Counted from the first letter of the stretch, positions 1 through 46,990 are shown. The stretch: DNA of 46,990 nucleotides from an uncultured Ktedonobacterales bacterium (GCA_964469715.1 CAYYCB010000001.1:21777-68766), one strand, 5' to 3'. Made by a program: numbers and translations. The notes: generated by a model not told the origin, from the letters alone.

Positions 1-390
1 AAGCGTAGTTGGGATATAGGGCTTCATTGCGTGTGGTGATCGGGGGCGCACAGTGCGGATGGTCACATACCAACTTACCGCCAGCATTCGAACAAATCAT
101 GCCGACCATCTAACCGCCATTGATACGTAACCGCTGACACAGTATGTGGGGGCCTGATAACGTACTTCACCGGGAAGTCGTGTGGGTGCAAGGGCAGAGA
201 AGGCTGTCTGTGCCCTAACGTACACAAAACCAGCGCCCCAAACGCTCACGTGGCAGCCTCCGCCGCTTACGTCGGTGACGTTACGGCTAATCTGTTCATC
301 CACACGAGTTAACACCGGCACAATCCAGCATCCGCCCATACATGCGCGCTCGGTCCGCGCATCGAAATGCTTGGAGAAGGGGGAGACGGG

Positions 391-1158
391 ATGGGAGCGG
401 CTGATCCGTATATGCCAGAAGCGGTCGAAATCGACTCAGGATTCTTGGCAGAGCAAGCCAGAGAGGCGGAGCGCCGAGATCTCGCCCGAGAGCTGCATGA
501 TACAGTCGTGCAGCCAATTGCCGCACTCGTCACAAGTTTCGACTCATTGCAGCGGCAGACGCTGGCGCCAGGTCTGGTAGAAGCCTACTTGGGCGCATGG
601 AGAGAGCTGGCGCAAGAGGCGCTCGACTCACTGCGAGACGCGTTAGCGGGCCTGCGGCCCCACCCCCACGACACAATGGACCTTCCGGACGCCCTCGCAC
701 GCTTTGTCGCACCGCATTTGCGCGGTCGAGGCTTACGCTTGACGCTAGAGGCCACAGACTGGCCCGATGATCTCCCCATCCACTGGACTACAAATCTGTA
801 TCTGGCCATACGCGAAGCCCTCACAAATGTCGAGAAGCACGCCCACGCTACCGAAGTCACGCTGCTCTTGAAGACGGGAACCAAGCAATTGTGGGTCATT
901 GTTGCGGACAATGGGACAGGGTTTGACGTGAACAAGACTGCCACGACACCATCTCGCTATCGTGGAAGCGGGTTCGGACTGGATGGCATGCGTGAGCGTG
1001 TACGACAACTCGGAGGGGTGCTCACAATTGCTTCAACTCCCGGACACGGCGCCCAAATTCATATGCGAATACCTCGTCCAAGCGCACATCGCCAGGGGCA
1101 CGAGTTCGTCGGGTCGCGGCAGATGCTCGGGGGAACGGCACTGGATCAGATCCACTAG
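391..1158 (+). CDS. NarL-type sensor histidine kinase (HisKA_3 + HATPase_c), soluble, no recognisable sensor domain
   Basis: ORF 367..1158. ATG at 391 is preceded by GGGGGAG. H-box RDLARELHDTVVQPIAAL, N-box AIREALTNVEKHAHA, DNGTGF and GFGLDGMRERV. No hydrophobic segment precedes the H-box. Confidence 0.8.
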   Translation: MGAADPYMPEAVEIDSGFLAEQAREAERRDLARELHDTVVQPIAALVTSFDSLQRQTLAPGLVEAYLGAWRELAQEALDSLRDALAGLRPHPHDTMDLPDALARFVAPHLRGRGLRLTLEATDWPDDLPIHWTTNLYLAIREALTNVEKHAHATEVTLLLKTGTKQLWVIVADNGTGFDVNKTATTPSRYRGSGFGLDGMRERVRQLGGVLTIASTPGHGAQIHMRIPRPSAHRQGHEFVGSRQMLGGTALDQIH

Positions 1159-1222
1159 CGAGAGTCACCACGACGTGAACCTGATGGTCAGCACGTTCGC
1201 GAGGGGGAATGAGGGGAAGCCG

Positions 1223-1915
1223 ATGCAGGTCACACATGAAGAGACGATCCCGCAGGCTGACAGCATGAAGCCAGTCCGCGTCGTGGTGGTGGATGATCAG
1301 TTGCTGCTACGCGAAGGCATCGCCCGTATTCTCCAAAGTGACCCGCGAATCCAGGTTGCCGCACTTGGGGCCAACGGACAGGAAGCAATAGACCTTGTCG
1401 ACAGCATAGAACCGGATGTCGTGCTGATGGACATCCGCATGCCGGTGACCGACGGCATCCAGGCCACGCGTCAAATCAAAGCTCGACACCCCAATGTGCG
1501 CGTCATCATCCTAACCTCATTTGTGTACGATGGCTATATCGTCGAAGGCTTCATGGCAAACGCCGACGGATACTTGCTCAAGGACACGTCGTCCGAGGCG
1601 CTGACTTCGAGCGTCCTCACGGTGGCCACAGGTCAGCGAGTCATAGAGCCGAGCGTTGGACGCCATGTGGGCGAAATGCTCGGTAAACAGAGCGCAGAGC
1701 GTAAAAACGCCTATGATGGGTTGACCGAGCGGCAGCTACAGATGCTCGCCATGATCGGGCGGGGTCTCATCGCCAAGGAGATCGCGCACGAACTGCACAT
1801 CAGCGAAAAGACCGTTCGCAATCACGTAACCAAGATCTATCAGAAACTCAATATCTCCGATCGGTCGCAAGCAGTCTTGTACGCAATCCGCAAAGGGCTC
1901 GTCTCGCCCGAATAG
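1223..1915 (+). CDS. NarL/LuxR-family response regulator
   Basis: ORF 962..1915. Its 5' part overlaps the kinase 3' end in another frame, so the start is ATG 1223 or 1265. Receiver VRVVVVDDQ...PDVVLMDIRMP. C-terminal LuxR HTH LTERQLQMLAMIGRGLIAKEIAHELHISEKTVRNHVTKIYQKL. Confidence 0.85.
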   Translation: MQVTHEETIPQADSMKPVRVVVVDDQLLLREGIARILQSDPRIQVAALGANGQEAIDLVDSIEPDVVLMDIRMPVTDGIQATRQIKARHPNVRVIILTSFVYDGYIVEGFMANADGYLLKDTSSEALTSSVLTVATGQRVIEPSVGRHVGEMLGKQSAERKNAYDGLTERQLQMLAMIGRGLIAKEIAHELHISEKTVRNHVTKIYQKLNISDRSQAVLYAIRKGLVSPE

Positions 1916-1936
1916 CGCCGCCCTATTTCCTCCGAA

Positions 1937-1999
1937 ACAGATGTCGGATTCTTGAGTGCTGCAATCTCGGTGAGCAGGTCTCAAGAGTCCGACATCTGT
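1937..1999 (+). terminator. Long stem-loop 22 nt after the response-regulator stop (possible terminator or operon insulator)
   Basis: Left arm acagatgtcggattcttgag (1937..1956) pairs with right arm ctcaagagtccgacatctgt (1980..1999). That is 20 bp with one G-U position and a 23-nt loop. No U-tract follows, so it is not a classical intrinsic terminator. Confidence 0.4.
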
Positions 2000-2243
2000 C
2001 GTGTTCGTGGGTCTGAACTTTCCCAATTCGCCCTAGGCTGCCTCTTGATACCCACGGGCGCTGGAATCGCTCGCGACGGTAGGGTGTCTATGCAGCATGT
2101 CCCCATCCCTCCTTGACATAGGCGCCTTTGCCCATTTACGCACACCACACCCGAATCTACACTGCTGATAATCGTCGTCAGAAGCCTCGATGGAGACTCT
2201 GGCCCACCAGCTCGAGTATCCGCGCGAGAGGCAGGAGGAACAC

Positions 2244-3563
2244 ATGCTTGCTAGCTATCTTCATATGGTGCGGCGGCGGTGGTATGTGATTCCGGCCGTA
2301 TTGGCGGCAGCAATCCTCATCTTGGTTCTGGCGCTACACCTCTCGGTGACGGTGACCTCGCGGGTCGTCGTCCCATTTCCAGGGTCCTTGAACGACCAAA
2401 ATTTTCAGGGGGTAGCCTCCAGTGATGCGGTGGCCAAGGCCGTCATACACGACCTGAAGCTCCATCATGTGTCACCAGAATCGTTGCTCAACCAGGTGTC
2501 AGTCAGTCAGGAATATGGCACTAACATCTATGACATCACCGTGCGCGATGCGAGCAAAGCGCGGGCGACGGCCGTCTGCGATACCTGGGTGAAGGAGACC
2601 ATAACGCTCTACACTCGCCTCAACACGGCCCCGGCAACCCAGGCCGTGCTGGCGGCACAGCAACAACTCGGAGATACCACAAAGGAGATCGCAGATCTGC
2701 AAGGGCGCATTACCGCGTTCGAATACGCCCATCCCGAGTTGGTGAACACGCAGATTTCCAGCAGCTCGTCCAACTCGACGCACAACTCAGGCAGTTCATC
2801 AGGCTCCGTCACCTCCACCACGAACGGATCCACCTCCACATCAACGTCCACGACCTCCTCGGGGACGCCCGCAACTGGGGGCACCTCGTCGAATCAACAG
2901 GGCGGCGGCTCTTCTTCCGCAACGACGAACAATCGTAGCGGCTCCTCCTCCACAAGTGACGCCAGCTCTCGTGCCACTTCCGTAACGACAACGAACAACA
3001 CTCCCGGTTCAGTCGGTGATGCACAAACCCTCGCCGACCTCAAGGTCCAGTTGGCCGATGCCCAAGCAATCTATAATCAACTGGTCTCTGAGGCCACGAA
3101 TGTGCAGGCCTCGAACCTGGGAAGCTTGCAGAAGGCCTATGCGCAGGTGCTCGACCCCGCATCCGTGCCGCCTGTCAACGTACCGCTTCTTGCCGCATTT
3201 ACGGTCCTCTTAAGCTTACTCGTAGGCGGCGGCTTGATCCTGGCGCTCGAATATGCCGACCACTCGATCCGCGGTCGCGGCACCCTTGACGACACGTTTG
3301 GACCGGCACAGGTGCTCGTAGTGTCAAGCAGGCCTAGCCGGCGCGAGCGCCGCCATGTAGCAGCTTCAGCTTGGGCGCTCCCCGCGCCTGGAGAAATGCA
3401 GCGGCCAGGGCAGTGGGCAACGCTGCTCTCCGTCGCGGCACTCACCGCAGGGGCAACGGCGATGCAGTCGAATGGACACGTCGCCGCGGGCATGCCAGCA
3501 CGACGCGACCAAGACCTGCACAACGGCGCTCTGGGGAGCGCCACGCCAGAAGATCAACACTAA
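2244..3563 (+). CDS. Wzz-like polysaccharide chain-length determinant (transmembrane half of a split polysaccharide co-polymerase (PCP))
   Basis: ORF 2190..3563. ATG 2244 follows AGGAGG (2232..2237). N-terminal RRRWYVIPAVLAAAILILVLAL TM. Second TM PLLAAFTVLLSLLVGGGLILALEYADHSIRG near the C-terminus, as in the Wzz/CapA topology. Ser/Thr-rich insert between them. Confidence 0.75.
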   Translation: MLASYLHMVRRRWYVIPAVLAAAILILVLALHLSVTVTSRVVVPFPGSLNDQNFQGVASSDAVAKAVIHDLKLHHVSPESLLNQVSVSQEYGTNIYDITVRDASKARATAVCDTWVKETITLYTRLNTAPATQAVLAAQQQLGDTTKEIADLQGRITAFEYAHPELVNTQISSSSSNSTHNSGSSSGSVTSTTNGSTSTSTSTTSSGTPATGGTSSNQQGGGSSSATTNNRSGSSSTSDASSRATSVTTTNNTPGSVGDAQTLADLKVQLADAQAIYNQLVSEATNVQASNLGSLQKAYAQVLDPASVPPVNVPLLAAFTVLLSLLVGGGLILALEYADHSIRGRGTLDDTFGPAQVLVVSSRPSRRERRHVAASAWALPAPGEMQRPGQWATLLSVAALTAGATAMQSNGHVAAGMPARRDQDLHNGALGSATPEDQH

Positions 3564-3645
3564 GTTGTCAAAGAACCATAGCTAGTAGCTCCATACCTTC
3601 ACGCAACACAGTTCGCTCGCTCCAATTCATCGGGGAGCCGTCACA

Positions 3646-4695
3646 ATGGCTCGCGCATCGCGCGGGCAGTCATCCCTGCCGCCAGGGGTTAGTCGAGGAT
3701 CGTGCCATATGCCCACAGAGAGAGACTCGGCCGCGGGTACGGCGCCTCTGGATCGCTTTGATCATGCCCGCACAACTCTCGCGACATCAGAGGCTGAGGC
3801 GCTGAGCACCCAGGTAAAGGCACACGGGCCGGCACCCGACTTGAATGGCATCCCAGTAGCAAGCTCCGACGGGGAGGCAGCCGCCTCGCCTACGCCTCCC
3901 TCCACGGATGCGTATGCGCTCATCCAGACGTCGACACCTGACCGCGGTGAGGTCGCTGCCAGCGAGGAGACGCAAACGACGGTTCCCGCGACGAGCGACG
4001 CCGCAAAGCGCCGCGGCATCAGTAGGATCCGTAGCGTGCTGACAGCGCCGCTGGCTCGCCGCGACCCGCGCTCATATCTGCTGTCTCCGGCGACGCTGCT
4101 GACGCAGAGAGCCGAGGACTTTCGCCAGGTTCGGGCGCGGATGAAGCAAAGCCTCGGCGACCATGGAACGGTCGTTGTCGTGAGTGCTCGTCACGGAGAG
4201 GGACGCACGATCACGGCGCTCAACCTCGGCATCGCCTTCGCGCAGCAATACGAGCGGGTCGTCTACGTCGAGTCAGATCTCCGTCGACCCGCACTGCACA
4301 CTTTCTTTGATTTCGAGCAAGGGCGAGGGTTATCCCCGCTCCTGCAGAAGGACGGTCCATCTAGTTCGAGCCTGGACGCGGCATTGTTCAGGACGGACGT
4401 GCCAGGTTTCTATCTACTACCGGCTGGAGCACGCTCTGGACCGCCAGAGATCCTGGACTCACCGCGCATGACGCACCTCGCGAAGCAGCTCGCTCTCCAG
4501 GCCGATTGGATAATCCTCGACGCGCCTCCCCTGCTTACCTATGCGGAAACACAGACACTGCTCGGCCTTGCGGACGGCGTCGTTGTCGTCGCCTTGGAAG
4601 GTCATACCCTCCAGCATGACGTGCAAGAGGTTTCGCTGCGTCTCACCACCGCGGGAGCTAACGTCGTCGGTGTGACGTACCTAAAGCACGGCTAG
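3646..4695 (+). CDS. BY-kinase/CapB-like P-loop ATPase with a non-canonical Walker A
   Basis: ATG 3646 after GGGGAG. Motif order is that of the CpsD/CapB family: RAEDFRQVRARM, Walker A VVVSARHGEGRT, A' VVYVESDLRRP, Walker B DWIILDAPP. The N-terminal ~130 aa are low-complexity. There is no C-terminal Tyr cluster. Confidence 0.75.
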   Translation: MARASRGQSSLPPGVSRGSCHMPTERDSAAGTAPLDRFDHARTTLATSEAEALSTQVKAHGPAPDLNGIPVASSDGEAAASPTPPSTDAYALIQTSTPDRGEVAASEETQTTVPATSDAAKRRGISRIRSVLTAPLARRDPRSYLLSPATLLTQRAEDFRQVRARMKQSLGDHGTVVVVSARHGEGRTITALNLGIAFAQQYERVVYVESDLRRPALHTFFDFEQGRGLSPLLQKDGPSSSSLDAALFRTDVPGFYLLPAGARSGPPEILDSPRMTHLAKQLALQADWIILDAPPLLTYAETQTLLGLADGVVVVALEGHTLQHDVQEVSLRLTTAGANVVGVTYLKHG

Positions 4696-4749
4696 TGGCC
4701 ATCCGAAGATCAGCTTGGATACGTTCAGGGTCATCGCACGGAGGTCTCC

Positions 4750-5817
4750 ATGCTGATTGCGCGCGCACCCGTTCGTATCAGTCTGGCTGGGGGTGGCACC
4801 GACCTCGCCTCGTACTATGAGCGCTATGGTGGCTTCATCATCAGCGCTGCCATAGCCAAGTACTTCTACGCCTTCGTCGAGGTGACCCGCCGGCCGGAGT
4901 TACAGATCTCGTCCTCGGATTACCACGCCTACTTTCGTCTTCCGGCAGGTCACCCGCTTGAGTGGGAAGGGGACCTGCGGTTGCCCCGCGCAATTCTCCA
5001 TCATTTCGGCATAACAGACGGCGTGGAGATCTTCCTCGCATCCGAGATTCCTCCCGGGACCGGACTCGGGTCTTCGAGCACGGTCGCTGTGACGATTGTC
5101 AAGGCGCTCACGACCTTGCTTGGACGTTCCCTCACTCACTATGAGCTGGCTGAGGAGGCGTGTGCCATCGAAATCGGCAAATTGGGCATGCCAATCGGAA
5201 AGCAAGATCAATATGCCGCGGCCTTCGGGGGACTCAACGCCATCACGTTCACGAAGGAGCGGGCCATCGTCGAGCCGCTCACCGTGACGCCGCACGTACG
5301 TGAACGCTTGATGCGCAGCCTCATGCTGTTCTTCACGGGCGCGTCGCACAACTCCGCCACAATTCTTGCCCAACAGCAGCGATCAAGCCAGCAGGATCAT
5401 GGGGTCGTGTTGGATTCTCTGCATGGCATCAAGCAGCTTGCAATTCGGGCGAGAGCGGCCATCGAGGGAGGCACGCCAGATTATTTGGGGGAGCTGCTTC
5501 ATGAGAATTGGGAGCGAAAGAAGCGGCTCGCGTCGGGCATCTCCAACGCATTCATTGACGAGATGTACAGCCTTGCCCGTGTCAACGGAGCTACCGGCGG
5601 CAAAATCACGGGCGCGGGCGGCGGTGGCTTTTTGATGTTGTATTGCCCCGAGGAACGCCAGGATGCCGTGACGAGCGCCCTGGAGGCGCGGGGCCTCGTA
5701 CGCATGGACTTCCATCTAGACAACGGTGGCGCTCGCGTGTTGGTGAACACAGGCCTTCCGCTGGATCGCGCCACAGTTCTTTCGGGTTCATCGGAGCGCG
5801 CCGCCGTCGCGCCGTAA
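4750..5817 (+). CDS. hddA: GHMP-family sugar kinase, most like D-glycero-alpha-D-manno-heptose 7-phosphate kinase
   Basis: RBS GGAGGT upstream. N-terminus MLIARAPVRISLAGGGTDLASYYERYGGFIISAAI. GHMP motif 2 PPGTGLGSSS. KITGAGGGGF near the C-terminus. Sits near SIS (GmhA-like) and HAD (GmhB-like) genes. Confidence 0.75.
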   Translation: MLIARAPVRISLAGGGTDLASYYERYGGFIISAAIAKYFYAFVEVTRRPELQISSSDYHAYFRLPAGHPLEWEGDLRLPRAILHHFGITDGVEIFLASEIPPGTGLGSSSTVAVTIVKALTTLLGRSLTHYELAEEACAIEIGKLGMPIGKQDQYAAAFGGLNAITFTKERAIVEPLTVTPHVRERLMRSLMLFFTGASHNSATILAQQQRSSQQDHGVVLDSLHGIKQLAIRARAAIEGGTPDYLGELLHENWERKKRLASGISNAFIDEMYSLARVNGATGGKITGAGGGGFLMLYCPEERQDAVTSALEARGLVRMDFHLDNGGARVLVNTGLPLDRATVLSGSSERAAVAP

Positions 5818-5841
5818 GCGGCTTGCCGAGGAGATACGCTC

Positions 5842-7251
5842 ATGCATCAGGCAAGGAATTGGCTGGCACTTCGGCTCGCCCTTTTCTGTGCCGATGCCTG
5901 CGCAATGACGGTCGCTTTCGTCTTAGCATTTCTGATTGCGCCGGCCACCCACGGGGGCTCTGGCGGCCCGCATGACCTCATCCGAGCGTCACTGCATATC
6001 GCCGTTTATGTGGCTGGCTGGCTGCTCCTGTTGACCATCTATCGCTTGTACGAACCCGAATACCTGCTGGACGGATTCCAGCAGTACGCGCGCGTTGCCC
6101 AGGCTTCAACGGCAGGTCTGCTGTTTCTGGTGGGCGCCATCTCACTGTTAGACGGCGATACGCTCATACCGCGCTCCTGGCTGATCCTATCATGGGCATT
6201 CTCTGTCATCACGCTCGGTCTCGTACGATTCTTGCTCCGCAGAATCGTGTGGCGCCAGCGCCGGCAAGGCCGCTTTCGCTCGCGTGTATTGATACTCGGG
6301 GCTGGCGAGGACGGCCTGGCTATCGCGCATCAGATTGAGGGCTATGCGCCGGGAGCGGCCGAGGTGGTCGGCTATCTGGACGAATATAGCGCGGTGGGAA
6401 CGCGGCTTGGCGACAGTGAAGTCCTGGGCGAGCCGCTCTCGCTCGCGCGGGTGGCCAAGCAGACGCATGCAACGGACGCCATCATACTACCCCAGGCGAT
6501 TAGTTGGGAGTCGCTCCAGGCGCTCCTGCAGACTGACACCGAATCCTGGGGCATTCAAAGACTCTGGCTCGCACCCGCATTTCGCGATCTGCTCACCACC
6601 GGAATGTCCGTCCATCAACGTGGCTCGCTTCCTCTCCTTTCGGTACAGAACACACGCATCGGCGGCCTGGAAGGCGTGCTGAAGCGTGGGCTCGATCTGC
6701 TTCTGGTATTGGTGGCTCTGCCCATCGTCCTGCCACTCAGCATTGCCGTGACGGCGTGGCTGGCATGGTGGCGGCATACTGCTCCCATTACGCGGACGCT
6801 GATTGTCGGACACGACCGCCGACGATTTACCCTGTATGCCTTCCCGCCGCTACCCGAGCTGCGCCGGCTACACCTATGGCGCTTACCTGCGCTCGTGAAC
6901 GTCTTGAAGGGGGACATGAGCCTCGTAGGGCCACGCCCGGTTGATGCTTCGCTCGCACTTGAATATAGACGATGGCAAATCATGCTCGCCTCAGTGCATC
7001 CGGGCCTGACCGGGCCGTGGTGGCTACTGAGCGGCAGCCAGCATCTCTCAATTCCGACTGAGGTAGCCGTTGATCTGGCCTACATCCGCAATTACACCAT
7101 CTGGTCAGATCTCCGCTTTATCGCTCTCACGGCTCGCAAACTCTGCAAGCGCTTGCCTTTGGAAGATGCCGGACCCGATAGCGGCCCGCTCGACGAACTC
7201 GATACCGTAGCGCCTGACAATGTGGTGGCCACCGTGGGAGGAAACGCATGA
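5842..7251 (+). CDS. WbaP-like large polyprenyl-phosphate phosphoglycosyl transferase homolog with a degenerate catalytic domain
   Basis: RBS GAGGAG. Several N-terminal TM helices. Rossmann-like VLILGAGEDGLAIAHQI. C-terminal Bac_transf-like LKRGLDLLLVLVALP...LVNVLKGDMSLVGPRP...HPGLTGPWW. The KFRTM and DELPQL motifs are replaced (LYAFP, WRLPAL). Confidence 0.8.
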   Translation: MHQARNWLALRLALFCADACAMTVAFVLAFLIAPATHGGSGGPHDLIRASLHIAVYVAGWLLLLTIYRLYEPEYLLDGFQQYARVAQASTAGLLFLVGAISLLDGDTLIPRSWLILSWAFSVITLGLVRFLLRRIVWRQRRQGRFRSRVLILGAGEDGLAIAHQIEGYAPGAAEVVGYLDEYSAVGTRLGDSEVLGEPLSLARVAKQTHATDAIILPQAISWESLQALLQTDTESWGIQRLWLAPAFRDLLTTGMSVHQRGSLPLLSVQNTRIGGLEGVLKRGLDLLLVLVALPIVLPLSIAVTAWLAWWRHTAPITRTLIVGHDRRRFTLYAFPPLPELRRLHLWRLPALVNVLKGDMSLVGPRPVDASLALEYRRWQIMLASVHPGLTGPWWLLSGSQHLSIPTEVAVDLAYIRNYTIWSDLRFIALTARKLCKRLPLEDAGPDSGPLDELDTVAPDNVVATVGGNA

Positions 7252-7913
7252 TCCGAAAGACAGTGGTGCAGCCGGCGATCCCGGCTGCGACTGGGGAATC
7301 GCTCTCAGACGTCATACGGTATCTGGACAATCTGAGCATGGTCATCGCCGCTCTGCCACGCGATCCTGTCGCACGCATCGCCGAGGCCCTTCTGGGAGCC
7401 CAGCGCGATGGGCGTACTGTATTCATCTTGGGCAATGGCGGCAGCGCCGCCACGGCGAGCCACCTCGCCTGCGATCTTGCCAAGACGGCGAGCATGCCAG
7501 GCCAGCCGCGTCTGCGAGCGCTGGCTTTCACAGACAACGTGCCGCTGCTTACGGCTTGGGGCAACGACGCCTCGTATGATGTCGTATTCGCGGAACAGGT
7601 GAAGACGTTCGTCCGCGCGCATGACATCGTGATCGCCATCAGTGCGAGCGGCAACTCGCCAAACGTTTTAGCCGCAGCCAGGGCAGCGCGCGACCTCAAC
7701 GCGCGCGTTGTCGGTATCACTGGTTTCGGCGGAGGGCAGTTGCAGGCGCTCTGCGACATCTGCCTCGTCGTTCCGAGCCACGAATACGGCCCCGTCGAGG
7801 ATGTACACATGATCTTGGTCCATGCGGTGACGGCTGCCATCCGCGCAGAGCTCGGCGCGCATGCCGTCGTGCCGCTTACCGCTGCGGCAGAGGCGACAGT
7901 ACCGATTCACTGA
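7248..7913 (+). CDS. gmhA: SIS-domain phosphoheptose (sedoheptulose-7-phosphate) isomerase
   Basis: Start ATG 7248 overlaps the upstream stop (ATGA). FILGNGGSAATASHLACDL, ISASGNSPNV and VVGITGFGGG are typical of the GmhA/SIS family. Confidence 0.8.
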   Translation: MIRKTVVQPAIPAATGESLSDVIRYLDNLSMVIAALPRDPVARIAEALLGAQRDGRTVFILGNGGSAATASHLACDLAKTASMPGQPRLRALAFTDNVPLLTAWGNDASYDVVFAEQVKTFVRAHDIVIAISASGNSPNVLAAARAARDLNARVVGITGFGGGQLQALCDICLVVPSHEYGPVEDVHMILVHAVTAAIRAELGAHAVVPLTAAAEATVPIH

Positions 7914-7945
7914 GGCTTGCGTGCAGCACCCAGGCGAAAACAGCC

Positions 7946-8587
7946 ATGGCGACGATTTTTCTAGATCGCGACGGCGTGATCAATCGCAACCGGCACGATT
8001 ACGTCACATCCTGGGAGGAATTCGAATTCCTCCCAGGAGCCCGCCACGCTATCGCGGCTCTGACCCGCGCCGGACATCGGATATTTGTCGTCACGAATCA
8101 GGCATGCGTCGGCAAAGGGATGGCGTCCGCGACGACAGTACGGACGATCCATAACTACATGATCCGCGAGATCGGACTGGCGGGAGGTCGTATCGAAGCG
8201 ATCCTCTGGTGTCCACACCGAGCGGATGAGGGCTGCACATGCCGAAAGCCCGCCCCTGGCCTACTCCTTCGAGCTCACGACGAATACGGTGCGGCGCTCG
8301 GTCAAGCGATCATGGTCGGCGATACACCGAACGACCTGCGTGCGGCAGCGGCGATTGGCGTCCCCGCCATTCTAGTCTTATCCGGACTTGGCTGGCGAAC
8401 AGCCATCGCCGCCGTGAAAGAGCCGCTGCCACCCTGCAGTTTTGCGATCAATCTGGCACACGCTGCCCATCTCATCCTTCGCTCCTCTGTCACGCTCGAA
8501 CGACGTGCGAATTGGCTGCATGGTGTCGTAGACGGCGCACGCGCTATCGACCGGCGCATCGCTCCGTGGTCACTCTCAGCCCACTAG
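7946..8587 (+). CDS. gmhB: HAD-IIIA D,D-heptose 1,7-bisphosphate phosphatase
   Basis: IFLDRDGVIN (nucleophile DxD), VVTNQACVGKG, Zn-finger-like CPHRADEGCTCRKPAPGLL, MVGDTPNDL. Confidence 0.8.
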   Translation: MATIFLDRDGVINRNRHDYVTSWEEFEFLPGARHAIAALTRAGHRIFVVTNQACVGKGMASATTVRTIHNYMIREIGLAGGRIEAILWCPHRADEGCTCRKPAPGLLLRAHDEYGAALGQAIMVGDTPNDLRAAAAIGVPAILVLSGLGWRTAIAAVKEPLPPCSFAINLAHAAHLILRSSVTLERRANWLHGVVDGARAIDRRIAPWSLSAH

Positions 8588-8687
8588 GAAACAGAAGGGC
8601 TTGCGGCGGCTTGGCATGTAATTGAACCCGCGGCAGCGCGCCGCCCATTGCGGGGCGCATGGCGGTCGAAGAAGAAGTGAGGCATGT

Positions 8688-10397
8688 ATGCGCATAAGTC
8701 CAGGTGCGAGGCAGCCGCCGCGCGTCATGATCCTCGGCCTTGACGGCGCGACATTCACTTGGGTTCGACCATTAGTGGCAGCGGGGAAGCTCCCGGTGCT
8801 CGCACGCCTCATGGCAGAGGGGACGAGCGGCCCGCTAGAGTCCATCATCCCGCCGCACACTGGCGCGGCATGGCCTTCGCTCATCACGGGCCGCAACCCT
8901 GGCAAGACTGGATTGTTCTACTTCGAACGCTACGACGTCGCCCGATATGCCTGTCTAAATGGATTTGCCACGGCAGAGACCATCGTAGGAAGGACGATCT
9001 TTGACAGCAGCTTGATCGGTGATTTGCGTGTGGCGGCGCTCCGTGTACCCATGACATATCCCACATGGCCCGTGAACGGCGTCATGGCGAGCGGCTATCC
9101 CGCACCGGCGGATACCGTGCGCTCGATGTATCCGCGTGCGCTGGCAAAGGTGATGCCGCAAATGGGCACACTGCCAATCCACGGCGCTAACCCGGAGCAC
9201 ATCTCGGCGCTCCTCGCGCATGAAACTGAAGCGCTAACGACCGCCGCCTGCCATATCCTCGCGAGTGATGAGTTCGATCTCGGCATGGTCGTATATCAGC
9301 AACCTGACCAGGCCCAGCATTTCTTCTGGCGCTACGCCGACCCAACCAGCCCGCTCTATACGGAGGACGAAGCAGAGGCTTACGGAGACCTGATCGCTCG
9401 CTGCTATCAGTCGGTGGATGCCGGCATAGGGCGGCTGCTCGAATTCTGTGGCGACGAGACACTTGTGCTCGTCGTCTCGGATCACGGAGCAGAGTGCGCC
9501 CCGAAGTGGTCCTTCCAGGCGAACCAGTGGCTCTGCGAACAAGGCTTGCTGGCCGTGCAGCCGCCGAGCGTCATACGGCGCGAAGCCCGTACGCTTTTCA
9601 ACATTCGCCGGATCGTGCCGAAGGACATCCGGCGGAATCTACGCCATCTGATCCTGAAAGGACCCAGCGCCTCGCTGCGGGACAGCCTATCGTATCTCGG
9701 TCAGGGAACCGAGTTCATTGACTGGCACCGGACCCGCGCATATCGCTTCCCTGTGGCTGAACAGATGGAAGGCTTGGCAATCAACTTGAAGGGACGCCAG
9801 CCACACGGAATCGTCGAGCCCGCCGAATACGATGAGTTGCGCGCGCGACTCACCGACGAATTACGACTTCTGCGCCAGCCGGGCACAGATGCGCCGCTGG
9901 TCACTGAAGTCCACCGGCGAGAAGAGGTCTTCTGGGGCCCGCATGCTCATCGCGCCCCAGATCTCCTGTACCGACTGGCGCCAGGATTCGAGTCGCGCGG
10001 CGAGCTGCACGGCGCCATCTTCACGGAAGCATCCCCCGCAAGCCTCGTGCGACACAACGCCTGGCATGATCGTGCCGGCATACTGATGGCGCACGGCCCA
10101 GACGTGGCTGCGGGCAAAGATATCGCCGGCGCTCACCTCCTTGATATCGCTCCTACTGTTCTCCAGGCCCTCGGGCGGCCGCTCTCCTCCGAACTTGACG
10201 GGCGTCCTCTTCAATCCTTGCTGGCAGGGGACGCCGGCCAGACAAGGGAGCCTGGCAGCCTTGGCTGGGCACATGAGCCATATGAAGGCGTCATGAGCCC
10301 GCGCGCCACCTCCGCCGAAGCAGTTCCCAGCACAGTGCTCTCAGAGGGCGAGCAAGAGGAGATCCGGCAGCGCCTTCGTGCGCTCGGGTATTTGTAG
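8688..10397 (+). CDS. Alkaline-phosphatase superfamily, nucleotide pyrophosphatase/phosphodiesterase-like protein (paralog 1 of 4)
   Basis: ORF 8622..10397. ATG 8688 after GTGAGG. ILGLDGATF, IIPPHTGAAWPSLITGRNPGKTG (candidate Thr nucleophile), VVSDHGA, WHDRAGILMAHGP. No signal peptide or TM. Ends ...RQRLRALGYL. Confidence 0.85.
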   Translation: MRISPGARQPPRVMILGLDGATFTWVRPLVAAGKLPVLARLMAEGTSGPLESIIPPHTGAAWPSLITGRNPGKTGLFYFERYDVARYACLNGFATAETIVGRTIFDSSLIGDLRVAALRVPMTYPTWPVNGVMASGYPAPADTVRSMYPRALAKVMPQMGTLPIHGANPEHISALLAHETEALTTAACHILASDEFDLGMVVYQQPDQAQHFFWRYADPTSPLYTEDEAEAYGDLIARCYQSVDAGIGRLLEFCGDETLVLVVSDHGAECAPKWSFQANQWLCEQGLLAVQPPSVIRREARTLFNIRRIVPKDIRRNLRHLILKGPSASLRDSLSYLGQGTEFIDWHRTRAYRFPVAEQMEGLAINLKGRQPHGIVEPAEYDELRARLTDELRLLRQPGTDAPLVTEVHRREEVFWGPHAHRAPDLLYRLAPGFESRGELHGAIFTEASPASLVRHNAWHDRAGILMAHGPDVAAGKDIAGAHLLDIAPTVLQALGRPLSSELDGRPLQSLLAGDAGQTREPGSLGWAHEPYEGVMSPRATSAEAVPSTVLSEGEQEEIRQRLRALGYL

Positions 10398-10540
10398 AGC
10401 TACCCGTATGCGGGGTCCATGAACATGACGTGTGAATATCCCTTGATGCCATGGGTATCTCTCTCGATTGAGCAACTCCGTCGCATCACAGTACAGTTGA
10501 AGCACCGCGGGGCGAAGTGAGGCAGGAGGCGACTTGCCAC

Positions 10541-12202
10541 ATGAGGCGCGCAAGAGTACTAGTTGTTGGATTAGACGGCGCAACTTTTGACCTCATCTCA
10601 CCCCTGGTCGAGGCTGGCAAGATGCCTACTCTAGCCGGCCTCATACGGACAGGTGGAAGCGGGGTGCTGCGCTCCATCGTTCCACCACACACTGCGGCGG
10701 CCTGGAGCACGCTGATCACGGGCAAAAATCCCGGGCAGCACGGCGTAAGCGGTTTCGAGCAGATCGCGCTGCGCGATTACGGGTGCCGAGGCGACCTGAC
10801 GCAATCGCACATGCTGGCTGGCCAAACCATTTTTGACTTGCTTGGCGGCAGCGGCATGCGCGTTGGGGCGGTACGCATTCCGATGACCTATCCAGCATGG
10901 CAAATCAATGGCGTCATGGTCAGCGGCTATCCATCGCCGAATCGGGCTGGCGGCCACACGTGGCCAACCTCCCTATCCCAAGACGTTCCGCCGATGGTTG
11001 CGATGCCATCCTCGAACGACCCGGGTGAGCGGCTCTCCGTCCTACTTCGCGAGATTTCCACTTGCACAGACATCGCCCAACACCTGCTTGATTCGGAAAC
11101 CTTCGACCTCTTCATGGTGGTGTATCAGCAGCCAGATCAGGCTCATCACTTCTTCTGGCATTTCATCGATCCGGCAAGCCCCTGTTATTCGATCGCCGGT
11201 GCGAAGACACACGGCGATGCCATAGCTCGCGTCTATCAGCAGATCGATGTCGAGTTGGCTCGTCTCCTCGCGGCGGCCGAGCCCGACATGACACTCATCG
11301 TCTCAGATCACGGAGCCGCGCGCTCCCCCAGGCAGCAATTTCACGTCAACGCGTGGCTCTCCACCCTGGGACTGCTCAGATTGAGAAACCCACAGCAGAC
11401 ATTCGGGCAGCGTTTCTATTCGCACCGAAGCCGCATGTTGAGCCGTGCGCGTCGGATTCAGCTCCGCAGGTTCCTCGAACGCATCTTGCCTCAGTCCATA
11501 CGCTCGCGCATGGAAGAGTTCATCTTGAACGTCGATCAGGTTGACTGGTCGATGACGCAGGTTTATCGTTTCCCCCTTCCGGAGCTTACCGAGGGATTGG
11601 CCATAAACCTGCGCGGGCGGCAACCGCAGGGCATCGTTGAGCCAGGACATGAGTACGACTCTCTGCGTACCAAGCTGCTGGAGGAGCTGCGCCGTCTGCG
11701 CACACCAAACGGCGACCCTCTCGTCGCCCATGTGTGGCTGCGTGAAGAGCTATTTAGCGGTGATCATGCCAGCGACTGGCCGGATATCGTGTTCCGCCTC
11801 CACCCAGACGTGCAGGCCGGGACCGCGTGTTCGGGACCCCTCTTCTCTCCGGTCCCGATGCAAGCGTTCGAGCGCCACAGCGGCACCCACGACGAGCGCG
11901 GCATTCTGGTCGCGTCTGGAGCAGGCATCAAACCCGGCTCAGCCCCAGACGAGGCACGTCTGCTCGACTTCGCGCCGACAGTATTTCGGCTCCTCGGCGC
12001 TGACATACCCACCTCCTTCGAGGGCAGGATTCTGACAGAGATGCTGACCGATGGTGCATCTATGACCACGATTCAGCCCGCACGATCCGCATCCCAGCGT
12101 GAGTTCGTGCAGCCGGTTGCGGAACCCGTGGCCGCGGCTGTGTTGAGTGCGGAGGATGAGCAGACAATCAGAGATCGCCTGCGCGATCTGGGCTACTTGT
12201 AA
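10541..12202 (+). CDS. AP superfamily NPP-like protein (paralog 2 of 4)
   Basis: ORF 10517..12202. ATG 10541 after AGGAGG. VVGLDGATF, VPPHTAAAWSTLITGKNPGQHG, IVSDHGA, THDERGILVASG. Ends ...RDRLRDLGYL. Confidence 0.85.
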   Translation: MRRARVLVVGLDGATFDLISPLVEAGKMPTLAGLIRTGGSGVLRSIVPPHTAAAWSTLITGKNPGQHGVSGFEQIALRDYGCRGDLTQSHMLAGQTIFDLLGGSGMRVGAVRIPMTYPAWQINGVMVSGYPSPNRAGGHTWPTSLSQDVPPMVAMPSSNDPGERLSVLLREISTCTDIAQHLLDSETFDLFMVVYQQPDQAHHFFWHFIDPASPCYSIAGAKTHGDAIARVYQQIDVELARLLAAAEPDMTLIVSDHGAARSPRQQFHVNAWLSTLGLLRLRNPQQTFGQRFYSHRSRMLSRARRIQLRRFLERILPQSIRSRMEEFILNVDQVDWSMTQVYRFPLPELTEGLAINLRGRQPQGIVEPGHEYDSLRTKLLEELRRLRTPNGDPLVAHVWLREELFSGDHASDWPDIVFRLHPDVQAGTACSGPLFSPVPMQAFERHSGTHDERGILVASGAGIKPGSAPDEARLLDFAPTVFRLLGADIPTSFEGRILTEMLTDGASMTTIQPARSASQREFVQPVAEPVAAAVLSAEDEQTIRDRLRDLGYL

Positions 12203-12243
12203 CTCAGCGTTGGGTATCCCCTCCCGGCTGTAGTGGAGGAATT

Positions 12244-13848
12244 ATGGTGATCACGCTTGGCCAGCGGGCCAATATACGCCGTCTCAGGGCAGGTGTTGGA
12301 GCAACAGTCGCCATCGGGTTGTCAGCGGCTGCCATTGGGCTGGCCGCAGCGTTCGGTGTGACACGGGTCTCCACCGCCGTGATCATCGTAGCGGCGCTGG
12401 TGCTCGGCGGGCTCTTCACCGCCATTATCCTGGGGCGGTGGTATCTCGGCTTGATCCTCGTCTTCATCGAGGCCCCGTTCGACGATCTCATTCGACGTTT
12501 TGTATATTTCGGTCGCCAGGTTCCGCACCTGGACCCCATCCATCTCGTCGCAGAGTTCATGGTGTTCTCGGTCGCACTTGGCATCGTGCTGGATGGCATT
12601 GTCCACCGTCGTGTCGGCGCCGCCCCGCGCCAGCGGAAGCTCCTCTTGCTAGCAACATCCCTCTATTTCGCGTACCTAGTCGTGCAGATCTTCAATCCCC
12701 TGAATGGCAACATCCTCATCGGCGCGCAGGGATTCGTCTCCATTGGCTACTACATTCTCCTGCTCTTCGTGGCTCCGCGCGTCATACGCACACCGCAGGC
12801 ATTGCGGCTACTCTTGACCGTGAGCGTGCTCTGCGCCACGCTCGTCGCACTGTACGGCATCTTCCAACACGTGCGGGGCCTTACGCTGCAAGACAAATTT
12901 GAGCTGCAACGTTTGGAACTGCTCATCGGCAAACGCAGTTACCTCTATTACGGTAGCGAGGTTCGAGTCTTCTCGACGCTGGGTACCTACAGTGCGTGCG
13001 CCAGCTACCTCTGTGTGAACTTCATCATCGCGACATACCTCCTGCTGCGTGGCTCGCCGCGCATCCGCCTTCTCGCGGCCACCGCGATGCCCCTGATGGC
13101 GCTTTGCCTGCTCTGGACGTACAGCCGAACGAACTGGCTGGGAGCGAGTGTGGGCGTCATGCTTGTCTTCGCCTTGTTGCGCCCGTGGAGGCCACAGCAA
13201 AAGGCCTTCTTTCTTGCGTTCCTCCTGCTGCTGGGCATAGCGCTCTTCGGCCTGCTAGGGCAACTCGGCCAATCTTCGATCGCCATGGGGAACCCGGTGC
13301 TCCAACGGTTCGGCCAGCTTACAAACGGTGAAGGGGAGACGTCCCTCAGCCAGCGCGTGTCTGAGCTCGGCTACATCGTGCGATACTCTCGTTACAACCC
13401 CCTCGGCGCGGGAGTGGGAGCCAATTTGCCGAATACGGCCGGGAACACCGGGGCCGCAAAGGTAGCCAACGTCAACAATGACAACTACTACTTCCTCCTG
13501 CTATTCGAGATCGGCTATCCCGGCCTTGCGCTCTTCCTCGTGCTGTCGCTCGGATTTGTGGTGGTCGGGCTAAAGAACCACCAACGTGCCAGGTATAGAG
13601 ACGTGAAGGGGCTGGGCGCCGTTCTTGTGACGATTGTCATCACACTGCTATTCCTAAGCCTGGGCGAGCCGTTCCTGCAGTTCGGCGGCACTGTGGAGTA
13701 CTTCTGGCTCGCCGCCGGATTGCTCATAAGCCTGCCTGAGATGGACGCGTGCGCATTGCGCGAAGCGGCGGCGCAGCCAGGCGGGATCTCCGCATCAGGC
13801 GGAGACGTGCCGGCCCGAGTGGTCGTAGGCGCCGGGAGGGCACAGTGA
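12244..13848 (+). CDS. O-antigen ligase/polymerase family (Wzy_C-like) polytopic membrane protein
   Basis: RBS GGAGGA. More than 10 hydrophobic helices. The loop LLWTYSRTNWLGASVGVMLVFALL resembles the O-antigen ligase domain signature. Confidence 0.75.
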   Translation: MVITLGQRANIRRLRAGVGATVAIGLSAAAIGLAAAFGVTRVSTAVIIVAALVLGGLFTAIILGRWYLGLILVFIEAPFDDLIRRFVYFGRQVPHLDPIHLVAEFMVFSVALGIVLDGIVHRRVGAAPRQRKLLLLATSLYFAYLVVQIFNPLNGNILIGAQGFVSIGYYILLLFVAPRVIRTPQALRLLLTVSVLCATLVALYGIFQHVRGLTLQDKFELQRLELLIGKRSYLYYGSEVRVFSTLGTYSACASYLCVNFIIATYLLLRGSPRIRLLAATAMPLMALCLLWTYSRTNWLGASVGVMLVFALLRPWRPQQKAFFLAFLLLLGIALFGLLGQLGQSSIAMGNPVLQRFGQLTNGEGETSLSQRVSELGYIVRYSRYNPLGAGVGANLPNTAGNTGAAKVANVNNDNYYFLLLFEIGYPGLALFLVLSLGFVVVGLKNHQRARYRDVKGLGAVLVTIVITLLFLSLGEPFLQFGGTVEYFWLAAGLLISLPEMDACALREAAAQPGGISASGGDVPARVVVGAGRAQ

Positions 13849-15068
13849 ATCTGGCGTACTTCTCAGACGTCGTGGAGCTCGGGGGCGCGGAACTCAGCCT
13901 GGTAGACTACTTTCGCGCATTGCCCGCGCTGCCTATAAGCGCTCGTCTGATCACGCCGCACGAGGGTCCCCTTTCGGATGCCGCTCGCGCGGTAGGCGCC
14001 GAGTGTCGCGTGGTGCACATGCCCGAGCTCACAGCTTACGAGCACAATCCCAACATCTTCAAAGCGACACACGACCCTCGTGCACGTGCTGCTTACTTCT
14101 CCGAGGCTGCCCGCTCTCTCTGGCGATTGGCGGCCCTCCTGAGGCGTGAGAGGATAGACGTCCTCCACACGAATGCGCTCCGTGCCCACCTCTATGGAGC
14201 AGTCGCTGGACATCTCGCGGGCTGTCGCGTGGTCTGGCACGTTCGCGACATCATCGTGAAGCCGTGGCAGCTCCACCTGTTCCATGGCCTCGGCCACATG
14301 GTGGATCGCATCGTTTGCGTGTCGGAACCCGCCCGCGACGCAATGGCAGTCAGTCCTTCGCTTGCACGCAAAGCCATCACCATCCACAACGCCATCCACC
14401 TCCCGACCTATCGCCCGACGGATGGTGAGGTGCAGCGCGTGCGTGCAGAGTTGAAGCTTGAGGGCTGCTTTCCAATCATCTCGCTTGTCGGCCAGTTGAC
14501 CTGGAATAAAGGGCACCTCGATCTCATCGCGGCCATGCCTTCCATACTCGCGCATGCTCCACAGGCGCGCTTGCTGATCGTCGGTGAATCGCTGAGCGGC
14601 GAAGAAGGGTACAGGGCCACGCTTCGCGATCTCGTGCACAATTTGAATCTGGAGCAGCAGGTGATTTTCACCGGCTTCCGGCGTGATGTGGGAGCGATTC
14701 TGGGCGCCAGCGACGTTGCGGTGACGCCGTCGTGGCAGGAGCCGTATCCACGCACTGTCATGGAGGCGTACATAGCTGGGACTCCCGTCGTCGCGACGAA
14801 CGTCGGCGGAATCCCTGAACTGGTGCGCGATGGGGAGACAGGCCTGCTGGTCGACCCGCATCAGCCCGATCACCTCGGCAACGCCATTCTCCGTGCCCTA
14901 GAGCCAGAGGTGCGTGAGCGGCTTCGGCGCAAGGCCACTCGGGTCGCACACGAGGAATGCTCCGTAGAGGCCGAGCTAACGCGTATCGTCGGCCTCTACG
15001 AAGAGATTCTTCGTCTCCCGCGCGGCACGCTCTCTCGCGCGAAAACCAACCGGACATCTGCGGCGTGA
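13845..15068 (+). CDS. GT4-family glycosyltransferase
   Basis: ORF 13749..15068. GTG 13845 overlaps the upstream TGA (GTGA) and follows GGGAGGG. N-terminus LAYFSDVVELGGAELSL. C-terminal EPYPRTVMEAYIAGTPVVATNVGGIPELVRDGETGLLV (EX7E). Confidence 0.8.
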   Translation: MNLAYFSDVVELGGAELSLVDYFRALPALPISARLITPHEGPLSDAARAVGAECRVVHMPELTAYEHNPNIFKATHDPRARAAYFSEAARSLWRLAALLRRERIDVLHTNALRAHLYGAVAGHLAGCRVVWHVRDIIVKPWQLHLFHGLGHMVDRIVCVSEPARDAMAVSPSLARKAITIHNAIHLPTYRPTDGEVQRVRAELKLEGCFPIISLVGQLTWNKGHLDLIAAMPSILAHAPQARLLIVGESLSGEEGYRATLRDLVHNLNLEQQVIFTGFRRDVGAILGASDVAVTPSWQEPYPRTVMEAYIAGTPVVATNVGGIPELVRDGETGLLVDPHQPDHLGNAILRALEPEVRERLRRKATRVAHEECSVEAELTRIVGLYEEILRLPRGTLSRAKTNRTSAA

Positions 15069-15095
15069 GTATCCGCATTGGCCGAGGAGGTCGCC

Positions 15096-16286
15096 GTGCA
15101 CATCGTCTTGAATTGTGCGCTTACCGGGCCAGATGCCACAGGCATCGGCGTCTATGCCGGCGCCTTGGCGGCCGCTCTGCCGGCCACTGACAACGGAGAA
15201 CATACCTACGACGTGTATGTTGGTGGGACGGTGCCTGGCGTGACCGACCGGCCAGCCTCGGGCCGCGTCAAGTATCATGTGGTGAGTTCATCTGGTCCGC
15301 TCGGCAGACTTCGCTGGGATATCTGGCAAATCGGCGTGGCCGCGCGGCGAGCTGGCGCCGATCTACTGCATAGCACCACGGCATATCTGCCGATCCACCC
15401 GCCCTGTCCATGCGTGCTTACTGTCCACGATCTCGCAATCTATCACTTCCCCGCTACGTTCCGCGTGGCAAATCGGACACTCGGGCGGCGCATCTTTGAG
15501 ATGTCCGTCCGGCGCGCAGCAGCGCTCATTGCCGTATCCGAAGCGACGCGGCGGGATCTGACCACGCTCCTCGACGTTCCCTCAGAGCGGATCACCGTTA
15601 TCCCGGAAGCGGTCGATCCTATCTTCCAGGCCCAGACAGCCCAGACAGACATCCCCCGCATCCAGCACACATACGGAATCCAACGCCCGTATGTGCTATC
15701 CGTCGCCACCGCCGAGCCCCGCAAGAACTTGGGCCGGCTCCTCGATGCGTACTGTGCCTGTCTCCCTATAGTGGGCGCAGACCTCCAACTGGTGCTTGTC
15801 GGCCGGCAGGGTTGGCTGGCCGGCCCACTGGAACAGAGGATCCGCCATCTTGCCGCGAACGGGATGGTGAAGCTGCTAGGTTATGTCCCGCGCGCCGACT
15901 TGCCAGGACTCTACGCAGGAGCCGCCGCCTTCGCATATCCATCCCTCTATGAAGGATTCGGCCTACCAGTGCTAGAAGCCCTGGCTTGCGGCACACCGGC
16001 GCTGACATCGAACTCCTCTTCGCTGCCCGAGGTGGCAGGTGATGCCGCCCTGCTGGCGGAGCCCACTTCAGTGGATGCGATAGCAGCCGGGCTCATCAGG
16101 TTGCTCAAGGATGCCGACTTTGCCCTCGCCCTTCGCCTGCGCGGACCGGCCCGCGCCGCGGAGTTCTCCTGGGAAGTGGCGGCACGCCGCACGCGCTACG
16201 TGTACGAGCGCGCTTCCACCTACCGCACGGTGTCGCCGCCCGAGCCTGCACTGCGAGCCGTCATGGGTCGCCAGGAGGGAGGTTGA
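15096..16286 (+). CDS. GT4-family glycosyltransferase (mannosyltransferase-like)
   Basis: ORF 15078..16286. GTG 15096 after GAGGAGG. YPSLYEGFGLPVLEALACGTPALTSNSSSLPEVAGDAALL. Confidence 0.8.
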   Translation: MHIVLNCALTGPDATGIGVYAGALAAALPATDNGEHTYDVYVGGTVPGVTDRPASGRVKYHVVSSSGPLGRLRWDIWQIGVAARRAGADLLHSTTAYLPIHPPCPCVLTVHDLAIYHFPATFRVANRTLGRRIFEMSVRRAAALIAVSEATRRDLTTLLDVPSERITVIPEAVDPIFQAQTAQTDIPRIQHTYGIQRPYVLSVATAEPRKNLGRLLDAYCACLPIVGADLQLVLVGRQGWLAGPLEQRIRHLAANGMVKLLGYVPRADLPGLYAGAAAFAYPSLYEGFGLPVLEALACGTPALTSNSSSLPEVAGDAALLAEPTSVDAIAAGLIRLLKDADFALALRLRGPARAAEFSWEVAARRTRYVYERASTYRTVSPPEPALRAVMGRQEGG

Positions 16287-16289
16287 CAG

Positions 16290-17540
16290 ATGCAGCAAAC
16301 GTTCCCTCCGACGCGGGCCAAGCAAAGTGCCGCCGGCCCAGGTGTGACCACATGGCTCGAAGATCATCCGCTCTCAGTCCTCGCGGTGACACCGGAGTTC
16401 CACAATGGAGGAACCGAAATCCAACTCCTGGAGCTCGGCCGCGGACTCACCTCGCGAGGCGATCGCTATCGGATCGTGACAGGCAGAGGTACACAGCTCG
16501 ACACCTTGCGCACCTCAGGCATCTCACACCGCGTCGTGAGGCAGACGGCTGGGGCGGTGCCGATGCTAGTGGAACTGCTAGCGTACGCGGGCGCCATACT
16601 CCGCGAGCTCCTCATTGAGCCAGCCGACGTCATTCAAAGCACCTCCATCCGAACAACGTACGCTGCCACGCTGGCCGTCGCCGCCTTTGGCCTCCGGCGA
16701 CCACGCACGCCTGAGCCAGTCATCGTGACCACACTGCATGGCGGCAAACAGTCCGATCTGTATGGTCGCGCTGCCCGCCACCTGCGCTATCTCGGCGATG
16801 CCGTGATTGTGGTCTCCAGCGATGGACGCGACGCGCTGCAAGGTCGGGGCTTTCCGGAGGAGCGGCTGAGCGTTATCCCCCCTGGACGCGACCTCGCCGA
16901 GTTTATAGCCGTACGTGGCGGCAAAGTAGAGCCAGCCGTGATCACCGGCATCCCGGCTGACGCGCGCATCGTGCTACACGTCGGGCGGCTCGCTCCGCTC
17001 AAGGGGCTTACCTATCTACTCGATGCGTGGGGGCTGATTTGCTCAGACTTCACGGCAACACACCTGGTAATCGTGGGCACTGGCGAGCTCGAAGCTGATC
17101 TTCGCGCCCACGCGGCCTCCCATGGAATCGGAGAGCGCGTCAGCTTCCTCGGCTTCCGCAGAGACGTGCCCGCGCTTCTGGCCCGCGCCGATGCCTTCGT
17201 CCTGAGCTCACTCTGGGAGGGCATGCCTATGGCAGCGGTCGAGGCCATGGCAGCAGGCGTCCCCGTGGTCGCGACACATGTCGGAGGCACAGCCGACGCG
17301 GTCGAAGATCAGGTGACCGGGATGCTCGTTCCACCAGCCGATCCAGGAGCGCTCGCAAGCGCGCTGCGCACCCTCCTTACAGACCGCACCCGCGCACAAC
17401 AACTCGCCGAGACTGCCCACCTGCGTGTGCGACGCCGCTTCAGCCGCGATGCGATGGTCGCGGCGACGCGACAGGTATATCTCGAAACTCGCAATCGGCA
17501 TTTTGCGCGGGCCGCACAGATGATGCCGTTGGAGCTCTGA
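16290..17540 (+). CDS. GT4-family glycosyltransferase
   Basis: ATG 16290 lies 3 nt after the upstream stop and is preceded by GGAGGGAGG. SSLWEGMPMAAVEAMAAGVPVVATHVGGTADAVEDQVTGMLV. Confidence 0.8.
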   Translation: MQQTFPPTRAKQSAAGPGVTTWLEDHPLSVLAVTPEFHNGGTEIQLLELGRGLTSRGDRYRIVTGRGTQLDTLRTSGISHRVVRQTAGAVPMLVELLAYAGAILRELLIEPADVIQSTSIRTTYAATLAVAAFGLRRPRTPEPVIVTTLHGGKQSDLYGRAARHLRYLGDAVIVVSSDGRDALQGRGFPEERLSVIPPGRDLAEFIAVRGGKVEPAVITGIPADARIVLHVGRLAPLKGLTYLLDAWGLICSDFTATHLVIVGTGELEADLRAHAASHGIGERVSFLGFRRDVPALLARADAFVLSSLWEGMPMAAVEAMAAGVPVVATHVGGTADAVEDQVTGMLVPPADPGALASALRTLLTDRTRAQQLAETAHLRVRRRFSRDAMVAATRQVYLETRNRHFARAAQMMPLEL

Positions 17541-17610
17541 GCGCCCTGCGGCCGTTTGGCGCCGCGGCTTCAAAGCTAGATGTCTGGTTGACTCGTAGCG
17601 AGGAACGCCT

Positions 17611-19572
17611 ATGGCAGCGGTGGAGCAGGCCGTCCGGTTGCAGGGGGCTGGCACCGATCCTTCGGGCTCGGCAACAGTCACCGATATAGCCGCACAACTC
17701 GCTGCGGAGATGCAAGGTCTTCGCGTCGCGCTGGTGCATGACTATCTGCTGCATATGCGCGGTGGTGAGCGTGTCTTCGCTACCCTACGGCGCATATACC
17801 CACATGCCGACGTTTTCGCGCTCGTCTACGACCACGCGGCGATGGAGAGCGCATATGACTTCGGCGCAGTAAAGACGTCCTTCATTCAGCATCTGCCCCT
17901 TGCTCGTAGTCATTTCCGCGCCTATCTGCCCCTCTATCCAATCGCAGCGGCGCATCTCGACCTCGCAAGCTACGACCTGATCATCAGCAGCAGCAGTGCC
18001 TGGGTTCACGGCGTGCAAAACGTTGGGCATGCTTGGCACATCTGCTACTGCCACACACCCTTCCGCTTCGCCTGGAGCGAATACGAGCGAATCATCGGTC
18101 CATGCAGCCCCTATGCTCCACCCGTGCGATGGGCGCTGCGGCCTATCCTCGCGAGCGTCCGCCGCCATGACGTCGCCATGGCACAGCGGGTGGATCACTA
18201 CATCGCCAACTCCCACGTCGTGCAGGAGCGGATCGCGCAATACTACGGCCGGACGAGCACAGTCATCCATCCTCCCTTAGACACCGTACGATTCAAACCA
18301 TCTCGCGAGCACGACACCTATTTCCTCGTCGTCTCGGCACTCGTCGACTACAAGCGCGTAGACGTGGCTGTGCGAGCGTTCACGCGGCTCGGCTGGCCAC
18401 TGATGATCGTCGGCGACGGTCCTCAACGCGACACTCTCAAACGCATTGCCGGGCCTAGCGTCCACTTCCTTGGTACCGTGCCTGACTACCTGCTGGCCCA
18501 CCTCTATAAGCGCTGCCAGGCGCTCATCTTCACCGCAAATGAAGACTTTGGCATCGCCCCACTTGAAGCCCAGGCCAGCGGGCGCCCTGTGGTCGCCTTC
18601 GCCGCCGGCGGCGCGCTTGAAACGGTCGTGCCAGGGAAGACGGGTATGCTGTTCCCGGCGCAGGAGCCGGGCGCACTCGTGGACGCGCTGCGATCGTTTG
18701 ACCCGGACGCCTTTGAACCGCGGACACTCCATGCGCACGCTCGTCACTTCGGCGAGGACCGGTTTGCCGCGGAGTTCGCGTCCCTGGTGCGCGAGCAGCT
18801 TCCACAGATTCGCGAACGCAAGCGTGCCTCGGAGCGAGCATCCGCACCTGCATTCGGCACGCAACCCCATGACGCAGGCATCTCACGCCTAATGGTCACA
18901 CCGGGCGAAGATGCAGCCCTTGCGCATGACGAGACAAGCCACGAGAGCGAGCTTGCCGTCCGGCGCAACCAGCCATATGAGGCGGCGAAACGGACGTTGG
19001 ACATCATCGGGAGTGCGGTGGGGCTAACACTGCTCGCCCCGTTGTTCGCCGCTATTGCCGTGCGGATCAAGCTCGAAGACCGTGGGCCCGCCATCTACCG
19101 TCGCGAGGTCATAGGTCGAGGCGGGCGCCGGTTCGAAGCCCTCAAGTTTCGCACCATGATCCCCAATGCGGACGCCTACCTGCTTAGTCATCCCGACCTA
19201 GCCGCCGAGTATGCCGAGAACGTCAAGCTGCGCCGCGATCCTCGTGTTACTCGGGTGGGCGCCGTGCTTCGTCGCACAAGTCTGGACGAACTTCCGCAGC
19301 TCGTCAATGTGCTGCGCGGAGAAATGAGCCTGGTAGGTCCGCGCATGATCCATCCGTCCGAGCGCGAACGCTTCGGCGCATTGGCAGACCTACGCGAGCA
19401 GGTATTACCGGGCATCACGGGCTTATGGCAGGTTAGCGGCAGGCAGGACGTCTCGTACGACGAGCGAATCCGACTCGACCAGCGATATCTCCGCGAGCGG
19501 TCGCTCAAGCTGGACCTTCAGATTCTAGCTCGTACGGCGCTCGTGCTTCTGCACCGCGAAGGAGCGTATTGA
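17611..19572 (+). CDS. Bifunctional fusion: N-terminal GT4 glycosyltransferase plus C-terminal small polyprenyl-phosphate phosphoglycosyl transferase (Bac_transf)
   Basis: N-terminal half: [19 protein letters not shown]...[39 protein letters not shown]-terminal half: [26 protein letters not shown] (re-entrant helix), [73 protein letters not shown]. Confidence 0.85.
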
Positions 19573-19614
19573 GACAGCCGGTACAGCCATATACGTCGAG
19601 AGGAGATCGGCAAC

Positions 19615-20583
19615 ATGCGCATTCTCGTCACGGGCGGAGCCGGGTTCATCGGCTCGCACATCGCTGAGGCGTACCTGGCCGCGGGGCACGACGTTGCAGT
19701 AGTCGACAACCTGTGGCTGCATGGCGGCGGTAAGTTGGCCAACTTGCCCCCTGGCGTCCGCTTCTATGCCGTCGGCATCGAGGACCGCGCGCTCGCCGAA
19801 GTCTTCGACCGCGAGCAACCAGATATTGTCAATCACCAGGCAGCCCAGCATAGCGTGAAGATATCGACGGATGATCCGAGCTTCGATGCGCGCGTCAATG
19901 TGCTGGGGCTGCTCAACGTACTGGAAAACGCTAGTCGGCACCACGTACGCAAGGTGATCTTCGCCTCATCCGGCGCCACCTATGGCACCCCTGAGTACGT
20001 ACCGATGGACGAGAAGACGCCGCAGCGGCCAGAATCGCCGTATGGCATCACCAAGATGGCGGCCGAACACTATCTGAGGTACTACAGCGCTGCTCACGAT
20101 CTCAATTTCACCGCATTCCGGTATGGGAACGTCTACGGGCCCCGGCAGGACCCCAGCGGCGAGGCCGGCGTGATCGCCATCTTCGCGCATCGTCTGCTCA
20201 CTGGGCAGCCCGTGCGCATAGACTGGGATGGCGAGCAGGCCAAGGATTACGTGTATGTCGGCGACATCGCACACGCAAGCGTCCTGGCGTTGGAGCGTGG
20301 CGACTGCGACTTCTTCTGCCTCGGCACGGGGATCTGCACCTCGGTCAACGAGCTGCATCGCAAGCTTGTCGAGATCGTTGGCCGCAAGACGCCGGTCATC
20401 CGGGCGTCAAAGCGGCCCGGCGACGTACATCTGGCATACTTCGACTGCGCGCATGCTAGCGAGAATTTGGGTTGGATTCCGCGAATCGGCCTCGATGAGG
20501 GTTTGACCGAGACGGTGGCGTACTTCGAGGCCCTCCTGGCGACAAACCGCGCGACGCCAGTGCCTGCGCGATCGGCAAGCTGA
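19615..20583 (+). CDS. SDR-family NAD-dependent sugar-nucleotide epimerase/dehydratase (GalE-like)
   Basis: MRILVTGGAGFIGSH. Catalytic SSGATYG...SPYGITKMAAE (YxxxK). RBS GAGAGGAG. Confidence 0.85.
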   Translation: MRILVTGGAGFIGSHIAEAYLAAGHDVAVVDNLWLHGGGKLANLPPGVRFYAVGIEDRALAEVFDREQPDIVNHQAAQHSVKISTDDPSFDARVNVLGLLNVLENASRHHVRKVIFASSGATYGTPEYVPMDEKTPQRPESPYGITKMAAEHYLRYYSAAHDLNFTAFRYGNVYGPRQDPSGEAGVIAIFAHRLLTGQPVRIDWDGEQAKDYVYVGDIAHASVLALERGDCDFFCLGTGICTSVNELHRKLVEIVGRKTPVIRASKRPGDVHLAYFDCAHASENLGWIPRIGLDEGLTETVAYFEALLATNRATPVPARSAS

Positions 20584-20649
20584 GTGAACTATTCGCAGGT
20601 CGCGTCACGCCTACGCCCTGCCAGCCGCCAAACCAAGGCGACATCGTCA

Positions 20650-22344
20650 TCACAAATAGCCGAGATTGGTGAGCCGTTCCCTGATGCTTTCTTCCTCCTG
20701 CGGAGCAAGCACATAGGCGGCGTCCTGCTCTCCAGCATCCACACCGCCTCCTACTCCATCTGGCACGAGAACTGGAGAGGAGGCGGCATTCGCGACGCCG
20801 ACGGCCACACCCGCTGGCGAGGACGCGTGCGTGAACAGCCCTTCGATGACGTCTCCTTCCATCCATTGGGACGCGGGTAGGCCGAGCGCGGCCAGCACCG
20901 TCGGAGCAAATTGCAGCATGGACGCATTGCGGAGCGGCCTTCCGGCCGCGACGTCAGGACCCGCGGCGATGAGAATGCCGAGATCGTCGTGCCAGCCGCT
21001 GCGCGGCCCGTCGAGCTCGGTCGGCTTGAGGCGTGTGAATAGGGGGCCGCTTGAGTTCGATCCCACTCGGTACAGGGGGTGTAGCCGGAAGACGATATCG
21101 GGCGCGCCATCCGCATGTCTATGCCCGAACACCTCCTCCCTCCTAAACACTTCCGATACGAGTTGCTCGCCCGTGCCCGGAACTCGCAGGTCGCGCAATT
21201 GGCTGATGATGGCTTCCCGGAGCTCCTCATACTCATCATTCGCGTCCACTATGCCGGTAGGCTGGCGGCCCGCGACATTCAGGGCGATTCCCTCCACTTG
21301 AGCAGTGATCATGAAGCGGTACGCTCGTGTGTGTGCCCAGTCAATTTGCGACGCCCCGCTGCGCAATGAGCTACGCAAGTCATCGAAGCGCTCCAAATTG
21401 ACGCGCCGACCAAGCTTCAAAATCCGAGCGCGTAGAGCCGCGGGCAGCAGCCAGCGCCGCGCCGCATAGAGGCGCTGGGCAGCGCGAGGTCCACCCGGCC
21501 GCACCTGCAACCAGCCTTGCTGGGCGAGCCAGGCATTGAGGTGGAAGGCGTTGGGCGCAGCCATCGCCCCGCCATGGTCCGAGACGACAAATACGGTCGT
21601 CTCTGGGCCGGCATGGGAAAGGAGCCGTCCTACCGCACGATCCAGGGCCTCGTAGACACGAGGGATGAACTCCCCGAAACGCCTGGCATCCTGCTCGTTA
21701 TACGCGGGGCAATTCGGATCATGGTAGCGCCAGAAATAGTGATGAGCCGCGTCGGAGTCCTGATAGACCACCATGAACAGGTCCGGCGACTCCTCGTCGA
21801 GCACTTGTTCGCAGAGGCGCGTCAGCAGTTGGATACGTTCGAGCGAGAAGCGTAGGCGTTTCGTTGGTGACTGTGTTCGCGTGATGTCATGGAGTTTACC
21901 AACGCGCCCTGCCAGGCTTGGCGGGAAAGCGGCTGCGGGCGATCCGCCCGGAGATGGATAACCGGAGATCATGACGCCGTTTACCGGCCAGGCAGGGAAT
22001 GTCAGCGGGACATGCATCGCAGCGACACGCAAGCCGTGTCGGCTGGCCACATCAAAAATCGTCCGACCGCGCTTCGTCTGGGATGTCACGATGCCAGCCC
22101 GGCCGGTGTAGTTGCCAAGAGTCAGCTTATGAAAATAAAGAATGCCGTGATTGCCGGGGCTTTCACCCGTGACACATGTGGTCCAGGAGGCGGCAGTGTG
22201 AGGCGGGAATGTGGACCGAAGCTCACCCGCTGCCCCCCGTCCGAGCAAACCCGCCAAGTTGGGCAGCCGCCCCTGCTTCACAAGCGGCTCGATGAAGTGG
22301 AATGTCGCACCATCAAGACCAATGATCATGACTCGCGGCGCCAT
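20650..22344 (-). CDS. AP superfamily NPP-like protein (paralog 3 of 4)
   Basis: ORF 20650..22362. ATG 22344 after GAGGGGG. IIGLDGATF, FPPHTAASWTTCVTGESPGNHG, VVSDHGG, WHDDLGILIAAGP. Ends ...RERLTNLGYL. Confidence 0.85.
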   Translation of the reverse strand: MAPRVMIIGLDGATFHFIEPLVKQGRLPNLAGLLGRGAAGELRSTFPPHTAASWTTCVTGESPGNHGILYFHKLTLGNYTGRAGIVTSQTKRGRTIFDVASRHGLRVAAMHVPLTFPAWPVNGVMISGYPSPGGSPAAAFPPSLAGRVGKLHDITRTQSPTKRLRFSLERIQLLTRLCEQVLDEESPDLFMVVYQDSDAAHHYFWRYHDPNCPAYNEQDARRFGEFIPRVYEALDRAVGRLLSHAGPETTVFVVSDHGGAMAAPNAFHLNAWLAQQGWLQVRPGGPRAAQRLYAARRWLLPAALRARILKLGRRVNLERFDDLRSSLRSGASQIDWAHTRAYRFMITAQVEGIALNVAGRQPTGIVDANDEYEELREAIISQLRDLRVPGTGEQLVSEVFRREEVFGHRHADGAPDIVFRLHPLYRVGSNSSGPLFTRLKPTELDGPRSGWHDDLGILIAAGPDVAAGRPLRNASMLQFAPTVLAALGLPASQWMEGDVIEGLFTHASSPAGVAVGVANAASSPVLVPDGVGGGVDAGEQDAAYVLAPQEEESIRERLTNLGYL

Positions 22345-22430
22345 GCGGCAGCCCCCTCTCACGCATTGTTTGCCCAGATGCTGAGTCGCAAAGACATGAC
22401 TCGCGCCTCACGGTGAGCGCGCGAATCCGA

Positions 22431-24104
22431 TCAGAGGTATCCGAGACTATGCAGACGACTCTTTATGCTCTGCTCTTCCTCCAAGGTCAGCGCGGCGCCC
22501 TCAGCGGCGTCGGTTTCCCAGCCCTTCTCCTCGGTGTCTACGCGCGGCGCACCACGCGCCTCTACTGATGCGCCAACCGGATCGCGGTAGCCTTCCGCCT
22601 CCAGCAGGTCAAACGGCACATGCCCTTCCATCCACGGCGCCGGCTCAAGGTCCAGGAGGCGCATCACGAGCGGCGCCATATCAAGCAGGCGCGGTTGCCC
22701 ACCCTCTCCACGGCGAATGAGCGGCCCTGCTGCGACGAAAATGCCCTCAGGCTCGTGCCAGCCGCCTAGATTGCGACGTAGATCATCAAGTGGAACCGAC
22801 GAAAAGATCTCCCCGCTCAGGTTGCGGCCGCCGCGATAGCTCGGGTGTAGGCGCAGCAGAATGTCCGGCGCCCGCTCGCTGTACTTGCCCGAGAAAACCT
22901 CCTCACGCCGATATGCCGAACGGATGAGTGGTTGCCCATCGAGCGGAGCACGCAGTTCCTTCAGCATCGAGAGAAGCTGATCGCGCAGGTCCTCGTAGGC
23001 CCTTCCAGGCGCTACGTTACCCCAGGGCTGGCGACCTGCGACATTCAGCATGATGCCTTCAATCTCGGCCGTCACCGCAAACCGAAAGGCGTGCGTACGT
23101 CTCCAGTCCACGTCTTCCAGGTTGAAGTAGTAGGTCTCAGCAGCCGTGGCAGCGGCGATAGGCAGGGCGCCTCCCAGGACCCGTTTGACTCTGGCCCGCA
23201 CTCGTGCCGGCAAGAGCCACCGGCGAGCCTCGTAGAGATCCGAGCGGAGTCGGTGTCTGTGTCGAGCAAGGTGGCCCACAGATGCCAACCATGCGTTCAG
23301 GTGAAAGAGCTGAGTCGGGGCCAGACAGCCTCCATGATCCGAGAGCACCAGCAGATGGGTATTCGGACCGGCAAAACTGAGGAGCTCGCCGATGCCGTCG
23401 TCAATCTCGCGGTACACGCGCTCGATGACGTCGCCGTACTGCGCCGCTTCAGCTTCTTCATATGCTGGGCTGTCGGGGTCCGTGTAGCGCCAGAACCAGT
23501 GGTGCGCTATGTCGGATTGTTGATAGACGAGTGTGAATAGATCGACGTCGCCGGATGCGAGCACCTCACATCCGATTCGGGTGGTTCGCCGGACCTCCTC
23601 CAGCAATAGCTGCGCGCGCTGCCCAGGCGTGGGCGTATCACTAGGATCCCGCATCCCTGGAATCTGCCGGGACAGTTCCCTGGGATAGGTGTAGTTGCCA
23701 GATTCCGGGCTAGGATACCCGCTGACCAAAACGCCGTTTATTGGCCACGCTGGATAGGTCATGGGCACGCGCACCGCGGCGACCCGAAGGCCGTACTCTC
23801 CCGCCACATCCAGAAACGTCCGCCCCGCAATCGCCGCGGATGTGACCAACCGTGCTCCCGCGCCATAGCCGCCAATCGTCATCTCGTCGAAATTCAGGAT
23901 TCCATGGCTGCCCGGATGTTGCCCAGTGAGAAACGTCGGCCACCCCGCGGCAGTGTGGGGAGGAATAGTCGAGAGCAGAGATGCCCGATTTCCTGTACGA
24001 ATGATGCTCGCGAGATTCGGAAGCTTGCCGGCCGCGAGTAGCGGATCTATGACGCGAAACGTGGCGCCGTCGAGGCCAATGACTATGAGACGCGGTCGTG
24101 CCAT
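22431..24104 (-). CDS. AP superfamily NPP-like protein (paralog 4 of 4)
   Basis: ATG 24104 lies 5 nt after the wzx stop, with GAGGAG upstream. VIGLDGATF, IPPHTAAGWPTFLTGQHPGSHG, VLSDHGG, WHEPEGIFVAAGP. Ends ...KSRLHSLGYL. Confidence 0.85.
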   Translation of the reverse strand: MARPRLIVIGLDGATFRVIDPLLAAGKLPNLASIIRTGNRASLLSTIPPHTAAGWPTFLTGQHPGSHGILNFDEMTIGGYGAGARLVTSAAIAGRTFLDVAGEYGLRVAAVRVPMTYPAWPINGVLVSGYPSPESGNYTYPRELSRQIPGMRDPSDTPTPGQRAQLLLEEVRRTTRIGCEVLASGDVDLFTLVYQQSDIAHHWFWRYTDPDSPAYEEAEAAQYGDVIERVYREIDDGIGELLSFAGPNTHLLVLSDHGGCLAPTQLFHLNAWLASVGHLARHRHRLRSDLYEARRWLLPARVRARVKRVLGGALPIAAATAAETYYFNLEDVDWRRTHAFRFAVTAEIEGIMLNVAGRQPWGNVAPGRAYEDLRDQLLSMLKELRAPLDGQPLIRSAYRREEVFSGKYSERAPDILLRLHPSYRGGRNLSGEIFSSVPLDDLRRNLGGWHEPEGIFVAAGPLIRRGEGGQPRLLDMAPLVMRLLDLEPAPWMEGHVPFDLLEAEGYRDPVGASVEARGAPRVDTEEKGWETDAAEGAALTLEEEQSIKSRLHSLGYL

Positions 24105-24109
24105 CCTGC

Positions 24110-26059
24110 CTACTCCTCTCTCGATTGGAAAGCCCGATCCGCCCTGATATGTCTTGCCACGGCAGAAGTGGCGCTCGGCGCCACAACGAGCATGATGAGG
24201 GCGATGACGTTCATGCGTGCGACCAAGAGTACTGTGGCAGGTAGGCTCCGTTGCCTGCCTGCCACAGCCTCTGACGTCGAGCAGGCGGTACGAGGATCAG
24301 ACTCGCAGCGCACCGAGGATGCGGCGCGCCATTCCCGCACCCGTCTCCGCGGCTTGCATTGAGGCAGCAAACCACTGGAGAGAATGACCGATGCGCTCGC
24401 GATGATCAGCGCGAACATGATGTAGTGCATGGTGCGAGGCCGGCCATGCCCGTCCAGATGTTGAAGGATCGCCTGCTTCTCCTCGCCCTTCACCGACCGG
24501 ATTCCGACCGTCTGAGGCTGCGAGCTCCGCAGTCTCACGACCACTTCTACCAGGTGTGCCCGAAGGGCGAGGGAGCAGAGCAGGAGATACCCGACGCAGA
24601 AAATGCTGCCCTCGGCCATGGCCGCCAGCCATGAGTGCGCGCCTGCTGGACCGCGCAAGACATGGGCTGCAAGCACAGCGACAAGAGCCGCCAAGAATGA
24701 CAGACTCACCGGGAGAGCAATCGGCCTCAGCAGTTGCGAGGCGCGGGCACCTACAAGGTGAGCTACATAGGCGAAGGCGACAATGGTGGCGGCAATCTTG
24801 GCTCCGGTGAAGAGCATGCTGGTGCCGATAATGCCGAAGCGGAGCGGAGCCGGGATTAAGAGAGGGATGACGATCACAAGTTGCAAGCCGGAGATCCACC
24901 AGAACTCGCGTGCCCGTCCGACTCCATTGCATAGGTTGCGCATGACCTGGAAATAGGTGTGCGCGAAGCCGTAGATAGCAAGCACCTGAAGCGGGATGTA
25001 GGCTGGAGCCCATTTGTGTCCGTAGACGACCGACAATGCGATTGGCCCAAGCAATAGGGTGCCGATACAGAGCGGTGCGGCGTAATAACTCACCCAGCGT
25101 AGTGTCACCTGCAACGAGCGGCTCTGTTCCTCGCGCCGGCCCTGCAGTTTCGCATAGAGCGGGAGGAGCACACTCGAGACGACACCTCCAGTGATGACCT
25201 GGGCGGGGAAGTACGCGAGGAGAAATGCGAAGGCGTAATAGCCTAGCTCCCGAGCCCCCAGCAGTCGGCCAATTGATGCATTGTCGAGGTTGGTGAAGAA
25301 AAAGATCAGTAGCGCGCCGCCCAGAACGTACCGACCGTAGTTCAGCAGTTCTCTCAGTAACTTTGGATCCCAGCGTGGTCGCGGCCGATACTCGGAGAGT
25401 TTGTAAAGACCGACCGTCCAGACGGCGTAAGCAGCCACCTGGCCCCACCCCACAGATGCGGGGCCTACTCCCCAGATGGCGAGCAGCACCGAGCAGGCAG
25501 CAGTGATCAGTGGCCGCGCGGATTCGAGCCACATCTTGCGCCGGAACCGCAGCTCTTTCTCAAAGAGCGTATCGGGAACCACACCAACCGAGTTAATGAA
25601 GAAGGCGCATGCCATAAGACGCAAGACGGTCGCACTCGCGGGGCTATGGAAGAACGCTCCGAGTCCATCGGCGCCCACCCAGGCCAAAATGCAGAAAGCC
25701 GCGCCCATCGCTCCCGAGAGCACCACCATCTGATCCGCGGCCTCGCGCACGCGATCGGCACGATGGATCAAGGTCTGGAAGACGAAAGCATTCCGCAAGA
25801 TGGTGAAAGCACTGATGACAAGCGTGCCCACGCCGATTGCGCCGAAGTCCGCCGGAGCGAGGAGGCGAGCCAGAAATAGCGTGGCAAGCAGGTTGGCCAC
25901 CTGGCCGATGGCAGTGGCGGTGGTCAGCGCAAGCAATGATTCGACCACCCGGCCGCGGATGTCGCCATGCGGATGCATCCTGGGTCGCGACAGGGCCGAA
26001 CCGCTCGGCGGAGCGGTAGGAGCGCCCACTCCCGACTGCCGTGCAATCGCAGCCTTCAT
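24110..26059 (-). CDS. wzx: Wzx-type polysaccharide flippase (MOP superfamily) with a C-terminal extension
   Basis: ORF 24110..26101. Start uncertain (26059 or 25978). N-terminus LATLFLARLLAPADFGAIGVG is typical of polysaccharide biosynthesis protein / Wzx. About 12-14 hydrophobic helices, followed by an extra ~140 aa tail with 2 more hydrophobic segments. Confidence 0.75.
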   Translation of the reverse strand: MKAAIARQSGVGAPTAPPSGSALSRPRMHPHGDIRGRVVESLLALTTATAIGQVANLLATLFLARLLAPADFGAIGVGTLVISAFTILRNAFVFQTLIHRADRVREAADQMVVLSGAMGAAFCILAWVGADGLGAFFHSPASATVLRLMACAFFINSVGVVPDTLFEKELRFRRKMWLESARPLITAACSVLLAIWGVGPASVGWGQVAAYAVWTVGLYKLSEYRPRPRWDPKLLRELLNYGRYVLGGALLIFFFTNLDNASIGRLLGARELGYYAFAFLLAYFPAQVITGGVVSSVLLPLYAKLQGRREEQSRSLQVTLRWVSYYAAPLCIGTLLLGPIALSVVYGHKWAPAYIPLQVLAIYGFAHTYFQVMRNLCNGVGRAREFWWISGLQLVIVIPLLIPAPLRFGIIGTSMLFTGAKIAATIVAFAYVAHLVGARASQLLRPIALPVSLSFLAALVAVLAAHVLRGPAGAHSWLAAMAEGSIFCVGYLLLCSLALRAHLVEVVVRLRSSQPQTVGIRSVKGEEKQAILQHLDGHGRPRTMHYIMFALIIASASVILSSGLLPQCKPRRRVREWRAASSVRCESDPRTACSTSEAVAGRQRSLPATVLLVARMNVIALIMLVVAPSATSAVARHIRADRAFQSREE

Positions 26060-26458
26060 GCGGTCCTCGATGATTCCGTGGCACAGGCCGGGAATGCGCA
26101 ACGACTCAGTGGCACTATAGGTCGCTCAAACCCGCACGTAAATGGGCAGTCATGCCCACCGCCGCCCCGCCGACTATCCCCACAAGCTTGGGATGATAGA
26201 CATCCCTCCTATGTCGCCCCGTGAGCACTCGCGCTCGACGTAACAGCACGCTATCATCACGGTGCACGTCAACGAGATTGCTTCCACAGCCGCCTTGCTC
26301 GAGCGCTCATTCCCCCTCCCCACAACGATAGCCCAAACCTCCTATCTCAAGTTACTCGTGCCCGTATCGCTCGTTTCGATGAGCTATTGTGTGGGACGAA
26401 CTTGCGGCACTTGCTTCGAAGGGAGGCGGTGAATCCGCAGGTGGGTAAGGAGATAGCA

Positions 26459-27949
26459 ATGCGCATGAAGCCTCAGCAAGGCTCACCCGTTCGATACGAC
26501 GAATCACCCAACGTGGCATATGAGGCCAGGAGCTCCCAATTTGCCCGCACAGAGCGACTCGCGAACACGAGCGTGATGGATGTGGAACCTGGGATGTTCG
26601 ATGGGGAAGACAACAACCCATCAGTATGGCGGCCGTGGCCAGAGTATGCCGGCAACACCGGCAAGCCAGGGCTGCGCGCGCGGGACCGCTCGGTAGGTAC
26701 AGAGGAGCCGAAGGTTCGGCGCACCTCGACGGCTAAGCATCTGCTTCCGAGAGGACTCGCAATCCTGCTGATATTGGTCGCCGGGCTTATTGCCATCGGG
26801 CCAGTTCGCGCATTCGTGAGCGCACACGAAAGCGATGGAAATCACCATACCAGGCAAACGGCGCCAATAGCCACAACGCTGCCGTCCGGGGCGACAACGA
26901 CTACCCTCGCGTCAACGCCCACGGCTACTGGAGTTTCGCTACCAATAGCCGGCAGGACGGCGAATATGCAATTCACCGCCCAAGGGAATGCATCCGGGCC
27001 GAACCAGCCCGGTCTTCAGGGCGCAGATATTGAGATTCGCTGGAACTGGCTCGAGCCAAACGCCCCGATTAATGGTGTGCATCAATACGACTGGGCCCAG
27101 TTCGACAGCACCATCGCCCGCTGGCACGCCGCCGGCAAGCGCGTCATGCTCCTGGTCCACTACACCGATTACACCGGGTCGTGCTCTAGCCAACAGGAGA
27201 TGCCCGCGTGGGAGATCGCCCGCATCCAACATGTGTGCGATTCGGCCTACGGAGTGGTCACTCCGAATTACTTCGACCCGACTTTCATCACCGACCTGCG
27301 GACCTTCGTGCACGCCATCGGCGACCACTACGCCGCCAGCCCCTATAAGGGCGACATCGCCTACGTGCGCGTCGGCACAGGCATTGGCGGCGAAGAGATT
27401 CCAAACCGCGGCGGCCCGACCAATCTCCCGGTCTGGAACCAGTTGCAGCAATGGGGCTACACCCCCATCGCATGGCGTAACTGGGTGGAGTCTCGCCTCT
27501 CGGATTACCAGGCGGCCTTCCCCTACACTACCGTGCTCAACAGCGTCAACACGCTCTGGGCCACCGATCCAGCCGCTGATCCGACGACGGGAATGACGGG
27601 GCTGAGCATTCAGTCCGAAATCGCCTATTGGGCGGCAGCGCATGGATTTGGCATCGGCTGCCAAACGCTCTCTCCGGGTTTCGACTACGCTAAGATCCGC
27701 GAGATTACAACCTACATCCGCGCGCACTGGCCCCAGACGTTCATCGAATTCCAGACCAAGACGGGCGTCGCAAGCGTCGCGGAGGTGCAGGGCGACATCC
27801 AGACAGCCTATTGCTACGGCGCCAAGGCCATCGAATGGTATGCGAACGTGGCTAACACCGCATCCTATCAGCAGGCGTTCCAGACATGGGAGCAGCTCAG
27901 TTCTGGGCAAATGTCCGCAGCGACTGCAAACATAGGCACCTGCCCGTAA
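26459..27949 (+). CDS. Membrane-anchored extracellular protein with a TIM-barrel-like putative glycoside hydrolase domain (paralog A)
   Basis: ORF 26387..27949. ATG 26459 after AAGGAG. Cytoplasmic ~100 aa, then TM LAILLILVAGLIAIGPV, a Thr-rich linker, then IRWNWLEPNAPINGVHQYDWAQFDSTIARWHAAGKRVMLLVHY (resembles the WxxLEPxxGxYDW opening of clan GH-A enzymes) and IGGEE. Confidence 0.7.
   Translation: MRMKPQQGSPVRYDESPNVAYEARSSQFARTERLANTSVMDVEPGMFDGEDNNPSVWRPWPEYAGNTGKPGLRARDRSVGTEEPKVRRTSTAKHLLPRGLAILLILVAGLIAIGPVRAFVSAHESDGNHHTRQTAPIATTLPSGATTTTLASTPTATGVSLPIAGRTANMQFTAQGNASGPNQPGLQGADIEIRWNWLEPNAPINGVHQYDWAQFDSTIARWHAAGKRVMLLVHYTDYTGSCSSQQEMPAWEIARIQHVCDSAYGVVTPNYFDPTFITDLRTFVHAIGDHYAASPYKGDIAYVRVGTGIGGEEIPNRGGPTNLPVWNQLQQWGYTPIAWRNWVESRLSDYQAAFPYTTVLNSVNTLWATDPAADPTTGMTGLSIQSEIAYWAAAHGFGIGCQTLSPGFDYAKIREITTYIRAHWPQTFIEFQTKTGVASVAEVQGDIQTAYCYGAKAIEWYANVANTASYQQAFQTWEQLSSGQMSAATANIGTCP
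27086..27370 (+). repeat. Copy 1 of a near-identical intragenic DNA tract shared by the two hydrolase paralogs
   Basis: 27113..27370 is base-for-base identical to 28550..28807 (258 bp, checked by eye). 27086..27112 has 3 mismatches. Flanks are clearly more diverged. Confidence 0.9.
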
Positions 27950-28240
27950 CACCGGCTTAGGCCGACCGTAAGGGAGTCCGACAGGGCAGTGAGTGCCTTT
28001 GCCGGACTCCCTTCGTTTCTGGGCAACCCACAATCCCGCAGACTACGCCGCATGTCGAATCTCAGCACCCTGTACGACATGGGATATCCTCGGAGATATG
28101 GCCGCAAAGCAGGCGCAGGGTGGGACCAAAACAGGCACGCGTTGTGCTACGGACGCAGCGAGCGGGGCAATGCCTCGTTCCGCGAAAGGGACTCACTCGG
28201 CAGGGCGACACATCGCCAGCAGAGAATGAGGGCTGGCCAC

Positions 28241-29386
28241 ATGCGTCTCATTCAGTCGAGGCACTCTTGGTGCTCGGTCCTATGGTGTTCGTTCCTCTGC
28301 GGCCTCATAGCAGCAGGCGTAACAGCGTGCGGCGAGGTACACAGGAGCACGGTCAATAACACACCTACTCCTTTGTCACCTACAGGACCTATCGCCGGCT
28401 CCATGCAGTTCACTGCGCAAGCTGACCCAAATGGCGTATCAAACGCGGCGCTTGTGGGAGCCGACGTGGAGATTCGCTGGAGTTGGCTCGAGCCCAACGC
28501 CCCGGCTAACGGCACGCATCAGTACGACTGGGCCCAGTTCGACGACATCATCGCCCGCTGGCACGCCGCCGGCAAGCGCGTCATGCTCCTGGTCCACTAC
28601 ACCGATTACACCGGGTCGTGCTCTAGCCAACAGGAGATGCCCGCGTGGGAGATCGCCCGCATCCAACATGTGTGCGATTCGGCCTACGGAGTGGTCACTC
28701 CGAATTACTTCGACCCGACTTTCATCACCGACCTGCGGACCTTCGTGCACGCCATCGGCGACCACTACGCCGCCAGCCCCTATAAGGGCGACATCGCCTA
28801 CGTGCGCATCGGAGTCGGCGTTGGCGGTGAGGCGTTCCCTAACAAGACAGGTCCCAATGACCAGCCGACCTGGTCGCAAATGCAAAGTTGGGGATATACA
28901 CCCTACACCTGGCGTGAGTGGATAGAAGATCGCCTCAGCGATTACAAGTCGATGTTCCCCTGGACCCGCGTTATCGCGCCTGTGAACAATCAATTCTTCA
29001 CAGATCCTCAGCCGGACCCCACGACCGGGCTCACCGGGCTGACGTTGCAAATGGAGATCGCGTATTGGGCTGCTTCACGCGGATTCGGTATCGGCCAGCA
29101 AGGGCTGGCGCCCGGCTATAACTATGCCGGTATTCGTGACATCTGCCGCTATGTGCGTGCACACTGGCCCGGCACATTCATCCAATTCCAAACGACCTCG
29201 GGAACCCGCGACGCGGACACCATCAACGGGGATATACAGACAGCTTTTTGTTACGGAGGCACAGTGATCGAATGGTATGCCAAACCAGCAAACGATCCGG
29301 CGTTCGCCTCTGCATATGAGCACTTTAACGACCTGGTCACGGGTCGTGTCTCAGCGCCAGCAGACTACTGCTCTTCGCTTGCGTAG
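28241..29386 (+). CDS. Lipoprotein paralog of the putative glycoside hydrolase (paralog B)
   Basis: ORF 27989..29386. Probable start ATG 28241 (or 28226). Signal peptide with lipobox MRLIQSRHSWCSVLWCSFLCGLIAAGVTAC. Same domain as 26459..27949. Confidence 0.7.
   Translation: MRLIQSRHSWCSVLWCSFLCGLIAAGVTACGEVHRSTVNNTPTPLSPTGPIAGSMQFTAQADPNGVSNAALVGADVEIRWSWLEPNAPANGTHQYDWAQFDDIIARWHAAGKRVMLLVHYTDYTGSCSSQQEMPAWEIARIQHVCDSAYGVVTPNYFDPTFITDLRTFVHAIGDHYAASPYKGDIAYVRIGVGVGGEAFPNKTGPNDQPTWSQMQSWGYTPYTWREWIEDRLSDYKSMFPWTRVIAPVNNQFFTDPQPDPTTGLTGLTLQMEIAYWAASRGFGIGQQGLAPGYNYAGIRDICRYVRAHWPGTFIQFQTTSGTRDADTINGDIQTAFCYGGTVIEWYAKPANDPAFASAYEHFNDLVTGRVSAPADYCSSLA
28523..28807 (+). repeat. Copy 2 of the near-identical intragenic DNA tract
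   Basis: Offset +1437 nt from copy 1. The perfect run is 28550..28807. Confidence 0.9.
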
Positions 29387-29777
29387 GCATAGTTCCACAA
29401 GCAGCGGCATAATTCACAAGCGGCAGGAGCAGTACAGAGATCCGAGCCTGTCGCTTGGTGCGGGCGCGGTGACGAATTCCCTTCTCAACATAGCTCGTAA
29501 TGCCCACCGCGTCGGCGCTAAGCCGCTGTGCCGCGACAGAGGCGGTAAGGGTGAAATTGGAGCGATCTCATACTGATTTCGTCTGGGTTGTTGGTATATC
29601 GCGAGGACTTAAACCCGCATTGCGCCGTGCGCCGGCAGTTTCACTGCCGCGACCGCAAACCACAACTGCCCAACCGAACGTGGTATGAGTCGTCATGATG
29701 CACAGCCCTCGATCAAACATTCCCGATGTCGTGGGATAAGTGGACTAGGAGCATCCCATGCGAGAGTCACAAGTGGG

Positions 29778-30902
29778 TTAGCTTGCCTTCGCCTGCTGCC
29801 GTGCTGGGCGTTCTTCGAGCCGGCGCAGCATCGCCAGCACACGCGCCTCCTCCGGCGACAGACCCGACCGCTTGATCTCAGACGGCGTAAGCCTGCGCTC
29901 CTCGCGAAACAGGGTGCCATCCAGATAGGCGTCGACAACTCCGGGGTGAACGTAACACTTGCGACAGATCGTGGGCGTATTGCCCAGACGCTCGGCAGCC
30001 TTCCCGATCGCTTCCACTACGTTGTGTTTCGCCTCGACAGCGGTGCCCGGTTCACCCAGATGCTCAAGGGAATCAGTTGCCGTCACCGTCCCCGCCCACG
30101 TACGGAAATCCTTGGCGGTAAAATGTTCCCCTGATACCTCTCGAAGGTAGGTATTCACATCCGCCGAATCCACGGCGTGGCGCTCACCATCCTCGTCCAG
30201 GTACTGAAAGAGCCCGTACCCTGGCAGATCGCGCAGCCGTTGAATGATCCGCGAGAGTGTGCGATCCTTCACGGCGACTTCTTGCAACTTGCCACTCTTG
30301 CCGCGAAACTTGAACGTGAGCTTCGCTCCCGAAATGGCGACGTGTTGGTCGCGTAGCGTTGTCAGGCCGAATGAGTGGTTCTCGCGGGCATACTGCTCGT
30401 TGCCGACACGTATGAATGTCTCGTCAAGCAATGCGACGACGACGGCCAGCACACGATTCCACGACAGCCCTTGCTGTGCCAGGTCGCGCTCGACCGCCGC
30501 CCGAATGCGCGGAAGCGCCTCACCGAACGCAATGAGCTGGTTGTACTTTGACTCGTCCCGCACCGCTCGCCAGCGAGGATGATAGCGATACTGTTTGCGT
30601 CCCTTCGCGTCACGCCCGGTGGCTTGCAAGTGACCGTTGGGAGCGGTGGTGATCCAGACGTCGCTCCATGCCGGGGGAATACCAAGCGACCTAATGCGGT
30701 CGAGGGTCTGCGCGTCGCGCACACGTCTCCCGTCAGGGAACACATAAAGGAACCGGTCGCCTTTGGGGATTCGGCTTATCCCGGCCTGCGCGTCCGAAAC
30801 ATACCGCAGACCGGCCACCTTTGCGGTCTCATGTGGGGCTACGGTGCCGGCATCCCGGCTCTGACCGGTGGCGCGTACCCTCGGCGTCCGCGACTGCGAC
30901 AT
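29778..30902 (-). CDS. Type IB DNA topoisomerase (poxvirus/eukaryote-like bacterial TopIB)
   Basis: ORF 29778..30935. ATG 30902 after AGGAGAAGG. AGLRYVSD...GISRIPKG, IRSLGIPPAWSDVWI, GHLQATGRDAKGRKQYRYHPRW, FTAKDFRTWAGT, and C-terminal CRKCYVHP carrying the candidate catalytic Tyr. Confidence 0.8.
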   Translation of the reverse strand: MSQSRTPRVRATGQSRDAGTVAPHETAKVAGLRYVSDAQAGISRIPKGDRFLYVFPDGRRVRDAQTLDRIRSLGIPPAWSDVWITTAPNGHLQATGRDAKGRKQYRYHPRWRAVRDESKYNQLIAFGEALPRIRAAVERDLAQQGLSWNRVLAVVVALLDETFIRVGNEQYARENHSFGLTTLRDQHVAISGAKLTFKFRGKSGKLQEVAVKDRTLSRIIQRLRDLPGYGLFQYLDEDGERHAVDSADVNTYLREVSGEHFTAKDFRTWAGTVTATDSLEHLGEPGTAVEAKHNVVEAIGKAAERLGNTPTICRKCYVHPGVVDAYLDGTLFREERRLTPSEIKRSGLSPEEARVLAMLRRLEERPARQQAKAS

Positions 30903-31141
30903 GCGCCTTCTCCTGTAGTCGCGGGCAACTGCCAATCATCCATAGCGCGACGATCGCGATCCTCCGCGAAGGCCGCGGCTGCGCTCAAGATAGGCGCAAC
31001 CCCTATGCCATCGCTGTCTCTCGGGAAAGGCTTCTTGCTGCCCAGCGCGGCGAATTTCTCGTTCTTCATCGTTTCAAGCCCCCTATTCGGCAGGAGTAGC
31101 CCATGAATAACAGCAGAGATGGGATGAATGGGCACGTTGTA

Positions 31142-31170
31142 TTGTGGGGGTGAAGGGGCATAGGTATAAT
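31142..31170 (+). promoter_or_regulatory. Sigma-70-like promoter candidate upstream of the xer gene
   Basis: TTGTGG (31142..31147), then a 17-nt spacer, then TATAAT (31165..31170). It lies 127 nt upstream of ATG 31297 in a divergent intergenic region. Confidence 0.4.
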
Positions 31171-31296
31171 AGCAGCGCGTCGTGATGTTGGGGACGCATG
31201 GCGTGATGCTGGGGCCTGAACAGGATGGTCGGCACCAGTGTCGCGTAGCCGACTGTTAGCGTCCACCTGGGCAGAGTGAGGCGGTTAAAGCGCGAT

Positions 31297-32157
31297 ATGG
31301 ACGAGTCAATCCAGGAGTTTATGGCCGCGCTGGCCTCCGAGAGAAAGTCCAGCCAGAATACACTCGGGGCATACCGCACCGACCTACGCCAATTGGCCGA
31401 CTACCTCCACCGCCACGACATCCGCAGGTGGGCTGACGTGACACCCGCCCTCGTCACCGATTTTGTGCTGCACCTGCGGGAGCGGCGTTATGCAACTACT
31501 TCCATCGCGCGGAAGGTCGCGGCGATCAAGTCGTTCTTCCAATTTCTTCGGCGAACTGGCATGGTCTCATCTGATCCTGTCGGGAGCCTTCAGACGCCGA
31601 AGGTCGAGAAGGATCTTCCCCACGCGCTCACCCATGACGAAGTAGCCCGGCTCTTCGATGCGGTCGGGGCAGCGGGTGTCGCACTGCGCGATCTTGCCAT
31701 GCTTCATACGATTTACTCCACCGGCATGCGCGTGACGGAGCTGATCACGCTCGATGTCGCGCATCTGGACCTTGCCCGCGGCCACGTTCGCTGCGTGACA
31801 CGCAACCGCAAGGAGCGTGTGCTTCCGCTCTCCCTCCCCGCGCAAAAGTCTCTAAACGCCTATCTGGATGACTATCGGCGCACCTTGCTCCGCAACCCTA
31901 ACGAGCAGGCGCTCTTTCTGAATCATCACGGCCAGCGCCTCACACGGCAAGGTTTCTGGCTCATCATCAAAGGCTATGCGCGTGCCGCGGGCGTCGGCGA
32001 GATTACGCCGCACACCTTGCGCCATTCCTTCGCACTCGATATGCTCGGACGCGGCATGGAGCTTCGCTCTGTACAAGAGTTACTTGGCCACGCTAACATC
32101 TCCACCACACATGTCTATAAGCAGCTCCGCAAGGCTCAGCTCGTGACCGTCTCGTAG
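31297..32157 (+). CDS. Tyrosine site-specific recombinase, XerC/XerD family
   Basis: ORF 31276..32157. N-terminal SAM-like domain FMAALASERKSSQNTLGAYRTDLRQLADYL. Catalytic region HTLRHSFALDML...LLGHANISTTHVYKQL. Confidence 0.85.
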   Translation: MDESIQEFMAALASERKSSQNTLGAYRTDLRQLADYLHRHDIRRWADVTPALVTDFVLHLRERRYATTSIARKVAAIKSFFQFLRRTGMVSSDPVGSLQTPKVEKDLPHALTHDEVARLFDAVGAAGVALRDLAMLHTIYSTGMRVTELITLDVAHLDLARGHVRCVTRNRKERVLPLSLPAQKSLNAYLDDYRRTLLRNPNEQALFLNHHGQRLTRQGFWLIIKGYARAAGVGEITPHTLRHSFALDMLGRGMELRSVQELLGHANISTTHVYKQLRKAQLVTVS

Positions 32158-32221
32158 ATTCCCGGTCAATGATGCATGCAACCGCCTCAGCGGCACATTC
32201 GCACGGCAAAGGAGGCGGTCT

Positions 32222-33112
32222 GTGAGCAGCGGTGCGAAAGCCGGGAGCGAATTCGACAAAGTAGAGGCGGCCACGGACGCGCTCAGGGCACATATTGCCG
32301 TCCCACCGCGCGTGGCCTTGGTGCTGGGCAGCGGACTGGGCAACCTCGCAGACGAACTCGAGCAGCCTCACGCGGTTCAGTACAGCAAGATACCCCACTT
32401 TCCGCGAAGCACCGTCGAGGGTCACGCCGGGCGACTGGTATTCGGCGGCTTAGAGGGTGTGCCCCTGGTCGTCATGCAGGGGCGTTTCCACCTATACGAA
32501 GGGTATTCGCCACAAGAGGTCGTGCGGCCGATTCGTGTCATGCGGCGGCTTGGCGCGGAGATGCTCTTCGTGACGAACGCGGCCGGTGGCCTCAACCCGG
32601 CGCATGCCGCGGGCGATCTCATGGCCATCGCCGATCACATCGGGCTTCCTATGATGACCGGCCTCAATCCGCTGCTCGGACCAAACGATGAGCGATTCGG
32701 CCCGCGCTTCCCTGCGATGACCACAGCCTACGACGCGCATTTGCGCCAACTCGCATCGGACGTGGCTGATGAACAAGGCATCCGGCTGCATAGCGGTGTC
32801 TACGCTATGCTCTCCGGCCCAAACTATGAAACGCCTGCCGAGCTTCGTTTCTTCCGGCTGATCGGCGCTGACGCGGTCGGCATGTCCACCGTGCCTGAAG
32901 TCATCGCGGCTCGACATATGGGCATGCGCATCCTGGCCGTAAGCTGCATCACCAATGTCGCCCTTGGCTCGGACGGATTGAATACACCCGAAGCGGTTCA
33001 CGCGGACGTGCTCGCCACAGCCGCCCTGGCCTCAACTCGGCTAACCGCTATCATACGTGGCGTGCTACGTCGGGTCGCGGATGCCAAAGTAGGCGCTACC
33101 CCGCAACCGTAA
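32222..33112 (+). CDS. punA: Purine nucleoside phosphorylase (trimeric PNP/MTAP family)
   Basis: GTG 32222 after AAGGAGG. LGSGLG, VVMQGRFHLYEGY, FVTNAAGGLN, LSGPNYETPAELRFFRLIGADAVGMSTVPEVIAARH. Confidence 0.85.
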   Translation: MSSGAKAGSEFDKVEAATDALRAHIAVPPRVALVLGSGLGNLADELEQPHAVQYSKIPHFPRSTVEGHAGRLVFGGLEGVPLVVMQGRFHLYEGYSPQEVVRPIRVMRRLGAEMLFVTNAAGGLNPAHAAGDLMAIADHIGLPMMTGLNPLLGPNDERFGPRFPAMTTAYDAHLRQLASDVADEQGIRLHSGVYAMLSGPNYETPAELRFFRLIGADAVGMSTVPEVIAARHMGMRILAVSCITNVALGSDGLNTPEAVHADVLATAALASTRLTAIIRGVLRRVADAKVGATPQP

Positions 33113-33671
33113 CCGTCGTGAGAACATAGTAGCTGTAGCGCTGTGCCCCAACTCCCGTGACTTTCAGGGTATGCGGGCCTGTGGCCCCCGCCGGGACGAC
33201 GACATCCCATGAAGCCTGACCGCTGGCGTCCGTGATGACCGGCGCAATAGTCGCGGGCAACAGCGACGTGCCCGTAGTATCTTCAATCGTGCAGCGTACC
33301 CCCGCCGCGGGGCTGGCGCCATCGGCGCCGCTCGCGTTCACTTTAACGGCCAGATGTTCGCCCGCCGACGCCGGGTTCGGCGCAAACGAAATGGCCAGGC
33401 TAAAGTTTCCCGAGTAGGGTGGTATGGTTGGAGCTGACGAGGCGAGTGGTGCAGGAGAAGTTGCTGGACCAGCACTTTTCGTCACCTGAGTCTCGCCAGA
33501 AAAGCGCATGCCCGCTCCGCCGAGGGCCGCGCCCACCGTAATTCCAGCGCTAAGCCCGGTCACAGCGAAAATTGCGAGCACCGCGGCCACAAGTGCCGGC
33601 TTGATCCCACTGCCTGTCCCGTTCGTTCTCAAGTCAGCCACTCGTTTCCCATCGCGATCGGCCAGGCCCAC
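33096..33671 (-). CDS. Hypothetical single-pass membrane protein with an Ig-like beta-rich ectodomain
   Basis: TM IKPALVAAVLAIFAVTGLSAGITVGAAL, a Pro/Ser linker, then a beta-strand-patterned C-terminal ~110 aa. Its 3' end overlaps the convergent punA 3' end by 17 nt. Confidence 0.55.
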   Translation of the reverse strand: MGLADRDGKRVADLRTNGTGSGIKPALVAAVLAIFAVTGLSAGITVGAALGGAGMRFSGETQVTKSAGPATSPAPLASSAPTIPPYSGNFSLAISFAPNPASAGEHLAVKVNASGADGASPAAGVRCTIEDTTGTSLLPATIAPVITDASGQASWDVVVPAGATGPHTLKVTGVGAQRYSYYVLTTVTVAG

Positions 33672-33788
33672 CTAAGAATGTTGGCCGGTCAGAACATCGG
33701 CGACATTGTAGCAACAAGCCGCTGGGTATGCGACAACATAGCCGCGATGGCATGGCGCGAGAGTACTAGCTCAAGTCAGAGATTACGC

Positions 33789-34778
33789 TTACGATTGCTT
33801 GACGGGCGGAGTAAACGTCGCTTCAAAGTCGCCCACCCGCACCTCACCGTCGTCGAGCCTCAGCGCCTCTATGCTGAGCACCCGCGTCTCGGGCGGCAAT
33901 ATCGCCGGCCCCTTCCGTGTCATCGTCAGGTGACCCAGTCCTGCGTCTCGCAGCAGCCACTCCGCAAGCAGCACATATCCGGCCCACTGAGCCGGATCGC
34001 CGGTGCGTTCCCATATTGGCTCGCCATAGCGGAAACTCTGCTCAAAGAACTCGTTCTGTCTGATGGCGAATGGAAGCAACTTGCGTCCAATTTCTTCGCC
34101 TTCCACATCTCCCGCCTGCGTCATCGTCTGCACGACCTCGCGCACCCGCCGATTCTTTGGGTCGCACCGAGTCAACAGAATTCCGGCAAGCCCGATAGTA
34201 TGGCCCGCTTCGCGCACACGCGCCAACAAACGGAGCATTGACTCCAATCCTTCAAGCGCTGGTGTCTCCGCCACAACCGGGACGATCACCTGCTGAGTTG
34301 CGGCCAGTGCGTTGGTCATCAGCGGGCCACCCTCCGCGGGGAAGTCGATCAGCGCCAGATCGAAGTCCTGCGCGACAGCAGCAAGGATTCCAGCCAGCAC
34401 CCGCTCAGATTGCAGGTATCCTGCCGCATCAGCCAGTAGCTCGTCCCACGGGAGCACGGCAATGAACCCGCCCGACCAACTCGGTAGCGCCTGCAATCGT
34501 ACGGGTAGGCCGGCGCTGGCAAGCACTTCTTGCGCAAGCGGCGTCTCTGGCCCTGATCCTGGCGCAAGACCTTGGAAAGCAAGAAGAGTCCGCGAAAGAT
34601 CGCCATGCTCCGCTTCCGGCCAGATGTTGCGTAGTGAAGCCGTCGCCGTTCCTGGCTGAGCTAGATCAACCACCAGCACACGAGCGCCGGCAAGGGCACA
34701 CAGACGTGCAAGCAACGCGACCGTGGTGGACTTACCCTGGCCGCCCTTTCTGCTGGCGACGCCGTACACCCGCTGCAT
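33789..34778 (-). CDS. Orphan ParA/MinD-family ATPase with a C-terminal extension
   Basis: Deviant Walker A VASRKGGQGKSTTVALLA, VLVVDLAQPG, FDLALIDFPA. About 90 extra C-terminal residues with no motif I recognise. Confidence 0.75.
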   Translation of the reverse strand: MQRVYGVASRKGGQGKSTTVALLARLCALAGARVLVVDLAQPGTATASLRNIWPEAEHGDLSRTLLAFQGLAPGSGPETPLAQEVLASAGLPVRLQALPSWSGGFIAVLPWDELLADAAGYLQSERVLAGILAAVAQDFDLALIDFPAEGGPLMTNALAATQQVIVPVVAETPALEGLESMLRLLARVREAGHTIGLAGILLTRCDPKNRRVREVVQTMTQAGDVEGEEIGRKLLPFAIRQNEFFEQSFRYGEPIWERTGDPAQWAGYVLLAEWLLRDAGLGHLTMTRKGPAILPPETRVLSIEALRLDDGEVRVGDFEATFTPPVKQS

Positions 34779-35080
34779 GATTCACTCCTTGTGCGTTGCC
34801 TTTGGCCGCTCCAAAGCCTCATCAGTATGGCGACGGCGTCTCGCACATGTCAACGCAGCTAGGGATTCCGGCTGCGCGAGGTTGACGGCCACGAGTAACA
34901 GACCTATCATGCCAGGGCCGAGCCTGCCAACATACTTCGAGTTGGCCTCGGCCATCCGAGATGCCTCGCAGTCAAACATGCCACTCTGCGGTGCAGCAAG
35001 ACGAGAGCGAAACGCACCGTAACCAGCCTGCGCCTGTTAGTGCCACCTGCGCAGGATCGCAGCGGAATGGACTCGTTACA

Positions 35081-37342
35081 ATGGGCACTCTGCTCGACAC
35101 CGATGCATCGGCGAGCCTCGCGGCCGCCCTGCTCGCGATATCTGCCTGCCTGCTCATTCTGAAACCGCGTCTGGCGCTGGCCCGCGCCAATGCATGGCTA
35201 GTCGTTGTCGGGCTCGTCGTCGGCGCAACCTCAAGTCATCTGGCGGCAAATGGCGATTCCGATCAGGCATGGTGGCTGGCTGTGCTCGGTCTTCTCCCAG
35301 GGGCTGTCGCCTTCTTCTGCCAGCAGAGCGTCCTGACCAACGCGGCCCAGTCCGCTTCGAACCAATACAGGATACCGAAATCTCTTCTCCGGCTTGCAAG
35401 CCGAGCAGGGCTAGCAACTTCAGGTGTCACGCTCGCCGCGCATGGGGTTCCACTCGTGGAGGACGTGAGCCGCTTCGTATTGGCAATCTTGCTCGTGACG
35501 TCGTGCGCGATACCCTGTTGGATGCTTGCGCACGCGGCCAGTCTCTCCCGTTCACCTCGCGACAGGGCTCGCCAGTCGGCGCTGTTCGCCGGTTTCGCCC
35601 TTGCTATCGGACCATTGGCTCTATTCTGCGCTGTTCCCGTCTTGATCTTTCACTCTCTGCTCATGCCGCCATCGGTCGCCTTGGGCTGCATGTTTTGCCT
35701 TCCGCTCTCTTCAGCATTTGCCGCTGTGCCCCTTCGCGCAGGAAGCCTCACATCATTGGCCGACCGGCTGAGCGTGTATGCGCTCCTGACCATTGCGCTT
35801 GTGCTCGCCTACATGGTGATAGCCTACGGACTTCAGCGCGCCGTGGCGTACCATGCCGACCTGCTCAGCCAACTCACGATGTTGAGCTTCGCCGCGCTCG
35901 CCGCCGTGACCTATGCGCCTCTCCGCCGAGGGCTTCAACAAGTGGTCGATAAGGCGCTGTATCGAGATCATTACGACTACGGCGAGACCCTGCGGCGATT
36001 CAGTCAAGAGATGGCTGCCCTACGCTCCCGCGATGAGCTGCTCACCGCGCTGATCGACAACGTCATCTCGACACTCAACCTCTCGTACGCGGCAGCCATT
36101 GGGCTTCCTGAGGGCCTGGATAGGCGCGTGCTCGCCCTCGTGGAAGAGGCGGACTTGATGGTGCGCGGGGCAGATGACGACACGAACAAGCGCGCCCAGA
36201 TTGTCAGCTCGCTCGCCAACCTCGATCTGGCGCGACATGCCCTCTCAGGTGAACGCCCGGTATTGCTCGATCCGTGGGCAGACTGCGCGGCGCTTGTGCT
36301 CATCGGAGCGGAAAACGCGGGCCATGGCGGCGCCCTCTTGATTCTAGGCCCCAAAAAGACTCGCGCAGCCCTGCGCGGCGCCGACTGCGAGCTCCTCGCC
36401 ACCTTGTCCCATCAGGCCACGACGGCACTCTCCAACGCCGCCTTGGTCGAAGGGCTCCGCACATCCCTCGCGCAGGTTCAGATCTCCACTACTCAACTTG
36501 TGGCAGCCCGCGCGGAGCAGCAACTCCTGGTGCGCCAACTGGTGGACTCCGAGGAAAGGCAGCGTGCCGCCCTTGCCCATGACCTCCATGACGATGCGCT
36601 CCAAGAGGTTCTATACCTTGTCCGTCATTCGAGACTCGCCGCGAACTTGGCAGCGGGCCTCGTCACCTCACACGACGAAGAACAGCTTGCAGATACCCTT
36701 ATGAACGAAGGCGGAAAGCCCGCTTCCCAGGGTCGAACACGTTCCCACCGCCTGCAACAGGAGCTCTCATACCTGGCGGAACGGGCAACCGTGGCGGAGC
36801 TACGCCTTCGCTCGCTCTGTCTGGGCCTCTATCCCGCGCTATTGACCTCGGTTGGGCTGATCGGCGCAGCGGAAGAGTTAGCCCAAGAGCTCTCGGCTAC
36901 CGAAGACCTGGATGTGACGGTGACATCCGACGACAGCGCGCGCAACCTGGCGGAACATCTCGATCTTGAGACCTCACTACACATCTATCGCGTCGTACAA
37001 GAGGCACTGCGCAACGCCGCTAAGCATGCCGGTGGGTCGGCCGCATGGCTGCGCTTCAGTGGTGACTCCGAGAGCGGTGGCCAGACCTCAGGTGACACGA
37101 ACGATGGTTCTCGCATCGTCCGTCACCTGAAGGTGGATGTCGAAGATAATGGCATCGGAATGACGGCCTCGATTGATTATGCCGCACTCTTGCGCGACGG
37201 ACACCTCGGCCTCGCCGGTATGCGCCAGCGAGCGGAGCGCATCGGCGCCGCACTCACCATTCAAATGGGCGTCGTCAGCGGCACACGGGTCTCCCTCAGA
37301 CTCCCTGTCGCCCAAACCTCTCCCACAAGGGTGCAACGATGA
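35081..37342 (+). CDS. Polytopic membrane sensor histidine kinase (multi-TM + GAF-like + HisKA_3 + HATPase_c)
   Basis: ORF 34961..37342; ATG 35081 starts the hydrophobic region. About 6-8 TM helices. GAF-like segment RDELLTALIDNVISTLNLSYAAAIG. H-box RAALAHDLHDDALQEV, N-box VVQEALRNAAKHAG, DNGIGM, LGLAGMRQRAE. Confidence 0.8.
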   Translation: MGTLLDTDASASLAAALLAISACLLILKPRLALARANAWLVVVGLVVGATSSHLAANGDSDQAWWLAVLGLLPGAVAFFCQQSVLTNAAQSASNQYRIPKSLLRLASRAGLATSGVTLAAHGVPLVEDVSRFVLAILLVTSCAIPCWMLAHAASLSRSPRDRARQSALFAGFALAIGPLALFCAVPVLIFHSLLMPPSVALGCMFCLPLSSAFAAVPLRAGSLTSLADRLSVYALLTIALVLAYMVIAYGLQRAVAYHADLLSQLTMLSFAALAAVTYAPLRRGLQQVVDKALYRDHYDYGETLRRFSQEMAALRSRDELLTALIDNVISTLNLSYAAAIGLPEGLDRRVLALVEEADLMVRGADDDTNKRAQIVSSLANLDLARHALSGERPVLLDPWADCAALVLIGAENAGHGGALLILGPKKTRAALRGADCELLATLSHQATTALSNAALVEGLRTSLAQVQISTTQLVAARAEQQLLVRQLVDSEERQRAALAHDLHDDALQEVLYLVRHSRLAANLAAGLVTSHDEEQLADTLMNEGGKPASQGRTRSHRLQQELSYLAERATVAELRLRSLCLGLYPALLTSVGLIGAAEELAQELSATEDLDVTVTSDDSARNLAEHLDLETSLHIYRVVQEALRNAAKHAGGSAAWLRFSGDSESGGQTSGDTNDGSRIVRHLKVDVEDNGIGMTASIDYAALLRDGHLGLAGMRQRAERIGAALTIQMGVVSGTRVSLRLPVAQTSPTRVQR

Positions 37343-38004
37343 TGTCAAGTCCAATCCTCTCAGGCGGTCCGCTGCGTATCGTTCTCGTGGATGACCATAC
37401 CTTCATGCGTGCTGGCACGCGGCGCATCCTTGAAGATGAGCCTGATTTCCAGATCGTGGGTGAGGCTGGGACCGGCTCCGACGCCCTTAGATTGGCGGAT
37501 GAGTTGGAGCCTGATATCGTCATATTAGACATTGGTCTCCCCGATATGGATGGCATCCACGTGTGTAGTGCGGTACGGCGCCAGCGTCCTAGCCAGCGCA
37601 TCGTCGTGTTGACGGGGCATGCTGGCGAAGCCTTAATCCGCACGCTTTGCTCAATGGGTGTGGAAGGCTACTTTCTTAAGTCCGCGGGGCCGCAGGAGCT
37701 GGTAGAAGGCATCCGCGCCGTCGGCAGGGGCGGCCGGGCGTACTGCGCGGAGGCACGGCATGCTATCGCGGACCGGGGAACTGAAGCAGTGGAACGGCCA
37801 ACCCGCAAGGAGCTAGCGGTGGTCCGTGCGTTGGCCCTCGGCCTCCGCAATCGTGACGTCGCGAGCCAGCTTCAGATGAGCGTCCATACCGTTGAGTTCC
37901 ACATTCGCAACGTCTTCACCAAACTTGGCGTTTCGACGAGGACCGAGGTTATCACGCGCGCCAGACAGCTCGGATGGCTCGACACGCAGGACCCACTATG
38001 TTAG
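37339..38004 (+). CDS. NarL/LuxR-family response regulator
   Basis: ATG 37339 overlaps the kinase stop (ATGA). LRIVLVDDH...DIVILDIGLPDMDG. HTH LTRKELAVVRALALGLRNRDVASQLQMSVHTVEFHIRNVFTKLGV. Confidence 0.85.
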   Translation: MMSSPILSGGPLRIVLVDDHTFMRAGTRRILEDEPDFQIVGEAGTGSDALRLADELEPDIVILDIGLPDMDGIHVCSAVRRQRPSQRIVVLTGHAGEALIRTLCSMGVEGYFLKSAGPQELVEGIRAVGRGGRAYCAEARHAIADRGTEAVERPTRKELAVVRALALGLRNRDVASQLQMSVHTVEFHIRNVFTKLGVSTRTEVITRARQLGWLDTQDPLC

Positions 38005-38085
38005 AATGGCGCCACTCACGGCTAACCGCCATTGACTCGACGGCTCCCCGCATTCCCGGCAACACTCCAGCCGCGGGAGGTTCCC

Positions 38086-38544
38086 ATGCCCAACTGGCAA
38101 GCGGAGCTCGAACAACTCCTCGCGTCCCTAAACGTCAACATAGATCGCGGCATGGCTACGCATTCGATGCGTCACAGCCCACTGATCAACAGTGGCTCAA
38201 GCGCATTTGACGATTTCGACCCGTCACTCGTGCCAGATCCTGCTATCGGCCGCGAGGATGCCGCACCTGATGGCGACGAAGTAGCGGCTGTGCGCAACGA
38301 GATCGAGGCAACAGTCCGCCGTGTCGTCGCTATGACCGAGTCCGGCCTCCTCGAGGCCAGCGTGCGCGACGATGTGCTCTTCGTACTGCAGGCGCTTACC
38401 CGTCCACAACCCCACCATCGGCGCCGTCAACTCTCACCCGCGGACTCGTCCGGAGAGTGGCAGCTCACCTCCGCCGCCGCCGTCCTCCACTTCTGTCGCA
38501 TCGTCCTCCGCCTCACGCAGGCGATAGAGTCGCAAGAGCGCTAG
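38086..38544 (+). CDS. Hypothetical protein downstream of the two-component pair
   Basis: ORF 38032..38544. ATG 38086 after GGGAGG. Acidic, predicted helical, with no motif I recognise. Same strand, 81 nt after the regulator. Confidence 0.5.
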   Translation: MPNWQAELEQLLASLNVNIDRGMATHSMRHSPLINSGSSAFDDFDPSLVPDPAIGREDAAPDGDEVAAVRNEIEATVRRVVAMTESGLLEASVRDDVLFVLQALTRPQPHHRRRQLSPADSSGEWQLTSAAAVLHFCRIVLRLTQAIESQER

Positions 38545-38589
38545 CGCGCAGTGAAGAACACGTCGGCTCTCTGAAGACACCCGAAACAC

Positions 38590-40059
38590 TTATCTGACAA
38601 GACCGTCGCTGCCTATTGCGGTCCGCAAGGCTTCCAGCAATAGCGTATCGTCATGGGGCTCGACGGTGCGCGGATCGAGCAAGAGCAGCCCCCGCGAAAC
38701 GCGCCCGACAATAGGGGGTTCACCCTCGCGCAGCTTCTCTGCAAGGGCGGCGACATCAATCTGGTCGTGCTCATCCTCATCACGGCGATGACGGGTCTTC
38801 CCCTCGTTGCTGGAGCCTAACGCGCATAACACGGTCGGTAAGGTCTCCCCAGGTAGCGAGCCACCACCAACAGTAGAGTCACCAGGACGCGTCTCCACCG
38901 GAACGCCCCACGTCCTGATAGTCGCCGCCCAATTCTCGGCGCGCTCACGCAGCTCATCAATCGTCGCAGCCATCATGCGCCAGACCGGAACATCGGGCGA
39001 CATCGGAGCCTCGGCATAGGCCCGTAACGTTGCTTCAAGCGCCGCTAGAGACAGTTTGTCAATCCTCATGGCTCGCATCAGCGGGTGCCGCGCAATTCGC
39101 TCCAGCAGCGCCGACCGGCCCACGATGACGCCCGCCTGGGGACCACCCAGGAGCTTGTCCCCAGAGAAGCAAACGACGTCAGCCCCCGCGGCCACACTTT
39201 CCACCGGACGCGGCTCATGCGCGAGGCCAAGCCGCTCAACAGGAACCAGACTCCCGCTGCCCACGTCGTGAACGAGCGGAAGCCCCTTCTCGTGTGCCAG
39301 CTCTGCCAGCTCGCGAAGCTCAGGCGCCTCTGTAAAGCCGACGATCCGAAAGTTGCTCGGATGTACAGCTAGAAGGAGGGCCGTTTGATCGGTGATGGCC
39401 TCCCTATAATCGGCGAGACGCGTCCGATTGGTCGTGCCCACCTCGATAAGCCGGGCCCCGCTCTGCCGTAGCACGTCGGGGATACGAAAGCCGCCGCCGA
39501 TCTCGACTAATTCGCCACGAGAGATGATCACGTCACGTCCCACGGCGAGGGCGGCGAGGGTCACAAGGACGGCTGCGGCGTTATTGTTGACCACCAGGGC
39601 ATCTTCTGCGTTGGTCAACTCACACAAGAGGCCGCGCATATGCGCCTGGCGCGACCCACGCTCGCCAGTGTGGAGGTCGAATTCGAGATTGCTGTACCCA
39701 TGTGCCACGTCGGCGACAGCGCGAAGTGCATCATCCGAAAGAGGAGCTCGCCCAAGGTTCGTATTGACGATCACGCCCGTAGCGTTTATCACCCGCCGCA
39801 GCGACGGCAGGGATCTCGCGCGCAGCAACACCGCCATACGTTCTGCGAGTGCCTCGCGTGAAGGTGACGATTCACCTCGCTCAATCGCGCTTCGCGCCTC
39901 ACCAATCACCGCACGTGCGACGCGCACAATCGTATGACGATCTCCGCCATTATTGGCTGCCGCCGGAGCCACCATGCGCACGAGCGCATCAACTGAGGGC
40001 AAGCTCCGCATCTCACGCAGCGGCCGCGACGCCTGGCGCTCAGCCTCCTCAGCGTCCAT
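38590..40059 (-). CDS. selA: L-seryl-tRNA(Sec) selenium transferase
   Basis: LPSVDALV, VINATGVIVNTNLGRAPL, and the PLP-lysine motif VVCFSGDKLLGGPQAGVIVG. Length is typical of SelA. Confidence 0.85.
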   Translation of the reverse strand: MDAEEAERQASRPLREMRSLPSVDALVRMVAPAAANNGGDRHTIVRVARAVIGEARSAIERGESSPSREALAERMAVLLRARSLPSLRRVINATGVIVNTNLGRAPLSDDALRAVADVAHGYSNLEFDLHTGERGSRQAHMRGLLCELTNAEDALVVNNNAAAVLVTLAALAVGRDVIISRGELVEIGGGFRIPDVLRQSGARLIEVGTTNRTRLADYREAITDQTALLLAVHPSNFRIVGFTEAPELRELAELAHEKGLPLVHDVGSGSLVPVERLGLAHEPRPVESVAAGADVVCFSGDKLLGGPQAGVIVGRSALLERIARHPLMRAMRIDKLSLAALEATLRAYAEAPMSPDVPVWRMMAATIDELRERAENWAATIRTWGVPVETRPGDSTVGGGSLPGETLPTVLCALGSSNEGKTRHRRDEDEHDQIDVAALAEKLREGEPPIVGRVSRGLLLLDPRTVEPHDDTLLLEALRTAIGSDGLVR

Positions 40060-40526
40060 TACTCGCCTCGCTTGCCCTCGTGTAGCTCGTAAAATGTGGT
40101 AATGCAGACGGCATCTGCAAGCTTGGCCATGACCGCCGCAAGGTCGGCATGATTGACCCGACAGATGAAATGCTGATCGGGCAGCGCGCTGCGGAGCACG
40201 GGATACGCCAGCTCGGTCTTCACCAGGCTATCGCCGTCGAGCTTCGGATAATCGGCCCTGAGGAGCAAGTGATGATATGGCCTCACCTTGCCCTTGTAAC
40301 TCGTAAGCGGCAAAACGTTGAGCGCCCCGGCATACTTGCAGAACGCCGTGCTCGAAATCACGAGAGCCGGGTGCCAATCCAGTATCCTGCGCTCTTCGAC
40401 ACCGGCAGGAAGCGAGGGATACGCGAAGTTGACCCAATAGAGACAGCCAAATTCCACAGGATGCCTGAAGGTCGCCTCATCTGGTCCAAGCTCAGGATGT
40501 GGCATCCTCGGACGTCTTCCCCTCAT
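40059..40526 (-). CDS. MazF/PemK-fold (CcdB/MazF superfamily) protein, putative toxin-like
   Basis: ORF 40059..40592; start ATG 40526 or 40505. The pattern GCLYWVNFAYP...DWHPALVISS...ALNVLPLTSYKG...YHHLLL...GDSLVKTELAYPV...RVNHADLAAVMAKL matches the MazF strand order (GDLIWVDF...RPAVVLS...VPCTT...DGVALADQVKSI...). Its stop overlaps the selA start codon. Confidence 0.6.
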   Translation of the reverse strand: MRGRRPRMPHPELGPDEATFRHPVEFGCLYWVNFAYPSLPAGVEERRILDWHPALVISSTAFCKYAGALNVLPLTSYKGKVRPYHHLLLRADYPKLDGDSLVKTELAYPVLRSALPDQHFICRVNHADLAAVMAKLADAVCITTFYELHEGKRGE

Positions 40527-40614
40527 GACAGCGCGCAAACGCTGACGGCAACTGGAAGTGGCGTCGCCAACCAGCAGCCTGCTTTGAGACAACCGCCGTC
40601 TCGGGCGAAAGACG

Positions 40615-40824
40615 CTAGTTCAGCGCCGGCTCGTCATCGAGACGCAGCGCCTCAAATATCATGCCTCGTGCGAGGCGAACCAGTTCGAGTCGCTCATCGC
40701 GCTCGCTTGGCGTCTCTTCCAGGAGGGCATGCGCCACCGCTGCCTCATATGCCGCGCGGCGCTCGTCGATCGCCGGCTGGCGGTCGAGCGTCGTGTCCGC
40801 TGTCATCGTGCCCTCACAGTCCAC
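40615..40824 (-). CDS. Small acidic helical ORF upstream of the MazF-like gene (candidate antitoxin)
   Basis: 69 aa from GTG 40824, or 63 aa from ATG 40806 after GAGGG. It sits 5' of the toxin-like gene as in antitoxin-toxin operons. It has no AbrB, RHH or XRE signature I can recognise. Confidence 0.35.
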   Translation of the reverse strand: MDCEGTMTADTTLDRQPAIDERRAAYEAAVAHALLEETPSERDERLELVRLARGMIFEALRLDDEPALN

Positions 40825-41114
40825 ACCGTGCCCATCGGCGCGGTAATTTGGTCAGTTCGGTCGGGCCGACGAGCGCCACGAACAGCGCGGCAAATTCGTC
40901 TCCCAGCGGGCGATAGGGCTCTCTCAGGCCGCTCCTTCATGATTCCCACGAAGCGGCCGCGCTGGTGTCTGCATTATACCAGCCGTCGCCTGGCGACTCA
41001 AGCGCGCTACCTACGCTGCCCAGCCGGGGCATGCCGCTTGCCAAAAGTGCGGAAAGAAAGACCTGAGAGAATACTGCTCTCGGCCCGCGGATACACGTCC
41101 GCAAGGAGGTCACT

Positions 41115-42089
41115 ATGGCGCATGCGGAGATTCGCGTGGGCACCGCGAGCTGGTCCGATCACGATCCGTTCTACCCGCCGGAATATGACAAGGCCAACAT
41201 GAAAGCGCAGCGTATCGCTTTCTATGCGCGTTACTTCTCGCTTGTGGAAGTGGACGCCACCTTCTATCATCTCATGCCACAGCGCAACTTCGCGCAATGG
41301 GCCGAGCGCACGCCATCGCGATTTATATTCGACGTGAAGGCGTATGGCGAGCTCACATGGCACCATCGCGACGAGCAGGGATCGCCCATCACGCCATCGG
41401 CCGAAACGTTCGCCCGATTCGCCGAGATGATCCAGCCGCTACGCGAAGCGGGCAAGCTTGGCGCACTCCTGTTTCAGTTCCCGCCCTGGTTCACCTTCGA
41501 TGCAGAGCGACTGGACTATTTCGCCACGGTGCGGGAGCTTCTTCCCGCGGATACTATCGCCGTGGAGTTCCGCCATCGCTCATGGCTCGAAGGCCCCCAT
41601 CTCGACGAGACCAGAGCCGCGCTCATGGATAACCGGCTCGCCTACTGCGCGGTTGATGAACCGCAAATCGGGTCTGGATCGGTCCCACCGGCCTTTCTCG
41701 TCACCGATCCAACCTTCGCCATGGTGCGCTTCCATGGCCGCAATCGGCGCATGTGGTACGGCCGCAATCTCACCTCGAGCCGCGACCGGTTCGACTATCT
41801 CTACTCGCGCCACGAGCTGCGGCCCTGGGCCGCGCGCATCAGCGAAGTTGCCGAACAGCTCGATCTGGGTGGCGCGGTCCACGTTGTCACGAACAACAAT
41901 GCCCGCAACTACGGCATTCTGAACGCGCTTGACCTTCAATTGCTGTTAGAGCAACCCGTTGGCCAAGACCAGCCATTCCCGGCAGCCCTCGCGCAAGATT
42001 GGAAGACACATAACGAAGCAGAGGACGCCGAGTTCATTTCACCCGATCTTGACCAAGGCGCACCGGAGGAGGGTCCAAATATCCGCTAA
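41115..42089 (+). CDS. DUF72 (YecE-like) family protein
   Basis: RBS AAGGAGG. IRVGTASWSD...FYARYFSLVEVDATFYHLMPQRNFAQWAERTPSRFIFDVKAY...LLFQFPPWF...VEFRHRSW...FAMVRFHGRN. Confidence 0.8.
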   Translation: MAHAEIRVGTASWSDHDPFYPPEYDKANMKAQRIAFYARYFSLVEVDATFYHLMPQRNFAQWAERTPSRFIFDVKAYGELTWHHRDEQGSPITPSAETFARFAEMIQPLREAGKLGALLFQFPPWFTFDAERLDYFATVRELLPADTIAVEFRHRSWLEGPHLDETRAALMDNRLAYCAVDEPQIGSGSVPPAFLVTDPTFAMVRFHGRNRRMWYGRNLTSSRDRFDYLYSRHELRPWAARISEVAEQLDLGGAVHVVTNNNARNYGILNALDLQLLLEQPVGQDQPFPAALAQDWKTHNEAEDAEFISPDLDQGAPEEGPNIR

Positions 42090-43333
42090 CTGCCGAGATG
42101 GCTCCGATGATAGAGCAAATACAGCATCATGGCCTGGCGGAAGTCCTCCACGGTCGCCACTCCCACGTCGATGACCTTGTCGGTCACGGCAAGGATTCCC
42201 TCTGCCAGGCGCAGGTCGGCCTCGTCTACGAAGCCAGAGCGCCGCAACGCATCCAATTGGCTGACCGCATCATCGCCCCTCGCATGGACTCCATAGCCAC
42301 GCGCAGCTCTCCTGACATAGGCCTCAAGTTGGTAGCGCAATTGGTAAAAGATTTGCACGTCGGGACCTGCTGGGACAGGCTCCGCACTGTTCCTCGTCGC
42401 AGCAGCATGTGACGCCTGCACGCCGGCCATCGGGCGTACAGCGGCATCCGGTGGCGCATGCCGAGACGGCGCCTGAGGCGGTGCGGGCCGGACAGCCGTG
42501 GCGGCGCTGTCCGGATGCATATCGCGCAAATAGTCGCCGTAGAGTTGGTAGAGATCGTCGGGCAGCGAGGGCGCCGTATTCGTTTGCCTGTCGCCGGCGA
42601 CAGGCAGTGGGCCCGTCGGCCTCTCGCTGATCGGCCTCGCAGCCGCGAACAAGCCGGACTGAGCGCCCGCGCCAAGATATTCATACGGAGAGTTCCCGTC
42701 AGTGCGCTCCTGCCAAGTCCGCACTGGGATCGTCTCATCCGTCGTCTCTCGCCATCTCTCCGCCGCTCCGCCTTGAATGACGCTCGAACCCTGTTGTCGC
42801 GAGGCATTGTTGGCCAACATCGGGGGGACGTCGGCCCCTTCACCGCGTGTCAGGATTGCTTCTAGTATCCGGGCATTACGCTCCGCGGCATCGCCTTGAC
42901 CGTTCACAGGCCGAACCGGCAGCCACGAGGTAGGTGGGCCATCAGCAGCAGACGGGTGCGGATTTCCGAGTAGCGAGCGATGGACTTCCGCCGCAATCTT
43001 CGGGACACGAGAGCGAAGGGCAGCGGTACGCCGCGCAGAAGCAGCGCCTCGAAGCAGAGGATTCACTTCGAGATAGCGCAGCATCAGACGCTCCAGAAAG
43101 CGCCTCACGTCTGGCGAGTTGACATCCGAAGCATCGAGCGAGGAGAAGTTGGCCGACCGCACAAACTGCTGCAACTCTTCGCGCTTGGCTCGGTCCAGCG
43201 GTCGCACGGTTTCGCGACCCGCACGGTAATCGTAGAACGGCGGATATGCCAATCGAGCGCCGAGTACCTCGGCGATCACCGCGCGCCAACGCTCGACCTG
43301 CCGCGGATCCAGGTCGCCCACACGAGGCCCCAT
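42086..43333 (-). CDS. Hypothetical protein with a structured N-terminal part, a long Pro/Ala/Gly-rich middle and a helical C-terminal domain
   Basis: ORF 42086..43438 (GTG). ATG 43333 follows GGGGGAG; ATG 43381 is an alternative. The frame stays open across 1.3 kb in a GC-rich background. No motif recognised. Its stop overlaps the DUF72 stop (CTAA). Confidence 0.5.
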   Translation of the reverse strand: MGPRVGDLDPRQVERWRAVIAEVLGARLAYPPFYDYRAGRETVRPLDRAKREELQQFVRSANFSSLDASDVNSPDVRRFLERLMLRYLEVNPLLRGAASARRTAALRSRVPKIAAEVHRSLLGNPHPSAADGPPTSWLPVRPVNGQGDAAERNARILEAILTRGEGADVPPMLANNASRQQGSSVIQGGAAERWRETTDETIPVRTWQERTDGNSPYEYLGAGAQSGLFAAARPISERPTGPLPVAGDRQTNTAPSLPDDLYQLYGDYLRDMHPDSAATAVRPAPPQAPSRHAPPDAAVRPMAGVQASHAAATRNSAEPVPAGPDVQIFYQLRYQLEAYVRRAARGYGVHARGDDAVSQLDALRRSGFVDEADLRLAEGILAVTDKVIDVGVATVEDFRQAMMLYLLYHRSHLGS

Positions 43334-43561
43334 CGCGTTCGATCTCCCCCAGTCCACCTCGCCGCTTGCCGTGCGCCGCATCGAGCGGTCCCCACCGCGC
43401 CCATCGGCAAGTGCCCGCGACCGCGCCCAGTCTATCACGCCTCATACGCAACCAGAAAGGCGACCAGTACACACGCCTATGTGGCGGACCACACCGCTGC
43501 TGACGTGCTATACTCCACCCGAATAGCGGGTCTGGCCGGGCGGTGTCTGGTGAGGTTGGGA

Positions 43562-44713
43562 ATGCGCATAGCGTTGGACTATACCCCGGCAATCAGCCAA
43601 GGTGCGGGAATCGCCCGGTACACACGTGACCTGGCACAGGCTCTCGTCCGCATCGACCCCGTCGATCAATATCTCCTCTTCTCGACCGAGTCCCCCGATC
43701 CCACTCGCAGCTTCCCTGATGGGCCGAACTTAAGTCAGCGTGTCATTCCGCTGGGCCACCGGAACATGACCTTGCTGTGGCAGCGCCTGCGCGTCCCGGT
43801 GCCGGTCGAACTGTTCATCGGGCGAGCCGACGTGGTGCATGGAACGGACTTTATCCTGCCGCCTGTCGCCGCGGCCCGCCGCGTCGTGACTGTTCACGAT
43901 CTAGCCTACCTTACCCATCCCCACTGTGCGCTGCCCAGCCTCGTCGCCTATCTGACCGCCGTCGTGCCACGCGCGGTGCGTGCCGCCGACCGCGTGATCG
44001 CCGTGTCTGAGCGCACGGCGGATGATCTGGTTGAGCATTTGAAAGTCCCTCGCGAGAAAATTCGCGTCATTCACCTCGGCATCTCGCCCACGTTCAATGC
44101 GGAGCGCGACGACGAGGCCACCGCGCGCGTACGCCAACGATATCGCTTAACCGAGCCTTTCGTCCTCGCCGTCGGCACCATCGAGCCGCGCAAGGACTAC
44201 GAGACGCTCATCAAAGCGTTCGCCGCGGCACGCCGCGAGCCGGACGGCCCCCAGACGCTCGTCATCGCGGGGAGGCCAGGCTGGCTCTATGAGGGCGTAT
44301 ACGCCACCGCCGAACGGCTCCGCTTGGGCGAGGCGGTCAAGTTCCTGGACTATGTTCCCGACGCGGATCTGCCCGCGCTCTATGCCGCCGCCAGTGCCCT
44401 CGTCATGCCCTCCATTTACGAAGGTTTCGGCATCCCTGTGATCGAGTCGATGGCCTGCGGCACTCCAGTCGTGTGTAGCACCGGCGGCTCACTCCCCGAG
44501 ATCGCGGGGGACGCTGCATTGCTCGTCGCGCCCGGCGACGAAGAGGCGCTGTCGGAGGCGCTGGCGCGCATCATGCGCGACGATGACCTGCGGGCGACGC
44601 TCCGTTCACGCGGGCTGCGACGCGCACAACACTTCACTTGGGACCGCGCTGCCGCCGAGCATGTTGAGGTCTACCACGAGGCAGCACGCGACGCTGTCGG
44701 CCGGCCGGCCTGA
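43562..44713 (+). CDS. GT4-family glycosyltransferase (paralog of 15096..16286)
   Basis: ORF 42980..44713, but the GT domain begins at ATG 43562 (MRIALDYTPAISQGAGIARYTRDL). MPSIYEGFGIPVIESMACGTPVVCSTGGSLPEIAGDAALLVAP. Confidence 0.8.
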   Translation: MRIALDYTPAISQGAGIARYTRDLAQALVRIDPVDQYLLFSTESPDPTRSFPDGPNLSQRVIPLGHRNMTLLWQRLRVPVPVELFIGRADVVHGTDFILPPVAAARRVVTVHDLAYLTHPHCALPSLVAYLTAVVPRAVRAADRVIAVSERTADDLVEHLKVPREKIRVIHLGISPTFNAERDDEATARVRQRYRLTEPFVLAVGTIEPRKDYETLIKAFAAARREPDGPQTLVIAGRPGWLYEGVYATAERLRLGEAVKFLDYVPDADLPALYAAASALVMPSIYEGFGIPVIESMACGTPVVCSTGGSLPEIAGDAALLVAPGDEEALSEALARIMRDDDLRATLRSRGLRRAQHFTWDRAAAEHVEVYHEAARDAVGRPA

Positions 44714-44750
44714 ACAACCCGGTTCCGGCCATTGAGGCGGAAGGTGCAAT

Positions 44751-45203
44751 ATGGCCGAAGATGACCACCCAACTCATGTCGTGTCGTGTTTTCTGCTGCG
44801 CCGTGACGGTTCGGAGCGCGTTTTGCTCGTGCGCCGCAGCGAACTTGTTAGAACCTACAAAGGTTCCTGGGCGGCCATCTCCGGCTATGTCGAGGCGGGC
44901 GTCACCGAGATCGACCAGGCCTACACCGAATTACGTGAGGAGACTGGCCTTCGCAAAGACGACGTGACACTCATGCGCCAGGGGACCCCGATTCACGTCA
45001 ACGATGCGGAGCTTGGGCAACGCTGGGTCGTGCACCCTTTCCTGTTCTCCACGGATCACCCTGAGCGAATCCAGACCGACTGGGAGGCGGCAGAGGCGCA
45101 GTGGGTCGAGCCCGCGACCGTCGCGAGTCTCCGCACGGTACCTCAGCTCGCCGAAGCGCTTGAGGCCGTGTACCCGGCGAGCCCTCCTGATGACCACGCC
45201 TGA
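44751..45203 (+). CDS. NUDIX hydrolase
   Basis: Nudix box GYVEAGVTEIDQAYTELREETGL (GX5EX7REUXEEXGU). Confidence 0.8.
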   Translation: MAEDDHPTHVVSCFLLRRDGSERVLLVRRSELVRTYKGSWAAISGYVEAGVTEIDQAYTELREETGLRKDDVTLMRQGTPIHVNDAELGQRWVVHPFLFSTDHPERIQTDWEAAEAQWVEPATVASLRTVPQLAEALEAVYPASPPDDHA

Positions 45204-46137
45204 CCTGCTCTCCGACCTGCGCGCAGCGCTTGCCCGCAGCGTTCAAGAGGTCAAGGACGACCGCGAACACGGCGCATCCTCGCTGGCCCGGCGTGTGGCT
45301 GCCGCCGTTGTTGCCGCGACCGATCAGACACCACCCGCTCTCGCCGCAGAGGCGTTGCCCGTCCTCCACACAGCGCTACGCGACTTCGCATCAGCGCGGC
45401 CCAGCATGGCAGCCATGGCGAATGCCGCCGCGCTCATCTGGCAAGCGAGTCTCGCCAAGACCGGCAACCAGAGCAAGTTTGAGGCGCTGGCAAACCGGGC
45501 ACGCGAACTCGTGGCGAGCGACCGGAATTGGCAAGACGCCACGCTCCAGGCCGCCCGCCCCGTGCTGACAGGGCCGGTCTTCACCCATAGCCGTTCCGCC
45601 TCCGTCGAAAACCTCCTCATCGCGGCCCGCCGCGCGAATCCTCCGCTGCTCTCGCGCGTCTATCAGACCACGTCTCAACCCGGCGGCGAAGGTATCGAAA
45701 GCGCACGAGCACTCGCAAATGCCGGGCTCGCCGTCACCCTCATGGCCGACGCGGCGATGACGCTGTTCGTGGGCGATACGAATCTCGTGCTCGTCGGGGC
45801 CGACAGCATTCGCCCCGACGGCTCCGTCGTGAACAAAGTGGGAACGCATACGCTCGCCCTGGCAGCCAGAGAGGCGGACGTGCCATTCTATGTGGTCTGC
45901 GAAACGCTCAAGGTTGCCGCGCCCGGTTTCCCGCTCCTCCTGGAGGAGATGGACCCACGCGAGCTCCTCGATGAACCTATCCCTGGCGTAGAAGCGCGGA
46001 ATGTTTACTTCGATCACACGCCCGCAGCGCTTGTCGCCGGCGTTATCACCGAGCGCGGCATTCTGCATCTACCCGACGCCGCACAGCAAGCCGAACGGGC
46101 TGGTGAGGCGCTCACGGCGTTGCTTGGCCATGAGTAG
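45190..46137 (+). CDS. eIF-2B alpha/beta/delta-like family protein (sugar-phosphate isomerase family)
   Basis: ORF 45004..46137. ATG 45190 (MTTPDLL) overlaps the NUDIX 3' end by 14 nt. LVLVGADSIRPDGSVVNKVGTHTLALAAREADVPFYVVCETLK is the IF-2B family core. Confidence 0.75.
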   Translation: MTTPDLLSDLRAALARSVQEVKDDREHGASSLARRVAAAVVAATDQTPPALAAEALPVLHTALRDFASARPSMAAMANAAALIWQASLAKTGNQSKFEALANRARELVASDRNWQDATLQAARPVLTGPVFTHSRSASVENLLIAARRANPPLLSRVYQTTSQPGGEGIESARALANAGLAVTLMADAAMTLFVGDTNLVLVGADSIRPDGSVVNKVGTHTLALAAREADVPFYVVCETLKVAAPGFPLLLEEMDPRELLDEPIPGVEARNVYFDHTPAALVAGVITERGILHLPDAAQQAERAGEALTALLGHE

Positions 46138-46417
46138 CGCCTGCTGTACGCGCCGAAAGCACGGATATGAGCGCCCGTCCGTAAGCCTCGGCAACCGACT
46201 GACCATCGTAATAACCAGCTTCGATCATCACGCGATAGCGGCACTTCCAGCGGCGGGCGGCGGCAGGCGTCAGTCGGAACAGGTTGAAGCCAGGGACATG
46301 CCGCTCCAGTTCGCGTCGCAGCGCCACCTCGCCATGGTCCATGATTCCTCGCGCGTCAAGCTCCGCCGCGAGGTCCGCCGGAAATGCCGCCTCTCGATCA
46401 TCCTGATGAACCGTCAC
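46112..46417 (-). CDS. Small hypothetical protein
   Basis: GTG 46417 is preceded by AGGAG at a 7-nt spacing. Third-position GC looks coding-like. The 3' end overlaps the convergent gene by 26 nt. No motif recognised. Confidence 0.4.
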   Translation of the reverse strand: MTVHQDDREAAFPADLAAELDARGIMDHGEVALRRELERHVPGFNLFRLTPAAARRWKCRYRVMIEAGYYDGQSVAEAYGRALISVLSARTAGATHGQATP

Positions 46418-46503
46418 CGGCCGACTCCTAGCTGACTACGGCACAGCAATCCGGGCCACCAACGTCTATCGTACCATGTAGGCGACCAGAAAGGCGGCAA
46501 TTC

Positions 46504-46989
46504 ATGGGAGCGGTCGAGCCGACCATGGCGAGCGTTGGCATCGAAATCGCGGACAGCGCAACGCGGATCGCCGCGACGGTCCAGGGCAACTCCAGCGCGC
46601 GGCGAAGCGTTCGACTTGCCGCGCCGCCTGCGCCCGACGACATCCTTGACCATATCGTCGCGCTCATCAAGGGTCTACTCCCCGACGAAGGGCATACGCT
46701 CGGCAGCCTCGGCGTCGCCGTTTGGGGCCGCGTAGACGGATCGTCCGGCACAATTCTCGATCTTCCGCTGAATCCAGATTGGACCGGGTTTCCGCTTGCC
46801 GAGCGCCTGGCGGATCGGCTCCACATTCCGGTCCGTGTGGCGAGCGCCGTCGAGGCGGCTGCGCGAGCCGAAGCGGCCCAGCTCGGCGACCGCCGGACGA
46901 TGCTCTTCTGTCATGCCAGCCGCTCGATCCTCTCCTGTTCGATTCGCGACGGTCATAGCCTGCCGGGAGCGCATGCACGCGACGGGCAG
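46504..46989 (+). CDS. ROK-family-like protein, 3'-truncated by the window edge
   Basis: My own translation of the frame starting at ATG 46504 (alternative ATG 46525) shows no stop to the window end. It is absent from the supplied track, presumably because the ORF is open-ended. VGIEIADSATRIAA...LGVAVWGRVD...PVRVASAVEAAARAEA...MLFCHASRSILSCSIRDGHSLPG follows the ROK layout. Confidence 0.55.
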   Translation, partial: MGAVEPTMASVGIEIADSATRIAATVQGNSSARRSVRLAAPPAPDDILDHIVALIKGLLPDEGHTLGSLGVAVWGRVDGSSGTILDLPLNPDWTGFPLAERLADRLHIPVRVASAVEAAARAEAAQLGDRRTMLFCHASRSILSCSIRDGHSLPGAHARDGQ

Positions 46990-46990
46990 C

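Follow-up and report, generated by a model that had tools for sequence, protein, structure and literature searches.

Nucleotide pyrophosphatases (NPPs; Xanthomonas NPP, 2gsn/7mw8; ENPP1/3/5) are secreted members of the alkaline phosphatase (AP) superfamily with a PF01663 domain. Their nucleotide-binding slot is formed by a Tyr and by the aromatic residue that immediately follows the nucleophile (F91 in the Xanthomonas enzyme, Xac NPP), and an Asn in the motif HGIxxN (N111 in Xac NPP) hydrogen-bonds the transferred phosphoryl group. The phosphonoacetate hydrolase PhnA (1ei6, 3szy; TIGR02335), also of the NPP fold, is cytoplasmic, has Thr as its nucleophile and keeps this Asn. The AP-superfamily phospho-alcohol transferases EptA/MCR-1, LtaS, OpgB and GacH modify glycans or lipids via a Thr covalent intermediate and have a PF00884 domain, an N-terminal transmembrane (TM) anchor and essentially one catalytic metal, at the outer face of the membrane. 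Canonical PAPS-dependent carbohydrate sulfotransferases (PF00685, PF13469, PF03567, Stf0), encoded in glycan loci with cysDN, cysC or sat, transfer their group directly, with no metals and no covalent intermediate.

The window (the whole stretch of 46,990 nucleotides that was analysed) carries four genes for NPP-fold proteins, designated paralogs A to D, in a Ktedonobacterales-like polysaccharide operon. Paralogs A to D were assigned to a long clade, defined operationally as COG3379-like proteins of ~550 aa with shared motifs, encoded in glycan-assembly loci. The genes concerned are as follows.

4750-5817, plus strand: HddA-like GHMP kinase (Pfam, NCBIfam)
5842-7251, plus strand: priming phosphoglycosyl transferase (Pfam, NCBIfam)
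7248-7913, plus strand: GmhA-like SIS protein (Pfam, NCBIfam)
7946-8587, plus strand: GmhB-like HAD phosphatase, upstream of A (Pfam, NCBIfam)
8688-10397, plus strand: paralog A, long-clade NPP-fold protein, 569 aa from ATG
10517-12202, plus strand: paralog B, long-clade NPP-fold protein, 561 aa from GTG
12244-13848, plus strand: Wzy_C polymerase-like protein, downstream of B (Pfam)
12244..20583, plus strand: downstream genes, comprising this Wzy_C gene, three GT4, a GT4+Bac_transf fusion and an NAD epimerase/dehydratase (Pfam)
20650-22362, minus strand: paralog C, 570 aa
22431-24104, minus strand: paralog D, 557 aa, directly downstream of wzx
24110..26101, minus strand: Wzx-type flippase (Polysacc_synt_3, Pfam E 1.4e-56), heading a wzx-D-C unit

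The two ORFs that a preliminary description had placed between gmhB and a polymerase-like gene were present at the expected sizes, and the second pair that it mentioned (C and D) was equally real, with PF01663 matches and pairwise identities of 39-45% across all four proteins. For A, an in-frame TTG at 8622 gives an alternative start and a product of 591 aa. The A-B tandem was kept in the same position in the syntenic contig L168 at 62% identity, and A and B were therefore taken as real, selected genes. The B ortholog there (P0030, 62% identity) lies between an A-like gene and wzy, and an A ortholog of 62% identity occupies the same position in L013. The gene order of wzx followed by an NPP gene recurred in L001, L002, L004, L009, L010, L012 and others.

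Family membership was assessed by Pfam and NCBIfam searches and with AF2 models. PF01663 matched A, B, C and D with E-values of 4.4e-32, 1.2e-32, 3.4e-39 and 3e-32, respectively (112-136 bits; gathering threshold 23 bits). No Sulfatase, PglZ or Metalloenzyme profile reached its threshold for A-D in Pfam; PglZ and Metalloenzyme (PF01676) gave no match at E<=0.01, and PF00884 matched only C, weakly (20.2 bits; cut-off 25). A few distant homologs bear a weak precomputed PF01676 label. The sulfatase formylglycine motif C/S-x-P-x-R was searched for and no CxPxR was found, the nucleophile motif being PPHTAAW, and canonical sulfotransferase Pfam domains (PF00685, PF13469 and relatives), which carry 5'-PSB and 3'-PB motifs, gave no match in A-D, which have no sequence or fold relation to those enzymes. 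The models of A (pLDDT 89.3, pTM 0.90) and C (pLDDT 90.9, pTM 0.92) had the AP/NPP alpha-beta core, and their Foldseek matches, with E-values between 1e-13 and 1e-16, included Xac NPP, ENPPs and PhnA. The best PDB match of the A model was Xac NPP (E 3e-16), and the C model matched NPP, ENPP1 and PhnA. For the NPPs as a group, Foldseek E-values were 1e-15 to 1e-16 and target-normalised TM scores 0.57-0.66, with seven bimetallo and nucleophile positions shared, at an identity of only 12-16%. Within the AP superfamily, A-D thus fall in the NPP-type (PF01663) branch and keep their metal and nucleophile residues intact, as the preliminary description had it from motifs. PhnA gave the best PDB sequence-profile match (E 2.8e-11, over the N-terminal 105 residues). 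Assignment of A-D as PhnA was rejected, with NCBIfam scores of 19-31 bits against a cut-off of 407.55 over the N-terminal 70-110 residues only, and the neighbour survey showed no phosphonate-metabolism genes near family genes. Assignment as LtaS/EptA/OpgB-type enzymes was likewise rejected, there being no multi-TM anchor and PF00884 lying below threshold. None of A-D had a 19-residue window above Kyte-Doolittle 1.6, compared with 81-101 such windows in control Wzx and Wzy proteins. With only 12-20 residues between the N-terminus and the catalytic Asp, a signal peptide has no room, and the four proteins were assigned as soluble and cytoplasmic, in agreement with the earlier suggestion.

The seven catalytic positions in A are D19, T58, D207, H211, D265, H266 and H460, and the series D, T/S, D, H, D, H, H was kept in 95/95 aligned homologs. 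The motifs of A and B were mapped as follows.

8736..8756, plus strand: A, GLDGATF (residues 17-23) with metal-2 Asp D19; Asp in 95/95 homologs
8850..8861, plus strand: A, PPHT with nucleophile Thr58, aligned to the nucleophile Thr of PhnA and NPP
8907..8924, plus strand: A, TGLFYF, with an aromatic in place of Asn (HGIxxN) in the profile-to-PDB alignment
9306..9320, plus strand: A, DQAQH with metal-1 Asp207 and His211, each in 95/95 homologs
9477..9488, plus strand: A, SDHG with metal-2 Asp265 and His266, invariant in homologs
9549..9716, plus strand: A, Arg-rich helical insert of ~55 aa (alignment of long against short clade)
9792..9803, plus strand: A, GRQP, family-specific Arg-Gln in the cap region; R and Q in 95/95
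10065..10082, plus strand: A, HDRAGI with distal metal-1 His460, invariant in 95/95
10383..10394, plus strand: A, C-terminal LGYL, a helix after a disordered linker; L, G and Y in 95/95
10568..12199, plus strand: B, motif set matching that of A, from GLDGATF at 10568 to LGYL at 12188-12199

The remaining B motifs start at 10682 (PPHT), 11303 (SDHG), 11615 (GRQP) and 11888 (HDERGI). Every motif previously quoted for the pair was recovered, namely GLDGATF (B residues 18-24), PPHT(G/A)AAW (A 55-62, B 56-63), ITGxNPG, SDHGA (A 264-268, B 263-267) and the distal His (A H460, B H458) with GIL after it, and neither nucleophile nor metal ligands were lost on alignment, the nucleophile column holding Thr in 54/95 and Ser in 41/95 homologs. 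The column of the phosphoryl-binding Asn of NPP and PhnA was occupied by Phe (82/95) or Trp (13/95), and the residue after the nucleophile was Ala, Pro, Gly or Ser in the family, where Xac NPP has its stacking Phe. Replacement of the Asn by Phe/Trp and of this Phe by Ala, Pro or Gly suggests an active site retuned away from nucleotide phosphodiester hydrolysis. In addition, A-D have ~170 residues more than NPPs, in an NxxGRQP cap region, the Arg-rich helical insert, the disordered linker and the C-terminal LGY helix; the insert and the helix are also missing from PhnA. In the A model, the insert forms three helices (pLDDT 73-86; 11 R+K versus 4 D+E), and the tail helix has pLDDT 80-93 after a linker of pLDDT < 50. 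All long-clade features (HGxxF/W, NxxGRQP, basic insert, linker and L-x3-GY[LIVM] helix) were present in A-D.

Unlike the NPPs, A-D are encoded in glycan-assembly operons. Homologs formed 11,019 clusters at 50% identity (E<=1e-30) and are annotated at source as 'predicted AlkP superfamily phosphohydrolase/phosphomutase' or 'alkaline phosphatase family protein', and no literature on this NPP-like family was found. The related loci were collected with a single peptide pattern and lack phylogenetic independence; neighbours were labelled by jackhmmer on stop-to-stop ORFs. In this sample, a family member stood among GT4, Bac_transf, Wzx and Wzy genes in 68/68 loci of >=15 kb, and GT4, GT2, Bac_transf, Wzx or Wzy genes were found within 10 kb in all 43 genome and all 25 metagenome loci of that length, so that the random scatter considered beforehand was not seen. 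Wzy_C dominated the unlabelled neighbours. The long clade is a very large, uncharacterised group, probably dedicated to polyprenol-linked glycan assembly, and the earlier statement that such enzymes are normally absent from Wzx/Wzy pathways was overstated for a family habitually found in such loci across Chloroflexota, Actinomycetota, Nitrospirota, Myxococcota, Planctomycetota, Sumerlaeota and some archaea. The four-fold expansion, proposed earlier as the most unusual feature of the locus, is typical of the family; arrays of 2-6 copies were frequent, with five long-clade copies in L006, L036, L045 and L110 and six in L108, and an additional short-clade copy in L006, L108 and L110. Such deeply diverged arrays, interleaved with glycosyltransferases, are the pattern expected of regiospecific tailoring enzymes. 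Some family members were fused behind a DUF2304 membrane domain or encoded right after one, with a small GT2 adjoining; by the positive-inside rule the catalytic domain of the fusions would lie in the cytoplasm.

Genes for ATP sulfurylase, CysDN or APS kinase stood beside family members in 28/159 related loci (15/68 of those >=15 kb; 16/80 genome and 12/79 metagenome loci), against a chance expectation of ~0.5-1% per 20-kb window. These genes, 37 in all, each shared the strand of the family gene closest to them, at a median distance of 4 bp, and they represented three non-homologous activation systems in at least eight lineages, including an archaeon. Support for C specifically came from its closest non-syntenic orthologs (48-52% identity), found in three other Ktedonobacterales, all in loci that carry ATP sulfurylase and/or APS kinase. 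No sulfate-activation or sulfotransferase genes were present in the 47-kb window or in its closest syntenic relatives (L001, L009/L013 and L168). No canonical sulfotransferase was among the 25 most frequent Pfam families listed for the remaining ORFs of 15 sulfur-positive loci. In 14 loci, Sulfotransfer_1-like genes stood beside family members, and there the sulfotransferase role may already be filled; canonical sulfotransferases share a genomic niche with the family.

The operonic linkage to sulfate activation in other genomes is the strongest functional clue and points to sulfation over phosphodiester decoration. Paralogs A-D are tentatively interpreted, at somewhat less than an even chance, as cytoplasmic-face, acceptor-specific tailoring transferases acting on a lipid-linked glycan, most likely with sulfate from APS or PAPS. 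Each paralog would be one acceptor-specific transferase, whose Thr alkoxide (Ser in other members) would attack an activated anionic group. A covalent enzyme intermediate would form, as in all AP-superfamily enzymes, and the group would be passed to a hydroxyl of the lipid-linked repeat unit at the cytoplasmic face before Wzx flipping. The group best supported by the family-wide gene linkage would be sulfate from APS or PAPS, and A-D would then be sulfotransferases unrelated to the canonical P-loop-like fold. We infer transfer rather than hydrolysis, a lipid-linked acceptor, sulfate as the group, and the extension of this reading to the window's own four genes; for A-D, sulfate is named as most likely from gene context only. 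Against sulfate stand the strong discrimination of AP/NPP-type bimetallo sites against sulfuryl transfer and the missing sulfur genes of the window, of its closest syntenic relatives and of ~70-75% of related loci; we know of no PAPS- or APS-dependent sulfotransferase in the AP superfamily. APS kinase was within reach in only 7/28 sulfur-positive loci, and APS itself would thus often have to serve as donor, which is unusual for carbohydrate sulfation. Of the preliminary interpretation, the NPP-type, cytoplasmic and glycan-linked parts stood, and phosphodiester decoration was judged less likely than sulfation, favoured by the sulfate-activation linkage.

Transfer of a phospho-group by the same cytoplasmic-face route is a live but less likely alternative. 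Here the Thr would take a phospho-alcohol (phosphoethanolamine or phosphoglycerol from inner-leaflet PE/PG, or from a CDP-alcohol) and pass it to the lipid-linked repeat unit, making A-D soluble analogues of EptA/LtaS/OpgB. Phospho-alcohol transfer through a covalent Thr intermediate has precedents in the AP superfamily, a full bimetallo site is a phosphodiester-type site, and both the basic helical insert and the fusions to DUF2304 suggest an enzyme that works at the membrane. Most related loci (~70-75%) had no sulfur gene within reach, fitting a donor that needs no dedicated synthesis genes. However, the translationally coupled ATP sulfurylase, CysDN and APS kinase genes of the 28 loci are left unexplained, no CDP-alcohol, LicD-like or phosphonate donor genes recurred among 118 neighbouring ORFs of sulfur-negative loci, and the phosphoryl-binding Asn of NPP/PhnA is lost. 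The precedents are PF00884 enzymes with an N-terminal TM, a single metal and an extracytoplasmic site, none of which applies to A-D; the analogy drawn earlier with LtaS, EptA and OpgB therefore found no specific support.

A role as hydrolases servicing the pathway, likewise a live alternative, is slightly less probable again. As pyrophosphatases or phosphodiesterases of nucleotides, nucleotide sugars, APS, PAPS or PAP, the proteins would control donor pools, clear inhibitory by-products or pull on the equilibrium of ATP sulfurylase. Their closest structures are hydrolases (Xac NPP, ENPP1/3/5 and PhnA), ENPPs hydrolyse nucleotide sugars and PAPS, and the short clade directly adjoins APS kinase and ATP sulfurylase. 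By-product removal, however, does not call for 4-6 paralogs in one locus that diverged long ago and are interspersed with glycosyltransferases, neither the slot Phe of NPP nor its phosphoryl-binding Asn is conserved, and the long-clade basic insert and invariant LGY helix suggest a macromolecular or lipid-linked substrate or partner. Und-PP-glycan phosphodiesterases/pyrophosphatases that edit lipid-linked intermediates together with Wzx, for example by freeing stalled intermediates or recycling carrier lipid, would fit the phosphodiesterase fold, the recurrent adjacency to wzx and an insert able to bind a pyrophosphate-lipid head group, but are very improbable, since a destructive activity in four copies inside a biosynthetic operon is not parsimonious, the multi-copy arrays and sulfate-activation link go unexplained, and we know of no precedent.

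The sulfate-transfer reading was extended beyond A-D to a short clade (~450 aa; e.g. L004:2143-3513, L007:6543-7925), which has no genes in the window. It shares with A-D the catalytic residues, the aromatic-for-Asn replacement and a GR[EQ] motif, occurs in the same loci as the long clade, and lacks the Arg-rich insert, linker and LGY tail of the latter (tail in 211/263 long-clade and 0/29 short-clade ORFs). Short-clade genes showed a preference for positions immediately next to APS kinase, ATP sulfurylase or CysDN. It is possible, albeit doubtful, that the two clades (A-D included) are glycan sulfotransferases of a new class, built on the NPP bimetallo fold and not homologous to the canonical enzymes, which would use APS (PAPS where APS kinase is present) and a sulfo-Thr/Ser intermediate to sulfate polyprenol-linked sugars on the cytoplasmic side of the membrane. 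In that case, sulfation of cell-surface glycans would be a widespread and essentially unrecognised trait in Chloroflexota, Actinomycetota, Nitrospirota, Planctomycetota, Sumerlaeota and some archaea. Both clades meet in a compact Chloroflexota cassette of seven genes, flanked by housekeeping genes; apart from one short-clade and two long-clade NPPs, it contains only ATP sulfurylase, a WecG-type GT, Wzx and a GT-C.

The window locus is a Wzx/Wzy-type glycan operon, in which the four paralogous proteins A, B, C and D lie as a tandem pair (A-B) and a second pair (C-D). Its genes were assigned as follows.

First in the listed gene order, + strand: histidine kinase and LuxR-type regulator
2190-3563, + strand: GNVR/Wzz-like ORF, unmatched here, with a weak GNVR match of its ortholog in L168
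3646-4695, + strand: BY-kinase
4750-5817, + strand: HddA-like GHMP kinase
5842-7251, + strand: priming phosphoglycosyl transferase, large and WbaP/EPS_sugtrans-like, Bac_transf match split or partial
7248-7913, + strand: GmhA-like gene
7946-8587, + strand: GmhB-like gene, with A and then B downstream
8688-10397, + strand: paralog A, 569 aa
10517-12202, + strand: paralog B, 561 aa
12244-13848, + strand: Wzy_C, after B
Downstream of Wzy_C, + strand: three GT4 genes, a GT4+Bac_transf fusion and an epimerase/dehydratase
17611-19572, + strand: the GT4+Bac_transf fusion, second priming phosphoglycosyl transferase of the locus
20650-22362, - strand: paralog C, 570 aa
22431-24104, - strand: paralog D, 557 aa
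24110-26101, - strand: wzx, then D, then C

The left half, including the A-B pair between gmhB and wzy, was syntenic in the independent metagenome contig L168 (B 62% identical), and the wzx-D-C unit was kept in the related loci L001 and L009. The HddA-, GmhA- and GmhB-like genes (4750-8587) all scored under the NCBIfam equivalog cut-offs, and no sugar-1-phosphate nucleotidyltransferase (HddC or HldE-type) was found anywhere in the 47-kb window, so that heptose activation looks incomplete in cis. Replacement of HddC by an NPP-like enzyme with APS as adenylyl donor was rejected as unparsimonious, since other family loci carry NTP_transferase genes and multi-copy arrays favour tailoring enzymes. 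Two ORFs divergent from wzx, 26387-27949 (520 aa) and 27989-29386 (465 aa), had no Pfam or NCBIfam match.

Pairwise identity among A-D was 39-45%, and every motif quoted for them in the preliminary description was found at its place. In Pfam, PF01663 (type I phosphodiesterase/nucleotide pyrophosphatase, NPP) was matched with E-values of 4.4e-32 (A), 1.2e-32 (B), 3.4e-39 (C) and 3e-32 (D); the Sulfatase profile gave a sub-threshold match in C alone, and PglZ and Metalloenzyme gave none. No NCBIfam equivalog was obtained: phosphonoacetate hydrolase (PhnA) matched N-terminally at 19-31 bits against a cut-off of 407, and the other matches (STM4013, PafA) were negligible. A PDB search with C as a single sequence returned nothing, the PDB sequence match to the family having come from a profile search. 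AlphaFold models, calculated from alignments of 95 and 71 sequences, were confident and reached pLDDT 90.9 and pTM 0.92 for C and pLDDT 89.3 and pTM 0.90 for A. Their best PDB matches were Xanthomonas NPP (7mw8, 2gsn), ENPP1/3/5 and PhnA (E 1e-13 to 1e-16, target-normalised TM 0.57-0.66, identity 12-16%). By sequence, fold and catalytic residues A-D are members of PF01663.

The NPP-type bimetallo active site is intact in A-D. Its seven positions (D17, T56, D204, H208, D262, H263 and H458 in C numbering) were invariant among 95 aligned homologs, the nucleophile column being occupied by Thr (54) or Ser (41). One NPP hallmark fails in A-D: in place of the HGIxxN Asn, the ligand of the transferred phosphoryl group in NPP and PhnA, the family always has Phe (82) or Trp (13). 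The base-stacking aromatic that follows the nucleophile in NPP is replaced by Ala, Pro, Gly or Ser, this slot being compared in A-D at the residue after the nucleophile alone. Invariant residues with no NPP counterpart were W60, Y85, N276, N362, R366, Q367 and D422 (C numbering), and N362, R366 and Q367 form the family motif NxxGRQP. Loss of the phosphoryl-binding and nucleotide-stacking residues shows a retuned site, without telling the direction of the retuning. Identity of A-D with PhnA, with LtaS/EptA/OpgB-type transferases or with PglZ was ruled out, and they are not among the canonical sulfotransferases. A sulfatase role was rejected on the missing formylglycine motif, the cytoplasmic location and the sub-threshold PF00884 match, and a pseudo-enzyme or regulator was dropped because all catalytic residues are invariant.

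A-D are cytoplasmic, as the preliminary description had expected of A and B from the lack of signal peptides and transmembrane segments. No 19-residue Kyte-Doolittle window exceeded 1.6 in any of them (Wzx control 81, Wzy control 101), and the catalytic Asp lies 12-20 residues from the N-terminus, which leaves no signal peptide. The long clade (about 550 aa, including A-D) was distinguished from its short sister clade (about 450 aa), which has the same active site, by an insert of some 55 residues that forms three helices and is rich in Arg (11-13 R+K versus 3-5 D+E), and by a disordered, variable linker tethering a C-terminal helix that ends in L-x3-G-Y-[LIVM]. Hydrophobic moments of the insert were unremarkable in C and D (0.35-0.43), so that it is the charge which suggests membrane binding through this insert. 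The tail was present in 211 of 263 long-clade and 0 of 29 short-clade ORFs, and its L, G and Y were as invariant (95/95) as the catalytic residues. In A-D it was found at the following positions.

10383-10394: tail of A
12188-12199: tail of B
20653-20664: tail of C
22434-22445: tail of D

The invariant tail Tyr is a candidate docking or regulatory (phosphorylation) site. The BY-type tyrosine kinase (3646-4695) is encoded in the same operon as A-B. In the homologs P0147, P0156 and P0174 a three-TM DUF2304 domain (PF10066) precedes the family domain, and by the positive-inside rule the catalytic domain of these fusions would be cytoplasmic. A small GT2, a separate DUF2304 gene, a family gene, a polysaccharide deacetylase and a FemAB-like acetyltransferase follow one another in L170:8785-11686, and this DUF2304/GT2 setting constitutes a context other than Wzy, the second seen, in which lipid-linked sugars are again involved. 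P0222 (1104 aa) carries two full-length family domains in tandem within one polypeptide, consistent with the frequent side-by-side placement of paralogs.

When 1.84 billion cluster representatives were searched with a profile, 11,019 proteins passed E<=1e-30 and 22,574 passed E<=1e-10; the source names of homologs read no more than 'alkaline phosphatase family protein' or 'predicted AlkP superfamily phosphohydrolase/phosphomutase'. Genome matches were obtained in Chloroflexota (Ktedonobacterales, Anaerolineae and others), Actinomycetota, Nitrospirota, Myxococcota, other Deltaproteobacteria, Planctomycetota, Sumerlaeota, Binatia, Zixibacteria, TA06, Archaeoglobus and an Iainarchaeum. For neighbourhood analysis, 80 loci of species-representative genomes and 79 metagenome loci, each including at most 10 kb of flanking sequence, were retrieved by a single degenerate peptide pattern and cover part of the family; they include duplicates (L011 = L004, L106 = L023, L118 = L029) and close relatives (L095 and L015, L154 and L036, L089 and L002). 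Neighbours were labelled by jackhmmer on stop-to-stop ORFs using a handful of Pfam-annotated seed genes. Random scatter, the outcome that would have spoken against a glycan role, was clearly not seen: GT4, GT2, Bac_transf, Wzx or Wzy was present in 43/43 genome and 25/25 metagenome loci of at least 15 kb. At least two long-clade copies were carried by 22/43 and 16/25 of these, respectively, and arrays of up to 5-6 copies were interleaved with glycosyltransferases (L006, L036, L045, L108, L110). These loci show a dedicated association of the family with polyprenol-linked glycan assembly, in multi-copy, anciently diverged arrays. The preliminary description had held that Wzx/Wzy pathways normally do without such enzymes and that the four-fold expansion was the most unusual feature of the locus; both views were revised, the enzymes being a regular component in many phyla and such multi-copy arrays typical of the family.

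Sulfate-activation genes (Sat-type ATP sulfurylase, CysD/CysN, APS kinase) were in reach in 16/80 genome and 12/79 metagenome loci, and in 11/43 and 4/25 of those of at least 15 kb, against an expectation, by our own estimate, of about 0.5-1% per random 20-kb window of a 4-Mb genome. All 37 activation genes shared the strand of the nearest family gene, with a median gap of 4 bp and 28/37 within 200 bp. Three activation systems that are not homologous to one another take part, and the lineages number at least eight (Ktedonobacterales, another Chloroflexota group, Sumerlaeota, TA06, Actinomycetes, an archaeon and several unassigned metagenome lineages); the linkage is therefore not one inherited arrangement. 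In a compact Chloroflexota cassette (L014-L021, L096, L099; example L016:8416-18484) the order is short NPP, long NPP, ATP sulfurylase, WecG/TagA-type GT, Wzx, PMT_2-type GT-C and long NPP. Its surroundings are housekeeping genes (GAPDH, formyltransferase, sugar kinase, PAC2 and glutamine synthetase), and in L016 its NPP genes lie at 8416-9960, 9980-11623 and 16553-18484. The Sumerlaeota order is NTP_transferase, long NPP, GT4, Bac_transf, CysD, CysN; that of TA06 is ATPS, short, APSK, short, four long copies, Wzx; and that of the Iainarchaeum is CysN, short, CysD, TauE. Short-clade genes are immediate neighbours of APS kinase, ATP sulfurylase or CysDN genes, and two copies often enclose the APS kinase gene, in regions such as the following.

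L004:1-5017
L007:6543-9945
L016:8416-9960
L052:4742-8215

Among the 25 commonest Pfam families listed for the remaining ORFs of 15 activation-positive loci, no canonical sulfotransferase was found, and the NPP-fold proteins are the only candidate consumers of activated sulfate in these cassettes. Many relatives thus show operonic coupling to sulfate activation without canonical sulfotransferases. Sulfotransfer_1-like genes stood beside family genes in another 9 genome and 5 metagenome loci. APS kinase was present in only 7 of 28 activation-positive loci, so that in many cases the donor may be APS itself.

Functional statements on A-D and the family were based on genomic context, from which we infer transferases with covalent Thr/Ser intermediates rather than hydrolases; the known AP-superfamily enzymes all work via a covalent intermediate. 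The acceptor would be the lipid-linked repeat unit at the cytoplasmic face and the transferred group would be sulfate, a sulfotransferase reading that we hold tentatively and place short of probable. AP/NPP bimetallo sites are known to disfavour sulfuryl transfer, which is the main chemical objection to it. Transfer of a phospho-group, to which such sites are suited, was considered unlikely: in 118 same-strand ORFs of sulfur-negative loci, genes for alternative donors (CDP-glycerol, CDP-choline/ethanolamine, LicD, PEP mutase) did not recur among the 25 commonest families, the commonest neighbours being Wzy_C, deacetylases, GH5 and methyltransferases. A hydrolase servicing the pathway, set beside the interleaved arrays, appears quite unlikely. 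A phosphodiesterase acting on the lipid-PP-glycan is very improbable.

The window paralogs form a Ktedonobacterales group whose nearest non-syntenic C orthologs (L010, L004/L011, L012; 48-52% identity) directly follow wzx in loci with an ATP sulfurylase gene, to which APS kinase and short-clade genes are added in some. The 47-kb window contained no short-clade, sulfate-activation or canonical sulfotransferase gene, and its closest syntenic relatives had none of these either; sulfation at this locus would depend on APS or PAPS made by genes located elsewhere in the genome.

Sulfated polysaccharides in bacteria are held to be rare. To our knowledge, the known carbohydrate sulfotransferases all have one fold and all use PAPS. 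Full-text literature searching turned up no paper on the family and none on an AP-fold sulfotransferase. Bacterial sulfated polysaccharides were described in a 2026 paper (PMC13390465) as made almost exclusively by cyanobacteria, and the papers on sulfated glycans that were examined, this one among them, invoke canonical sulfotransferases only. What is new here is the proposed recruitment of an NPP-fold enzyme family to glycan tailoring in the cytoplasm. Confirmation of the sulfotransferase prediction would establish both a categorically new enzyme class and a second, mechanistically different route of glycan sulfation that depends on metal, passes through a covalent intermediate and may be driven by APS. 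It would also alter estimates of the frequency of sulfated envelopes among the phyla of soils and sediments and provide new biocatalysts for sulfated glycans; its significance would rest on the more than 10,000 clusters, the embedding in glycan operons, the translational coupling to sulfate activation in many lineages and the lack of canonical sulfotransferases alongside. Should the sulfate idea be wrong, the family would still rank, among uncharacterised enzyme families devoted to glycan assembly of the Wzx/Wzy type, with the largest. The compact Chloroflexota cassette is a minimal, tractable system for dissecting its function.

Next to each other at the border of the glycan locus are genes for a bacterial type IB topoisomerase (29778-30935, - strand) and a XerC/D-like tyrosine recombinase (31276-32157, + strand), a pair that may mark a mobile or recombination-prone boundary. 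Further along the window, the stretch 38590-40592 encodes SelA (L-seryl-tRNA(Sec) selenium transferase, E 2e-136) and, after it in the same orientation, a MazF/PemK-like toxin, with a second HK/LuxR pair (34961-38004), a DUF72 gene and a further GT4 gene (42980-44713) nearby.
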